From Escherichia phage vB_EcoS-95, in sequence record NC_048132.1: DNA of 50,910 bases; one strand, written 5' to 3'. The translations under genes were made by a program, and so were the position numbers. Numbering within the stretch: the stretch's first letter is position 1; each line of letters opens with the position of its first letter. This document shows, piece by piece, positions 1 through 50,910 of this stretch. Below the pieces are notes generated by a model that had not been told where the DNA came from, searched no databases, and was given only the letters and a program-made list of their open reading frames with translations.

Positions 1-302
1 TCTTTGCTTTGATAGTAACGCAGTGTTTCCGCTACGTCTTGCGCCAGCCCGTCAACCGTTAACGAGTCATGCAGCAAGATCAGGTAATTTGTCTTCTGGA
101 CTACCGCGCCGCCAGTGGTAATTGCGCGAATGCTTGTATCGCTAATCACTTCTGTGATCACGGCAGCCTGCAAAGGTTGAGTGAGAAAGAAAATAGTTGC
201 ACCTGGGCGAATCAATGTTAATTGCTCGCGCCATTTTGTGTCGTAACCAGTTACATAACCTTGAGCGTCCATAGACGCTTGGCCTTGTCTGTAAATCGCC
301 AT
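1..302 (-). CDS. 5' fragment of an ORF running off the window start; probable N-terminus of the tail-fibre gene if the genome is circular
   Basis: ATG at 302-300 preceded by AGGAGG; 100 codons open to position 3 ([28 protein letters not shown]...RYYQSK); not in ORF track because no stop in window. Confidence 0.4.
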
Positions 303-320
303 TTGTAAAATCCTCCTAAA

Positions 321-339
321 TAGCACTTTTTGCTAATGA
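321..339 (+). promoter_or_regulatory. Variant copy of the 19-bp box (TAGCACTTTTTGCTAATGAC); its reverse complement abuts the RBS of the minus ORF at 302
   Basis: Sequence match to the multi-copy box; TGCTAT on the minus strand lies just upstream of AGGAGG. Confidence 0.4.
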
Positions 340-365
340 CAATGCAGATAATAGCATTTTCAGGT

Positions 366-393
366 GCAAAAAAAAACCCCGCATAAGCGGGGC
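366..393 (-). terminator. Rho-independent terminator downstream of the primase gene
   Basis: Hairpin CCCCGC-ATAA-GCGGGG (377-392) followed on the minus strand by a T9 run. Confidence 0.6.
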
Positions 394-408
394 AATACTA
401 GCGGAGTT

Positions 409-1338
409 TTATAGCAGTGATTCAGGCTTGTAGATTTTTCTTTCTACGCCCTGTTTAAAATTATCGTTAACAGGCATCATTATGTCAAGACCTCTTTCCT
501 CTGCTGCGATTATCACATCACGATCATCTTTCCGGCAGACTACGCGCATTCTTCTTTCTCCTTTATATCTATGCGCAACCATTTCAAGATTTGAAGGAGT
601 AAAGCAGGCCCACACCTCTTGACCAGTTGACAAATGAACATGCTGGGAATCAACCCAATCAAGGCACAAATAGATCGTCTTATCTGTGCTACCTGTTTTA
701 ACAACAGACCCGCGCGTGTAGTCGCGAGCTAAAAACCAATCCTTTCCATCCTCATCAATGAAAAGCACGTTACACATTTCATCATCCAGCCCGTCATCAT
801 GCACCAGGTGACAAGGTAGCGCGTGAATGTATCGACCATCCTTGACGCCGCAATCATAATGACAACCTTCCGGCGGATATATCCCCTCATAAACGCTTAA
901 AGGTGTGCGATCGAATTTTAATGTTTTTGCCATCACTTTTTCGCAGCATTCATGACTTGCCTGTTTCCCGAACGAGTAACCAGAAGAACGCGAAGCGCGT
1001 TTGTTTGCTCTGATCCTGTAATCCTGCGGCACTTTTCCGAGGAAGCGGCCCAAAATGTTGATGGCCTCGCTGTAAGGTTCGCCAGTTAATTTCATTAACC
1101 AACCGATCCCCGTGTCGTTACCGCACACGTTGCAGATCGCGCCGCCGTCTCCCTCTTCATTTAGCTTATCAGTCCATCTAAAACGATCCTTACCGCCGCA
1201 GTGTGGGCAAGGCTGATGCTTTTTGTTGAAAACATCGCTATGCAGTCCGCAAATGCTTTGTAGTGCTTCACGCCATAACCCCTTCATATATGGCAAAACA
1301 TCTTCTTTCTGATAGGTCATAAAGTTTTCAGTATTCAT
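409..1338 (-). CDS. DNA primase (zinc-ribbon type)
   Basis: CPHCGGKDRFRW...CNVCG zinc-ribbon typical of phage/plasmid primases; acidic DxD-rich C-terminal half; start moved to MNTENF (RBS GAGGT) from track start 1365. Confidence 0.5.
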   Translation of the reverse strand: MNTENFMTYQKEDVLPYMKGLWREALQSICGLHSDVFNKKHQPCPHCGGKDRFRWTDKLNEEGDGGAICNVCGNDTGIGWLMKLTGEPYSEAINILGRFLGKVPQDYRIRANKRASRSSGYSFGKQASHECCEKVMAKTLKFDRTPLSVYEGIYPPEGCHYDCGVKDGRYIHALPCHLVHDDGLDDEMCNVLFIDEDGKDWFLARDYTRGSVVKTGSTDKTIYLCLDWVDSQHVHLSTGQEVWACFTPSNLEMVAHRYKGERRMRVVCRKDDRDVIIAAEERGLDIMMPVNDNFKQGVERKIYKPESLL

Positions 1339-1392
1339 AGCAACCTCAATAAAAAAGCCCAGCAAATATTATCATTTCGCTGGGCCTTATCA

Positions 1393-1869
1393 TTAGCTAT
1401 TCGTGCTGTTATCACCTTTGTAGAATCTTCCGCCTGGTTCGTAGTCTGAATTTTTGACTACGCGCAACATTTCGTATTTGTCGCAACGGGTAGTAAGAGG
1501 CTTGCCGTTAGAATCAAACCGCAGATCTGGACGACAAAACGAGGCGCGGTATCCTTTGCATCCATTATATTTGTAGTCGTTATGCACCTTTTGTGCTCCA
1601 GCGGCTGAAATCATACCACGCTTTCGCCATTGGTTAACTACTTGCTGAGATACGCGTAGACGTCGAGCCATAGCAGGGACACCGCCGTAATACTCGATCA
1701 GAATGTCAAGGCGAGATTTCAGGCTTGCTTTTACCTCATCTCGCAGGATAAGAAATCCGGTTCGGTGTTTTCGTGGCTTTTTGTCTTTACCTCGTCGCGT
1801 TCCGTTGTTACCGTTAATAGTGCGCTTGTCGATCTCACCCGTAGACACTGCAATTCGTGCATCTTTCAT
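1393..1869 (-). CDS. HTH DNA-binding protein (Cro/YdaS-like motif), candidate regulator
   Basis: GGVPAMARRLRVSQQVVNQWRKRGMIS resembles Cro/CI-type helix-turn-helix; basic N-terminus; divergent from the helicase gene. Confidence 0.4.
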   Translation of the reverse strand: MKDARIAVSTGEIDKRTINGNNGTRRGKDKKPRKHRTGFLILRDEVKASLKSRLDILIEYYGGVPAMARRLRVSQQVVNQWRKRGMISAAGAQKVHNDYKYNGCKGYRASFCRPDLRFDSNGKPLTTRCDKYEMLRVVKNSDYEPGGRFYKGDNSTNS

Positions 1870-1881
1870 CTAGTCACCTCA

Positions 1882-1924
1882 TAGCATTTTTTGTTAAAAC
1901 AGTTTATTGTAATGAGTCTATTAT
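1882..1924 (+). promoter_or_regulatory. Box promoter (TAGCATTTTTTGTTAAAAC + -10-like TATTAT at 1919-1924) upstream of helicase
   Basis: Box and -10-like hexamer at the family-typical spacing; the reverse complement of the box abuts the RBS of the divergent HTH gene. Confidence 0.5.
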
Positions 1925-1956
1925 ATACTCCAAATGGCATTTTTTAAAGGTTTAAG

Positions 1957-3954
1957 ATGATTCCAAATATCGAAAAACAAATATCAGCGTTAGGCGAGGC
2001 AGTAATAAAAAGCATCCAAGAGCGATTCACGGTTGGCAATATAGTGCCTTATCCTTATCAGTGCGTTGCGTATGCCGAGATCGCAAAGCGCATGAAAAAC
2101 TATGAGCATCCTTTCTTTGTTAAGGCTTCTGTGTCGGCTGGCAAAACATTGATGTTTGCGATGGTTGCTGCGCAATGCCGCAAAATGGGATTGAAAATGA
2201 TGGTCCTTGCTCGCCAAGCTGAAATTGTTGATCAGGATTCGGAAGAGATCAGCAATCTTGGCGTGCCAAACTCAATCTATTGCGCCGGACTGAAAACAAA
2301 AAGCGCATACTTTCCGATCGTAGTCGGTTCTGAGGGCACTGTAGTAAACGGATTGTTTAAGTCGTTAGGTGATTATGTTCCGCACGTTATCGGTATTGAT
2401 GAATGTCACCAGGTGGATTGGGAGGATCTCGCCGACGCGATAGAAAATAATGAATCTTACCAGCAGATGACCACTAAGAAGGATTTGCCTGTACTGATTG
2501 GAGAAGAACAGCAATTTGATTCCAATGGCGATCCAGTGTTCGGAACAGGGCGCACACAGTACACCGTAATAATCATGGAAATGATGCGCAGGTGTCGCGA
2601 GGCATACGGGCACGAATTGCGAATATTCGGTATGACTGGATCTGAATTTCGCGGCGTGGTTCCAATACTGGTTGAAGATAAGAACAAAAAGGGATTCTGG
2701 CGTGAGCAGGTGACTAACATAGACACAAACTACTTAATCAAATTCGGTTCTGTAGTACCAACAAATTTCGGCGACGTAGGCGACCTGGGGTATGACCTTT
2801 CAGAGTTCGAAGCCAGTAGCGAGGATGGCGTTTCAGACTTTGACGCTAAAACATTGCGCAAGATGGAAGAAAAGATCCATCAAGACGCAACAATGACACA
2901 GAAAATCATGGCTAAAGTCCATGAGATATGCAAAGACAGGAACGGAGTTTTAGTTACATGCGCAGGAGAAAGACACTGCAAGGAGGCCGCCGCCGCACTG
3001 CCGCCAGGCGTTGAATACAGGATCATAACTGGCAAAACTGGAGATAATCAGCGTAAAGAGTGGCTGAGGGAGGCATACGAGGGGAAAGTAAAATACATCT
3101 TCCAGGTACAGGCGCTTACCACTGGCGTTAACGTTCCGTTTTGGGATACTTCGGTAATACTGAGAAAGATAGGATCTCTAACATTGCTCATCCAGCTTTT
3201 GGGGCGCGGTATGCGACTGCTTAAGCAATGGCACATTGAGCAGGGATTCAAGAAAAAAGATCATCTTGTATTGGATTTTGCAGGTACTATGGATGAGTTA
3301 GGTGATTTGTATTTCGATCCAATCCTTGAGCAAGCGCAATTCCAAAAGAGATTTACAAACGGGAAAGAGCCTAAGACTTGTCCGATATGTGGAACGCTAA
3401 ACAGCTTTTACGCTCGCCGATGTATGCACGTAGACGATAGCGGGAAGAGATGCGAGCATTTTTGGACTTACAGAATTTGCGAGGACCAGGTAGATCCGAG
3501 AACGAAAAAGATAATCAAGCGCGGTTGCGGAACAAAAAACGACGTAGTTGCGAGAGTATGCCGTTGTTGCGATATTTCTCTTGTCGATCCTAACGAGAAG
3601 TTAAGCGGCAAGCACTACACCAAAAACGATTGGTGCAACGTTAAATCTTTCCGCGTTGATATGACGAAAAACCAAAAAGGAATTGTTTTTTGCTATGAGC
3701 TTGAGGCCAACGGCGACACGTTCAAGGCATACGAAAGATTTTTCCCTGAGTCAGAAAGCAACATTTGCCGGACGATATGGAGAAAAATAGCATTGCAGCA
3801 CATACCGGATCGTAAGATTGCTGGTATGGTGGCGAGCTATAGAAATGCGCGTAAAATAATGTCATACGCTCATCACATCATGCCGCCTGTACGCGTAACG
3901 CATCGCAAAAACGGCAAAGGTGAGGATAACATTGCAAAACGGGAGTTTGTTTAA
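1957..3954 (+). CDS. SF2 DExH-box helicase with C-terminal Cys-rich zinc-ribbon region
   Basis: Walker A SAGKTLMFAM, DECH motif (GIDECHQV), Cys clusters CPICG...C..C near the C-terminus; 665 aa. Confidence 0.7.
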   Translation: MIPNIEKQISALGEAVIKSIQERFTVGNIVPYPYQCVAYAEIAKRMKNYEHPFFVKASVSAGKTLMFAMVAAQCRKMGLKMMVLARQAEIVDQDSEEISNLGVPNSIYCAGLKTKSAYFPIVVGSEGTVVNGLFKSLGDYVPHVIGIDECHQVDWEDLADAIENNESYQQMTTKKDLPVLIGEEQQFDSNGDPVFGTGRTQYTVIIMEMMRRCREAYGHELRIFGMTGSEFRGVVPILVEDKNKKGFWREQVTNIDTNYLIKFGSVVPTNFGDVGDLGYDLSEFEASSEDGVSDFDAKTLRKMEEKIHQDATMTQKIMAKVHEICKDRNGVLVTCAGERHCKEAAAALPPGVEYRIITGKTGDNQRKEWLREAYEGKVKYIFQVQALTTGVNVPFWDTSVILRKIGSLTLLIQLLGRGMRLLKQWHIEQGFKKKDHLVLDFAGTMDELGDLYFDPILEQAQFQKRFTNGKEPKTCPICGTLNSFYARRCMHVDDSGKRCEHFWTYRICEDQVDPRTKKIIKRGCGTKNDVVARVCRCCDISLVDPNEKLSGKHYTKNDWCNVKSFRVDMTKNQKGIVFCYELEANGDTFKAYERFFPESESNICRTIWRKIALQHIPDRKIAGMVASYRNARKIMSYAHHIMPPVRVTHRKNGKGEDNIAKREFV

Positions 3955-4373
3955 TGGCTATAACTGATAAAGGAGATTATCTTGAGTTTTACGAAAGAGA
4001 TCCAACCGACACGAGAAAGGAAGTTAATCACCAGATAGATAGCTTTCAGTGGTTGACTTATGCTCATCCTTATTTGCTAGCGTGGCATACGGTAAACGAG
4101 AATGAGAAGTCGAAAGTAACGGCGATGATTGATCAGCAGTCCGGCTTGGTTAAGGGGGTAAGCGATTTCATCATCCTGATTGGTTCAAACGGAAAATACC
4201 CCTTTGCAGCGATTGAGATCAAACGAGTTAATAAATCAGGCAAGGGGAAAGCATCACCAGTCAGCGATGAACAAAAGGCTTTTTTGCGTCGCGTTCGCAG
4301 TTTAGGAGGATTCGCTGCGGTCGCCTACGGATTTAATCAGTTTAAGTTAGCTATTGAATACATGCTTAAATAG
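3954..4373 (+). CDS. VRR-NUC domain nuclease
   Basis: GVSDFIILIG...AIEIKRVNKSGKG...QKAFL pattern typical of VRR-NUC (PD-(D/E)XK) nucleases; start overlaps helicase stop. Confidence 0.55.
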   Translation: MAITDKGDYLEFYERDPTDTRKEVNHQIDSFQWLTYAHPYLLAWHTVNENEKSKVTAMIDQQSGLVKGVSDFIILIGSNGKYPFAAIEIKRVNKSGKGKASPVSDEQKAFLRRVRSLGGFAAVAYGFNQFKLAIEYMLK

Positions 4374-4413
4374 CACTTTTTGTTAAAACTGGCGCGATGG
4401 ATTGCGCCATAAT
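4371..4413 (+). promoter_or_regulatory. Box promoter (box 4371-4389 overlapping stop TAG; hairpin GGCGCGATGGATTGCGCC; -10-like CATAAT 4408-4413)
   Basis: Exact 19-mer TAGCACTTTTTGTTAAAAC; fixed 18-bp gap to -10-like hexamer. Confidence 0.6.
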
Positions 4414-4452
4414 TCAATAACACGAGATGGCTTTTAATAGCGGAGAAATGAA

Positions 4453-5178
4453 ATGGCTAAAGATATTTTAGATAAAGACACTCATGACGCATTCGTTAGC
4501 TTTGAGCAGTTGGAGAGAGAAACATTTATAGGTAATGCTCTTGCAACTGGAGGCCATTACCAGGCAGTAAAGCCAAATCAATATTATAAGGTAAGCGGCA
4601 ACCGATACGCTGGAAGCACCACGCCGGACGTTGTGCGCGATATGTGGAGCACTCCTCAAGAGATCGTGGAGTGGATGGAATCAGAATTTGGTGAATACGA
4701 TCTCGACGCAGCAGCAAGCCAGGAAAACGCAGTTTGCGAGAAGTTCTATAGCAAGGAAACAAACTGCTTAAAGCGTTGGTGGGGTAGCAACAAGCACGTA
4801 TGGCTTAACCCGCCGTACAGCAACCCAACTCCATTTATCAAGAAAGCAATTGAGCAAATGGAGCACAACAACCAAATTGATGTTTTGTTGCCAGCCGACA
4901 ACTCTACAGCATGGTTTTATGAAGCGCAGAAAAACGCGGCTGAAATCATCTGGATCACTGGCGAGGTTTACGAAGATGGTGGAGTAGAATACTCCCGCAC
5001 CGGAAGAATCGCCTTTGTGTCTGGATTGACTGGCGAGCCTGTGCAGGGCAACAACAAAGGAAGCGTGATTTTTGTCATGCGCAAACTTAAAGAAGGCGAG
5101 GAGCAGAAAACGCGATACGTTAAGATCAGCGATATTTGCCCTTCTGTAACAGAACGTCGCGCACGCAAACGGAGCTAA
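4453..5178 (+). CDS. dam: DNA N6-adenine methyltransferase (phage Dam family)
   Basis: NPPY catalytic motif (HVWLNPPYSNPTPF) characteristic of phage Dam-type methyltransferases; 241 aa. Confidence 0.7.
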   Translation: MAKDILDKDTHDAFVSFEQLERETFIGNALATGGHYQAVKPNQYYKVSGNRYAGSTTPDVVRDMWSTPQEIVEWMESEFGEYDLDAAASQENAVCEKFYSKETNCLKRWWGSNKHVWLNPPYSNPTPFIKKAIEQMEHNNQIDVLLPADNSTAWFYEAQKNAAEIIWITGEVYEDGGVEYSRTGRIAFVSGLTGEPVQGNNKGSVIFVMRKLKEGEEQKTRYVKISDICPSVTERRARKRS

Positions 5179-5182
5179 CACG

Positions 5183-5440
5183 ATGAAAAAAGAGAGAAGC
5201 GTTTATTTAAATGAAACTGGCGAATGGTTGTTATTTCGCGCTATGGTGTGCGATGCACTTGATAAAAACCCTAACGTGAAAAAGATGATTGATTGCGATC
5301 CGTGGGAATTTTCAAGCGCATTAGATATGAGCTTTGAGGAGACAAGAAAACTACCGCTTGAAAAATGGCACGAACAAATAAGAAATGACATGCAAGAGTT
5401 TGTCGATTCGTGGAATTTTCAGAACGGAATGATCCACTAA
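5183..5440 (+). CDS. Hypothetical protein
   Basis: 85-aa ORF with RBS; stop TAA directly followed by the box. Confidence 0.4.
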   Translation: MKKERSVYLNETGEWLLFRAMVCDALDKNPNVKKMIDCDPWEFSSALDMSFEETRKLPLEKWHEQIRNDMQEFVDSWNFQNGMIH

Positions 5441-5483
5441 TAGCATTTTTTGTTAAAACGCCCGGCATTTTGTCGGGCATAAT
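5441..5483 (+). promoter_or_regulatory. Box promoter (TAGCATTTTTTGTTAAAAC, hairpin GCCCGGCATTTTGTCGGGC, CATAAT 5478-5483, leader CATAGAAACGAA)
   Basis: Box + hairpin + -10-like hexamer at family spacing. Confidence 0.6.
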
Positions 5484-5509
5484 TATTTCATAGAAACGAA
5501 CGTGAGGAA

Positions 5510-5695
5510 ATGAAAATGGTAGTATATAGCAAGAAAGCATTTGACCAGGCGCAACAAACCGCACGCGAGGCGGTAAAAGGTGGAACGAAAAACAATATGC
5601 AGCTTGATTGGGGCGCTGCAATGATTCTACTTCGCGTTGCATATGGTCACTACCCATTAGAATTTGCGGAGGCATATTATAAGCATGAAGGTTGA
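5510..5695 (+). CDS. Hypothetical protein
   Basis: 61-aa ORF, RBS GAGGAAATG-proximal. Confidence 0.35.
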   Translation: MKMVVYSKKAFDQAQQTAREAVKGGTKNNMQLDWGAAMILLRVAYGHYPLEFAEAYYKHEG

Positions 5696-5927
5696 ACAAG
5701 GAAGAGATGCGGTATGGAATCACGCTAAAGAATGCGGAATAGCCGACGATATAAAGAAGATAGCGCAATACTTTGATATTGCAGATGTGAGCATAATTAG
5801 CGGTGATAAGATGACTTTCCTCAAGGAAAGGCCGCGAAAAATGGTAAGAGTTCCAGCAGTTCCAACAAAAATTGATTTCAAAGAGGCAATGGCTAAAATC
5901 CGAGAGCCTCGCAAATATTATAAATGA
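5685..5927 (+). CDS. Hypothetical protein
   Basis: ORF track 5664-5927 trimmed to internal ATG (MKVEQGRD). Confidence 0.3.
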   Translation: MKVEQGRDAVWNHAKECGIADDIKKIAQYFDIADVSIISGDKMTFLKERPRKMVRVPAVPTKIDFKEAMAKIREPRKYYK

Positions 5928-5931
5928 GGAT

Positions 5932-5992
5932 AGTTATCATGTGGCGCTTGTTTGTTCTACCGTTACCAGTTATCATCGCTGTTACAGTTATG
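5932..5992 (+). repeat. Direct repeats AGTTATCAT (x2) plus AGTTATG upstream of the HTH-phosphoesterase gene; candidate operator
   Basis: AGTTATCAT at about 5932 and 5968, AGTTATG at about 5986, in non-coding leader. Confidence 0.3.
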
Positions 5993-6021
5993 TACCATAT
6001 AGTAATGAGATAGGTAGCAGA

Positions 6022-7137
6022 ATGAAAAATGTAAAAATTACAGATGAGCAATTCAAGATCGAACGGGCGGCAGGTAAGACATATAAACAGATCGCTCAAG
6101 AGTACGGAATGAATGTGAGAAGCGTCGAACGTCGCGCGGCGCGCCTTGCAAAACAAGGACAGCTATCAACCATCGGAGCGCCTGGTTTTGGTGTTCATGG
6201 TGAGTCAGTAATGACTGACAAAGAAGGCAACATAATCCTCAAGTGGACCAAAACCAGCAAGGATAAAGAGCAACTAGAAGCATTAATGCGCGCAGCAATG
6301 GAGGCGTTTAGCGAGGAAGTGCCGCGATTAGATTCAGTTCCATTGCAGGAGCGTGACTATAATGAAACGCTTTCATTGTATCCGATCTTTGACATGCACT
6401 TAGGCGCTATGGCCCATAAGCACGAATGCGGCGAAAATTGGGATACTGCGACGGCGGAGCGCGTTATGAATAACTTTATTGACTATGCTTTGATGTGCGC
6501 ACCGGACAGCGAAAAGGCTGTTATCCTGATTGGTGGCGACATGCTTCATAGCGATGGCCTTGAGGCTGTGACACCTGCAAGCGGTCACGTACTTGATCAA
6601 GATAGCCGATATGCAAAATTGGTTTACGTTGCAATCCGTGCAATGCGTCGCGCAATTAACAAAATGCTGTTAAAGCATAAGCATGTTGAGGTCCAGATCG
6701 TAGAGGGCAATCACGACCAATCAGGAATGATTTGGCTACGCGCAGCAATGGCGGCAGCATATGAGAACGAGCCGCGCGTTTACGTTGATGTTTCTCCTCG
6801 CGTTGTTCACCACACGCAATACGGAAAAACTTTCCTTGCGTACCATCACGGGCACACAGTGCGCAAACCTGAGACTTTGCTAATGATGTGCGCGTCAGAT
6901 TGGCGGGAGGACTTCGGAAACTCAAAAACGATGTATGCGCACGTAGGGCACTGGCATCACCAGACCGTGACGGAAACGTCGCTTGGCATCGTTGAGGTGC
7001 ATAGCACCCTGGCGGCAAAAGACGCATACGCCGCGCGCGGTGGATGGAGATCTCGACGCCGTGCAGCGGTTATCATTTACGACAAAGAGCATGGAGAAGT
7101 TGGGCGATTTGTTCACTATCCAGAAATGATGAATTGA
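6022..7137 (+). CDS. HTH domain fused to calcineurin-like metallophosphoesterase
   Basis: N-terminal HTH (KTYKQIAQEYGMNVRSVERRAARLAKQG); DMH, GGDMLHSD, GNHD, HHGH, GHWHH metallophosphatase signature motifs; start at internal ATG (track start 5872 is TTG). Confidence 0.5.
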   Translation: MKNVKITDEQFKIERAAGKTYKQIAQEYGMNVRSVERRAARLAKQGQLSTIGAPGFGVHGESVMTDKEGNIILKWTKTSKDKEQLEALMRAAMEAFSEEVPRLDSVPLQERDYNETLSLYPIFDMHLGAMAHKHECGENWDTATAERVMNNFIDYALMCAPDSEKAVILIGGDMLHSDGLEAVTPASGHVLDQDSRYAKLVYVAIRAMRRAINKMLLKHKHVEVQIVEGNHDQSGMIWLRAAMAAAYENEPRVYVDVSPRVVHHTQYGKTFLAYHHGHTVRKPETLLMMCASDWREDFGNSKTMYAHVGHWHHQTVTETSLGIVEVHSTLAAKDAYAARGGWRSRRRAAVIIYDKEHGEVGRFVHYPEMMN

Positions 7138-7185
7138 TGAATTTTTATTTAAATCAATGACAAATTAAATCAAAAACTTGCAAAG

Positions 7186-7216
7186 GGGCGGCGTTTGTCG
7201 CCTCTTTTTTTGTTTG
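7186..7216 (+). terminator. Weak rho-independent terminator after the phosphoesterase gene
   Basis: Short GC stem (GGCG..CGCC) followed by TCTTTTTTTGTTTGATTTTTT. Confidence 0.35.
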
Positions 7217-7244
7217 ATTTTTTACCATGTAAGTTTATCATTCG

Positions 7245-7258
7245 GTCAATATATTGAC
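7245..7258. promoter_or_regulatory. Perfect 14-bp palindrome GTCAATATATTGAC upstream of the lysis cassette; candidate operator
   Basis: Self-complementary sequence 24 bp upstream of holin ATG. Confidence 0.4.
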
Positions 7259-7281
7259 TTTAATTAATATGGAGAATAAGA

Positions 7282-7497
7282 ATGAAAGATTTTATTAACG
7301 CAGCTACCGCCGGATCTGGCGGTTCATCTATCGCAAGCGCCGCGACAGGGCAGTTAACCATTGCTATTGCCAGCTTTGTTTTAATGGCTGCATTCGGTGC
7401 ATGGGGCGCTTACCTTCGCTGGCGTGATAGTAAAAAATTCCACGAGGCGATCGAAAATGGTGATATTCAAAAAGCTATTGAAATCAGGGGCAAGTAA
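7282..7497 (+). CDS. Holin (single TMD, 71 aa)
   Basis: Small protein with one hydrophobic helix and charged C-terminus, immediately upstream of endolysin. Confidence 0.55.
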
Positions 7498-7988
7498 TGA
7501 GCATAAAGAACAAGGTAGCGGCTGCGGCATTTGGCGTTGCGGTTGCCTTGACTTCTCCACTTCTTGAAGAGATCGAAGGGGTAAGATACAAGCCATACAA
7601 AGATATTGCGGGAATATGGACGGTTTGCGCAGGAATCACCGGACCAGATGTTATCCTGGGGAAAACGTACACTAAAAAAGAGTGTGATGCTTTGTTGGCT
7701 AAACATATCCAGGTTGCTAAAAAAGAAGTTGACAAGCAGGTTAAGGTTGACATTCCTGATAGTATGCGTGCAGCAATGTACTCATTCACTTATAATGCAG
7801 GTGTGGGAGCTTTCAGAAATTCAACAATGCTGAAACTCATCAACCAGGGGAAATTAAAAGATGCTTGCGATCAGCTTTATCGTTGGACGTATTACCATAA
7901 CCCCAAAACAGGAAGGCGCGAGAAGTCTAAAGGCTTACTTAACAGGCGCAAGGTCGAATACAAATATTGCACAATGGATCTGAAATGA
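7497..7988 (+). CDS. Endolysin (phage lysozyme, GH24-like)
   Basis: [23 protein letters not shown] catalytic-region motif of phage lysozymes; 163 aa. Confidence 0.7.
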
Positions 7989-8380
7989 TGAAGAAATTTT
8001 TACTTACACCAATCGCAATGGCGGTGATCTTGTCTGGATGTTCAAGCGTTACGCCACTGACCGGATTAATCGGCAGTAAGCCGGAAATAACAGCACAGGC
8101 TGGCGCTGAGAACGTGAAGCAGACAGTTGGCATTACAGCAAAGCAGGACGAAAGCACAAAACAGAAAACCACAATAAAGGAATCTGCGGTTGACAAGGTG
8201 GACACGTCCAGCAAGAAGGATTTCACAACATCAACCATTCAGGCCAATACCATCAAGGCAGAAAAAATTCAGGTCGTGCAGGGTAATAACGGCAGATGGT
8301 ACGATCCAATAATCATATGCGTGGTTGTGTTCATTGTGCTGATTTTTCTTTACTGGAGGGAAAAGAAAAAGGAGGCTTAA
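7985..8380 (+). CDS. Unimolecular spanin (u-spanin, T1 gp11-like)
   Basis: N-terminal lipoprotein signal with lipobox LSGC plus C-terminal TMD ([16 protein letters not shown]); start ATGATG overlaps endolysin stop. Confidence 0.6.
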
Positions 8381-8400
8381 TGCCTCCTTTATTTTTATGC
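8361..8400. terminator. Bidirectional rho-independent terminator between the lysis cassette and the convergent minus-strand block
   Basis: Hairpin AGGAGGC-TTAAT-GCCTCCT flanked by A/T runs on both sides. Confidence 0.55.
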
Positions 8401-8619
8401 GTCGGGCCACATATGAGTTTCGTTTGTTGGCTTGTTCGATTCGTCGTACTGCCTTACTTCAATGCTGCAAGTGTCGCCGTACAGTTCTGCAATCTTGCGC
8501 TCATTTTCAACCGCCGATTGCTCACTCCATCCAAAATCCCTGTCGTAAATTGTCGGGATTTCAGCAGAAGATCCGTTGTCATGATTATATACGCGAACTA
8601 CTAAAAACTTTCTGGACAT
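8395..8619 (-). CDS. Hypothetical protein
   Basis: 74-aa ORF; preceded by box promoter and conserved leader. Confidence 0.4.
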   Translation of the reverse strand: MSRKFLVVRVYNHDNGSSAEIPTIYDRDFGWSEQSAVENERKIAELYGDTCSIEVRQYDESNKPTNETHMWPDA

Positions 8620-8655
8620 AATTTTACCTTTTGGTTGTTTCGTTTCGATGAAACA

Positions 8656-8698
8656 AATATACCCGACACTAGGCCGGGCGTTTTAACAAAAAATGCTA
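8656..8698 (-). promoter_or_regulatory. Box promoter (minus strand; -10-like TATATT; leader CATCGAAACGAA)
   Basis: Reverse complement of box at 8680-8698, hairpin GCCCGGCCTAGTGTCGGG, hexamer at family spacing. Confidence 0.55.
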
Positions 8699-8816
8699 TT
8701 CCATACGCTTTACCGTAACCAGTAATACACCATCACCATTGCATAAAACATGTTCAGTGGTGCTAAAAGCGCGCATATCTGAATAAAGTAGCGTAAGTAA
8801 AGCATGAATAAAATCC

Positions 8817-9212
8817 TCATGTGATATTGAATTTACGGCGCAGTGCTTCAAGATCTTGTCTATTAGCTTTTGCCTGGAACAATTCATCATCGCCCATCTC
8901 CCCTATTCTAGCCATATCCCTGATCCAGTCGTTGCGCATACCATCCAGGCTATACAATTCGAATCCGAAAGGCCGCTTTGACGATCCTTTGGACCAGTAT
9001 TTTCCGCAGACCCCATCTATATAGCCAGCCGTCATCATTCTTGCGCAAAATTCCTTAGATGCAAGGCTGGCGAACATTCGCGGCGTAAGTCCGGCGGCCC
9101 GTGCGAGCCGCTCGCATTCTCTATGCTGATAGATAAATTTGGCTATGTGCTGCCTGTTAAACCAGTCGTATGACTCACACCATTTATACAGATCAAGCAA
9201 AAACATAATCAT
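8817..9212 (-). CDS. Hypothetical protein
   Basis: 131-aa ORF overlapping helicase stop (coupled). Confidence 0.4.
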   Translation of the reverse strand: MIMFLLDLYKWCESYDWFNRQHIAKFIYQHRECERLARAAGLTPRMFASLASKEFCARMMTAGYIDGVCGKYWSKGSSKRPFGFELYSLDGMRNDWIRDMARIGEMGDDELFQAKANRQDLEALRRKFNIT

Positions 9213-10789
9213 CCCAGCAGTATTGGATTGACAAAAATAACACCATTAATAACACAAACATAATTTCTTTCTTCCAGCATTGGCAGCAAGTGCCCTTCTA
9301 TCCTCTTCATTACGCCAGCTTGACCAACGAAAGGTTTTACCTTTCTCGCTGATTCGTACAGGGCGCGAATATTCAGAATCCCTTTATTAGCCTTGCCGTG
9401 TCTAGTGATCAATTCAATCAATTTGCCCATTTCAGCATCATCACCAGCATAACCAGAAGCATTGGCGGCGCTAATGTATGTTTTGCTCAATTCCTGAAAC
9501 ATGATCAGCGCCTCTTGCATTGTTTCCACGTCGATCTCTTTCGACTTCTGCGGGTATCCGGCAGGATTAAACCAGTTGCGGATAACATGCAGGACGGAAG
9601 CAAGCCTGATCACCTGTTTATCCATTTTACCCAGCGCACCGCGTAACATTGTATGAGAATACTTTCCGCCGTCTGCAAGATGCGGTTCCATATCCTGGCG
9701 AGCAATGTTTAGCACTCGCATAGCTGAACGGCTTATTTTCAGCGATATATTTGATTCGCTCATGATGTTATGCACCAATTGATAATATTGGGCCTTCAAT
9801 TCAGAATCAACCGCCTCATAGGTAGAATCACCATTTTCATCAATGAATGAGCGACGGCCTAAGAATGATTCCTCGCGGACCAACAAAAAGCGCTCACTCA
9901 CACCGATACCGCGCGATCCAGCGTCCATGATTCCGCTTATCGTTTCATCCTGGGCTATAACGCTCATACATCCAAGCGCGCGAAAACTCATGTTATTGTC
10001 AGCATTAGCACGGGCAATTGATACGTGACCATTATCCCACGCCTTAAGCACTAGCTCACTGTTAGTCTTCCTTTCGCTATTTGCATAGGTCAAGCCTAAC
10101 AGGCTGTTAATACTTGTTGCTTCGTCAGATATTACGGCAAAGTTACCTTGCTTGTTGTTGATTTTCGCCAAGCCTTCTGGAGTGGTATCTGAAACAGGGA
10201 AAGTTATATCACACATCTTTTCCAGCTTCTCCTCCAGATCCTCTTTTTCCTGGTATAGAGATTCCATATCAGCGCCTGATCTTTCGCTTTTCATCTCCTT
10301 TGCAAGACCTGCCAACTTTGCCTGTATTTTCTTTCTTTCCTTGCGGCGTTGCTCGTTGATCTTCTCAACTTCCGCAATCATCGGAGCAATAGCCATACTG
10401 TTGATCGCAGATTTACCAGTTGACGGCGGCTGGCTTGTAACGACGTAAAGCGCAGTCGGCTGATCGGTTCCGTGATAGTCAACTGTAAAGCGTCCAAGCA
10501 TAGCGGCAGAAATGCAGCCGATAAAGTGCATGTAAGCCGATGATTCAGGGAATTGAACTGATCGCGCAATGCTGCGTGATAGCTTGCCGACAACATCAAT
10601 ATCATTACCAAGAGAAATTACGGGGTAGCGATCGTGACCGCTATTTACATCCTTCACGTCGCCCCAAAAGCTGGACGACTGGCGATAGCCGTTAGCCTGA
10701 ATTGATACGCGAACTGGCGAAAGGTTCTGGCTTTCAGCCATAGCGATTATTTGCTGTGGAGTTAATTTGTTCGTTTCTAATGAAAACAT
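9209..10789 (-). CDS. SF3-type helicase / replication ATPase (P4-alpha or D5-like)
   Basis: Walker A SQPPSTGKS (SF3 GPPxTGKS pattern), Walker B-like FAVISDE; 526 aa. Confidence 0.5.
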   Translation of the reverse strand: MFSLETNKLTPQQIIAMAESQNLSPVRVSIQANGYRQSSSFWGDVKDVNSGHDRYPVISLGNDIDVVGKLSRSIARSVQFPESSAYMHFIGCISAAMLGRFTVDYHGTDQPTALYVVTSQPPSTGKSAINSMAIAPMIAEVEKINEQRRKERKKIQAKLAGLAKEMKSERSGADMESLYQEKEDLEEKLEKMCDITFPVSDTTPEGLAKINNKQGNFAVISDEATSINSLLGLTYANSERKTNSELVLKAWDNGHVSIARANADNNMSFRALGCMSVIAQDETISGIMDAGSRGIGVSERFLLVREESFLGRRSFIDENGDSTYEAVDSELKAQYYQLVHNIMSESNISLKISRSAMRVLNIARQDMEPHLADGGKYSHTMLRGALGKMDKQVIRLASVLHVIRNWFNPAGYPQKSKEIDVETMQEALIMFQELSKTYISAANASGYAGDDAEMGKLIELITRHGKANKGILNIRALYESARKVKPFVGQAGVMKRIEGHLLPMLEERNYVCVINGVIFVNPILLG

Positions 10790-10817
10790 TCGTTAGCTTC
10801 TCCTTTGTGGGCCGTAA

Positions 10818-10860
10818 ATTTTAACGGCCCAATACTACCCCGTTTTGTCAAAAAGTGCTA
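10818..10860 (-). promoter_or_regulatory. Box promoter variant (TAGCACTTTTTGACAAAAC) upstream of SF3 helicase
   Basis: Box overlaps stop TAG of the upstream gene; hairpin GGGCCGTTAAAATTTACGGCCC; -10-like TAAAAT. Confidence 0.5.
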
Positions 10861-11079
10861 TTTGATCCGCTCTATTGCAACCAGAAGTCGATCAGGCTGG
10901 CGGTCGCTGTAGCATTCTCCTGTAATCCCATCCTTAAACGCAAAGTAAAGCGCCTTATGATATGAAAAACCAATCAGCCAACCTACCGCCGTTTTTTTGA
11001 TGGGCCTGACTATATCGCCAGGCTTGAAAGTCTTTGTGGTAGAATGCGTTACTTTGTAACGGTTTTCACTGTTTATCAC
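10858..11079 (-). CDS. Hypothetical protein
   Basis: 73-aa ORF. Confidence 0.35.
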   Translation of the reverse strand: MINSENRYKVTHSTTKTFKPGDIVRPIKKTAVGWLIGFSYHKALYFAFKDGITGECYSDRQPDRLLVAIERIK

Positions 11080-11462
11080 AGATATTTGCCCTCAAACAGA
11101 TAACAGCCGCCAGCAGAGAATCCGACCTCTTCACGGTACAGGTTCCAGCGGTCGCCGCACTCATCAAAAACATAACCAGCAACGCTTCCAAGCGGTCGCC
11201 CTTTCTCGATCTGGTATCGCTTTCCCTGCTTAAAGTGCTTTTTGCACGGCATGTTATGATCTACAAACGTGCAAAGAACGGTTTTTGTGTTAATGGCGCG
11301 GTAATCATCTCGGTTTGCTGGAAGCCAGCGGCTACCCTTAACAAGCGTCTTAACCTGGAACTCTTCCACCTCGATCACATCATCACTTCCTGCAATCTTC
11401 TGATAAACCGTTTTAAAACGGCCTTTCATCAATACGTTGGTTTCATTACAGATAACATTCAT
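11076..11462 (-). CDS. Hypothetical protein
   Basis: 128-aa ORF with RBS AAGGAG. Confidence 0.4.
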   Translation of the reverse strand: MNVICNETNVLMKGRFKTVYQKIAGSDDVIEVEEFQVKTLVKGSRWLPANRDDYRAINTKTVLCTFVDHNMPCKKHFKQGKRYQIEKGRPLGSVAGYVFDECGDRWNLYREEVGFSAGGCYLFEGKYL

Positions 11463-11491
11463 GATCAGATCTCCTTTGTTTGTTCGATGTG

Positions 11492-11534
11492 ATTATGCCA
11501 GGTTTTTACACCTGGCTTTTAACAAAAAGTGCTA
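11492..11534 (-). promoter_or_regulatory. Box promoter (minus; hairpin GCCAGGTGTAAAAACCTGGC; CATAAT; leader CACATCGAACAAAC)
   Basis: Box overlaps stop TAG of the methyltransferase-like gene. Confidence 0.55.
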
Positions 11535-12242
11535 TTTTGAGTTTGACTCAAAGACGGCGCGAGCAAATCCGCGCGGAGTGAGTGAGCGGATCATCTTTGT
11601 GCGCGATGACTTACCGCCAGTTTTGGCCCAGCCTGGATTATCTTTGTCTTCCTCTTTCGGCAGGATTAAAGCGCGCGGAGGAATAACAAAGCCGTTGCCA
11701 GTCCAGAGGCACGTTTTCTTAAAATAGCGATCCCGCGCCGGAATAATATCAGGGAAGTCGGGATGTTTATCATCTTCCGGCAGATAGCCAGCGTAATCGC
11801 ACGGATGGAACGTATAATCAGGCTTTCGCCATAACGTTGACAACTTGCCAACCGGATTTTCGATCATGTAAGGAACACCGAAATAATCAGCTATATCAGC
11901 CGCGATTCTGCAAGTGTCGGCGGCCTCATCCTGGAACGATGGATTCTCAAGGCGTTTTTTGGCCCAATGGCGAGATCCGCTATTTGCAAGGTCGGTGCAC
12001 GGCGGAAATGCCATAATAAAGTCAGGAATGCCCCATTCCTCCCAGCGCGCGCGGTGGTAAAATCTTTCATCAATCCAGACGTTAACGTATTCGATATTCT
12101 CATGCTGTATGCGCACTGACTGGTAATCACCGTGATCGCCACCGTCAGCATTAAAGCAAATGCACTTATAGCCATTATCAGCCCAATCTTTAACGGCTTT
12201 ACCAGATCCATCAAATAGTGAGAATATTAAACCTTTATACAT
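11532..12242 (-). CDS. Compact DNA C5-cytosine methyltransferase-like protein (atypical PCT catalytic motif)
   Basis: Motif I LFDGSG, motif IV FPPCTDLANSGS (PCT instead of PCQ), motif VI ENPVG, C-terminal RSLTPRGFARAVF (motif X-like); about 236 aa with no obvious target-recognition domain. Confidence 0.45.
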   Translation of the reverse strand: MYKGLIFSLFDGSGKAVKDWADNGYKCICFNADGGDHGDYQSVRIQHENIEYVNVWIDERFYHRARWEEWGIPDFIMAFPPCTDLANSGSRHWAKKRLENPSFQDEAADTCRIAADIADYFGVPYMIENPVGKLSTLWRKPDYTFHPCDYAGYLPEDDKHPDFPDIIPARDRYFKKTCLWTGNGFVIPPRALILPKEEDKDNPGWAKTGGKSSRTKMIRSLTPRGFARAVFESNSK

Positions 12243-12252
12243 CGTCATTACC

Positions 12253-12477
12253 TCAAAACGGAAAACAGCGCGCACAACCAGGATCGAAATCGCATCCACA
12301 ATCATTAACAATCATAGTGGGATCTGCAAATATTGCGCTTGATTCAAGATACATATCCATATCACCTAAAGCCTCATCAAGAGTCTTAATTTTATATGCC
12401 ACTTCAAGCGCCGCCTCTTTATTTAGTCCGGCATCTTCTGCCATTTGAAGGCGCTCAAAAAAACCGTCTTGACTCAT
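12253..12477 (-). CDS. Hypothetical Cys-rich protein
   Basis: 74-aa ORF, C-terminal CGCDFDPGCARC. Confidence 0.35.
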   Translation of the reverse strand: MSQDGFFERLQMAEDAGLNKEAALEVAYKIKTLDEALGDMDMYLESSAIFADPTMIVNDCGCDFDPGCARCFPF

Positions 12478-12590
12478 CGCATAATCCCCTTAATAACAGC
12501 CAAGATAATAGCCAGACCAGCAGCAGTAACCAAAAATCCAACCGCGCCAATAATCGAATAAAAAAAGAAATCAATAGCTTTATCTATCAT
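12474..12590 (-). CDS. Small hydrophobic membrane protein (38 aa), not in ORF track
   Basis: ATG preceded by GAGGTG; MIDKAIDFFFYSIIGAVGFLVTAAGLAIILAVIKGIMR; stop TGA overlaps the next ATG (ATGA). Confidence 0.35.
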   Translation of the reverse strand: MIDKAIDFFFYSIIGAVGFLVTAAGLAIILAVIKGIMR

Positions 12591-12632
12591 TTTTCACCTC
12601 GTTTAAAAGGCGGCAAAACGCCGCCAGATTAA

Positions 12633-12860
12633 TTAAAGAGCGCGCCAACTTTGAATATAGAAAGCGTTTTCTTCCAGTAATTCTTTTACCTGATCTTTAT
12701 TGTATTTGCGCACCTTGCCGCCTGGATGGATACCAATAAGATAGCCGCCTTTGCCCTCGGTGATAGTGATTTGGCTAATTCCGCAGGACTTATCAAGTTT
12801 TACAGCCACGCGGTGATGAGCGTCAATAGTTGCCATAATGTTTAAAACTTTTGCTTTCAT
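12633..12860 (-). CDS. Hypothetical protein
   Basis: 75-aa ORF followed by hairpin GGCGGCGTTTTGCCGCC. Confidence 0.4.
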   Translation of the reverse strand: MKAKVLNIMATIDAHHRVAVKLDKSCGISQITITEGKGGYLIGIHPGGKVRKYNKDQVKELLEENAFYIQSWRAL

Positions 12861-12968
12861 TTAAATATCCTCAATTGAAATATGAATGACGTGGCGCTCT
12901 TTTTCCGTCGCCGCCGTAATGGTCATTTGCAACCGCCACCATCCAGGCGTTTTTGAAAATAAATAGCC

Positions 12969-13181
12969 TCATTTCTTATTTTTCAGCTTAAATTTATGAC
13001 CTGGAACACCAGCGCCAATATAGCCATCGTTGTATTCCATCAAATAAAGGTGAAGACCATTATCTGAAATTACATGAGGATCTTCTTTGAGATTTCCCAT
13101 TAGTGGATATTCTTTTCCGCGCGTAAATCTCCAAGTTGAGTTATAAGTTTCTACGCATTTAAGTTTTAATTGCTTTGCCAT
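12969..13181 (-). CDS. Hypothetical protein
   Basis: 70-aa ORF. Confidence 0.35.
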   Translation of the reverse strand: MAKQLKLKCVETYNSTWRFTRGKEYPLMGNLKEDPHVISDNGLHLYLMEYNDGYIGAGVPGHKFKLKNKK

Positions 13182-13462
13182 TATGCGATCCCAGTTACGT
13201 TAAAACTTACAGCCTTTGTTGCGCTAAATACATAAGCATCAACAGCGCCGCCAAATACACGAATTTTACCCTGGCCGTACTGCGCATTCATATTTCGCCA
13301 AACCGTTCTATTAGAGCAGAATGCGCTACCAGTCTTAATGAGCGTATCCATCTCTTTTCTTAGATCGCGATAGTCCATCCAGAATCTAAATGCACGCTGT
13401 TTAATTCGCGCCGCCTTGATTTTTTCTCTTGCGCTATTGAAATCATTCTTTTCGTATGCCAT
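13181..13462 (-). CDS. Hypothetical protein
   Basis: 93-aa ORF, start overlaps upstream stop. Confidence 0.35.
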   Translation of the reverse strand: MAYEKNDFNSAREKIKAARIKQRAFRFWMDYRDLRKEMDTLIKTGSAFCSNRTVWRNMNAQYGQGKIRVFGGAVDAYVFSATKAVSFNVTGIA

Positions 13463-13659
13463 TAAATGATCTCCATGTATGTTTCAAAGCCATTTAACTT
13501 GAACAGGCCGTTTTCACATTTGCGCACGTTCCAAGTTAGACCTGAGTGGTACGCCTCCATATCATCAAGGTCAATGGTGATTTCAGCGCCTTTCTTAAAC
13601 AAACCTTTTTCGTGAGACTTGTCGCGCTTAACAACTTTAACATCAACCTGATTTTCCAT
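13462..13659 (-). CDS. Hypothetical protein
   Basis: Trimmed to MENQVDVKV (RBS GAGGAT) from track 13462-13710. Confidence 0.4.
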   Translation of the reverse strand: MENQVDVKVVKRDKSHEKGLFKKGAEITIDLDDMEAYHSGLTWNVRKCENGLFKLNGFETYMEII

Positions 13660-13690
13660 CTTTAAATCCTCGCTTGTTGTCGATGGGTGT

Positions 13691-13733
13691 AATATACCAT
13701 TCAGGCGCACATCGTTTTTAACAAAAAGTGCTA
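13691..13733 (-). promoter_or_regulatory. Box promoter (minus; -10-like TATATT; leader CATCGACAACAA)
   Basis: Box overlaps stop TAG of upstream gene; fixed spacing to hexamer. Confidence 0.55.
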
Positions 13734-14021
13734 TTCAACAACTTTTCCAGTTAAAGAGATAAGTTGCCTTGTAATCTTGTGGCGGCGATACTTACGCGCA
13801 ACAACAGGAAGGCTTTCACCGCTTTGATGACCAAAACAGATCGGCAATTCACCTTCAAGGGAGCGGAAGCCACCAAATTCAAGATCCCGCACTGGCTTAG
13901 CGCGCCAGGCTTCAATAAATCCGCGCTCGTCACGAGTGATATAGCGGTATATGTTCGGGAGGGGCAATTGTATCCCCTCAAAATCCACGGTATCGGTATA
14001 GCTATAAAACTTAGAACTCAT
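13731..14021 (-). CDS. Hypothetical protein
   Basis: Trimmed to MSSKFYSY (RBS GGAG) from track 13731-14072. Confidence 0.4.
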   Translation of the reverse strand: MSSKFYSYTDTVDFEGIQLPLPNIYRYITRDERGFIEAWRAKPVRDLEFGGFRSLEGELPICFGHQSGESLPVVARKYRRHKITRQLISLTGKVVE

Positions 14022-14163
14022 AGTCAACAACTCCAAACTCATTGACGATTTGCGCCTTATAGAAGCCACCATTTTTCGCCAGGTTGTAACAAGCGGCTAC
14101 GGTTTCAAATTCGCGCGATTCCGGCTGGCTGTTTTCGTGTTCCCAGGTAATCAGAGTAACCAT
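14011..14163 (-). CDS. Small hypothetical protein (50 aa), not in ORF track
   Basis: ATG preceded by GCGAGGA; MVTLITWEHENSQPESREFETVAACYNLAKNGGFYKAQIVNEFGVVDYEF; overlaps next start. Confidence 0.35.
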   Translation of the reverse strand: MVTLITWEHENSQPESREFETVAACYNLAKNGGFYKAQIVNEFGVVDYEF

Positions 14164-14196
14164 TTTCAAATCCTCGCATTCGTTGTCGATGCGTGT

Positions 14197-14239
14197 AATG
14201 TACAGGAATGCGAGGATTGAGTTTTAACAAAAAGTGCCA
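14197..14239 (-). promoter_or_regulatory. Box promoter (minus; variant TGGCAC; -10-like TACATT; leader CATCGACAACGAA inside a 12-bp inverted repeat that includes the RBS)
   Basis: ATCCTCGCATTC ... GAATGCGAGGAT inverted repeat spans hexamer, leader and RBS. Confidence 0.55.
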
Positions 14240-14240
14240 T

Positions 14241-14504
14241 TTAGTCCAGGAATTCGATTTCACGCTCTCCAGTTAACGGATCCACAAGCCAGAATCCGAG
14301 CGGTTCGCCGTGAACACCTTCATAGAATCCAAGCGCCGCCAGATCTTCACCTTTAACAAATACCAGGTTTCCGCTACGGCTTACGTGAGACACGTTAACG
14401 ATAACCGGAAATGTGCGATCCTTAAATGCAGGCCGCAGGGCGTAACATCCGTTGTTTAGCAAACGTGCTTTGCGCTTAACTGGAATAGGTGCATTAATTT
14501 TCAT
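14241..14504 (-). CDS. Hypothetical protein
   Basis: 87-aa ORF. Confidence 0.4.
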   Translation of the reverse strand: MKINAPIPVKRKARLLNNGCYALRPAFKDRTFPVIVNVSHVSRSGNLVFVKGEDLAALGFYEGVHGEPLGFWLVDPLTGEREIEFLD

Positions 14505-14516
14505 GGTTATTACTCC

Positions 14517-14729
14517 TTATCGTAAAGATTTAAAGACGTATAGTTTACTGCGGTAACTATATATCCGCATTGTTATTTCTCGCAGTGCAATATATTCCTT
14601 CCTGTTTTCCGGCAGACTGGCGAGCAATAGCAGGCAGTATTTATAAGCGCGGTCAAGATTCCTTTCCGTGCCCCTGCAATATCCCTTGTTGCGCCTGGAG
14701 CGGTACAGCCATAACAATTTCTTGAACAT
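14517..14729 (-). CDS. Hypothetical protein
   Basis: Trimmed to internal ATG (MFKKLLW) that follows upstream stop. Confidence 0.3.
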   Translation of the reverse strand: MFKKLLWLYRSRRNKGYCRGTERNLDRAYKYCLLLLASLPENRKEYIALREITMRIYSYRSKLYVFKSLR

Positions 14730-14730
14730 T

Positions 14731-14940
14731 TCAGATACGCCCATACAGATCACAGACTTCGTTGATAAAATTGCTTTTCGCCCCTTTGTTGTCACGCTCA
14801 AGAATTGCGCGGCATTCAAACTTATGATTATGCACGATGACTACAACCATGTTTTCAGGCATTGAGCGGTTATAGCGTTGCGCATCACTGATTGAAACAT
14901 CCATACCCATCTCATGTGCTTTCTTGATCACATCCAACAT
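14731..14940 (-). CDS. Hypothetical protein, paralog of 14928-15194
   Basis: MLDVIKK start with RBS AGGAG; shares GxxSNFINEVC motif with upstream neighbour. Confidence 0.4.
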   Translation of the reverse strand: MLDVIKKAHEMGMDVSISDAQRYNRSMPENMVVVIVHNHKFECRAILERDNKGAKSNFINEVCDLYGRI

Positions 14941-15194
14941 TTTTTCTTCTCCTGCAATAAGCAAACATCATTGATAAAATCAGCACGGCCCTTAATGTTG
15001 CTGATGTGGAACGTCTTTTCAGCGTACAGGCCATCACCTTCAATCACGATCATTACGCGAGTCGGTTTATTCACGGGCGCACACGAAAAGAGTGGGCGCA
15101 CCGGAAGAAATTTAGTCATCACATCCAGGTTGGCCCTGGCGGCCCTGCAAAACGCCTCCGCCAGATCCAAATCATTTTCGGTAATCACCGCCAT
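14928..15194 (-). CDS. Hypothetical protein, paralog of 14731-14940
   Basis: RBS GAGGAG; GRADFINDVC motif shared with downstream neighbour. Confidence 0.4.
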   Translation of the reverse strand: MAVITENDLDLAEAFCRAARANLDVMTKFLPVRPLFSCAPVNKPTRVMIVIEGDGLYAEKTFHISNIKGRADFINDVCLLQEKKKCWM

Positions 15195-15466
15195 TACTTC
15201 TTGATCTCCTCACTGATAAATTTCAGCACCTGACGCAAGAAAACCTCGTTGTTGATAGTCGCTGGCAATTCTTCTTTCACTTCTTGCGGCAGATAGATAT
15301 TGCCGTGCCAGGTCAAGCAATCGTAGTTGATACGATAAGAGCAAAGCCACTCGCAATCGTTATCTGCTTCCCAAATGCAGAGTTGCAGAACATCGCCAAA
15401 ATCTTCAACAGTCAGATCCAGACCGTGACGCTTGGCGAAATTGAAAGTGGTTTTGCTGATGTTCAT
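15194..15466 (-). CDS. Hypothetical protein (first gene of the leftward block)
   Basis: 90-aa ORF with RBS AGGAG. Confidence 0.45.
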   Translation of the reverse strand: MNISKTTFNFAKRHGLDLTVEDFGDVLQLCIWEADNDCEWLCSYRINYDCLTWHGNIYLPQEVKEELPATINNEVFLRQVLKFISEEIKK

Positions 15467-15500
15467 TGCTATCTCCTGAGCGGTTCGTTTCGATGTGTGT

Positions 15501-15543
15501 AATGTACCCGATCAGACGGCCTGAGTTTTAACAAAAAGTGCTA
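15501..15543 (-). promoter_or_regulatory. Box promoter (minus; -10-like TACATT; leader CATCGAAACGAA)
   Basis: Exact reverse-complement box at 15525-15543. Confidence 0.55.
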
Positions 15544-15544
15544 T

Positions 15545-16099
15545 TTGACGGTTAGCGCCAGGATTGCGATCGAAATAATCAAAAGTAATCATTCGTAATC
15601 AAATCACGTCAAAATGATGATTGCCTTTGCAAATTTGATGAGAAAAGCAATCACGTTTAATCATTGGTTGCAGGGGAGATAGTGAAACCCTCCCCTCTCG
15701 CCTCACTTTTCCGCCTGGCTGTCAGTGGTTGTTGTCTTTTGTTCACCCCTGTTACCGATTTCAGGCGGCGTGTTTCCGCGCGGTTTTCCGGTGTAGCGAA
15801 AACGGAAAAAACAAAGAAAATCCTCTATAATACATTGAAAATAAAGATTATTTATTTATATATATCTATAATGTTTTCTTTTTGTTCTCACTGTTACAGT
15901 GCTTTTTGTTGGTTATGGTGTGGTTGTGTGTGGGCATATATGGATAGTTGCGCGCGCGGCGGATTGCATATGTATATATACTTTTTCCGGCGGATTGCGT
16001 TAACAGCGTGAACAGAAAAATAACAGCCGCGAAATCAATAACTTGCGCATGATTTTGTAGTTTTTCGATATTGGTAACGTTTTGAATACAACAAAAACA
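15545..16099. promoter_or_regulatory. AT-rich non-coding strand-switch region with AATCA-type short repeats, inverted repeats and a duplicated GGCGGATTGC element; candidate origin and control region
   Basis: No convincing ORF; TAATCA repeats 15570-15660; GGCGGATTGC twice about 32 bp apart flanking ATATGTATATATAC; T/G-rich tract TTATTTATTTAT...GTTGGTTATGGTGTGG. Confidence 0.4.
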
Positions 16100-16127
16100 T
16101 TGACACGCACCAAATAGCTTTTATAAT
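16100..16127 (+). promoter_or_regulatory. Near-consensus sigma70 promoter (TTGACA-16 bp-TATAAT) for rightward early transcription
   Basis: TTGACA at 16100-16105 and TATAAT at 16122-16127. Confidence 0.6.
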
Positions 16128-16158
16128 GCGCAAACAGTCAACAACTGGAGGAAAGGAA

Positions 16159-16623
16159 ATGGAACAGAAAACCACTAAGGACTATTGCGATTGGCTTCGC
16201 GAGCTTGGTCGCCGCCTGGCTAGTGGCGATATTGAAGAGTATAAAATGTCACTAATTGACCTGGCCGGAATGTTAAGCGGTGATGACTGCTACAAGATCA
16301 CGCGCAGTTCATCCTACAGCCGGACCATTATCAACCGCGTTCCAGAAGTAAGGGCCGCAGGTCGGGTAAGCATCAAGGTAGAGGAAACGGAAGATGATAA
16401 ATTTTACGTTTTCCGCATGGTCCGCGAATCGAAAAGGAAAATCATCACACCCGAAGAATTGCCAGCCATCAAGGCAAGGGCGATCAAAAAGTTTGCCGAT
16501 CGCTTACTGGCAGCAATCCCGAACATCGTGGACATGGAAGGGGATAAACTGGCTGGAGCTTGTGAGGGCGTAAGCCGCTACCAGGATATGATCCGCGAAA
16601 TCATCAAAGAGGAGGAGCAATAA
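16159..16623 (+). CDS. Hypothetical early protein (first gene downstream of the consensus promoter)
   Basis: Start at MEQKTTKDY with RBS GGAGG; 154 aa. Confidence 0.5.
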   Translation: MEQKTTKDYCDWLRELGRRLASGDIEEYKMSLIDLAGMLSGDDCYKITRSSSYSRTIINRVPEVRAAGRVSIKVEETEDDKFYVFRMVRESKRKIITPEELPAIKARAIKKFADRLLAAIPNIVDMEGDKLAGACEGVSRYQDMIREIIKEEEQ

Positions 16624-16883
16624 TGAAAAAGGCATTAATCGGCGTTTTGGCGGCAATGACACTCCTGACCGGATGCGAAAAGGCATCAGAATCAACGGTT
16701 GTCGTAGGCGTTGAGTCAGATTTCAAAGTCGGCCGCCTGTTCACTGTTGACGGATGCACAGCATACAGATTCTATGATAACGGTCGCGCGATCTATTACA
16801 CCAGTTGCAAAGGCGCAACGGATAGCACATACAACAGCGGAAAGAACGTAATGCACCAGCAAGTCACAACAGATATTAAATAG
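16623..16883 (+). CDS. Putative lipoprotein
   Basis: Signal peptide with lipobox LLTGC; 86 aa. Confidence 0.5.
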   Translation: MKKALIGVLAAMTLLTGCEKASESTVVVGVESDFKVGRLFTVDGCTAYRFYDNGRAIYYTSCKGATDSTYNSGKNVMHQQVTTDIK

Positions 16884-16923
16884 CACTTTTTGTTAAAACG
16901 CCAGGCGCAAAGCCTGGCATAAT
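16881..16923 (+). promoter_or_regulatory. Box promoter (hairpin GCCAGGCGCAAAGCCTGGC; CATAAT; leader CATCGAAACGAG)
   Basis: Exact box overlapping stop TAG. Confidence 0.6.
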
Positions 16924-16955
16924 AGCCTCATCGAAACGAGATTGAGTAAACAAAA

Positions 16956-17141
16956 ATGGCACGTCGCATCACCAAAGACCTTAAAGTCCTGAACAAAGAA
17001 AACGTAGTTAAAATCCTGGTTATCTGGGGCTACAACGAAGAAACAGCAAAGCAGAAGGTAGAGGCGGGTTATGACCTGGCTGTAAAAGCAATGCCAAACG
17101 ACGACGCCAAAGGCATTGCAAACTATGTAGCTTTCTTTTAA
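16956..17141 (+). CDS. Hypothetical protein
   Basis: 61-aa ORF. Confidence 0.4.
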   Translation: MARRITKDLKVLNKENVVKILVIWGYNEETAKQKVEAGYDLAVKAMPNDDAKGIANYVAFF

Positions 17142-17156
17142 TTAGCAGGTGAATAA

Positions 17157-17342
17157 ATGAAAACGAAATTAGTCCATAAATCAGAAATCAAGATCGGCGA
17201 TACTGTGATTCACAACGGAGAGCTTAGAACGGTTGGCAAAGAGTCAATAAGCCACGATGAATTTATGGGGATCTTGTTGTTCGGCGACTCTTATCGTCTT
17301 GGTTACAAGATGGTTGAGCTTGTGGAAGAAGTGAAATTCTAA
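17157..17342 (+). CDS. Hypothetical protein
   Basis: 61-aa ORF. Confidence 0.4.
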   Translation: MKTKLVHKSEIKIGDTVIHNGELRTVGKESISHDEFMGILLFGDSYRLGYKMVELVEEVKF

Positions 17343-17343
17343 A

Positions 17344-17386
17344 TAGCACTTTTTGTTAAAACTCAAAAACGATAACCAGGCATAAT
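17344..17386 (+). promoter_or_regulatory. Box promoter (CATAAT at 17381-17386)
   Basis: Exact box one base after stop TAA. Confidence 0.6.
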
Positions 17387-17441
17387 AAATCACATAGGGC
17401 GGCACGGCGTCGCCCAGTTAAACCAATCAGGAGAAAGCACC

Positions 17442-18335
17442 ATGTTAAAACTTGCTGACATTAAATTCCCGATCACCTTCGAATCTCGCGGCATTGGTCA
17501 TTACATTTTTACCGATGAAAAAACATGCCATAAGGTTGATATGAATAGCGACAAACTAAGCCCATCAACAATGGAGATTGAACACTTTATTGATGCACAC
17601 AATACGCACTACAACGCCCTTAAAGACTATGGCTATGCAATGCCAGGCTACACATGTTTGCACTACAAGCCATATAAGGGCCAGGTGTTACCAGTTCGCT
17701 CACCGGAACGCGCAGAGATTCCGATGGTCAATATGAAAACCTGCGACTACAAAAAGCTGTGGTGCTTAAGTGTGGATAATATCAAGTATCCGATCACGTT
17801 CCACACGACTGGTAAGTCAACGATTCGCTACACATCGCGCGACAATGGCGTTTATAGCGATGGTACGAAATCAGAGTTGAAAGTTGATTTCTTTGTCAAC
17901 GGTCACAACAAATTCAATCCGCACAACGAAGAGGATAAAGTGTACTACGTGGAAGACATTACAAAACACTTGTTTGGAGAAACTCCATTCGGCGGCGGAA
18001 AGACGTCAATTCAAAAAATCATTGGCGAGGAGATCCACAAAGCGGTCGCCGAAATGAAAGCGCCTGGAGGCTGGCGTATTGATAAGAGCGCCTTTGCAAA
18101 TCAAGAAATCGTAACGCAGGGCGCGATTGAAGATATGCCAGTTGCAGCCACGCTAAAAGGAGTCAGGCTTGATGACGGCACCTGGTATGAATTAACGGCT
18201 ACACCAAAGACGATCGAAATTCATGATGATGTTGTTATTCTCCTACTCCACTACGGCGGCACTAAAAACCGGACTGTTGCGGGTGAGATCAGCATCAAGC
18301 GCGGAACGATGGTTAAGTGGAAGGTGAAGATTTGA
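17442..18335 (+). CDS. Hypothetical protein with internal tandem duplication
   Basis: DIKFPITFESRGIGHYIFTDEK repeated as NIKYPITFHTTGKSTIRYTSRD; 297 aa. Confidence 0.5.
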   Translation: MLKLADIKFPITFESRGIGHYIFTDEKTCHKVDMNSDKLSPSTMEIEHFIDAHNTHYNALKDYGYAMPGYTCLHYKPYKGQVLPVRSPERAEIPMVNMKTCDYKKLWCLSVDNIKYPITFHTTGKSTIRYTSRDNGVYSDGTKSELKVDFFVNGHNKFNPHNEEDKVYYVEDITKHLFGETPFGGGKTSIQKIIGEEIHKAVAEMKAPGGWRIDKSAFANQEIVTQGAIEDMPVAATLKGVRLDDGTWYELTATPKTIEIHDDVVILLLHYGGTKNRTVAGEISIKRGTMVKWKVKI

Positions 18336-18561
18336 GTTTGCTCACTGCGGCGCACGTCGCCGCATGGATCGGATTGTTTGCCTACCTGTTTAGCTTTTAT
18401 TGAGGTGAGAGATGACTACCTGGATTTTGCTGATTCTTATGATTGATGGCGGCGTTGACCATATCGAAATGAATAGCCAGCAATCTTGCATTGAGGCACG
18501 AGAGCAGATCAAGAACAACAACAGGTTTTATGTGTACACTCACACGCTATGTATTAAGAAA

Positions 18562-18603
18562 TAGCACTTTTTGTTAAAACTCAAATTTGGGGCCAGGTAT
18601 AAT
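18562..18603 (+). promoter_or_regulatory. Box promoter (hairpin GGGGCCAGG..GGCCC with TATAAT)
   Basis: Exact box overlapping stop of a small upstream ORF. Confidence 0.55.
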
Positions 18604-18633
18604 GGCCCTGCTTTCAACGAAGGAGATAAAACG

Positions 18634-18852
18634 ATGTACATTAAAAAGAAGATGAAATGCATTTCCGTTAACTATGCTTGCTCTGGCATGTTCAAGCCTG
18701 GCGAAATCTATACGGCGCAAAAACTGAAATCATCAACCGGATCTTTTTACGTGAGCAATAGTAAGGGGCATCGCATGTTCCTGAACGGCGGCGAAGGCAC
18801 TAAGGTTATGGCACACGCTATGGTAATGGCTGAATTTGAGGAGGTGAAATAA
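18634..18852 (+). CDS. Hypothetical protein, paralog of 18852-19097
   Basis: Start at MYIKKK (RBS AAGGAG); shared C-terminal motif FLNGGEGT...AEFEEV. Confidence 0.45.
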   Translation: MYIKKKMKCISVNYACSGMFKPGEIYTAQKLKSSTGSFYVSNSKGHRMFLNGGEGTKVMAHAMVMAEFEEVK

Positions 18853-19097
18853 TGATCATTGAAAACAACTTTCTTTGCGTTAAGAGCAATCGACCATTCT
18901 TCACGCCTGGCAAGGTGTACCAGGGCAAGAAGGACACAAGAGATGGTCACTCTTATCATGTTCACTGCAACAACGGATACAAGTTTTACCTTAACGGCGA
19001 GAATGGAACTGAGATCGTTGCGTTTGAAAACGTAGTTGCCGAGTTTGAGCAGGTTACAGACGCGGAATTTGAGGAAGTGAAAGATGAAAACAAATAA
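18852..19097 (+). CDS. Hypothetical protein, paralog of 18634-18852
   Basis: YLNGENGTEIVAFENVVAEFEQV; start overlaps upstream stop (ATGA). Confidence 0.45.
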   Translation: MIIENNFLCVKSNRPFFTPGKVYQGKKDTRDGHSYHVHCNNGYKFYLNGENGTEIVAFENVVAEFEQVTDAEFEEVKDENK

Positions 19098-19305
19098 GCG
19101 CGTCAAGTACAGGTTTACTGATAACCACGGCGACGCGATTGATGTATACAAGTTCGGCGATCGCGTGTTTATTGATGGCACGTTTGAAGGTGGGCGTAGG
19201 CCGGATTTTAGGTCGATACTTACCGTTGACCAAGTGCGCAAGCTGGCAGATAAGTTAAATGATCTGGCAGATGAAATAGAATACAAGCAAATACATTTTA
19301 ATTGA
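19084..19305 (+). CDS. Hypothetical protein
   Basis: 73-aa ORF. Confidence 0.35.
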   Translation: MKTNKRVKYRFTDNHGDAIDVYKFGDRVFIDGTFEGGRRPDFRSILTVDQVRKLADKLNDLADEIEYKQIHFN

Positions 19306-19316
19306 TAGGTTTGATA

Positions 19317-20027
19317 ATGAAAAAATACACTTTCGAACTGTGGGGCAAGAAGTACGAATTAATCACCAGCAAGCCGATTGTTATCGTTGACCTGGACGGC
19401 ACACTATCGGACGGATCGCATCGTTTGCACTTGCTGCCAACTGAAAACTTGCACCTTACGGAATCTTGGCGCGAGTTTAACAGGTCCGCCGCCGGAGATT
19501 CACCTATTAAAAGCACGATCGCGGTTATTAACGGTTTGTGGGTGTCTGGATTTGCCATCGTCATCTTGACCGGACGCAGCGACGAGGTTCGCTATGAAAC
19601 CTGCAAATGGTTGAATGAGAACGGCGTGAAGTTTGACGAAATCATCATGCGCCGCCAGGAGGACAACCGAAAGGATACGGTTATTAAAGAAGAAGCCTTG
19701 CGCGCTATTGGCCTGGACAACATTGTTTGCGCCTTTGACGATTCGCCGAACGTGGTTAAGCACTTCCGCAGCTTGGGGATCACAACCTATCAGGTCACGG
19801 AATACGACAAGCCACACGCTCACATACAATCTCACGGCGTGGAATCAATCAAGATAACGAAGCGCGCCCGATTCGTTGGCAGCAAAGATAGCCTTGTCAA
19901 TGCCAGCTTTACCAGAGGAATAGCATATGACGTTGTTTCTTATCATGACAAGAGTTTTATAGTTCATGATGATTCTGGATGCGCATGGTCATTCAATCAT
20001 AGTGACGGCGATTTTGTTAATGCGTAA
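19317..20027 (+). CDS. HAD-superfamily phosphatase (nucleotidase or polynucleotide 3'-phosphatase-like)
   Basis: HAD motif I VIVDLDGTLSDG; later FDDSP motif; start at MKKYTFELW. Confidence 0.5.
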   Translation: MKKYTFELWGKKYELITSKPIVIVDLDGTLSDGSHRLHLLPTENLHLTESWREFNRSAAGDSPIKSTIAVINGLWVSGFAIVILTGRSDEVRYETCKWLNENGVKFDEIIMRRQEDNRKDTVIKEEALRAIGLDNIVCAFDDSPNVVKHFRSLGITTYQVTEYDKPHAHIQSHGVESIKITKRARFVGSKDSLVNASFTRGIAYDVVSYHDKSFIVHDDSGCAWSFNHSDGDFVNA

Positions 20028-20070
20028 TAGCACTTTTTGTTAAAACATCTCAACGGGCTTGCGGTATAGT
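20028..20070 (+). promoter_or_regulatory. Box promoter (hairpin GGGCTTGCGGTATAGTAAGCCC; -10-like TATAGT; leader CATCAACAACAAACGAGGA)
   Basis: Exact box directly after stop TAA. Confidence 0.6.
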
Positions 20071-20101
20071 AAGCCCATCAACAACAAACGAGGATTAAAT
20101 C

Positions 20102-20365
20102 ATGGCTAACAAGATCGAATTTTTTAAAGCGGTAGACATTATTGATGGCGCGCCTAGCTTCTTTGCGATCCATTCTATTGACGGCAAGGATATTGGGTAC
20201 AACGTTATCCGTCGAGATGGAATATCAAAACTTAGTGACCTGGTAGGCCATATTGTGTCAATCGGGAAATGCGCATGGCCCGATTCGCCACGAGAGCCGC
20301 GCCGCCGCGACATGATTAATCCTGAATTGCTTTACACGCTGGTAGTAGAGGGAGAAAATAAATGA
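20102..20365 (+). CDS. Hypothetical protein
   Basis: 87-aa ORF. Confidence 0.4.
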   Translation: MANKIEFFKAVDIIDGAPSFFAIHSIDGKDIGYNVIRRDGISKLSDLVGHIVSIGKCAWPDSPREPRRRDMINPELLYTLVVEGENK

Positions 20366-20547
20366 TTTGGTTACTTGCTTTTTTGGTTGTTTTTCTTTAC
20401 ATTTCAGGCTTGTTTACGTTCCGCGCGTTGGTGAAATATTCTGACGCGACAGACAAAGACGATAAAATCGTTCTCGCTTTCTGGTTTGTTTGGGTGTGGT
20501 TAGCAATTTACGAGATCATCAGAGACAAACAGAAATTTGAGTGGTGA
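20362..20547 (+). CDS. Small membrane protein (two predicted TMDs)
   Basis: MIWLLAFLVVFLYISGLFTF ... LAFWFVWVWLAIY hydrophobic segments. Confidence 0.4.
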   Translation: MIWLLAFLVVFLYISGLFTFRALVKYSDATDKDDKIVLAFWFVWVWLAIYEIIRDKQKFEW

Positions 20548-20604
20548 TTCTTGCTATGGCGCATTCATGCAGTGCGCCATGTTGAGAAAACCTAAAGGGG
20601 GGAA

Positions 20605-20748
20605 ATGATGCGTAACTTTGAAAAAATCATTACCAAAAAGAAGCGTCGCGGGTACGATGAGCATGTGGAGTTTGTGAACAAGCAGCGCAAGAAGCGCCAT
20701 AGACGCGAAATGCTGCATAATATCAACTCACGCTATGGAGGAAACTAA
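20605..20748 (+). CDS. Small basic protein (47 aa), not in ORF track
   Basis: ATG preceded by GGGGGGAA; Lys/Arg-rich (KKKRRGY...KQRKKRHRRE). Confidence 0.3.
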   Translation: MMRNFEKIITKKKRRGYDEHVEFVNKQRKKRHRREMLHNINSRYGGN

Positions 20749-20940
20749 ATGCAATTGCCACCATTTAACGAAAAAAGCGAAGAGATTGCCAAAACTGCAT
20801 GTCACCTTCGAGAGCTTGCCGACATGATAGAGCGCGGTCAGGTTATGATTGTCAATATGACGATTAAAAGCGAGAATAGAAATTTCAAGGTTTTAAGCGA
20901 GACAACAGAAATTACTGTGTTGAAAGCAATGGGAGAATAA
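20749..20940 (+). CDS. Hypothetical protein
   Basis: 63-aa ORF with RBS GGAGG. Confidence 0.4.
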   Translation: MQLPPFNEKSEEIAKTACHLRELADMIERGQVMIVNMTIKSENRNFKVLSETTEITVLKAMGE

Positions 20941-20942
20941 TC

Positions 20943-21533
20943 ATGAAACGAGACATTATTATCCTTAATGGGCCGCCTGGCTGTGGAAAGGACACTATTG
21001 CAGCTTACCTAACGGGCCATCGTTACCCAGCGGTTAAGGCGTCATTCAAACAGCCGATGTTCGATATTGCGTTTTCCATGCTGGGCGTGTACCGATACGA
21101 TGAATTTATGGACCTGTACAACGACCGAGAACAAAAAGAAAAGCCTCAAGTTATTTTGGGCGGCAAGTCACCTCGACAATTCATGATCTGGATTAGCGAG
21201 GATGTAATGAAGCCAGTTTTTGGAGATCACTATTTCGGGCGTCGAATGGTTGAAGAGATTCACGAGATGTACCGAGATTTGGCGGTTGTGATCAGTGATG
21301 GCGGATTCCCCGAAGAAATCAAGCCGCTGGTTAAGGCAGGGCATGAAGTGCATATTTGCAGATTGCATCGCGACGGCTTCACGTTTGCTGGCGATTCGAG
21401 AGACTACATTGACCTGAGCGGTTATCACTATCGAATCCATCACTATGATTTCCACTTGCAGGACGGCAAGCCAGATCTGGCTGTAAACGAGATCGTCAAT
21501 ACGGTCAAATGGAAGCACACACAGATTAAATAG
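20943..21533 (+). CDS. P-loop kinase, deoxynucleoside monophosphate kinase-like
   Basis: N-terminal Walker A ILNGPPGCGKDT resembling phage dNMP kinases; 196 aa. Confidence 0.45.
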   Translation: MKRDIIILNGPPGCGKDTIAAYLTGHRYPAVKASFKQPMFDIAFSMLGVYRYDEFMDLYNDREQKEKPQVILGGKSPRQFMIWISEDVMKPVFGDHYFGRRMVEEIHEMYRDLAVVISDGGFPEEIKPLVKAGHEVHICRLHRDGFTFAGDSRDYIDLSGYHYRIHHYDFHLQDGKPDLAVNEIVNTVKWKHTQIK

Positions 21534-21573
21534 CACGAATTGCTAAACGCGGGGTTATCGGCCCCGCTATAAT
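21531..21573 (+). promoter_or_regulatory. Box promoter variant (TAGCACGAATTGCTAAAC; hairpin CGGGGTTATCGGCCCCG; TATAAT)
   Basis: Box overlaps stop TAG; leader CACATCAACAATCAAGAGG. Confidence 0.5.
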
Positions 21574-21603
21574 GCTCACATCAACAATCAAGAGGAAATC
21601 ACA

Positions 21604-21984
21604 ATGGTTAACATTCGAAAAATTCGCGTCGGCACTAAATTCTTAGTTACTTACGCAATTCCAGATAGCGGAATGAAGAAGGGCCAGATTGTTAAGGTTG
21701 ATAGCAAAAGATTCGGAATCCCTGGTATCAATGGCTATCTAATCAATAGAGATCTTGGATTCGACGGCTTCGCTATCCGTGCGCTTGAGGGTATTGTTGC
21801 CACTCTTAAACGAATCACTAATCATCGCGGCTGCCCAATCAAGACGATTAAAGCGCCAATAAATTACGGCAAACTGGATAATCGTCGAATCCGCCGCCTG
21901 GCGCGTAACGCGTTAAAATTCCGTGGCGTAGGCGATGATTTCTACTATGGATACAAGAGGATTGCGCGCAATGCTGGGAAATAA
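21604..21984 (+). CDS. Hypothetical protein
   Basis: 126-aa basic ORF. Confidence 0.4.
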   Translation: MVNIRKIRVGTKFLVTYAIPDSGMKKGQIVKVDSKRFGIPGINGYLINRDLGFDGFAIRALEGIVATLKRITNHRGCPIKTIKAPINYGKLDNRRIRRLARNALKFRGVGDDFYYGYKRIARNAGK

Positions 21985-22083
21985 CAATAACGCAACGAAT
22001 CCTAAGCCACCTTTTGATTTTCATTACGCAATGATTGCGGTATTATCAATGCTACTTTTTCTTTATAGCATGAGGGCGCTACT

Positions 22084-22332
22084 ATGGTTTTTAACGCATT
22101 GAAACGACTGTTTAAGCCGGAATACCGGATCGTATTTTGCCGCGACTGTTCTACTTATCATGTGCAGCGACGCAGCTTAGGCGGAAATTGGCACTATGTT
22201 ACAGACGACTTTTTCGGCATCATTGCCACTGAGTTTAAGTATTACAGTGATGCTTATATGTACGTGAAGAAGCGCCACCGCTTACGCAAGTGTCGTTTTT
22301 CCGTGCCGATTCACGTTAATGATTGTTACTGA
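22084..22332 (+). CDS. Hypothetical protein
   Basis: 82-aa ORF. Confidence 0.35.
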   Translation: MVFNALKRLFKPEYRIVFCRDCSTYHVQRRSLGGNWHYVTDDFFGIIATEFKYYSDAYMYVKKRHRLRKCRFSVPIHVNDCY

Positions 22333-22339
22333 GGTGAAA

Positions 22340-22522
22340 ATGAAAACTGGTATTATTATTCTTTTCCTGATCCTTTTCGGTAGCCATTTAACCATTAACT
22401 ATGAGGGCATTATGGCCTTTTGGGGCAACTTGATGATTTTTGCCGCTGGTTCAATTACTGGCTACTCTGACGGGAAAAAGGACGGCGTTCGCAAGATGCT
22501 GATGGGACTTAAACAAAAATAA
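22340..22522 (+). CDS. Small membrane protein
   Basis: MKTGIIILFLILFGSHL hydrophobic N-terminus; trimmed from track 22319. Confidence 0.35.
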   Translation: MKTGIIILFLILFGSHLTINYEGIMAFWGNLMIFAAGSITGYSDGKKDGVRKMLMGLKQK

Positions 22523-22533
22523 GGGGATCTGAA

Positions 22534-22824
22534 ATGGCAAACAAAACTTACCGCAAACTACTGGTTAACGCTTTTGAAAACATCGCGCAGTCTAACAAGT
22601 GGAACGACTCTAAACACTCGCCAGTCACAATGAAGCGCGTCGGATTCAAAAATGCTCGTTCATGGGCGCGAGCTTTCGCAGCTTGCTATATGCCGGATGG
22701 TGGACTAGGAGCGATGAACGATTTTTTGATCAACATGATAGAGGAAGCTGCGCGAGAGGATCGACCGCTGACACAGCGAGATTTTGACGACTTCGCGCGC
22801 GATGAGCTTTACTATCTGAGCTAA
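22534..22824 (+). CDS. Hypothetical protein
   Basis: 96-aa ORF; stop followed by box. Confidence 0.4.
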   Translation: MANKTYRKLLVNAFENIAQSNKWNDSKHSPVTMKRVGFKNARSWARAFAACYMPDGGLGAMNDFLINMIEEAAREDRPLTQRDFDDFARDELYYLS

Positions 22825-22867
22825 TAGCACTTTTTGTTAAAACTTCCGCAAGGGCATTTGATAAAGT
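22825..22867 (+). promoter_or_regulatory. Box promoter (hairpin GGGCATTTGATAAAGTGCCC)
   Basis: Exact box immediately after stop TAA. Confidence 0.55.
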
Positions 22868-22899
22868 GCCCTTATTGAAGCGAAACAGAGGAAAGCGCA

Positions 22900-23112
22900 A
22901 TGAAAATCAAAATCACCAAAATCGACACCATCAACGGCGACGGATCAATCACTCTTGAGCAATGCGGTTTGGTTGTTGGTGATGTGCTGGAAGTTGATGG
23001 ACATTTCAGCGACGGATCTTATTGTGTTATTGCGCCGCGTAACAGCGAGTTTATCAAGGCTGGCGACAATATTAGTGTTAACCATGACGAATGCGAGGTA
23101 GTAGAAGAATGA
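22900..23112 (+). CDS. Hypothetical acidic protein
   Basis: 70-aa ORF, RBS GAGGAAAG. Confidence 0.4.
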   Translation: MKIKITKIDTINGDGSITLEQCGLVVGDVLEVDGHFSDGSYCVIAPRNSEFIKAGDNISVNHDECEVVEE

Positions 23113-23372
23113 TCACGATTAACCTGTCAGAGCAGCAAGCGCGCATTATGTTGTCGGCCTTCGGTTGGCGAGACAATGACGGTTTACAGGCCACAGTTAA
23201 AATTTATGAGCCAGTGGCGCGTGAAGTTTTCAGCCAGCTAGAACACGCATTTGATCCTGCTGGGACTGAGCAAGCGGAAACTGCCGCATGGTTCGGAGAG
23301 AACGGATACAGAGATCAGCAAGTCGAAAACTGGAAGCGCATAAACGAGACTATGGAGGAATCAGGTTTATGA
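23109..23372 (+). CDS. Hypothetical protein
   Basis: Trimmed to MITINLSEQ. Confidence 0.35.
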   Translation: MITINLSEQQARIMLSAFGWRDNDGLQATVKIYEPVAREVFSQLEHAFDPAGTEQAETAAWFGENGYRDQQVENWKRINETMEESGL

Positions 23373-23683
23373 TTTACATTCACTACTACCAAATAGGAAC
23401 TAACGAGAACAAAAAAGAGCATCGTTTCATCCACGATGATCTGGACAAGGCAAAGGCCCAGCAACAGGTTTTAGGCGGCGTCATTCAGGCTTTTGAGCCT
23501 GTAGAAGATATTGAGTACCGCGAGCATTTAAAAGATGTTGTTATTGATGAGATCTCTTGCTTGATTGATGATATGACAAATCACGGCCCTGGTTCCCCGT
23601 GGGAAGACGCAGGATCTGTAACGTGGGACAAGGCCAAAATTAAGACGCTAAACAACTTTCGAGAGATTCTCGACGGTTTTTAA
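23369..23683 (+). CDS. Hypothetical protein
   Basis: Start MIYIHYYQ with RBS GGAGG, ATGA overlap with upstream stop. Confidence 0.4.
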   Translation: MIYIHYYQIGTNENKKEHRFIHDDLDKAKAQQQVLGGVIQAFEPVEDIEYREHLKDVVIDEISCLIDDMTNHGPGSPWEDAGSVTWDKAKIKTLNNFREILDGF

Positions 23684-23753
23684 TTAAAAACGCATAGCCG
23701 TTAGAGCGCCTCAATCGCATTCTAACGAGCTATTTTTCTGGTAAGGTGATTTA

Positions 23754-23882
23754 ATGGATGAGTACAAACAACCTTCGCAGTGGTGCAAAGAGAAGCAAGA
23801 AGAGGCACTGGAGCGCGGAGATGTGGAAGAAGCTATGAACTATTTCAAACTTGCGGAAGAATGGAAGGGGAGAGGATACTGA
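23754..23882 (+). CDS. Small hypothetical protein (42 aa), not in ORF track
   Basis: MDEYKQPSQWCKEKQEEALERGDVEEAMNYFKLAEEWKGRGY; stop overlaps next ATG. Confidence 0.3.
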   Translation: MDEYKQPSQWCKEKQEEALERGDVEEAMNYFKLAEEWKGRGY

Positions 23883-24112
23883 TGTTCGGCATGAATGAGG
23901 CGCAATTCAACGCAGCTAAACGCCAGGCTAAAAAGTGCGGCGAGGCGATGAAAGCGGATGTGGAAAAGCGCGGGAAGTATGTTGATGAAGTAATGAAGGG
24001 CATCATTGCAGAACACTACCAGCCAATCGCGCCAATGTTGACGATCACTCAATTCATTTGGCTATGTGGTTACTTGCGTGGACGTTGGGGGAACGCTTTC
24101 GACAGGGAATGA
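23882..24112 (+). CDS. Hypothetical protein
   Basis: Trimmed to MFGMNEAQF with RBS GGAGAGGA. Confidence 0.4.
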   Translation: MFGMNEAQFNAAKRQAKKCGEAMKADVEKRGKYVDEVMKGIIAEHYQPIAPMLTITQFIWLCGYLRGRWGNAFDRE

Positions 24113-24274
24113 TTGACAACTCTTTCCTGATTGGTTAGCATGGAGTCGTTTACATAAGAGCGGCTTAGTCCGAACGCGTGACGCGATAGTCACACAACAA
24201 CGGCGATATGCAGGAGGTTTTTGCAATGCAAAATAATCCGTAAGACGTATCGCCTTTTTTAATGGAGATTCAAA

Positions 24275-24508
24275 ATGATCAAATACAAATTAACCGTTTC
24301 TTTCCGTGATACCGTTATTCATCCTTTCTACAATAGCTTTGTTAACAGCTTTACAGTAGAAGTTACAGAGGATCAGCTAGACGGTGACGAAACTTGCATT
24401 TCTATTGGAAATGTTGCTTACCCGATTCACAACATTACCAGCATTAAGCGTGAGGTTGTCGCTGATGAATTACAAAGTGAAGATGACGATCCGGCGAATG
24501 GGGCGTAA
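24275..24508 (+). CDS. Hypothetical acidic protein
   Basis: 77-aa ORF with RBS GGAG. Confidence 0.4.
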   Translation: MIKYKLTVSFRDTVIHPFYNSFVNSFTVEVTEDQLDGDETCISIGNVAYPIHNITSIKREVVADELQSEDDDPANGA

Positions 24509-24646
24509 TTGCCAATCATGCAAACAGGAATATGAATGCGTAGTTGATGCTCTTGATGAACTGGAAGCAGTAGCAAAAGCAAAAGAGCAATCGGGCGCTA
24601 ATCCTGAAACACATCAATTTTCAATTAACCTTGTGAGGGCTTTACA

Positions 24647-24871
24647 ATGATCGCATCATCTTTCTGCATTGGTTTTATCATGGCTATCATTATCTTTTCC
24701 GTTGTCATGCGCTTTGCTTATAAGTTCGTTATTAATAAAGGTTGGTACGCTTCTGCAATCTGGAGCGAAAAACAAAAGAAATGGCTTGTACGTGGTCAAT
24801 ACCTGATGATCGGTAGCAAGATCCTAAATTCCATTCGAGCCAAAGATGGGAAAGTAAAATATACAGCTTAA
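24647..24871 (+). CDS. Small membrane protein
   Basis: IASSFCIGFIMAIIIFSVVM TMD; 74 aa. Confidence 0.4.
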   Translation: MIASSFCIGFIMAIIIFSVVMRFAYKFVINKGWYASAIWSEKQKKWLVRGQYLMIGSKILNSIRAKDGKVKYTA

Positions 24872-24877
24872 AAATCA

Positions 24878-24899
24878 CCCGCCGCACGGCGGGTTTTTT
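24878..24899 (+). terminator. Rho-independent terminator at the end of the early region
   Basis: Hairpin CCCGCCG-CA-CGGCGGG followed by TTTTTT. Confidence 0.6.
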
Positions 24900-24912
24900 A
24901 TTGCCCGTTGTC

Positions 24913-24921
24913 TGGTATAAT
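24913..24921 (+). promoter_or_regulatory. Extended -10 promoter candidate (TGGTATAAT) for the packaging/structural operon
   Basis: TGnTATAAT match 29 bp upstream of TerS ATG; no clear -35. Confidence 0.4.
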
Positions 24922-24949
24922 CAGGCATCTAACAAAAGGAGGATTAACA

Positions 24950-25477
24950 ATGGCTAAAAATGTTGAGCCTGCTGTAAAGGCATTAAATTTCAAAGAGTTA
25001 TACAATAAAACTTATGGCGATATTGTTACGCTGAACAACCGCCACAAGTACACGCCGGAACAGGTTTTTGATATGGCGATCCGCTATTTCACGTGGGCAG
25101 AAGAGAATCACATCCAGGCGGCTGAAACTGCTTCCTTTCAGGGTGACGTGTACGAGAGCAGAGTTTACAAGCCTCGCGTTTTCACGGTAAACGGATTCAG
25201 CTTGTATCTCGGCGTGACTGAGGCTGCCGTAAGCAAATGGCGTAAAGAGCCTGGATTCTGCGATGTGATGGAGTTTGTTGATAAAGTAATTTACGAGCAA
25301 AAATTCCAGCTTGCGGCAAATAACATGATTAACGCTGGATTTATCGGTAAAGAGATCGGAGTAGAGAAGCCAGCAACAGTGAGCGTTGAAGCGAGCGCGG
25401 CAGCTAATGCAAGCATTGACGCAGTAACTGCCGATGAGGTGAAAGAGGCTGTGATTGATATTCTGGAGCAACTTTAA
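24950..25477 (+). CDS. Terminase small subunit
   Basis: Position upstream of TerL; HTH-like FTVNGFSLYLGVTEAAVSKW; start at MAKNVEP with RBS AAGGAGG. Confidence 0.6.
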   Translation: MAKNVEPAVKALNFKELYNKTYGDIVTLNNRHKYTPEQVFDMAIRYFTWAEENHIQAAETASFQGDVYESRVYKPRVFTVNGFSLYLGVTEAAVSKWRKEPGFCDVMEFVDKVIYEQKFQLAANNMINAGFIGKEIGVEKPATVSVEASAAANASIDAVTADEVKEAVIDILEQL

Positions 25478-27045
25478 TGATCATATGGGAAGATTTGACG
25501 GCGGCGCAAAAGCGAGCCATTAAAGAAATCAGTGAGCATTCATTCGAAAAGATGATCAGAATCTGGTTCCAATTATTGCAGGGGCAAAAATTCCAGAGCA
25601 ACTGGCATTTTAGCTTATTGTGCAGTGAGGTAGAGAAGATCATCAATGGAGAGTCGCAGAATGTTATTTTCAACATTACGCCAGGTAGCGGTAAGACTGA
25701 GATTTTCTCAATCCACATGTCACCCTACGCGTCATTGAAAAGCCGGAAGGTGAGAAATCTTAACCTTTCGTTTAGTGATGGACTTGTCCAGCAAAACAGC
25801 AACCGGATAAAGGAGATTATTGGTTCTCCTGAGTGGCAAGAGCTATGGCCTGGAAAACTGGCAAAGGCGAGCGCTAAAGATCTGATAGTCACCGAAGGCG
25901 GCAAGGTTAAATTGCAGGTTAACTCACGTTCTATTGGCGGCCAGGTAACAGGTTTGCGTGGCGGCTATATGGATGATGGTTTTACTGGTATGCTGGTTCT
26001 TGACGATCCAGACAAGCCGGATGATATGCTTTCTAAGGTCAAGCGTGAGGCTATCCACATGCGGCTAAAAAACACAGTGCGATCGCGTCGAATGAAAGAC
26101 ACCACGCCGATTGTTATGGTGCAACAGCGACTACACGTTAATGATTCCACCTGGTTTATGCTTAATGGCGGGATGGGTGGTATTGAGTTTAAAGTTGTGA
26201 GCATTCCGGCGCTGGTTACGAAAGAATACCGCGAAACACTTCCTGATTGGTTGAAGCCTGAATTTGATCGTGATGTTCTGTCAAGTAAGCCAGTGATGAT
26301 AGATGGCGTTGCTCATTATTCATTTTGGCCTGCGAAGGAAAGCGCGGAGGAGTTGCTTGCATTGCGCAATGCAGATCCTTACACGTTCGCCAGCCAATAC
26401 CAACAGCAACCAATCGCGCTTGGCGGCAACGTGTTTAAAACAGAGTGGTTCCAGTATTACGGCAGCGGCGAAAAATGCGCACTACCAAAACCGGATCGCT
26501 TTGAATACACATTTATTACTGGAGATACCGCGCAGAAGGCCGGAGAGCTTAACGACTATTCAGTTTTTTGTTATTGGGGGATGTATAAGAATCGCGTTTA
26601 CTTCATTGATGGCATTCGCGGAAAGTGGGAAGCGCCGGATCTTGAATTAAATTTTATTGCCTTCGTTAACCAGTGCTGGAAGCGCAATAAGGAGTGTGGC
26701 AGCTTGCGACGTATCCACATTGAGGATAAGGCCAGCGGAACTGGTTTGATTCAGGGGGCCAAAAAGAAGATCCCGATTGATATAAATCCCGTTCAGCGAA
26801 GCAACGACAAGGTAACGCGAGCAATGGACGCCGCGCCAGTGATGAGGGCCGGACGTGTGGCACTGCCAGAAAATCACCCCATGCTGCCTGAGATACTGGC
26901 AGAGGTTGCAGCATTCACTTTTGATGATTCTCATCCCCATGATGATATTGTCGATAATATAGTTGATGCTGTTAACGTAGAAATGAATTTGGCAGATGAT
27001 CCGGTAGCAAGGATGAAAAAGCTGGCAGGTCTACGCAATAAATAG
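25477..27045 (+). CDS. Terminase large subunit
   Basis: Walker A-like ITPGSGKTE, Walker B MLVLDDPD; 522 aa between TerS and portal. Confidence 0.75.
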   Translation: MIIWEDLTAAQKRAIKEISEHSFEKMIRIWFQLLQGQKFQSNWHFSLLCSEVEKIINGESQNVIFNITPGSGKTEIFSIHMSPYASLKSRKVRNLNLSFSDGLVQQNSNRIKEIIGSPEWQELWPGKLAKASAKDLIVTEGGKVKLQVNSRSIGGQVTGLRGGYMDDGFTGMLVLDDPDKPDDMLSKVKREAIHMRLKNTVRSRRMKDTTPIVMVQQRLHVNDSTWFMLNGGMGGIEFKVVSIPALVTKEYRETLPDWLKPEFDRDVLSSKPVMIDGVAHYSFWPAKESAEELLALRNADPYTFASQYQQQPIALGGNVFKTEWFQYYGSGEKCALPKPDRFEYTFITGDTAQKAGELNDYSVFCYWGMYKNRVYFIDGIRGKWEAPDLELNFIAFVNQCWKRNKECGSLRRIHIEDKASGTGLIQGAKKKIPIDINPVQRSNDKVTRAMDAAPVMRAGRVALPENHPMLPEILAEVAAFTFDDSHPHDDIVDNIVDAVNVEMNLADDPVARMKKLAGLRNK

Positions 27046-27060
27046 CACTAATTGCTAAAA
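27043..27060 (+). promoter_or_regulatory. Box variant (TAGCACTAATTGCTAAAA) overlapping TerL stop
   Basis: Sequence match to box; followed by TATATAAT and a terminator hairpin rather than the usual spacer hairpin. Confidence 0.4.
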
Positions 27061-27074
27061 AGTTATATAATCAA

Positions 27075-27100
27075 GGCTGGATTTTTCCAGCCTTTTTTAT
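27075..27100 (+). terminator. Rho-independent terminator-like hairpin between TerL and portal
   Basis: GGCTGG-ATTTTT-CCAGCC followed by TTTTTTATT. Confidence 0.5.
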
Positions 27101-27115
27101 TATGGAGATTTGACG

Positions 27116-28408
27116 ATGAGTGAAAAAACAAGGCTAGTTAAGGCCGATGGATACAACGAGATTTTCAAGGGCAGCAATGGCAATGGGCGTGTGGAGTTGC
27201 CTTTCTTTATGCAAGGGTTCGAATACACCACGCACGCTGATTTTTACATTCGCGACGGCCTAGCAAAACGAATCATCGACGTTGTTCCAGAAGAAATGGT
27301 GACGCCTGGATTTAATATTGACGGCGTGGAAGATGAGGAAAGTTTTAGATCTTTGTGGGATGAGAAGCGACTAAACGATAAAATCATTGATGCGCTTTGC
27401 TGGTCGCGTCTTTTTGGTGGCGCGGCAATTGTGGCAATCGTTCAGGATGGCAGGGCGTTAAAGTCACCTGTAGCGCCTGGTGCAATCCTTGAAGATGTTC
27501 GCGTTTACGATCGCTTTCAGGTTCGCGTAGAAAAGCGCGAAACTAATCCACGCAAGGTGCGATATGGTGAGCCATTAATTTACACCATTTCACCTGGTGC
27601 GGACTTGCCAGAATATCAGGTTCACTATTCGCGAGTCTGTATTATCGACGGTGAGCGGCTACCAAATCAGCGACGTCAGTCAAATGATGGTTGGGGTGAG
27701 TCAATCCTGAATAAGCGATTGGTTGAGGCTATTTGTGATTATAACTACTGCGAAAACTTAGCAACTCAATTGTTGCGACGTAAGCAACAGGCAGTATGGA
27801 AAGCTAAAGGACTTGCCGATCTTTGTGATGATGATGATGGTGTTAACGCCGCGCGTTTGCGCCTTGCTCAAGTTGATGATGAGGGTGGCGTAGGCCGCGC
27901 GATCGGCATTGATGCGGAAGATGAGGAATATGATGTTTTAAATTCTGATATTTCCGGCGTAGATTCATTCCTGGAAAAGAAGATGGATCGCATTGTATCT
28001 CTTTCCGGCATCCATGAAATCATCCTCAAAAACAAGAACGTTGGCGGTGTTAGCGCGAGCCAAAACACGGCGCTTGAAACCTTCTACAAGCTGATCGATC
28101 GAAAGCGAAAGGAAGAATACAAACCAATCCTTGAATTTCTGATCCCGTTCCTGATTCAAGAGGAAGAATGGAGTATTCACTTTGCGCCGTTAAGCGTTCC
28201 CAGCGAAAAGGACCAGGCCGAGATCTTGAACAAGAATATTGATTCTTTGAGCAAGGCTATTGACGGTCAATTCATGGATACAGAGGAGGCGCGCGACACA
28301 TTGCGAGCCATTGCGCCTAACGTTAAACTAAAGGACGGCAATAACATTAAATTACCTGAGCAGGACGTAGAGCCGGAGCCAGGAACAACCGAGGGTAGCA
28401 ATCAATGA
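27116..28408 (+). CDS. Portal protein
   Basis: About 430 aa directly after terminase; ATG start with RBS GGAG (track start 27110 is TTG). Confidence 0.6.
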   Translation: MSEKTRLVKADGYNEIFKGSNGNGRVELPFFMQGFEYTTHADFYIRDGLAKRIIDVVPEEMVTPGFNIDGVEDEESFRSLWDEKRLNDKIIDALCWSRLFGGAAIVAIVQDGRALKSPVAPGAILEDVRVYDRFQVRVEKRETNPRKVRYGEPLIYTISPGADLPEYQVHYSRVCIIDGERLPNQRRQSNDGWGESILNKRLVEAICDYNYCENLATQLLRRKQQAVWKAKGLADLCDDDDGVNAARLRLAQVDDEGGVGRAIGIDAEDEEYDVLNSDISGVDSFLEKKMDRIVSLSGIHEIILKNKNVGGVSASQNTALETFYKLIDRKRKEEYKPILEFLIPFLIQEEEWSIHFAPLSVPSEKDQAEILNKNIDSLSKAIDGQFMDTEEARDTLRAIAPNVKLKDGNNIKLPEQDVEPEPGTTEGSNQ

Positions 28409-29160
28409 TAGTGAAAGGCGTCGTTAAACAATGGCGCTTTCCTGAAGCAAGCGAGCGGCAATTGCGCCGCTCAATTCAGGAGGCGATAAGGGATCTTGTT
28501 GTGCTGATGCGCAGCAAAACAAAGGAAATGAAATTTGACGCGGACACCGAAGAAATCAACGCCGCAGAGGATGAGATTAGTAGCTTCGCGTTAAAGCTAA
28601 TAGCTGGCATCGCCGCATCACTTCCGGTTATCGGCCTTGCTGTTTATAAATTCAACGCAAAGCAATTTATTAACGTAGCGAAATCAACGGGAGGCAAGTC
28701 AAATTCCGCCGTTATCATCCTTATGGCTATTGGGGCCAATGCGAATGAGAGTTGGTATAGGACGCTATACGGTCAATGGCATGACATGACGATCGCATCT
28801 CTTCAAAAACTATTTGGAAACATTGTGTCTGACTGGTCAACCAATATCAGATCGGCAAACTTTCGCGGAATGAGAGATAGTCAGGTTAATGAATTGGCTG
28901 GTAAGAGGTTCGCAGTTTATAGCTCTTGGGGTAAGACCAGGGCGGAAAACATCATAGGCGCTTGGAATAGTAGACTCATGCGGCAGCGTCTGTATGATGC
29001 AAAAGTAACTCATTATTTTTGGCATGGTATGCTTGATGACAGAGAACGATTGCAGCATGTACAATGGGAGGGTAAGCGCATTGCGCTAGATTCTGAACAT
29101 GATTTTCCTGGTGAGCCTTTCGGTTGTCGTTGTTGGGCCATACCAGATTGGAACAGTTAA
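28405..29160 (+). CDS. Head morphogenesis / minor head protein
   Basis: Position after portal, overlapping start; 251 aa. Confidence 0.4.
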   Translation: MIVKGVVKQWRFPEASERQLRRSIQEAIRDLVVLMRSKTKEMKFDADTEEINAAEDEISSFALKLIAGIAASLPVIGLAVYKFNAKQFINVAKSTGGKSNSAVIILMAIGANANESWYRTLYGQWHDMTIASLQKLFGNIVSDWSTNIRSANFRGMRDSQVNELAGKRFAVYSSWGKTRAENIIGAWNSRLMRQRLYDAKVTHYFWHGMLDDRERLQHVQWEGKRIALDSEHDFPGEPFGCRCWAIPDWNS

Positions 29161-29170
29161 GAGGTGTTAA

Positions 29171-30286
29171 ATGAAGGCAAAACAAAGATTTGATAGCGCC
29201 AAAGTAAAGGCGCACTTTGATGATAACGGGTTTTTAGTTGATCGCCCTATCGTGGCGCGAATTGGTTTACAAGTCTATCAGACTCCTTTCGGTGAGCGCA
29301 GAGAATTTCGTCCTGCGTCCGAAGTATTCAAGGCCGACTCACTCGCCACCTTCGCAGGGAAGCCAGTCACGGTTGGTCACGTTACGGTAACTCCAGAAAA
29401 CGCCGAAAAGGTTGTGGTTGGTTCTTGTGCTGGTGCTGGTGTGCCGAACGGGATCGGCGTAGAGGTTCCGTTAAGCATTTACTCAAAACGAGCAATCGAA
29501 AGCGCGAAGAAGCGAGACACGGCGGAGATTTCAGTTGGTTATACATCGGTTGATATTGATAAACCAGGCTGGGGCAATAATAAAACTGGTGAGTACGTTT
29601 TCGATGAGGATGTTAGCGAAGACTGGAAACCTGATTCTCCTGATTGGGTTAAGTTTGATGCAATCCAGACTGAAATCAAGGTAAACCACATCGCGTTAGT
29701 TTTCCGAGGTCGAGCTGGCATTGCAAAATTAAACCTTGATAGCCAGCAAGATTTTCCGTATAGTGACGATGTTATTAACAACAAAGAGGATCAAATCATG
29801 ACTGTAAAAATTAAACTGGATGGCGCTGTAGAGTTTGACGTGCCAAAAGCAGTTGCGGATCACATTGAATCACTGAAAGCTGATGCCAAAGCACAGAAAG
29901 AAAAGGCGGACGGCCTGGAAGCTGAGCGAGATGCACTGCAAACCAAAGTAGATGGCATTCAGGATCAGATTGATGCCGCAGTCAAGAAAGCCAAAGAAGA
30001 TGCCGCGCAACATGCTCAATTAGTAGCAGACGCTAAAGAGTTAGGCATCAAGTGCGACGGCCTGGATGCGAAAGCAATCAAGGTTGCATACATCAAAGAA
30101 GTTATGGGCAATGACGTTTCCGATAAAACTGATGCCTATATCGAAACAGCTTTCGACATCGCCAAAAACTCTGATAAAATGGCGGCACAGCGTAAGAGCA
30201 TTAAAGGTGACTCTTTCGCTAATGAAAAACAGGATGACGCAGGTTCTAAGCTGAATCCTAACGCTCGTTTTGAGAAACTGAAATAA
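29171..30286 (+). CDS. Putative scaffolding / prohead core protein
   Basis: Position between portal and capsid genes; coiled-coil-like charged region (KADGLEAERDALQTKVDGIQDQIDAAVKKAKEDAAQHA). Confidence 0.35.
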   Translation: MKAKQRFDSAKVKAHFDDNGFLVDRPIVARIGLQVYQTPFGERREFRPASEVFKADSLATFAGKPVTVGHVTVTPENAEKVVVGSCAGAGVPNGIGVEVPLSIYSKRAIESAKKRDTAEISVGYTSVDIDKPGWGNNKTGEYVFDEDVSEDWKPDSPDWVKFDAIQTEIKVNHIALVFRGRAGIAKLNLDSQQDFPYSDDVINNKEDQIMTVKIKLDGAVEFDVPKAVADHIESLKADAKAQKEKADGLEAERDALQTKVDGIQDQIDAAVKKAKEDAAQHAQLVADAKELGIKCDGLDAKAIKVAYIKEVMGNDVSDKTDAYIETAFDIAKNSDKMAAQRKSIKGDSFANEKQDDAGSKLNPNARFEKLK

Positions 30287-30298
30287 GGAGTAATTAAA

Positions 30299-30778
30299 AT
30301 GGCTAAAATTGGAGCAAGTTATTTTGACACTATGGCGATCGCACTACCTGGCATGGTTGCCGACACTTCTAAATACAACATTGACGGCGCTTGCGTCGTT
30401 AGTGAAGGTGGGGAAATTCTTGTTGGTACTGCCGTGCAGGTTGTCGCAGTGCAAGCGGTTGAAGGTCATAAACTTATTAAGCGCATGGAAGCAGAAAAAT
30501 ATCCTTACGGTGTGGCAATTCGCTCTCACTGGCAAACTGTTAACTCTCAAGGACAGATGGTTTATGAAGAAGGAAGCGCAATCAACGTAATGACATCTGG
30601 AAGAGTTTGGATTCGTTCAAAGTCCAGCGCAGCACCAGTCTTCGGCACTGCCGTTAAACTTGATGTTGATGGTCATGAAAAATCAGACGGCGCAATCACT
30701 ACTAACTGGACATACGCTGGCGGATTTGTCAAATATAAAGATATTAATCTTGTAGAAGTTCAGTTGCAGCAACTGTAA
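30299..30778 (+). CDS. Capsid decoration-like protein (paralog A)
   Basis: Shares N-terminal domain with 30839-31852 (YNIDGACV...GRVW...AGGFVK...EVQ). Confidence 0.4.
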   Translation: MAKIGASYFDTMAIALPGMVADTSKYNIDGACVVSEGGEILVGTAVQVVAVQAVEGHKLIKRMEAEKYPYGVAIRSHWQTVNSQGQMVYEEGSAINVMTSGRVWIRSKSSAAPVFGTAVKLDVDGHEKSDGAITTNWTYAGGFVKYKDINLVEVQLQQL

Positions 30779-30794
30779 TTAGAGTTTAATATTG

Positions 30795-30824
30795 GGACCA
30801 TCCAAAAGGATGGTCCTTTTTTTT
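30795..30824 (+). terminator. Rho-independent terminator
   Basis: GGACCATCC-AAAA-GGATGGTCC followed by T8. Confidence 0.6.
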
Positions 30825-30838
30825 ATGGAGAAATTATT

Positions 30839-31852
30839 ATGGCTTATGAAAATTTAATGATGCACTATGCATGTCCTGGCAATCTCTCTGATACTTCAAC
30901 ATATAACATTGATGGCGCTTGTGTTGCTCAAGGTGATATTAAGTTTGGATCAGCGGTTCGGGTTGTCGGAATAGTGGATGGAATGAGGGTTGTGACGGCG
31001 CTTTCTGATGGTGAAACTCCTTACGGCATCGCTTTTCGTTCCCAATATGAGCACCTGAGCGGTAAAATTCTCGACGGAGAGGTGTGTAACGTCGTTTCTC
31101 ACGGTCGGGTGTGGGCGCTTACTTCTCTTAGTGAAGCCCCGAAATCATTCTCAAAACTAAGAATCGGTGTTGGAGGAGTAGTAACTGGCGTAGATGATTA
31201 TGTTGGTTGGACCTTTGCTGGTGGCTTTGTTAAGCACGAAGACGGTCACATTATTGAGGTTCAGGTGAAGCAAAATGCTCTAATCGTTCCACCCCCTCCG
31301 CCTCCTGTGGTGCTGGTAGAGTCTGCAACAATTAACACTGACAAGGAGAGTCCGCAGCCAAACAATGCTCCTGTAAAATGCAGTATCACAGTAGAGCCTG
31401 GCAACGCCACCGATAAAACTGGTGTTTGGTCTGTTGATGCTGTAAACATTGCGACTATTGATGCCGATACAGGTATTCTAACTCCTGTTGGTAGTGATGC
31501 ATTCGGTAGTGTAAACGTAAATTGGACTGCTAACGATGGAAGCAAGACTAAGGCCACGATTGTTTATCAATTCGAAAAAGCTGTTGTTAGCGTCGCTAGT
31601 GCAACCGTAAGCCTTGAGAAAAATTCTGCAATTGTTGGTGAAGCCGTTCAGGCGAGCGTTGTCGTTGCTCCAGAAGGTGCTACAAATAAATCCGGTTCTT
31701 GGTCTTTGTCAAGTGGTGATTTTGCATCTGTAGATCCTGGTACTGGACTAGTAACTACTATCGCCGCTGGCGAGGTTGATGTTATCTGGACCGCTGCTGA
31801 TGGTTCTGGCGTTAAAGGTCAGCAAAGACTAACCATCACCGATCCTGAATAA
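30839..31852 (+). CDS. Capsid decoration-like protein (paralog B) with Pro linker and two Ig-like (Big_2-type) domains
   Basis: N-terminal paralogy to 30299-30778; PPPPPPVV linker; two repeats of Ig-like pattern (ATID..TG.LT..G.......V.WTA.DGS). Confidence 0.45.
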   Translation: MAYENLMMHYACPGNLSDTSTYNIDGACVAQGDIKFGSAVRVVGIVDGMRVVTALSDGETPYGIAFRSQYEHLSGKILDGEVCNVVSHGRVWALTSLSEAPKSFSKLRIGVGGVVTGVDDYVGWTFAGGFVKHEDGHIIEVQVKQNALIVPPPPPPVVLVESATINTDKESPQPNNAPVKCSITVEPGNATDKTGVWSVDAVNIATIDADTGILTPVGSDAFGSVNVNWTANDGSKTKATIVYQFEKAVVSVASATVSLEKNSAIVGEAVQASVVVAPEGATNKSGSWSLSSGDFASVDPGTGLVTTIAAGEVDVIWTAADGSGVKGQQRLTITDPE

Positions 31853-31869
31853 CATAAAAACGCTTTGAC

Positions 31870-31892
31870 GCTTTAACAAAAAGTGCTATCAT
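31870..31892 (+). promoter_or_regulatory. Reverse-orientation box giving an extended -10 (TGCTATCAT) with upstream TTGACG, ahead of the major capsid gene
   Basis: TTGACG-16 bp-TATCAT with TG at -15/-14; sequence is the reverse complement of the early box. Confidence 0.45.
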
Positions 31893-31933
31893 CTAGGCCG
31901 TTACATTTAACGGCCTTTTATGGAGGAAACAAA

Positions 31934-32905
31934 ATGGCTAAAAAATATGATGAATTAGATGCTACTATTGTAGCAAATCATTTGCAGATTCAGGGTGTTA
32001 AGTCCGACGCTTCTGATATGGGTATTTGGACCGCTCAAGAGCTACACAAGATCCGCTCTAACGCATACGAGAAAGAGTATCCGGCAGGTTCCGCGCTTCG
32101 CGTATTCCCTGTAACAAACGAGCTTTCTGATACTGACAAGACTTTCGAATATCAGACTTTTGATAAGGTTGGCTACGCGAAAATTATCGCCGACTACACC
32201 GATGATCTGCCGACTGTGGACGCGTTGATGACTTCTGAGTTTGGCAAAGTGTTCCGCCTGGGTAACGCTTATCTGATCTCCATTGATGAGATTAAAGCAG
32301 GTCAGCGAACTGGCAAGAGCCTGTCAACTCGCAAGGCTAACGCTGCGCAAAATGCACATGATCAGTTGATTAACTTCCTGGTGTTCAAGGGTTCCAAGCC
32401 TCACAAGATCGTTTCCGTTTTCGATCATCCTAACCTTACGAAAATTGTTTCTAAAGGCTGGATGAGCAAGGATGGAAACACCAAGTTCCCTGATGTGGCA
32501 AGCGATGAACTGGAGGCTGCAATCGAGACTATCGAGGAAGTAACTAAAGGTCAGCACCGCGCGACTAACATCCTGATCCCGCCGTCCATGCGCAAAGTCC
32601 TGACGGTTCGAATGGAAAATACCACTGAAAGTTATCTGGAATACTTCCAGAAGCAAAACGGCGGTATCACTATCGACTCTATCGCAGAGCTTGAGGATAT
32701 TGACGGCAAAGGTACGAAAGGTTGCTTGGTTTACGAAAAAGATCCAATGAACATGAGCATTGAGATTCCAGAAGCGTTTAACATGCTTCCGGCGCAGCCA
32801 AAAGACCTTCACTTCAAGGTTCCTTGCACTTCCAAGTGTACTGGCCTTACGATTTACCGTCCGTTTACGATGGTGCTTATTACTGGCTTGAAAAAGGCTG
32901 TGTAA
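31934..32905 (+). CDS. Major capsid protein
   Basis: 323-aa ORF in capsid position with strong RBS GGAGGAAACAAAATG; followed by a strong terminator. Confidence 0.6.
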   Translation: MAKKYDELDATIVANHLQIQGVKSDASDMGIWTAQELHKIRSNAYEKEYPAGSALRVFPVTNELSDTDKTFEYQTFDKVGYAKIIADYTDDLPTVDALMTSEFGKVFRLGNAYLISIDEIKAGQRTGKSLSTRKANAAQNAHDQLINFLVFKGSKPHKIVSVFDHPNLTKIVSKGWMSKDGNTKFPDVASDELEAAIETIEEVTKGQHRATNILIPPSMRKVLTVRMENTTESYLEYFQKQNGGITIDSIAELEDIDGKGTKGCLVYEKDPMNMSIEIPEAFNMLPAQPKDLHFKVPCTSKCTGLTIYRPFTMVLITGLKKAV

Positions 32906-32916
32906 TTAGATAACAT

Positions 32917-32947
32917 GGGGAGCCTTAATGGTTCCCCTTTTTTTATT
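32917..32947 (+). terminator. Rho-independent terminator after the major capsid gene
   Basis: GGGGA..TCCCC hairpin followed by T-run. Confidence 0.55.
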
Positions 32948-32962
32948 TATGGAGCACACAAA

Positions 32963-33229
32963 ATGAGCAAAAATTTAAAACTTAAAGTAACTGGCGTTTG
33001 CATGATTGTTATGGACGGCAAGCGTTATCATCCTGGTGATGAAATTGAAATTGAATCCGATCGCATTAATGACTCCGCAATTGAATACCTGATCGCTCGC
33101 GGAGATGTGGAAGTTAAAGACAATTCCGAAATTAACGAGCAAATCAAGGAGAAAGCTGAGAAGAAGCGCAAAAAAGATCCTACCGAGGGTAAGAGCCGCA
33201 AAGAACTAGAGGATGGCGGCGAATATTAA
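32963..33229 (+). CDS. Hypothetical structural protein
   Basis: 88-aa ORF, start at MSKNLKLK. Confidence 0.35.
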
Positions 33230-33275
33230 TAATTGGGGCGCTTATGCGCCCCTTGTCACATCTGGAGAAAACAAA

Positions 33276-33695
33276 ATGGTAGATGAATTTTACACAGAAG
33301 CTGAAATCGTTCAGCAAATCGTAAAGTTAGCGCCGCCAATGCAACAAGTTGATCCCGATTTAATTGTGGCATGGATTGAGCTTGCTAAAGAGTTTGTTTG
33401 CAAAAAGCGGTTTAAAAACTCATACCCGAAAGCGGTTGCGCTTTACACTCTTCACCTTATGACCTTAGACGGGGCAATGAAACAGGAAGGTGAAAGCGTA
33501 GAAAGCTATTCCCGCCGCGTTGCCTCGTTCACTCTGACTGGTGAGTTTAGTCAGACGTTTGATCGAATTTCTTCCGATACAAGCGGAAAGCAGATCCGAC
33601 AAACGCCGTGGGGCAAAATGTACGAAGTGTTAAACCGTAAGCACGGTGGCGGCTTTGGCCTTGTGACTGGATTGCGCCGGAGATGCTGCCGATGA
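33276..33695 (+). CDS. Putative head-tail connector protein
   Basis: Position after capsid genes; start at MVDEFYTE (RBS GGAG). Confidence 0.35.
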
Positions 33696-34063
33696 ACTAC
33701 AATGAGATTGCAAGAATGGCTACGGCTGGGATTAACTTTTTCAGCGACGCTAACGGTATGTTTAAGTGCATCACGCAGCAGGGCGGAGTTGAGATTATCG
33801 GCGGAGAGGAAGTTACCAAGCCGGAGATTTCAGTGATGATAAAGGGGCTTGTTAGATCCCCGAGAGCTAGAGAGGTTGACGGTGAAACAATCAGAGTGAC
33901 CGACAAGCTGGGGATATTCACCAATGAAACTGAGATCAAAAATGGTTATCAGATTGAAATTGATGGCGAACGTTATGTTGTCGTTGAGGCAAGACCAGTC
34001 AGGCAGACTAACATCACGGCAGCTTATCGTCCGGTATTAAGGAGGATTGCTGTGCATGGCTGA
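33683..34063 (+). CDS. Putative head closure / adaptor protein
   Basis: Position; 126 aa; overlapping start. Confidence 0.3.
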
Positions 34064-34499
34064 TAATTATAAGGTTAGGGAATTTCACGGTGATATAAGC
34101 AGGTGGATTGATTCAGTAAGCAGCGGCCTTGTTGATTGCGTTGAAATGTTCGCGACAAACGTCCACGAGGATCTTGTAAAGCGCTCGCCAGTTGATACGG
34201 GCCGATATAAAGCTAACTGGCAGATAACAGCAAACAAGCCGCCGCTATATGCGCTCAACCAATACGATCTCGATGGTAGTAAAACCATTGCAGAAGGCAA
34301 GCGAGCAATATATGCAATCATGCGTGGCGGTGGCGCTGTGCGATCAATCTATTTTTCAAACATGCTCATTTACGCCAACGCGCTTGAATACGGTCATTCA
34401 AAACAAGCGCCGTCCGGCGTACTTGGAATCGTGGCGGTAAAGCTGCGATCTTATATGGCTAAGGCAATAAAGGATTCGAGGGCAAAAAATGCACTATGA
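34047..34499 (+). CDS. Neck / tail completion protein (HK97 gp10-like)
   Basis: VDTGRYKANWQI motif typical of HK97 gp10 family; 150 aa. Confidence 0.45.
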   Translation: MLCMADNYKVREFHGDISRWIDSVSSGLVDCVEMFATNVHEDLVKRSPVDTGRYKANWQITANKPPLYALNQYDLDGSKTIAEGKRAIYAIMRGGGAVRSIYFSNMLIYANALEYGHSKQAPSGVLGIVAVKLRSYMAKAIKDSRAKNAL

Positions 34500-34890
34500 T
34501 TTAATGTTGGCGGCAAGAAAGGCGCTGGCGGCTGAATATGAATCACGATTTAAGATAGCCTATGAAAACGTTGATTTTGTGCCGCCTGGAGATGGTTCTA
34601 TGTGGTTAAAATTTAACTACATGGAAGCGGACACGGATCGCATATCTCTTGATAGAAAATGTGTTTCTTACATCGGTTTGGTTCAGGTTGGAATTGTCAT
34701 TCCTCCTGGCGGTGGCACTGATAAAGCGCGTTTGCTGGCTAAAGAGATTGCGAGATTTTTCTATGATGGTAGAATGTTTGAAACTGGCTATATTAGCGAG
34801 GGAGCAAACGTCCACGCATTACTAAAAAGTGAAACAGGTTGGTTCTTGCCGATCCGTTTCAGTGTTAGGCTTGATACAAAGGAGGAATAA
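34489..34890 (+). CDS. Putative tail terminator protein
   Basis: Position immediately upstream of major tail gene; 133 aa. Confidence 0.3.
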   Translation: MHYDLMLAARKALAAEYESRFKIAYENVDFVPPGDGSMWLKFNYMEADTDRISLDRKCVSYIGLVQVGIVIPPGGGTDKARLLAKEIARFFYDGRMFETGYISEGANVHALLKSETGWFLPIRFSVRLDTKEE

Positions 34891-34892
34891 TC

Positions 34893-35555
34893 ATGCACTT
34901 GCCTAATGGTTCTCAAATTTTCATCGGCGTTAATATGGGTGATCCAATTCAAGCTACTGATATTTCAAACGCTAAAGATCCGGTTTTTACTGTTAGTAAT
35001 TCACAGCAGGTCAAAAAAGGTGCTTATGTTCTGATTGAAACGTCTTCCTGGGGTAAACTGGTTAGTCGTGTGTTGCGGGTAAAAGAAGTATCTGATAACG
35101 CAAGCGTAACTCTTGAAGGTGTAGACACAACCGATCAAAACGTATTTCCGGCTGGTTCTAATGCAGCAACTTTCCGAGAGGTGAAATCTTGGGTAGAGGT
35201 TCCTTGCGTACAGGATCTTGCGCAGGACGGCGGCGAGCAACAGTATTACACTTATCAGTGTTTGGCTGATGACCAGGAGCAGCAGTTACCGACTTACAAG
35301 AGCGCAGTTTCTCTTACCTACACTTTCGCGCATGAATATGATAACCCGATTTATCCGATCTTGCGCAAGGCTGAGGAATCCGGCGACGTAACCGCTTTGC
35401 GTATGTACGTTCCGAAAGCTAAAGAGATGCGTTGCTGGGCTGGCGTATTGTCTTTTAATGACATTCCGCAAACCACTATGAACGAAATGGAAACTGTTTC
35501 CCTTTCCGTATCTCTGAAAGGTCGATTTACGTTCTTACCTTCCGACGTTAAGTAA
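34893..35555 (+). CDS. Major tail protein
   Basis: 220-aa ORF upstream of the G/GT chaperone and tape measure (lambda V position); RBS AGGAGG. Confidence 0.5.
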   Translation: MHLPNGSQIFIGVNMGDPIQATDISNAKDPVFTVSNSQQVKKGAYVLIETSSWGKLVSRVLRVKEVSDNASVTLEGVDTTDQNVFPAGSNAATFREVKSWVEVPCVQDLAQDGGEQQYYTYQCLADDQEQQLPTYKSAVSLTYTFAHEYDNPIYPILRKAEESGDVTALRMYVPKAKEMRCWAGVLSFNDIPQTTMNEMETVSLSVSLKGRFTFLPSDVK

Positions 35556-35560
35556 AACAA

Positions 35561-35581
35561 GGGGCGTTGCGCCCCTTTTTT
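35561..35581 (+). terminator. Rho-independent terminator after the major tail gene
   Basis: GGGGC-GTTGC-GCCCC followed by TTTTTT. Confidence 0.6.
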
Positions 35582-35620
35582 CATTCCTGTAAAATCAATC
35601 TATCAAATAAATCAATTCCA

Positions 35621-35639
35621 CTTTTAACAAAAAGTGCTA
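35621..35639 (+). promoter_or_regulatory. Reverse-orientation box giving TGCTATAAG extended -10-like element directly abutting the RBS of the tail chaperone gene
   Basis: Reverse complement of the box; AAGGAG RBS starts 1 nt after the box. Confidence 0.45.
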
Positions 35640-35654
35640 TAAGGAGATCTTGAG

Positions 35655-35972
35655 ATGGCAAAGATGAAACTAACGTTAGGCCCACTGCCTGATTTTAAGC
35701 TGCCTGTTTCTTTCGTGCTTCCAAATGGTGATGAGCAAGTTATTGTTTTTACCGTGCGCCACAAGAAGGCAAGCGAGATTCACGAACGATACACGGCAGA
35801 AAAGCCGATGAGTGACGTAGAAATGATCACCTTCCTTGCTTCCGGTTGGGATCTGGAAGATGAATTTAACGAGGAAAACGTTGCTAAATTGCTGGATTAT
35901 TACCCTTCTGCGTCATTATCGCTGACTGGTCATTATATGAAAGCACTTGCGGGGCAGCGGGTAAAAAACTAA
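35655..35972 (+). CDS. Tail assembly chaperone (lambda gpG analogue)
   Basis: 105-aa ORF between major tail and tape measure; ends in slippery heptamer. Confidence 0.65.
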   Translation: MAKMKLTLGPLPDFKLPVSFVLPNGDEQVIVFTVRHKKASEIHERYTAEKPMSDVEMITFLASGWDLEDEFNEENVAKLLDYYPSASLSLTGHYMKALAGQRVKN

Positions 35973-36289
35973 AGCGGGCGGTTTACCTGTTTTACCTCAA
36001 GCCGCCAACTGACGCACAATTAGAGGCCGTCGGCCTATCCCGTTCAGACTACGAAGGGGAGGAGCCGCCGGAGGTAATTTTTGATGAATCAATGTTTCAA
36101 TCTTGGGATCTGTTTTGCGCCATGCAGACGCAATGGAGATCGACTAGCGGCAGCGTGTATGGGTTCGACTATAACGTTTTGCCCATGCTTTTTGACATTT
36201 ACAAGATTGATGATCGTGAGATGGCGCTAAATGATTTGCGCATCATGGAACAAAAGGCGCTAGAAATGATTCATTCAAACAAAACATAA
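35655..36289 (+). CDS. Tail assembly chaperone frameshift fusion (lambda gpGT analogue)
   Basis: -1 frame after 35969 reads KKLKRAVYLFYLKPPTDAQLEAVGLSRSDYEGEEPPEVIFDESMFQSWDLFCAMQTQWRS... without stops to 36289. Confidence 0.55.
35963..35969 (+). other. Programmed -1 ribosomal frameshift slippery heptamer A_AAA_AAC
   Basis: Canonical XXXYYYZ heptamer 1 codon before the G stop; -1 frame is open from here through ORF 36092-36289. Confidence 0.65.
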
Positions 36290-36310
36290 GCGCCGCGAGG
36301 CGCTTTTTTA
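36290..36310 (+). terminator. Rho-independent terminator-like hairpin before the tape measure gene
   Basis: GCGCC-GCGA-GGCGC followed by TTTTTT. Confidence 0.5.
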
Positions 36311-36328
36311 ATATCTGGAGGTTTTAAA

Positions 36329-39010
36329 ATGGCTGAAAAATACGCTGGCCTAACGCTAGGCGTTGACGTGTCGCAGGTCAACAATGCTGTTAAATCATTG
36401 CAGCAATTCAAGAAGGCAAACGACGACGCAAAAAAAAGCGTTAATGAATTTGTTGATTCTGAGGTTGTGGCCCGACAGCAAGCAAAACAGCTTGCCGAAG
36501 AACTGGCGCGCCAGAAAGCAGAATTTAAGAAAATCCAGGAGTCAATTGATCCCACCGCATCAAAGATGGATAAGCTGAGAAAGGCAGCGACACAGCTTGA
36601 TGCGCTATGGAAAAAGGGCGTTGTTCCTGATCAGACTTTTTTTGAGCTTGGGGCAATTCTTGAGATGCAGCAAAACAAGCTGATCGCAACAAAAAAAGCG
36701 ATGACAGAGGAAGGCCGCGCGGCGCTTGAGGAATCAAAGAACAAGGCGCGAGCAGCGGAAGAGGCTAAAAAATTCGTCCAGGCTTTGCGTGAGCAGGAAG
36801 AAGCAGCAGGAAAAAGCAAGTCTGAATTGCTGGAAATGAAAGCGGCACAGCTTGGAGTTAGCCAGGAGGCAGCACCTTACATCGCAAGACTGAAAGAGCA
36901 GGAAAAGCAGATCCAAAAACTTGGGATTTCTACAGGCCAATACAAACAAGCAATGCAGCAATTGCCAATGCAGATCACAGACGTGGTGACTTCACTTGCT
37001 TCTGGTATGCCCGTTTGGTTGGTCGCAGTCCAGCAGGGTGGACAGATCAAGGATTCTTTTGGTGGTGCATCCAATGCTTTAAAAGCGTTGCTATCTTTCC
37101 TGAATCCGGTAAACGTGGCGTTTGGTTTGCTTTCCGGCACGCTGGCAATTGCTGCATATAATGCCCACAAAGCACAGACAGAGCTTGAGGCAATTAAAAA
37201 AACCGTTCAGGAAACAACTGGCTTGAGTGGTGAGTTTGCCGAAAAGATTGCTATAGGAATCCAGGAGCTTTCCGACAAGACAGGCGAAAGCGCCGAAGAT
37301 CTGGCAAAGGCTTACATAACAACGAAAGACGGCGCGAGCGAGGCGATTAAAAAACTGGTTGACGTTGGAATGACTTATGATGACGCAAAAAAGAAAGTCA
37401 ACGAGTACAAGGGCGCGTCTAGCTTTGTCAGCTTGAATAACGAAATTGCAAACCACAAAAACAAAGTCCTTGAGTTGGGCGAGTCGTGGTATGAAGTTTT
37501 GAAAGCTAAGCGTGATTACGCTTCCCCGTCCGGCGGCCTGTTAGGTAAAGAGCTTGGCTATGTTAATCCTATGCTTAAGTTTGCACTTAACACTTATGAA
37601 GACATTGGAAAGGTCGTAAAAGATGCGAATAAGGACATGGCGGAGCGAGCGGAGCGAATCGACAAAGAAAACCTGTCATTAAACAGAGTGAGAGCGGCGC
37701 AAGAGGCTTTAAACAAAGCCATTGAGGATCAGAAGGGCGTGGCGCGTTCGGCTGATGAAGAACTGAAAAAGCGCGCGGCTGAAAACGTGGAGTTCAGACG
37801 CAAAGAGCTTGAGGAGATCAAGAAGCAGGAGCAGAAAAAGAAAGAGGCTAAAGGGGGAATAGTTCGCGGCCCTACTGAGCAGCTTGATAAAGAGTTGTAC
37901 GTTTTAAAAGCGCAACTGGAAACTCTTAAAGAGCATCGCACTGTTAACGATGTTATTTCTCGCCAGCGTAAATCTTTATGGAGCATCGAAAAGCAGATCG
38001 AGATCCTGGAGAATGCGCAGAGCAAGCGTAAATTGACCGGAGCGGAACAGGCGCTACTAAACGAGCAAAAAGCCGTTCTTGAAAGGGCAAGACAAAAAGC
38101 GGAGCTAGGGGATCAGATTGTTTTGCAGGAGCGCAAAAACAAGCTGGAGCAAGATAGTCTTAAGTTTATCCGTGAAACGGAGGCGGCTATTGATGCGATT
38201 GGCCTTAAGCAACTTGGATACACTGAAAAGCAGATCGAGCGTGAGCTAGAGTTACGCAAGCTGCGCACCGACTACGAGGCGCAAGGCGGAAGCGTTAGCG
38301 ACGAAGTTTTTCAGCAAATGGAGACGAAACTTAAGCTGTATTACCAGGCACAAGACGAGGCGCAAGGCAACTGGTTAGCCGGAGCAAAGAACGCATGGGA
38401 GCTATTCGCGGAAGATGCAAACAATGCCTATGGCAATGTTCAGCAGATTGCAAGCGAGGCGTTAAACGGCCTTACAAACCAATTAGCGAATTTTATCGCT
38501 ACTGGCAAGGCAAACTTTAAAGACTTCTCGACTGCTATCATCAAAATGATTATTCAGATGATCACGAAAATGGTTGTCTTTAATGCGTTATCTGGCCTGA
38601 TGGGTGGTCAAACCTGGACGATGGGGAGCTTGCTTAAGAATATTGGCGGATTTGCTGGCGGTGGATACACTGGCGACGGCGGGAAGTATGAGCCAGCCGG
38701 AATTGTTCATAAGGGTGAATTTGTCATGACGAAGGAGGCAACGCAGCGTATCGGAGTAGGCAACTTGTACCGCATGATGCGAGGCTATGCTAACGGCGGC
38801 GTTGTTGGTGGTTCCGGCTATACTGGCGGTGGCACTGTCACTGGTGGAGCACCTCAATTTAACATCGGTGGGATTGATGTTAGCATCAATAACGGCAATG
38901 ATCCGAAGGGTATCGAAACTGGTGTTAAGATGATCTTTACTGATATGATTAGACGTTCCTGTATGCAGGGCGGGGAGGTTTACGAATTTGTTATGAGCAA
39001 GCGAGGTTGA
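36329..39010 (+). CDS. Tail tape measure protein
   Basis: 893 aa, coiled-coil-rich, Gly-rich C-terminal region; position after G/GT. Confidence 0.8.
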   Translation: MAEKYAGLTLGVDVSQVNNAVKSLQQFKKANDDAKKSVNEFVDSEVVARQQAKQLAEELARQKAEFKKIQESIDPTASKMDKLRKAATQLDALWKKGVVPDQTFFELGAILEMQQNKLIATKKAMTEEGRAALEESKNKARAAEEAKKFVQALREQEEAAGKSKSELLEMKAAQLGVSQEAAPYIARLKEQEKQIQKLGISTGQYKQAMQQLPMQITDVVTSLASGMPVWLVAVQQGGQIKDSFGGASNALKALLSFLNPVNVAFGLLSGTLAIAAYNAHKAQTELEAIKKTVQETTGLSGEFAEKIAIGIQELSDKTGESAEDLAKAYITTKDGASEAIKKLVDVGMTYDDAKKKVNEYKGASSFVSLNNEIANHKNKVLELGESWYEVLKAKRDYASPSGGLLGKELGYVNPMLKFALNTYEDIGKVVKDANKDMAERAERIDKENLSLNRVRAAQEALNKAIEDQKGVARSADEELKKRAAENVEFRRKELEEIKKQEQKKKEAKGGIVRGPTEQLDKELYVLKAQLETLKEHRTVNDVISRQRKSLWSIEKQIEILENAQSKRKLTGAEQALLNEQKAVLERARQKAELGDQIVLQERKNKLEQDSLKFIRETEAAIDAIGLKQLGYTEKQIERELELRKLRTDYEAQGGSVSDEVFQQMETKLKLYYQAQDEAQGNWLAGAKNAWELFAEDANNAYGNVQQIASEALNGLTNQLANFIATGKANFKDFSTAIIKMIIQMITKMVVFNALSGLMGGQTWTMGSLLKNIGGFAGGGYTGDGGKYEPAGIVHKGEFVMTKEATQRIGVGNLYRMMRGYANGGVVGGSGYTGGGTVTGGAPQFNIGGIDVSINNGNDPKGIETGVKMIFTDMIRRSCMQGGEVYEFVMSKRG

Positions 39011-39363
39011 TAATGAAGCTGGATCAGTTTAAGTGGTGTACGCAGGTTCAGAACGGCGGCGGGGCAATGACGTCATCGAATAACGATCGAGAGATTGCAT
39101 TCGGTAACGGATACACACAGGTAGCATCTGGAGGTTTTAACACAATCCGGCGAGAGTTTAGCATTGTTTACGCTGGGCTTGATTACAGAGATGTTGTCAA
39201 GTTCCTGAATGAGCACAGGCTAAAGCCTTTCTTGTGGATCATGCCTGATGGAAGCCCTGGATTGTTCAGGGTGAAAAGCGGCAGCGTCGGCCTTACTCCA
39301 CTGTCGCCAACCGTTCAGGAAGTAAAAGCCACTTTTACGGAGCAATTTACATCAATGCAATAA
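39007..39363 (+). CDS. Minor tail protein (lambda gpM analogue)
   Basis: 118 aa immediately after tape measure with ATGA overlap. Confidence 0.55.
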   Translation: MIMKLDQFKWCTQVQNGGGAMTSSNNDREIAFGNGYTQVASGGFNTIRREFSIVYAGLDYRDVVKFLNEHRLKPFLWIMPDGSPGLFRVKSGSVGLTPLSPTVQEVKATFTEQFTSMQ

Positions 39364-39368
39364 TTTAA

Positions 39369-39392
39369 AGCCGCCTTTGTGCGGCTTTTTTC
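39369..39392 (+). terminator. Rho-independent terminator followed by TGTTACAAT extended -10-like element
   Basis: AGCCGC-CTTTGT-GCGGCT followed by TTTTTT; TGTTACAAT about 5 bp downstream. Confidence 0.5.
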
Positions 39393-39425
39393 TTGATGTT
39401 ACAATGAGCAAAAAGGAGGTAGAAA

Positions 39426-40187
39426 ATGGCTAATAAAGAATCAGGTAGAGTTGAATTTGAGAACTGCCTACAAAGTTTATACCCAGGCGAAATTATAACG
39501 CTCGTAGAGATTGATGGGACGAAGTTCGGAGCAAATATTTACCGATTTCACAATGAGAACATCTCTTATACTGCCGAAGAATTAATGCAAGCGCAGCAAA
39601 CCGGAATCTTGCCGCCGAAAGATATTATTTTTCAGGGTGAGGTTTACGGAGCGCGGCCTTTCGGTGTGAGCGGGATTAACTTCACAAGTAACGGCAGGGC
39701 AGATAAGCCTCAACTTATAGTGTCAAACCTTGACAGCAGGGTTAGCGCCATGATCAGAAATTACAATGGCATGATGCAAGCAAAGGTGACTTTCTGGATT
39801 ACGGCAAAGGAATTTATAGGAGAAGGCGGAGCAATCAAAGATGGCGCTTACAGAAAATTGGTTTATTACATTGAGCGCCCAAGCCAGTATAATAGAGAGG
39901 TGGCGAAATTTGATCTGACGTCGCCTTACGATATGGATGGATTGATGATCCCGCCGCGCATCACTCAAAGCGTTTGCTATTGGGCGCAAAGGGGGTGGTA
40001 CAGGAGCGGAAAGGGTTGCTCTTATAACGGATCGGCAATGTTCGATAAAGACAATAAGCCAGTAACAGAACCATCACAAGACTATTGCGCAGGAACTGTA
40101 ACGGCTTGCAAATTGAGATTCGGTCAGCAAAACGAGTTGGATTTCGGCGGTTGCGCGGTGGCGTCACTGCTACGGAGGAATCAATAA
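39426..40187 (+). CDS. Minor tail protein (lambda gpL analogue)
   Basis: 253 aa; C-terminal Cys cluster (CYWAQRGWYRSGKGCSYNG...C..C) as in gpL; gene order M-L-K-I-J. Confidence 0.6.
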   Translation: MANKESGRVEFENCLQSLYPGEIITLVEIDGTKFGANIYRFHNENISYTAEELMQAQQTGILPPKDIIFQGEVYGARPFGVSGINFTSNGRADKPQLIVSNLDSRVSAMIRNYNGMMQAKVTFWITAKEFIGEGGAIKDGAYRKLVYYIERPSQYNREVAKFDLTSPYDMDGLMIPPRITQSVCYWAQRGWYRSGKGCSYNGSAMFDKDNKPVTEPSQDYCAGTVTACKLRFGQQNELDFGGCAVASLLRRNQ

Positions 40188-40918
40188 TGATTAGTGCAAA
40201 AATTAAACTTGAAATAATGCAGCACGTTAAAGAGGAATACCCTAAAGAGGCTTGCGGTGTCATAACTCAAAAGTCACGGGTACAGAAATATCACCGCATA
40301 ACCAACGTGCATGACGATCCAGAAAATCATTTTGAAATGGACGCCGTAGAATACGCTGAATCGCTCGACAAAGGCGAATTAATCGCGGTGGTGCATTCCC
40401 ATTGCGGGGATGGTGCTAGTACGATACCGAGCGCGCACGACTCATGTATGTGCGATGAAATGGGTGTATCGTGGATTATAGTTTCATGGCCCGAAGGTGA
40501 TATGAGAATTGTCGAGCCGCAGGAGAGGCCGCTTATCGGTCGCCCGTGGTCGCTGGGGTCGTTCGATTGCTGGGGTCTTATCATGGCGTGGCATAAACAG
40601 CACGGAGTAGTATTGAATGACTTCCGAAAGCCTTACGAGTGGTGGAAGTCAGAATATGGTGAAAATCTTTACCAGGATAATTATTTGAAAGAGGGATTTG
40701 TTGAAACTAACGAGCCTCCAAAACCTGGTGATATGGTGATTATGCAGCTATCATCGCCAGTCTGGAATCATGCTGGGATTTATTTGGGTAACAATCAGCT
40801 ATTACATCATGCGTTTGGAAAGCTATCTCGCATTGACTTGTATTCTGGATGGTATCAGGAGCACACTGTAAAAATTTGCCGACATAAGGATCTGAAATAT
40901 GACATTGAAAGTAATTAA
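40187..40918 (+). CDS. Tail assembly protein (lambda gpK analogue; JAMM/MPN + NlpC/P60)
   Basis: JAMM-like HSHCGDGASTIPSAHD and NlpC/P60-like CWGLIM...H motifs; start at ATG overlapping gpL stop. Confidence 0.65.
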   Translation: MISAKIKLEIMQHVKEEYPKEACGVITQKSRVQKYHRITNVHDDPENHFEMDAVEYAESLDKGELIAVVHSHCGDGASTIPSAHDSCMCDEMGVSWIIVSWPEGDMRIVEPQERPLIGRPWSLGSFDCWGLIMAWHKQHGVVLNDFRKPYEWWKSEYGENLYQDNYLKEGFVETNEPPKPGDMVIMQLSSPVWNHAGIYLGNNQLLHHAFGKLSRIDLYSGWYQEHTVKICRHKDLKYDIESN

Positions 40919-41495
40919 GCTATCTGGTTCCCTGGGGCGTAGATTTGGCGTCTTTCACAAAATGGCGGTTGACTCATACCCCGAAGCAATACGCGCGTTA
41001 TCTTCCCAAGTTGAAGGGTTCAAGGACTACATGCAAAGCGAAGTAGGATCGCGAATGAAGTATGCTGTATTCGTTGATGGAAAAAACGTTGGTCAGCATG
41101 ATGAAAAATCATGGAAGTGCGCGCGAGAGGTTCGAATAGTTCCTGTTCCAACTGGTTCTAAGTCCGGCGGCCTGTTCAATGTTGTTTTTGGTGCTGTAAT
41201 TATGGCTACTGCTTTCATTACTGGCGGTGCAAGCCTGGCGGCTATGGGCGCTTTTGCATCTTCCGCATTTATGATGGGTGGTGCTATCGCGCTTGGCGGT
41301 GTCATGCAAATGATCTCGCCGCAGCAGGGTGGAATGAAACTGCAAAGCCAATCAGCAGAAAACAAGCCTTCTTACGCTTTCGGCGGCGCAGTAAATACCA
41401 CGGCGGCAGGTTATCCGGTTCCTTTGCCATATGGATATAGGACAGTAGGCGGCGCGATCTGGTCGGCTGGCAGCTACGCAGAAGATAAAGCATAA
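40899..41495 (+). CDS. Tail assembly protein (lambda gpI analogue)
   Basis: 198 aa between K and J analogues; Gly/Ala-rich hydrophobic C-terminal half. Confidence 0.5.
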   Translation: MTLKVIKLSGSLGRRFGVFHKMAVDSYPEAIRALSSQVEGFKDYMQSEVGSRMKYAVFVDGKNVGQHDEKSWKCAREVRIVPVPTGSKSGGLFNVVFGAVIMATAFITGGASLAAMGAFASSAFMMGGAIALGGVMQMISPQQGGMKLQSQSAENKPSYAFGGAVNTTAAGYPVPLPYGYRTVGGAIWSAGSYAEDKA

Positions 41496-41502
41496 AAAAA
41501 TA

Positions 41503-41525
41503 CCCGCCTTGCGCGGGTTTTTTTG
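41503..41525 (+). terminator. Rho-independent terminator before the J-like gene
   Basis: CCCGC-CTTGC-GCGGG followed by T8; TATAAT at about 41532. Confidence 0.55.
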
Positions 41526-41573
41526 TGCCTTTATAATGTGCAAACCAAGAAACAGCACAAAAGGTTAAAAGTC

Positions 41574-44500
41574 ATGGCTAAATATATGATAAGTGGCAGT
41601 AAAGGGGGCGGTCAAAAGCCCTACGTGCCAAAAGAGATGGAAGATAACCTGATCTCGATAAATAAGATTAAAGTTTTGCTTGCTGTATCTGATGGCGAGT
41701 GCGATCCAAATTTCACGTTGCGCGATCTTTATCTTGATGATGTTCCGGTTATTGCCAGCGATGGCACTGTTAACTACGAGGGAGTTACGGCTGAATATCG
41801 ACCAGGTACGCAGACGCAAGATTACATCCAGGGGTTTACTGACACATCAAGCGAGGTGACAGTTTCGCGAGATATTACAGCAGACAATCCTTATGTTATA
41901 TCTGTGACAAACAAAAATCTTTCTGCAATCAGAATCAAGATTCTGATGCCAGTTGGCATGAAGCAGGAGGATAACGGCGATCTTGTTGGCGTAAGGGTTC
42001 AATATGCCGTAGATATGGCTGTTGATGGCGGTTCTTATAACGAGGTTATGAGAGATGTAATTGACGGCAAGACGAGATCAGGATATGACCGCAGCAGAAG
42101 GATTGATCTTCCTAAGTTTGATGAGCGCGTTTTAATCAGGGTCAAGCGACTTACTCCAGACAGCACATCTTCAAAGGTGACTGATAAAATCAAACTGCAA
42201 AGTTACGCTGAGGTTGTGGATGCAAAATTCCGTTATCCTCTGACTGGCCTTGTATTCGTAGAATTTGACAGCGAATTGTTTCCTACGCAAATCCCTAACA
42301 TTTCTATAAAAAAGAAATGGAAGATTATTAATGTGCCAAGCAACTATGATCCAATATCTAGAGAATATCACGGGTCATGGGATGGGACTTTTAAAAAAGC
42401 GTGGTCAAATAATCCTGCTTGGGTTCTTTATGATCTGGTAACGAATCAGCGTTACGGGCTTGACCAGCGAGAGCTAGGAATACAGATCGACAAGTGGAGC
42501 TTATACGAGGCAGGCGTTTACTGCGATCAGAAAGTTCCAGACGGTAAGGGCGGTACAGAGCCTCGATACCTATGCGATGTGGTGATTCAGAATCAAGTTG
42601 AGGCTTATCAGCTAATACGTGACATTTGCTCAATCTTTCGCGGAATGAGCTTTTGGAATGGTGAGAGCTTATCAATCGTGATTGATAAGCCGCGCGATCC
42701 ATCATACGTGTTTACTAATGAAAACGTCATAAACGGTGATTTTCAGTACACAACCGCAAGCGAAAAAAGCATGTACACGCAGTGTAACGTGACGTTTGAC
42801 GACGAACAAAACATGTATCAGCAGGACGTAGAGGGGGTTTTTGACACTGAGGCGGCATTGCGATTTGGATACAATCCAACAAGCATTACAGCGATCGGGT
42901 GTACACGCAGGAGCGAAGCGAATCGTCGCGGTCGGTGGGTTTTGAAAACAAACCTTAGAAGCACTACTGTAAACTTTGCTACCGGACTAGAGGGGATGAT
43001 TCCATCAATAGGTGATGTGATTGCTATCGCTGATAATTTTCAGAGCAGCAACCTAACGTTAAACCTATCGGGCCGAGTGATGGAAGTTTCAGGATTGCAG
43101 GTTTTCGTTCCGTTTAAGGTTGATGCTCGTCCTGGTGATTTTATTATCATCAACAAGCCGGACGGCAAGCCAGTTAAGCGCACGATCTCAAAGGTTAGCG
43201 CAGACGGAAAAACCATTGAGTTAAATATTGGATTTGGTTTTGATGTTAAGCCTGACACTGTTTTTGCGATTGACCGTACTGACCTTGCGTTGCAGCAATA
43301 CGTTGTGACAACTATCAGCAAGGGTGATGACGAAAACGAGTTTACCTATTCAATCACGGCTGTGGAGTACGATCCGAACAAATACGACGAGATTGATTAT
43401 GGCGTAAACATTGATGACAGGCCTACTTCAATTGTTCAGCCTGACGTGATGGCAGTGCCGGAGAATGTTCAGATCTCATCTTATTCTCGCGTCGTGCAGG
43501 GTGTTAGCGTTGAAACTATGGTTGTTTCATGGGATAAGGTTCCTTACGCATCGCTTTATGAAATGCAGTGGCGAAAAGGTGATGGCAACTGGCTGAATAC
43601 GCCGCAGACAGCTAACAAAGAGATAGAGGTAGAAGGGATTTACTCAGGGAACTATCAAGTAAGGGTTAGATCTGTTTCTGCAAGTGGGAACACCTCCCCG
43701 TGGTCAAAGATTGCAACCGCCACCCTGACAGGTAAAGTTGGCGAGCCAGGAGCGCCGATTAATCTTACAGCTTCTGATAATGAAGTTTTTGGCATTCGTG
43801 TTAAATGGGGTATGCCGGAAGGATCAGGCGATACGGCTTACATTGAGCTTCACCAATCGCCAGACGGAACGGTTGAAAACTCAAGCCTGCTTACGCTGAT
43901 TCCATATCCTCAATATGAGTATTGGCATAGCACGTTACCAGCGGGTCAAGTTGTATGGTATAGAATCCGTAGCGTTGACAGGATCGGTAATGTTTCCGGC
44001 TGGACTGACTTTGTTCGCGGCATGGCGTCAGATGATGTTGAATCTGTTTTAGGCGACATTCTGGACAAGATTTTTGATACCGAAGCGGGTCAAGAAATCA
44101 AAGAGAACGCCATAGACAGTGCCAACAAAATCAAAGACCAGGCGCAATCAATCATCCAGAACGCATTGGCAAACGATGCTGATGTGAAATGGACGAGAGT
44201 ACAAAACGGAAAGCGCAAGGCTGAATATGGTCACGCTCTTGAGCTTATCGCCAACGAAACGGAGGCGCGAGTAACTCAAATCGAAGAGTTAAAGGCTTCA
44301 ATTGATGACGATATAGTTTCAAGTATCAAAACCGTTCAGGAAGCGATTGCCAACGAATCAGAGACGCGAGCTACTCAAGTTCAGCAGCTTGATTCTAAAT
44401 TTACGAAGGAAATAGACGGCGTAAAACGAGATACGGCTGCAAGCATTGGCGAGGTAAGGCAAACCATTACCAATGAATCAGAAGCGCGTGCGCAAGCTGT

Positions 44501-45152
44501 TCAGCAGCTTGACGCTAAGTTTACGAAAGAGATAAACGACCTTGACGAAGTGATCAAAACCGAAGTCGAGGCTAACATCTCAGAAGTTAAACAGGCGATC
44601 GCTAATGAGACAGAGGCAAGGGTTCAGGCCGACCAGTCTTTAACAGCTAAATTCGGAGACGTTGAGTCAGCACTAGCCGAAAAACTTGATTCGTGGGCTA
44701 ACGTTGATTCTGTTGGCGCTAAGTACGCTATGAAATTGGGCCTTACTTACAAGGGGCAGAAGTACAGCGCAGGAATGATCATGCAGTTGTCGCAATCTTC
44801 TCAAGGCCTGATCTCGCAAATCTTGTTCGATGCTAACAGGTTCGCGATCATGACTAGCTCTACTGGCGGTACGTTTACATTGCCGTTTGTGGTAGAAAAT
44901 AACCAGGTGTTTATCAACAGTTTGTTGGTGAAAAACGGGTCCATTACTAACGCAATGATTGGTAACGTGATTCAGTCAAATAACTTTGTTCAGAATCAGC
45001 AAGGATGGAGGCTTGATAAAAATGGTAACTTTGAGAACTACGGAACTAGAGCGGGAGAAGGAGCTACAAAATTCACTAACGAAGGATTGAAGGTGAAAGA
45101 TGCAAATGGACGATTGAGAGTTGAGATAGGGAGAATAACCGGAAGTTGGTAA
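41574..45152 (+). CDS. Tail tip / host specificity protein (lambda gpJ analogue)
   Basis: About 1190 aa after M-L-K-I; fibronectin-III-like central region; coiled-coil repeats near the C-terminus. Confidence 0.7.
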   Translation: MAKYMISGSKGGGQKPYVPKEMEDNLISINKIKVLLAVSDGECDPNFTLRDLYLDDVPVIASDGTVNYEGVTAEYRPGTQTQDYIQGFTDTSSEVTVSRDITADNPYVISVTNKNLSAIRIKILMPVGMKQEDNGDLVGVRVQYAVDMAVDGGSYNEVMRDVIDGKTRSGYDRSRRIDLPKFDERVLIRVKRLTPDSTSSKVTDKIKLQSYAEVVDAKFRYPLTGLVFVEFDSELFPTQIPNISIKKKWKIINVPSNYDPISREYHGSWDGTFKKAWSNNPAWVLYDLVTNQRYGLDQRELGIQIDKWSLYEAGVYCDQKVPDGKGGTEPRYLCDVVIQNQVEAYQLIRDICSIFRGMSFWNGESLSIVIDKPRDPSYVFTNENVINGDFQYTTASEKSMYTQCNVTFDDEQNMYQQDVEGVFDTEAALRFGYNPTSITAIGCTRRSEANRRGRWVLKTNLRSTTVNFATGLEGMIPSIGDVIAIADNFQSSNLTLNLSGRVMEVSGLQVFVPFKVDARPGDFIIINKPDGKPVKRTISKVSADGKTIELNIGFGFDVKPDTVFAIDRTDLALQQYVVTTISKGDDENEFTYSITAVEYDPNKYDEIDYGVNIDDRPTSIVQPDVMAVPENVQISSYSRVVQGVSVETMVVSWDKVPYASLYEMQWRKGDGNWLNTPQTANKEIEVEGIYSGNYQVRVRSVSASGNTSPWSKIATATLTGKVGEPGAPINLTASDNEVFGIRVKWGMPEGSGDTAYIELHQSPDGTVENSSLLTLIPYPQYEYWHSTLPAGQVVWYRIRSVDRIGNVSGWTDFVRGMASDDVESVLGDILDKIFDTEAGQEIKENAIDSANKIKDQAQSIIQNALANDADVKWTRVQNGKRKAEYGHALELIANETEARVTQIEELKASIDDDIVSSIKTVQEAIANESETRATQVQQLDSKFTKEIDGVKRDTAASIGEVRQTITNESEARAQAVQQLDAKFTKEINDLDEVIKTEVEANISEVKQAIANETEARVQADQSLTAKFGDVESALAEKLDSWANVDSVGAKYAMKLGLTYKGQKYSAGMIMQLSQSSQGLISQILFDANRFAIMTSSTGGTFTLPFVVENNQVFINSLLVKNGSITNAMIGNVIQSNNFVQNQQGWRLDKNGNFENYGTRAGEGATKFTNEGLKVKDANGRLRVEIGRITGSW

Positions 45153-45181
45153 AAAAAGGGGGCATAGCCCCCTTTAATTTT
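45151..45181. terminator. Bidirectional rho-independent terminator between convergent J and the minus-strand operon
   Basis: GGGGG-CATAG-CCCCC flanked by A7 upstream and TTTAATTTT downstream. Confidence 0.65.
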
Positions 45182-45794
45182 AATCATAGTGCGATGAATT
45201 TATAACCAAAACAGATGAAGCCGTGTAAATACCAACAGGACCAGAAGTTTGCGCAACCTGCCTAGATAAAGAATATACCCCGTTGCCATACGCGGCAGCT
45301 TGAGACTCAAATATCATGAATCCACCTAAAGACGGATTACGCACAGAGTTTAAAGCTGTTAGTGACGGCATGATGGCGCAAGGGTATCCCAAGTTAACGT
45401 CAAAAGTGATCCCGCTTACAGATACAAGTTTTGCATCTAAAGGCTTCATCTTTCCATGATAAACCATCTCACCATTAGCATTATAAAAAGCTATTCCGTG
45501 ACTACCAGGAGGAGTAACCATATTGCTAAAAGCATAAACAAATACCTCACCTTGATTGTCGGACTTTTCTATCTTTATTGCGTGCTTCCCACCATTATTA
45601 AATTGAGTAAATGCTATGTATGATTTTGATGTTAACCTTACAAAAAAGAAGCACGGTCTATTTATTGGTATAGAAGTATTAAAAACGGTTCCTGTTTTTG
45701 CTGATATTTTACCTTTATCTATAAGGTTAACAGGAGTGAAATCTGGACTTAACCACAATGATCCGTCTGGTTTTTTTATGCTCATCCCGTACAT
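45180..45794 (-). CDS. Hypothetical protein (possible receptor-binding or exclusion-related)
   Basis: 204 aa; start overlaps upstream stop; last gene of the Cor-like operon. Confidence 0.35.
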   Translation of the reverse strand: MYGMSIKKPDGSLWLSPDFTPVNLIDKGKISAKTGTVFNTSIPINRPCFFFVRLTSKSYIAFTQFNNGGKHAIKIEKSDNQGEVFVYAFSNMVTPPGSHGIAFYNANGEMVYHGKMKPLDAKLVSVSGITFDVNLGYPCAIMPSLTALNSVRNPSLGGFMIFESQAAAYGNGVYSLSRQVAQTSGPVGIYTASSVLVINSSHYD

Positions 45795-45796
45795 TA

Positions 45797-46075
45797 TTAC
45801 CCCCAAAAAGTATATATATATCTTGAGTCAGATCCAGAAAGTCCGCTCCATGTAACGGTATCACCACTTACACCTAAACTTGGAGCGCCAGGATCTCCTC
45901 CGCGCCACGAATTCATTCCAACATATATTGCTTTCAACGACTTACCTGGCGGCCTGTTTGAGTAGGTCTTACTGCCAGATGATTGAGTAAATTTATCCAA
46001 GAAAAAAACTGGAGTTAAAAGGCCAGTAACATTTCTACCTTGCTCATCATATATTGCATACCCATATTCAGCCAT
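45797..46075 (-). CDS. Hypothetical protein
   Basis: 92 aa; RBS GAGGTG; Gly/Ser-rich C-terminus. Confidence 0.35.
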   Translation of the reverse strand: MAEYGYAIYDEQGRNVTGLLTPVFFLDKFTQSSGSKTYSNRPPGKSLKAIYVGMNSWRGGDPGAPSLGVSGDTVTWSGLSGSDSRYIYTFWG

Positions 46076-46343
46076 TTTTGCACCTCAAATCAATGAATTT
46101 TCTTTCATCTTGCCAACGGTTGATAAATTTAACTTCTTTATTGTCAACGCTCAACCTGTATTGCTTTTGGCTGAATCTGTTTTCGCGGACCGCATTAATT
46201 TTAACTTCATGGAATCCGTTAACAGGGAATGTTTTAACGTTAAATTTTGCCGTGCAATCGATCTCCTTGAAGTTGCCAGTAGGCGAAGAAGAACATCCGG
46301 TCAGAGCGGCTACGGTGGCGATAACTGCGATTAATTTTTTCAT
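46068..46343 (-). CDS. Cor-like superinfection-exclusion lipoprotein candidate
   Basis: Signal peptide with lipobox LTGC (MKKLIAVIATVAALTGCSS); small size; location next to tail genes as for cor in T1/phi80-type phages. Confidence 0.4.
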   Translation of the reverse strand: MKKLIAVIATVAALTGCSSSPTGNFKEIDCTAKFNVKTFPVNGFHEVKINAVRENRFSQKQYRLSVDNKEVKFINRWQDERKFIDLRCKNG

Positions 46344-46374
46344 CTTCAATACCCCTTAGTTGTTGTTGGCTGTA

Positions 46375-46415
46375 ACTATACACGATCCGGCAAGCCGAGT
46401 TTAGCAAAAAGTGCT
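46375..46415 (-). promoter_or_regulatory. Box promoter variant (TAGCACTTTTTGCTAAAC) for the Cor-like operon
   Basis: Reverse complement of box at 46398-46415; -10-like TATAGT downstream. Confidence 0.5.
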
Positions 46416-46419
46416 ACTT

Positions 46420-46786
46420 GTTATTTTTTGTTTTTCGGTGTTATCGGATTTAAGGCGGCGTAAATTTAGCGCAAATTTTAGCCAACATAAGAACAATAAA
46501 TAATCAATAAAATAGGTATATACATATAAAATCAATAGTTTATTTATTTATGTATGTGTATTTGTTTTTTCTTGTTATCTGTGTTTCTTGTGGTTTTGGT
46601 TGTTTGTGGTGATTTTTCTTTCTGAGTATCTGTATGTGCCATCATTCATGTGTATGTATATAATCCGGCGTACCTTAGAGAACAAGGGAACAAGAAAAAT
46701 AACACATATTAATCATTAACTTACGCGTCAAATTTGTTTTATTGCCATCTGAGAACGTTTAGAAAACAGAAAAAACAAAACAACTA
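46420..46786. promoter_or_regulatory. Second AT-rich, T/G-skewed non-coding region, paralogous to 15840-15930
   Basis: TTATTTATTTATGTATGTGTATTTGTTTTTTCTTGTTATCTGTGTTTCTTGTGGTTTTGGTTGTTTGTGGTG resembles the tract in the 15.8-kb region; AATCA repeats; no ORF. Confidence 0.4.
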
Positions 46787-46814
46787 TTGACTAAATCAAC
46801 CAAATGGCTACAAT
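46787..46814 (+). promoter_or_regulatory. Sigma70-like promoter (TTGACT-16 bp-TACAAT) for the recombination operon
   Basis: Hexamers at 46787-46792 and 46809-46814, about 30 bp upstream of exonuclease ATG. Confidence 0.55.
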
Positions 46815-46844
46815 GCACACACAAAGCAACCAGGAGCATTAAAG

Positions 46845-47900
46845 ATGAGTGATTTTAACGCCTACACTAGCGAAGAAATGAGCAATGAGCTTTATCATGA
46901 TCCTAACGCGTGGACGGCTGAATACGTCAGCGGTTCCAGCCTGGCGGAGATTTACAGCACTTGCCCGGCGTACTGGAAGTACAAACCTCGCCAGGAAACT
47001 AAGGCACTTGTTTTCGGTACGCAGTCGCATACCAATTTTGAAAGCAATGAGTTATTCGAAAAAACATATCGCCGCGCACCGTCGCAGGATGATTTTAAAG
47101 ATCTGATCACAAGTCAAACGGCGTTGGCCTCAAAGCTGAAATCTTTTGGCCTGAAAGGTACAACGGGTAAGCAATACCCCGAATTGCTGGAAATGCTGTA
47201 CAAGTGCGGTGAGGATCTCAATGTATGGTGGCTTATCGAAATGATGGCAGAATGCCAGGCAGCAGCGGACGGCGTGCAGCTAATCGACGCGAAAGATTAT
47301 GATGCCTGTGTAGCGATGCGGCGCGTACTTGAGGCAATACCTGAGCATAATGCTTGCATGAATAGCCCAACCGCGCAGCGTGAAATGTCAATATTCGGGA
47401 TCATCAATGGCGTAAAAGTTAAAGTGCGCCTTGATCACGTTGACGTAAACAAGGATGTAAAGGCCACAATCATTAACGGTTACGACGAAAAAGGCCGACC
47501 GATTTATGAAGAAGTCATCTATCCAGAAGCTGTGATTATCACTGACTATAAAACAACGGTTAGCGCAAATCCGGTTGACTTCCAGCGCCTGGCTTACAAT
47601 CACGGCTATTATCTCAAAATGGCTTTGCAGCATGATTTATTTAAAAAGGCGTATCCAGACGAGGAAAGGCCAGTAATTGTGAGATTGCTTGCTCAAGAGA
47701 AGAAAGAGCCTTACTTGCCGCTCGCATTCCGCATGAACATTGAGCAATTGAAGATCGGTCGCATCCAGTACATGAGCGTGATCAACAAGTTCAACGTTTG
47801 CCAACAGTTAGATGAATGGCCTTCGTATGCAAACGGGCAACCAGAAATTGATCTTGATACTCCTGATTGGGTGCGCGCTCAATTCAGGCAGTATCTATGA
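46845..47900 (+). CDS. Recombination exonuclease (PD-(D/E)XK, RecE/lambda-Exo-like)
   Basis: IITDYKTT and YxxxQ nuclease motifs; located upstream of ERF. Confidence 0.5.
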   Translation: MSDFNAYTSEEMSNELYHDPNAWTAEYVSGSSLAEIYSTCPAYWKYKPRQETKALVFGTQSHTNFESNELFEKTYRRAPSQDDFKDLITSQTALASKLKSFGLKGTTGKQYPELLEMLYKCGEDLNVWWLIEMMAECQAAADGVQLIDAKDYDACVAMRRVLEAIPEHNACMNSPTAQREMSIFGIINGVKVKVRLDHVDVNKDVKATIINGYDEKGRPIYEEVIYPEAVIITDYKTTVSANPVDFQRLAYNHGYYLKMALQHDLFKKAYPDEERPVIVRLLAQEKKEPYLPLAFRMNIEQLKIGRIQYMSVINKFNVCQQLDEWPSYANGQPEIDLDTPDWVRAQFRQYL

Positions 47901-47973
47901 CAAACTAAACAAATAGCTAAACTTTTATAATGGTTGGTGATATAATTCGCCAACCAGATAACATGAGAATTAG

Positions 47974-48630
<657 letters not shown>

Positions 48631-48635
48631 TAAAC

Positions 48636-48656
48636 GGGGCGCTTGCGCCCCTTTTG
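48636..48656 (+). terminator. Rho-independent terminator-like hairpin after erf
   Basis: GGGGCGC-TT-GCGCCCC followed by TTTTGT. Confidence 0.5.
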
Positions 48657-48673
48657 TCATAGGAGAAAACAAA

Positions 48674-49126
48674 ATGCACGTTATTACAGGTGAGATCAGA
48701 AAAGAGCCAAAAGTAAAGCAAATGCCTAACGGCAGCACGCTATATGTTGTTGAGCTTTCCGAGCGATACAAAGACCGAGATGGAAATTGGCAGTATACAA
48801 ACTATGTGTTTTTCTTTAACGCGAAAACAGACGGCCTGAATGGTTGGTATGCTGAGGCTTTCCAGGTAGGCAAGGTTATTTCTGTTTCCTGCGATACCTT
48901 GCGAGTTGAAACGCGAGAATACAACGGAAAGATTTACAGCACCGTGCAGCCTGGCGGATTTGCAAACCTGCTATTTAGCCAGCGCGGAGAAAGCCAGCAA
49001 CAATATCAGCAGCGAACGCAAGGAGGCTGTGGGCAACCACAACAGCAACAGCAACAAAATACTCAACAGCAGCCACAGCAAAGCAATCAGCCGCCGATTG
49101 ACTTTGACGATGATATACCATTCTAA
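48674..49126 (+). CDS. ssb: Single-stranded DNA-binding protein
   Basis: OB-fold-sized N-terminus, Gln/Pro-rich linker and acidic tail DFDDDIPF. Confidence 0.75.
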   Translation: MHVITGEIRKEPKVKQMPNGSTLYVVELSERYKDRDGNWQYTNYVFFFNAKTDGLNGWYAEAFQVGKVISVSCDTLRVETREYNGKIYSTVQPGGFANLLFSQRGESQQQYQQRTQGGCGQPQQQQQQNTQQQPQQSNQPPIDFDDDIPF

Positions 49127-49163
49127 TGACAAAAAGCCCCGCATATGCGGGGCATTTTTATTT
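49127..49163. terminator. Bidirectional rho-independent terminator between ssb and the convergent tail-fibre gene
   Basis: GCCCCGCA-TA-TGCGGGGC flanked by A5 and TTTTTATTT. Confidence 0.65.
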
Positions 49164-50910
49164 GAGATCAACAAGTTTTGCAACCATCGACTTTAATTCG
49201 TCAACCTCTCGCTCAAGATTATCTATTCTTTCCTTGTTTTCAACGTCACGCGCCCTAAGAGCCTTGATTGCAGCAAGGCCATCAAGAAGCATAGGTGTTT
49301 GATCAAGATGCCAGAATCCTCCAACGTCCTTTGTGTATTCCTTGTCGATCGCCCTTATTTGCTGGGAAATAACGCCGCGACGAGTTGCACCAGCATTTTT
49401 CTTTGTTGTATGCTCCTCTTTAAACTTAAATAGTTTAAACTCCATTCTGTTGATGTTATCAAGCGCACACTCGACATTCATATCACCCATCACGTCCTTT
49501 AATCGCTCGTCAGACACGGCGCTTGTTGTCAGTTGCACCCATCCACTCCATGATGAGTCGTTTGTCTGTATTCTTGAGAATATCCTGTTTGACGTATCAT
49601 AAAACCTTTGCTGATACCACTTATTTCTAGTACCAACATTGTTTGCCCTTCCGGCTGATAATCCTTGCGAGCACTGAGTGAAAAGAGAGCCGTATACATT
49701 CCCGCTTTGAGGCGTTCCTGTTCCAGTGCCACCCCAATTTCGCCACCCTTGATGCGCTTCATTCATGTTTGCTGCCGTGTAACCAGGGACCGATGTTCCA
49801 CCTATAGCAAGCCCACCCTCATATGAAACATATCTTCTCTCCGTTGTATTTGGTCTTTCAATAACAATCGTCCTTCGATCTGTGTTATCACTTTCTTTTG
49901 CGAAAAATATGTTTAACTCATTCCCTCTGTTGTTTTCTGCATAAATACGTCTACCTATATATGTTTCGTCAACAGATGTAGAATTAAGAACTACAGAAGG
50001 CCATCCCGTTCTAATTGACAATCCTGAAAATGTAGGTGAGTGTTGTGCATTAAGGCCGATATTGTTTCGTATTCCGTTTGCGTCTTTAGCTCCTGTTCCA
50101 CCCTTATTTACTGGCAAGGCTATATCAGAATTAGAGGCTGAATCCCACATCCCCCAATCGCCATTATTTTTTACGAAAATTCGCTTTGTTCCATCAGCAC
50201 TTGAAACGACAGTCTCACCGGATGCATCAGACCCCTGCACCAATCTATCTACGCTTAAGTTTTTTCTTGCTTCACCTTTATCTGCAAGATCGTTAAGGTT
50301 GTTGTTTTTGTTAAGCATATTTTCCGGATTTATGCTATCTGCATATTCTTTCGCCTTATCTTCAGAAGCCTTAGCGGCATTTTTTGATGTCAGGGCGTCA
50401 GAAGCAGATCTGGCAGCTTCGCTCTTGCTTGCATTGGCTGCATTCTCTGAATTTTTGGCATTTGTCTCCGACGTCTTTGCTGCATTCTGAGAAGCGAGCG
50501 CAGCTTCCTGAGATGCTTTAGCGGCATCCTTGCTTGCATTTGCTGCGTCTTCTGAATTTTTTGCTTTAGTTTCTGAATTCTTTGCGGCGTTCTGAGATGT
50601 TAGCGCAGCAGACGCTGAATTTGCCGCCTCTATCATGCTTGAGTTAGCCGCCGTTTCAGATGCTTTAGCATTAGTCTCTGACTCTTTTGCTGCAATCTTG
50701 CTCGCGTTTGCTGCGTTTTCTGACTGTTTAGCATTAGTCTCTGACGCTTTCGCTTCGTTCTTTGAATTAAGCGCATCGGACGCAGATCTTGCTGCGGCAT
50801 CCTTACTTTGACTCGCAGACTCTGCGTTTTCTTCCACCTGTTTAGCTAAATCCTGATAATGCCTCCAATCAAACGTCTTAAGGAATTCGAGCGCCTCCCC
50901 AATCTCTGAT
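49158..50910 (-). CDS. Tail fibre protein with C-terminal intramolecular chaperone domain (5'-truncated at window end)
   Basis: Ser/Ala/Asn/Lys repeats (ASETNAKNSENAANASK) like T5 pb1-type fibres; C-terminal ERLKDV...peptidase S74-like chaperone; reading frame stays open to 50910. Confidence 0.65.
   Translation of the reverse strand, partial: SEIGEALEFLKTFDWRHYQDLAKQVEENAESASQSKDAAARSASDALNSKNEAKASETNAKQSENAANASKIAAKESETNAKASETAANSSMIEAANSASAALTSQNAAKNSETKAKNSEDAANASKDAAKASQEAALASQNAAKTSETNAKNSENAANASKSEAARSASDALTSKNAAKASEDKAKEYADSINPENMLNKNNNLNDLADKGEARKNLSVDRLVQGSDASGETVVSSADGTKRIFVKNNGDWGMWDSASNSDIALPVNKGGTGAKDANGIRNNIGLNAQHSPTFSGLSIRTGWPSVVLNSTSVDETYIGRRIYAENNRGNELNIFFAKESDNTDRRTIVIERPNTTERRYVSYEGGLAIGGTSVPGYTAANMNEAHQGWRNWGGTGTGTPQSGNVYGSLFTQCSQGLSAGRANNVGTRNKWYQQRFYDTSNRIFSRIQTNDSSWSGWVQLTTSAVSDERLKDVMGDMNVECALDNINRMEFKLFKFKEEHTTKKNAGATRRGVISQQIRAIDKEYTKDVGGFWHLDQTPMLLDGLAAIKALRARDVENKERIDNLEREVDELKSMVAKLVDLK

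What the first reader, a model, noticed from the sequence alone, without database searches (positions are those of the whole stretch)
46420..46786. Second AT-rich region paralogous to the first, at the other strand-switch point
The tract TTATTTATTTATGTATGTGTATTTGTTTTTTCTTGTTATCTGTGTTTCTTGTGGTTTTGGTTGTTTGTGGTG (about 46540-46610) closely resembles TTATTTATTTATATATATCTATAATGTTTTCTTTTTGTTCTCACTGTTACAGTGCTTTTTGTTGGTTATGGTGTGGTTGTGTGTGGG (about 15850-15930). Both regions sit between a leftward box-driven operon and a rightward operon with a near-consensus sigma70 promoter. A duplicated regulatory or origin module is unusual in a small phage genome.
Basis: seen in the sequence. Interest (0 to 1): 0.55.

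Follow-up and report, generated by a model that had tools for sequence, protein, structure and literature searches.

The report
Duplicated origin-like module in T1-like phage
This T1-like coliphage carries two ancient copies of a ~370-bp non-coding module (phased short repeats in mirror-image arrays around the genome's easiest-to-melt AT-rich DNA, ending in a strong early promoter), which looks like a replication origin or early-gene control platform, and no origin has been reported for this phage family in the papers I could search.

Summary
The window is a Warwickvirus genome (Drexlerviridae, 98.7% identical to phage tonijn). The two regions align over ~370 bp (15730-16100 and 46419-46787), not 70 bp. 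The score is 95, against 22.7±2.7 for dinucleotide shuffles and 29.5±6 for composition-preserving block shuffles.

A profile built only from 23 diverse copies upstream of exoVIII finds the other copy in this window (E=7e-33), in TLS (2e-23) and in T1 (1e-6). There are two copies per genome, in the same orientation.

Sites are spaced 9-10 bp. Six of the genome's seven phased triplets lie here (0.3 expected). The AT cores are the two least stable duplex segments in the genome. T1 has TGTWACA at aligned positions; all six genome copies lie in its two regions.

Distant phages with the same MCM-like DUF3987 helicase have analogous repeat/AT-core regions upstream of their replication operon.

Best reading: an iteron-plus-unwinding-element origin module, duplicated as in SPP1 oriL/oriR and coupled to early promoters (about 0.45). 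Main rival: an operator or enhancer array for the early promoters.

The parts
46375..46418 (-). Leftward 'box' promoter at the left edge of copy 2. Read on the minus strand it is the box AGTAGCACTTTTTGCTAAAC plus a TATAGT -10-like hexamer. It drives the cor-like/lipoprotein genes at 45180-46349.
   Evidence: It belongs to repeat family D3/I11-I12. This is the 21-nt repeat described for TLS (PMC11447400).
46419..46442 (+). Copy 2, triplet A: TGTT at 46419, 46429 and 46439, in 10-bp steps.
   Evidence: Model columns 0-29 carry TGTT in 18-20 of 24 non-redundant copies.
46452..46472 (+). Copy 2, GC box 1: AAGGCGGCGTAAATTTAGCGC.
   Evidence: It aligns with CAGGCGGCGT in copy 1 and with GCGGAG/GGCGTAAAT in relatives.
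46484..46495 (+). Copy 2, AACA doublet (46484 and 46492), in the opposite orientation to triplet A.
   Evidence: Model columns 60-79 carry AACA in 14-16 of 24 copies.
46487..46566 (.). Copy 2, AT-rich TATATA core. It is the least stable 80-bp duplex segment in the genome. It contains a perfect IHF-consensus match, AATCAATAGTTTA, at 46530-46542.
   Evidence: Nearest-neighbour ΔG is -80.9 kcal/mol, z=4.84. The IHF-like site at model position 106 is present with at most 1 mismatch in 14 of 24 copies.
46563..46604 (+). Copy 2, triplet B: TGTT at 46563, 46573 and 46582, plus a fourth at 46601.
   Evidence: Model columns 140-169 carry TGTT in 18-24 of 24 copies.
46605..46663 (+). Copy 2, variable GT-rich spacer and a second small AT patch (CATGTGTATGTATATAA).
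   Evidence: The region is rich in indels and poorly conserved in alignments.
46664..46678 (+). Copy 2, GC box 2: TCCGGCGTACCTTAG.
   Evidence: It is conserved as ATCCGGCG(C/T)AAAT across Tempevirinae and aligns with TCCGGCGGATT in copy 1.
46681..46704 (+). Copy 2, triplet C: AACA at 46681, 46689 and 46701. It mirrors triplets A and B.
   Evidence: Model columns 260-289 carry AACA in 20-26 counts per 24 copies.
46711..46723 (+). Copy 2, second IHF-like site: AATCATTAACTTA, 1 mismatch to WATCAANNNNTTR.
   Evidence: Model position 298 matches with at most 1 mismatch in 17 of 24 copies.
46735..46782 (+). Copy 2, promoter-proximal sites: TGTT at 46735, and AACA at 46765, 46774 and 46779. The A-rich part lies in the UP-element position.
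46787..46814 (+). σ70 promoter (TTGACT, 16 nt, TACAAT) for exoVIII (DUF3799), Erf and SSB.
   Evidence: TTGACT and the -10 are conserved in 23 relatives.
15522..15546 (-). Leftward 'box' promoter at the left edge of region 1. It drives the operon at 8696-15466, which includes the DUF3987 helicase.
   Evidence: D3, I14, I15, I20.
15547..15729 (.). Segment found only in region 1 and absent from copy 2. It has TAATCA/AATCAC repeats and a G-rich dyad. It is probably the pac part and is not part of the shared module.
   Evidence: It is not covered by the R1/R2 alignment or by the HMM. Base 1 of the T1 record, the pac end, falls in the equivalent T1 segment. It is the third most curved 120-bp stretch in my wedge model.
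15730..15753 (+). Copy 1, triplet A: TGTT at 15730, 15740 and 15750. It includes TGTTCACC.
15806..15885 (.). Copy 1, AT-rich core. It is the second least stable 80-bp segment in the genome and the least stable at the 40-bp scale. AACA at 15810 precedes it.
   Evidence: ΔG is -81.9 kcal/mol, z=4.68. The 40-bp window 15825-15864 has z=4.50.
15872..15910 (+). Copy 1, triplet B: TGTT at 15872, 15883 and 15892, plus a fourth at 15907.
15986..16045 (+). Copy 1: GC box 2 (TCCGGCGGATTGCG), triplet C (AACA at 16002, 16011 and 16022) and a perfect IHF-consensus match, AATCAATAACTTG, at 16033-16045.
16090..16127 (+). Copy 1: promoter-proximal AACA sites (16090 and 16096) and the consensus σ70 promoter (TTGACA, 16 nt, TATAAT) for the early small genes.
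9209..10789 (-). Candidate trans-acting partner: a DUF3987 helicase with an MCM-like AAA+ fold and a C-terminal winged-helix-like domain (residues ~450-526).
   Evidence: Pfam E=1.7e-44. The AF2 model has pLDDT 86.5 and H-β-H-H-β-β topology. Top Foldseek hits are MCM2-7 and Cdc6/Orc1.
1393..1869 (-). Candidate trans-acting partner: a YdaS/Cro-like HTH protein next to the primase gene.
   Evidence: Pfam YdaS_toxin 1.2e-6 and P22_Cro 6.5e-4. PDB Cro-like hits. A homologue sits between the origin-like region and the helicase in L077.

Best explanation
Shown: the two regions are ancient paralogous copies of one ~370-bp cis-acting DNA module that is conserved across Drexlerviridae. The module is a platform of short sites, TGTT/AACA here and TGTWACA in T1. 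The sites come in triplets spaced 9-10 bp apart and are arranged as mirror-image arrays around the most easily melted AT-rich segment of the genome. There are two conserved IHF-consensus matches. The right end is fused at a fixed distance to a strong σ70 early promoter.

Inferred: a phage-encoded sequence-specific protein coats the phased sites. Candidates are the YdaS/Cro-like HTH protein (1393-1869) and the winged-helix C-terminus of the MCM-like DUF3987 helicase (9209-10789). With IHF-induced bending, and perhaps with transcription from the adjacent promoter, this would open the TATATA core so that the helicase and primase can start replication. The modules would then be the replication origins of T1-like phages.

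Two copies would parallel SPP1 oriL/oriR. The copy upstream of exoVIII, Erf and SSB could be either a second origin or a bound roadblock that triggers the switch to recombination-dependent concatemer synthesis. The same bound complex probably also modulates the two early promoters.
For: - **Paralogy and conservation.** The R1/R2 alignment scores z=27 against dinucleotide shuffles and z=11 against block shuffles. T1's own two regions are also similar to each other (66 against 27.4±4.7). An HMM built only from R2 copies finds R1 copies across the family, with two per genome.
- **Site architecture.** 24 non-redundant copies share the same TGTT and AACA blocks at the same model positions, with spacing peaks at 9-10 and 19-20 bp. 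Six of the 7 phased triplets in the 50.9-kb genome lie in the modules at matching offsets, against 0.3±0.6 in shuffles.
- **Lineage-specific sites in both copies.** In T1, TGTAACA/TGTTACA occurs 6 times in the genome and all 6 are in its two regions; GTGTAACA is 4 of 4. Phages of the same host using different site flavours argues for a phage-encoded binder.
- **Unwinding element.** The AT cores are the two least stable duplex segments in the genome.
- **IHF-like sites** are conserved at two fixed positions.
- **Link to replication genes.** Distant phages with DUF3987 helicases have a 560-620-bp region with the same layout but different repeats. L077 has G5/C5 runs, 16 of 19 in the locus. L078 has CTTACA, 10 of 21. 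In both, the region sits around the least stable DNA and directly upstream of an operon encoding HTH (small gene in L078), DUF3987 helicase, primase (L078 only), SF2 helicase, DUF3799 exonuclease and downstream recombination genes (AAA_24 recombinase and SSB in L077).
- **Helicase fold.** The helicase is MCM/Orc-like with a C-terminal winged helix. DUF3987 proteins are 5'-3' helicases (PMC11724360).
- **Documented precedents.** PICI origins have two iteron sets flanking an AT-rich region (PMC6092414). SPP1 has two similar origins made of direct repeats plus a DUE (PMC6316719).
- **Open question in the field.** The papers I read on T1-like phages report no identified origin (PMC11447400, PMC7718038).
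Against: - There is no experimental or coverage evidence for initiation at either site.
- GC skew follows transcription and gives no origin signal.
- The binder is not identified. The winged-helix and HTH assignments rest on fold or topology, and the Foldseek matches are weak (TM about 0.33, E=1e-4 to 1e-3).
- The core motif in this phage is only 4 nt. Its T-tract context could partly reflect phased A-tract structure rather than a protein site.
- Every copy is welded to a σ70 promoter at a fixed distance. In T1's region 1 the sites overlap the promoter core, which is what an operator array would look like.
- In this genome the modules are not adjacent to the helicase and primase genes in the way they are in L077 and L078.
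Confidence: 0.45

Rival explanations
1. The module is an early-promoter control region only. A phage regulator, for example the YdaS/Cro-like HTH or an early gene product, binds the repeat arrays and, together with IHF, builds a repressing or activating complex. This complex switches the two strongest host-RNAP early promoters, and perhaps the divergent box promoters, on or off. The AT-rich core would serve as bendable or UP-like DNA. This resembles the φ29 p4/p6 early-late switch region (recalled from memory).
For: - In both copies the first site lies 368-370 bp from the -35, and the junction to TTGAC(A/T) is conserved across the family.
- The promoter-proximal AACA sites occupy about -40 to -60.
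- The two promoters are the best intergenic σ70 matches in the genome, and TLS has only three such promoters (PMC11447400).
- In T1 region 1 and in L078 the sites overlap the -35/-10/+1 region.
- Both copies in this phage lie between divergent promoters.
Against: - Conserved arrays 150-370 bp upstream, mirror-symmetric around the least stable DNA in the genome, are more than simple operators need.
- In TLS the second copy has no divergent promoter to coordinate.
- Analogous regions in distant phages track the replication operon.
- This reading does not exclude an origin function, since iteron origins commonly double as operators.
Confidence: 0.3
2. The module is a host-factor platform with no dedicated phage binder. 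Phased T/A-tracts, IHF sites and very AT-rich DNA would act as curved or UP-element-like upstream DNA bound by IHF, Fis or H-NS, or by a host OmpR/ArcA/PhoP-type regulator (their direct-repeat motifs are recalled from memory). This would boost or condition early transcription.
For: - IHF-consensus matches are conserved at two positions.
- The sites sit in T-tract contexts (TTTTTGTT) at about 10-bp phasing.
- The motif resembles direct-repeat sites of winged-helix response regulators (memory only).
Against: - T1 and this phage infect the same host but use different site flavours at aligned positions: TGTWACA, exclusive to the two T1 regions, against TGTT(C/A). L077 and L078 use G5 and CTTACA.
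- My curvature model does not rank the modules among the most curved DNA in the genome (parameters recalled from memory).
Confidence: 0.12
3. The module is a packaging (pac) recognition site for the small terminase, with the second copy being a second or pseudo-pac site.
For: Region 1 is where the T1 and TLS genome ends are placed. Many related records start about 100 bp from the conserved core.
Against: - Base 1 of T1 falls in the segment that is unique to region 1 (window 15547-15729), not in the shared module.
- TLS and T1 restriction data describe one pac fragment (PMC11447400). A functional pac at copy 2 would give a second packaging series.
- Copy 2 is the better conserved copy, yet it is 20-30 kb from the mapped end.
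Confidence: 0.05
4. The region encodes a small RNA or peptide, or the similarity is a low-complexity artefact.
For: The plus strand of 46420-46786 folds somewhat better than shuffles (z=-2.64). Some GenBank records annotate small hypothetical ORFs there.
Against: - There is no Rfam match and no terminator-like site in the 46100-47000 scan.
- The fold signal is what the mirror-image TGTT/AACA arrays produce, and the minus strand gives z=-0.92.
- Alignments are full of indels in the spacers, while short phased DNA motifs are kept.
- Composition-preserving shuffles exclude chance.
Confidence: 0.03

Closest known systems
Bacillus phage SPP1 oriL / oriR (two origins bound by gp38)
   Same: SPP1 is a lytic pac-type siphophage of ~44 kb with two distant regions of similar organisation, direct repeats plus an AT-rich unwinding element. 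oriR is proposed to stall forks and trigger the switch to recombination-dependent replication, which uses an exonuclease, an annealase and an SSB (PMC6316719). Here there are also two similar repeat/AT-core regions, one of them directly upstream of exoVIII, Erf and SSB.
   Different: The phage family, the repeats and the replication proteins are unrelated: a DnaB-type helicase plus loader in SPP1, and an MCM-like DUF3987 helicase plus a T7/P4-type primase here. SPP1 oriL lies inside gene 38, whereas both copies here are intergenic and fused to σ70 promoters. No binding or initiation data exist for T1-like phages.
PICI/SaPI replication origins
   Same: [quoted passage not shown] The layout here is the same: site arrays on both sides of the least stable DNA.
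   Different: A PICI origin is single-copy and lies immediately 3' of its rep gene. Here there are two copies 20-30 kb apart that are not adjacent to the helicase gene. The sites are shorter, phased triplets, and a promoter is attached.
Phage P4 ori and crr (type I iterons bound by the C-terminal winged helix of the α primase-helicase), recalled from memory and not checked here
   Same: P4 has two separated cis elements carrying the same short iteron. As I recall it, the iteron is TGTTCACC, a string that occurs in copy 1 at 15740-15747, and TGTTCAC/GTGAACA is enriched in the TLS modules. The binder is a winged helix at the C-terminus of a replicative helicase. The primase zinc ribbon (PF08273) is shared with the window's primase.
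   Different: No sequence match to any PDB chain of P4 α was found for the helicase or its family profile. The helicase families differ. The resemblance of the motif is a lead from memory, not a test.
Archaeal Orc1/Cdc6 origins (ORB elements in inverted orientation flanking an AT-rich DUE); established knowledge, not tested here
   Same: These have mirror-image initiator sites around a DUE and AAA+ proteins with a C-terminal winged helix. The phage helicase model's best structural matches are MCM subunits and Cdc6/Orc1.
   Different: The structural similarity is weak (TM about 0.33), there is no sequence homology between the sites, and the context is bacterial and viral.
The 21-nt 'box' repeat of T1-like phages (aaATAGCACnnnTTGnTAAAA)
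   Same: It occurs in the same genomes and is also an unexplained conserved intergenic element. It bounds the left edge of both regions (PMC11447400).
   Different: It is a separate element. There are about 19 single copies upstream of genes in the direction of transcription, not a 370-bp composite module present twice.

Membership tests
Iteron-plus-DUE replication origin | Clustered, repeated short sites with regular spacing | tested here: met
   There are triplets of TGTT/AACA at 9-10-bp steps. Six of 7 genome-wide phased triplets lie in the two modules, against 0.3±0.6 in shuffles. T1 TGTWACA is 6 of 6 in its two regions.
Iteron-plus-DUE replication origin | Adjacent AT-rich, easily melted unwinding element | tested here: met
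   The cores at 46487-46566 and 15806-15885 are the two least stable 80-bp segments in the genome (z=4.84 and 4.68).
Iteron-plus-DUE replication origin | Sites bound by the element's own initiator protein | not testable with these tools
   Only candidates could be named: the YdaS/Cro-like HTH and the winged-helix C-terminus of the DUF3987 helicase. Lineage-specific site flavours are consistent with a phage-encoded binder.
Iteron-plus-DUE replication origin | Replication initiates there, or the element supports replication in cis | not testable with these tools
   No coverage, 2D-gel or plasmid data are available. GC skew follows transcription and is uninformative.
Iteron-plus-DUE replication origin | Physical association with replication genes | tested here: inconclusive
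   In the distant DUF3987 phages L077 and L078 the analogous region directly precedes the replication operon. In this window, copy 2 precedes exoVIII, Erf and SSB, and copy 1 heads the operon containing the helicase about 5 kb away. Neither copy abuts the helicase or primase gene.
SPP1-type dual origins | Two distant regions in one genome with the same repeat-plus-AT organisation | tested here: met
   There are two full-length copies per genome in the window, TLS and T1, with matching site offsets.
SPP1-type dual origins | One initiator binds both regions, and one copy acts as origin while the other acts as a late origin or fork barrier | not testable with these tools
   This can only be inferred by analogy (PMC6316719).
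σ70 promoter upstream control region (operator or enhancer array) | Fixed spatial relation of the sites to a promoter | tested here: met
   The first TGTT lies 368 bp (copy 2) and 370 bp (copy 1) from the -35. The junction is conserved in 23 relatives.
σ70 promoter upstream control region (operator or enhancer array) | Sites overlapping core promoter elements (repression) or at -40 to -90 (activation) | tested here: inconclusive
   In the window AACA sites lie at about -10 to -25 bp upstream of the -35 hexamer but not within the -35/-10. In T1 region 1 and in L078, sites overlap the promoter core.
pac site (terminase recognition and first cut) | Mature genome ends map to the element | tested here: not met
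   Base 1 of T1 maps to the segment unique to region 1, outside the shared module. Copy 2 is 20-30 kb from the mapped end, and one pac fragment is reported for TLS (PMC11447400).
Described non-coding RNA family (Rfam) | Match to a curated covariance model | tested here: not met
   There were no hits at gathering threshold in the whole window.

The most novel reading that the evidence does not exclude
The two modules are the so far unidentified replication origins of the T1 family. Phased TGTT/AACA (T1: TGTWACA) triplets would be bound by a phage protein, either the YdaS-like HTH or the winged helix of an MCM-like DUF3987 helicase. This would melt the TATATA core. The copy upstream of exoVIII, Erf and SSB would serve as a second origin or as a bound fork barrier that triggers the switch to recombination-dependent concatemer synthesis, as proposed for SPP1 oriR. 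The same complex would time shut-off of the two host-RNAP early promoters. This would give a bacterial virus an Orc/MCM-style origin logic.
Probability: 0.35. Interest if true: 0.7.

Novelty: new member of a known kind. Interest (0 to 1): 0.55.

Why it matters
T1 is one of the original T-phages, and T1-like phages are common laboratory and fermentation contaminants. The papers on T1-like phages that I could read state that no origin of replication has been identified (PMC11447400, PMC7718038). In those papers the only conserved non-coding element discussed is the 21-nt box repeat.

A family-wide, duplicated, highly structured 370-bp module gives two precise places to test for initiation, early-promoter control and protein binding. 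It also ties the poorly understood MCM-like DUF3987 helicases of phages and mobile elements to a candidate cis site. If one copy is a fork barrier or second origin next to the recombination genes, it would link replication initiation to the concatemer formation that T1 packaging needs.

Practically, the module is a candidate target for CRISPR-based decontamination, and it is a landmark for orienting Drexlerviridae genomes.

Tried and rejected
- **GC/AT skew profile.** It simply follows gene orientation and gives no origin signal.
- **Single-genome k-mer enrichment in the window.** It was dominated by AT-rich words. The site only became clear from multi-genome alignment and position-resolved counts.
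- **Intrinsic curvature.** I used a wedge model with parameters recalled from memory. The modules are not among the most curved segments, although the region-1-only segment is. I dropped 'curved DNA' as the main explanation.
- **Sequence searches of the DUF3987 helicase, its family profile and the HTH protein against PDB.** Nothing useful came up for the helicase, and in particular no P4 α origin-binding domain. Only weak Cro-like hits came up for the HTH.
- **PHROGs on ten small genes of the leftward operon.** All are of unknown function, so no binder candidate emerged. A second batch failed on a coordinate error and was not repeated.
- **Chi-like reading of the GT-rich spacer.** The GGTGG-type strings are not conserved across relatives, so I rejected it.
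- **ncRNA reading.** There is no Rfam hit, and the modest plus-strand fold z-score is explained by the DNA dyad symmetry.
- **pac reading of the shared module.** I rejected it because the mapped T1 end lies in the segment unique to region 1.
- **Recognition-helix comparison of the HTH and the helicase C-terminus between T1 and this phage.** Both proteins differ between lineages, so co-variation with the sites cannot single out the binder.
- **Literature searches for a prior description.** I found none in the held library. The original T1 and Rtp genome papers are not in it, so prior mention there cannot be excluded.
Full report
**What the window is.** The region 46300-46900 is 98.7% identical to Escherichia phage tonijn (Drexlerviridae, Tempevirinae, Warwickvirus). 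The 50.9-kb window behaves as a complete T1-like genome.
- Region 2 (R2) is the intergenic space 46350-46844. It lies between three leftward cor-like/lipoprotein genes and the rightward exoVIII (DUF3799), Erf and SSB genes.
- Region 1 (R1) is the intergenic space 15467-16125. It lies between a leftward operon (8696-15466, which includes a DUF3987 helicase) and the rightward early small genes that run into the terminase and structural genes.

**Check of the observation.**
- Both quoted strings are present at the stated places.
- The 70-nt tracts score 53 in local alignment. Mononucleotide shuffles give 22.0±3.3 and shuffles within 12-nt blocks give 27.0±5.3. None of 2000 shuffles reached 53 in either control.
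- The similarity extends well beyond the tract. The regions align from 15729-16100 to 46418-46788 with a score of 95. Dinucleotide shuffles give 22.7±2.7 and 30-nt block shuffles give 29.5±6.0.
There are leftward copies of the 21-nt box at 15522-15546 and 46391-46418, and rightward σ70 promoters at 16100-16127 (12/12) and 46787-46814 (10/12).

**The paralogy is family-wide and old.**
- T1's own two equivalent regions (record end plus 1-538, and 29851-30377) also resemble each other: 66 against 27.4±4.7.
- I collected 43 loci around exoVIII homologues and 27 around terminase homologues from IMG/VR. I aligned 24 non-redundant R2 regions. From 23 of them (dropping the truncated L046 copy) I built a profile HMM that excludes the promoter.
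- That HMM, which never saw an R1 sequence, finds R1 over the full model in the window (15735-16103, E=6.6e-33), in TLS (127-522, 1.7e-23), in T1 (213-436, 1.2e-6) and in many other Drexlerviridae.
- Complete genomes have exactly two plus-strand hits, in the same orientation.
- All 43 exoVIII loci carry the R2 copy.
- The closest R1 orthologue compared is 69% identical and the closest R2 orthologues are 67-70% identical, while the two copies within this genome are 61% identical. The duplication therefore predates the divergence of these phages, and I see no sign of recent gene conversion.
- In TLS the R2 copy lies between two rightward genes, so a strand switch is not required.

**Anatomy.** I mapped TGTT and AACA occurrences onto model positions in 24 non-redundant Tempevirinae-type copies, R1 and R2 together. 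This gives a sharp, strand-segregated pattern:

| Model columns | Element |
|---|---|
| 0-29 | TGTT x3 |
| ~30-60 | GC box |
| 60-79 | AACA x2 |
| ~80-140 | TATATA core |
| 140-169 | TGTT x3 |
| 170-255 | variable GT-rich spacer and second GC box |
| 260-289 | AACA x3 |
| 320-329 | single TGTT |
| 350-369 | AACA x2 |
| after 369 | -35 hexamer |

- Distances between like sites peak at 9-10 bp and at 19-20 bp.
- In the window, R2 has TGTT at 46419, 46429, 46439, 46563, 46573, 46582 and 46601. It has AACA at 46484, 46492, 46681, 46689, 46701, 46765, 46774 and 46779.
- R1 has TGTT at 15730, 15740, 15750, 15872, 15883, 15892 and 15907. It has AACA at 15810, 16002, 16011, 16022, 16090 and 16096.
- Triplets of sites at 8-12-bp steps occur seven times in the genome. 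Six of them are these, against 0.3±0.6 in shuffles.
- The left and right arms are mirror images. This explains the reverse-strand self-hits of the HMM, the elevated R1-versus-reverse-complement-of-R2 score (42) and the modest plus-strand folding z-score (-2.64 against -0.92 on the minus strand).
- IHF-consensus matches are conserved at two fixed positions. Model position 106, inside the AT core, matches in 14 of 24 copies. Model position 298 matches in 17 of 24.
- The AT cores are the two least stable duplex segments of the genome at the 40-bp and 80-bp scales (z=4.1-4.8).

**The sites are lineage-specific.**
- At the aligned positions T1-type phages carry TGTAACA, TGTTACA or ATTACA instead of TGTT(C/A)/GAACA.
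- In T1, all six genome copies of TGTAACA/TGTTACA and all four of GTGTAACA lie in its two regions.
- Both phages infect E. coli. A change of site flavour in both copies at once therefore points to a phage-encoded sequence-specific binder rather than a host factor. This is an inference.

**What is not part of the module.** R1 has an extra segment (15547-15729) with TAATCA repeats and a G-rich dyad that R2 lacks. Base 1 of the T1 record, its pac end, falls in the equivalent T1 segment. It is one of the most curved stretches in my approximate wedge model. I take this segment to be the probable pac part, and the shared module to be something else.

**Link to replication.**
- The leftward operon encodes a DUF3987 protein.
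- Its AlphaFold model (pLDDT 86.5) ends in a helix-strand-helix-helix-strand-strand domain with winged-helix topology.
- Its best PDB matches are MCM2-7 subunits and Cdc6/Orc1. The matches are weak (E=7e-5 to 1e-3, TM about 0.33).
- A PriCT-DUF3987 protein has been shown to be an oligomeric 5'-3' helicase, and that paper cites DUF3987 as a superfamily 6 helicase (PMC11724360).
- The C-terminal domain diverges faster than the core: 47% against 62% identity between this phage and T1.
- Two distant phages with 36-37% identical helicases (L077, L078) have a 560-620-bp divergent intergenic region directly upstream of an operon encoding an HTH or small gene and a DUF3987 helicase, followed by replication and recombination genes. 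L078 continues with primase, SF2 helicase and DUF3799 exonuclease. L077 continues with SF2 helicase, DUF3799 exonuclease, an AAA_24 recombinase and SSB.
- Those regions have the same layout with other repeats. In L077, G5 runs on the left and C5 runs on the right (16 of 19 in 21.5 kb) flank a TATATATA core that is the least stable DNA of the locus (z=4.8). In L078, CTTACA/TGTAAG (10 of 21) flank an (AAC)n/AT core.
- The small L077 gene is a homologue of the window's YdaS/Cro-like HTH protein at 1393-1869.

**Interpretation.**
- Arrays of phased sites on both sides of an unwinding element, with IHF sites and a neighbouring strong promoter, are the textbook anatomy of iteron-type origins.
[quoted passage not shown] SPP1 has two similarly organised origins, and its oriR is proposed to stall forks and trigger recombination-dependent replication (PMC6316719).
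- Phage P4's ori/crr pair, with TGTTCACC iterons bound by a C-terminal winged helix, is a further lead from memory. That string occurs at 15740-15747. I could not verify the P4 details here, and sequence searches gave no link.
- I therefore favour a duplicated origin-type module (confidence about 0.45).
- The main rival is a pure control region for the two early promoters (about 0.3). It is supported by the fixed junction to the -35 in every copy and by sites overlapping the promoter core in T1 R1 and in L078.
- The two readings are not exclusive. Iteron complexes often regulate adjacent promoters.
- A host-factor platform (about 0.12), pac (about 0.05) and RNA or artefact (about 0.03) are less likely, for the reasons given under the rival explanations.

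**Novelty.** The TLS re-annotation and the SU57 paper state that no origin was found in these phages, and they discuss only the 21-nt box repeat. Other T1-like papers in the library do not mention such regions. I could not read the original T1 and Rtp genome papers. The element is best filed as a new, uncharacterised member of a known kind: an iteron/DUE origin-like module, duplicated as in SPP1.

Noticed in passing
window, ~19 sites, e.g. 4367-4388, 16877-16898, 17340-17361, 15522-15546(-), 46391-46418(-): A 21-nt box, AAATAGCACTTTTTGTTAAAAC, is followed about 20 nt later by a CATAAT-like -10. It always points in the direction of the downstream genes. It is the 'intergenic 21-base repeat' reported for TLS, whose function is still listed as an open question (PMC11447400). 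It looks like a phage-specific promoter class without a normal -35.
   Followed up: partly
window 15547-15729: This segment is present only in region 1. It has TAATCA/AATCAC repeats and a GGGGAGATAGTGAAACCCTCCCCTCTC dyad, and it is among the most curved DNA in an approximate wedge model. Base 1 of the T1 record (the pac end) lies in the equivalent T1 segment, so this is probably the pac region.
   Followed up: partly
window 9209-10789 (-): The DUF3987 helicase model (pLDDT 86.5) resembles MCM subunits and Cdc6/Orc1 and ends in a winged-helix-like domain (residues ~450-526). That domain diverges faster than the ATPase core.
   Followed up: partly
L077 9200-9640; L078 9230-9740: Distant DUF3987-helicase phages have origin-like regions built from different repeats. 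L077 has G5 runs on one side and C5 runs on the other side of a TATATATA core. L078 has CTTACA/TGTAAG repeats around an (AAC)11 microsatellite at about 9385-9425. Both regions lie directly upstream of the replication operon.
   Followed up: partly
window 50424-50777 (inside minus-strand ORF 49158-50837): There are four copies of an ~81-105-nt repeat (65-80% identical to the reference copy) inside the tail-fibre gene. They are probably a repeated coding domain.
   Followed up: no
window 49041-49065: This is the only phased AACA triplet outside the two modules. It lies inside the SSB-like ORF 48623-49126 and may be chance.
   Followed up: no
GenBank MG0656xx records: Eighteen records named 'Campylobacter phage' with host C. 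jejuni match this coliphage intergenic module at about 74%, like Hanrivervirus-type coliphages. Host labels or contamination in those records look doubtful.
   Followed up: no
window 46636-46664 (+): An internal σ70-like match (GTGCCA, 17 nt, TATAAT; 10/12) lies inside copy 2, between the GT-rich spacer and GC box 2. The spacer around it is poorly conserved in relatives, and I did not test whether this match itself is kept.
   Followed up: no
L046 (Shigella phage 2019SD1) 2261-2813: The R2 module is split into two HMM hits separated by about 180 bp, and the exoVIII match is longer than usual. The GenBank protein is flagged UNVERIFIED_ASMBLY, so this is either an insertion or an assembly problem.
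   Followed up: no
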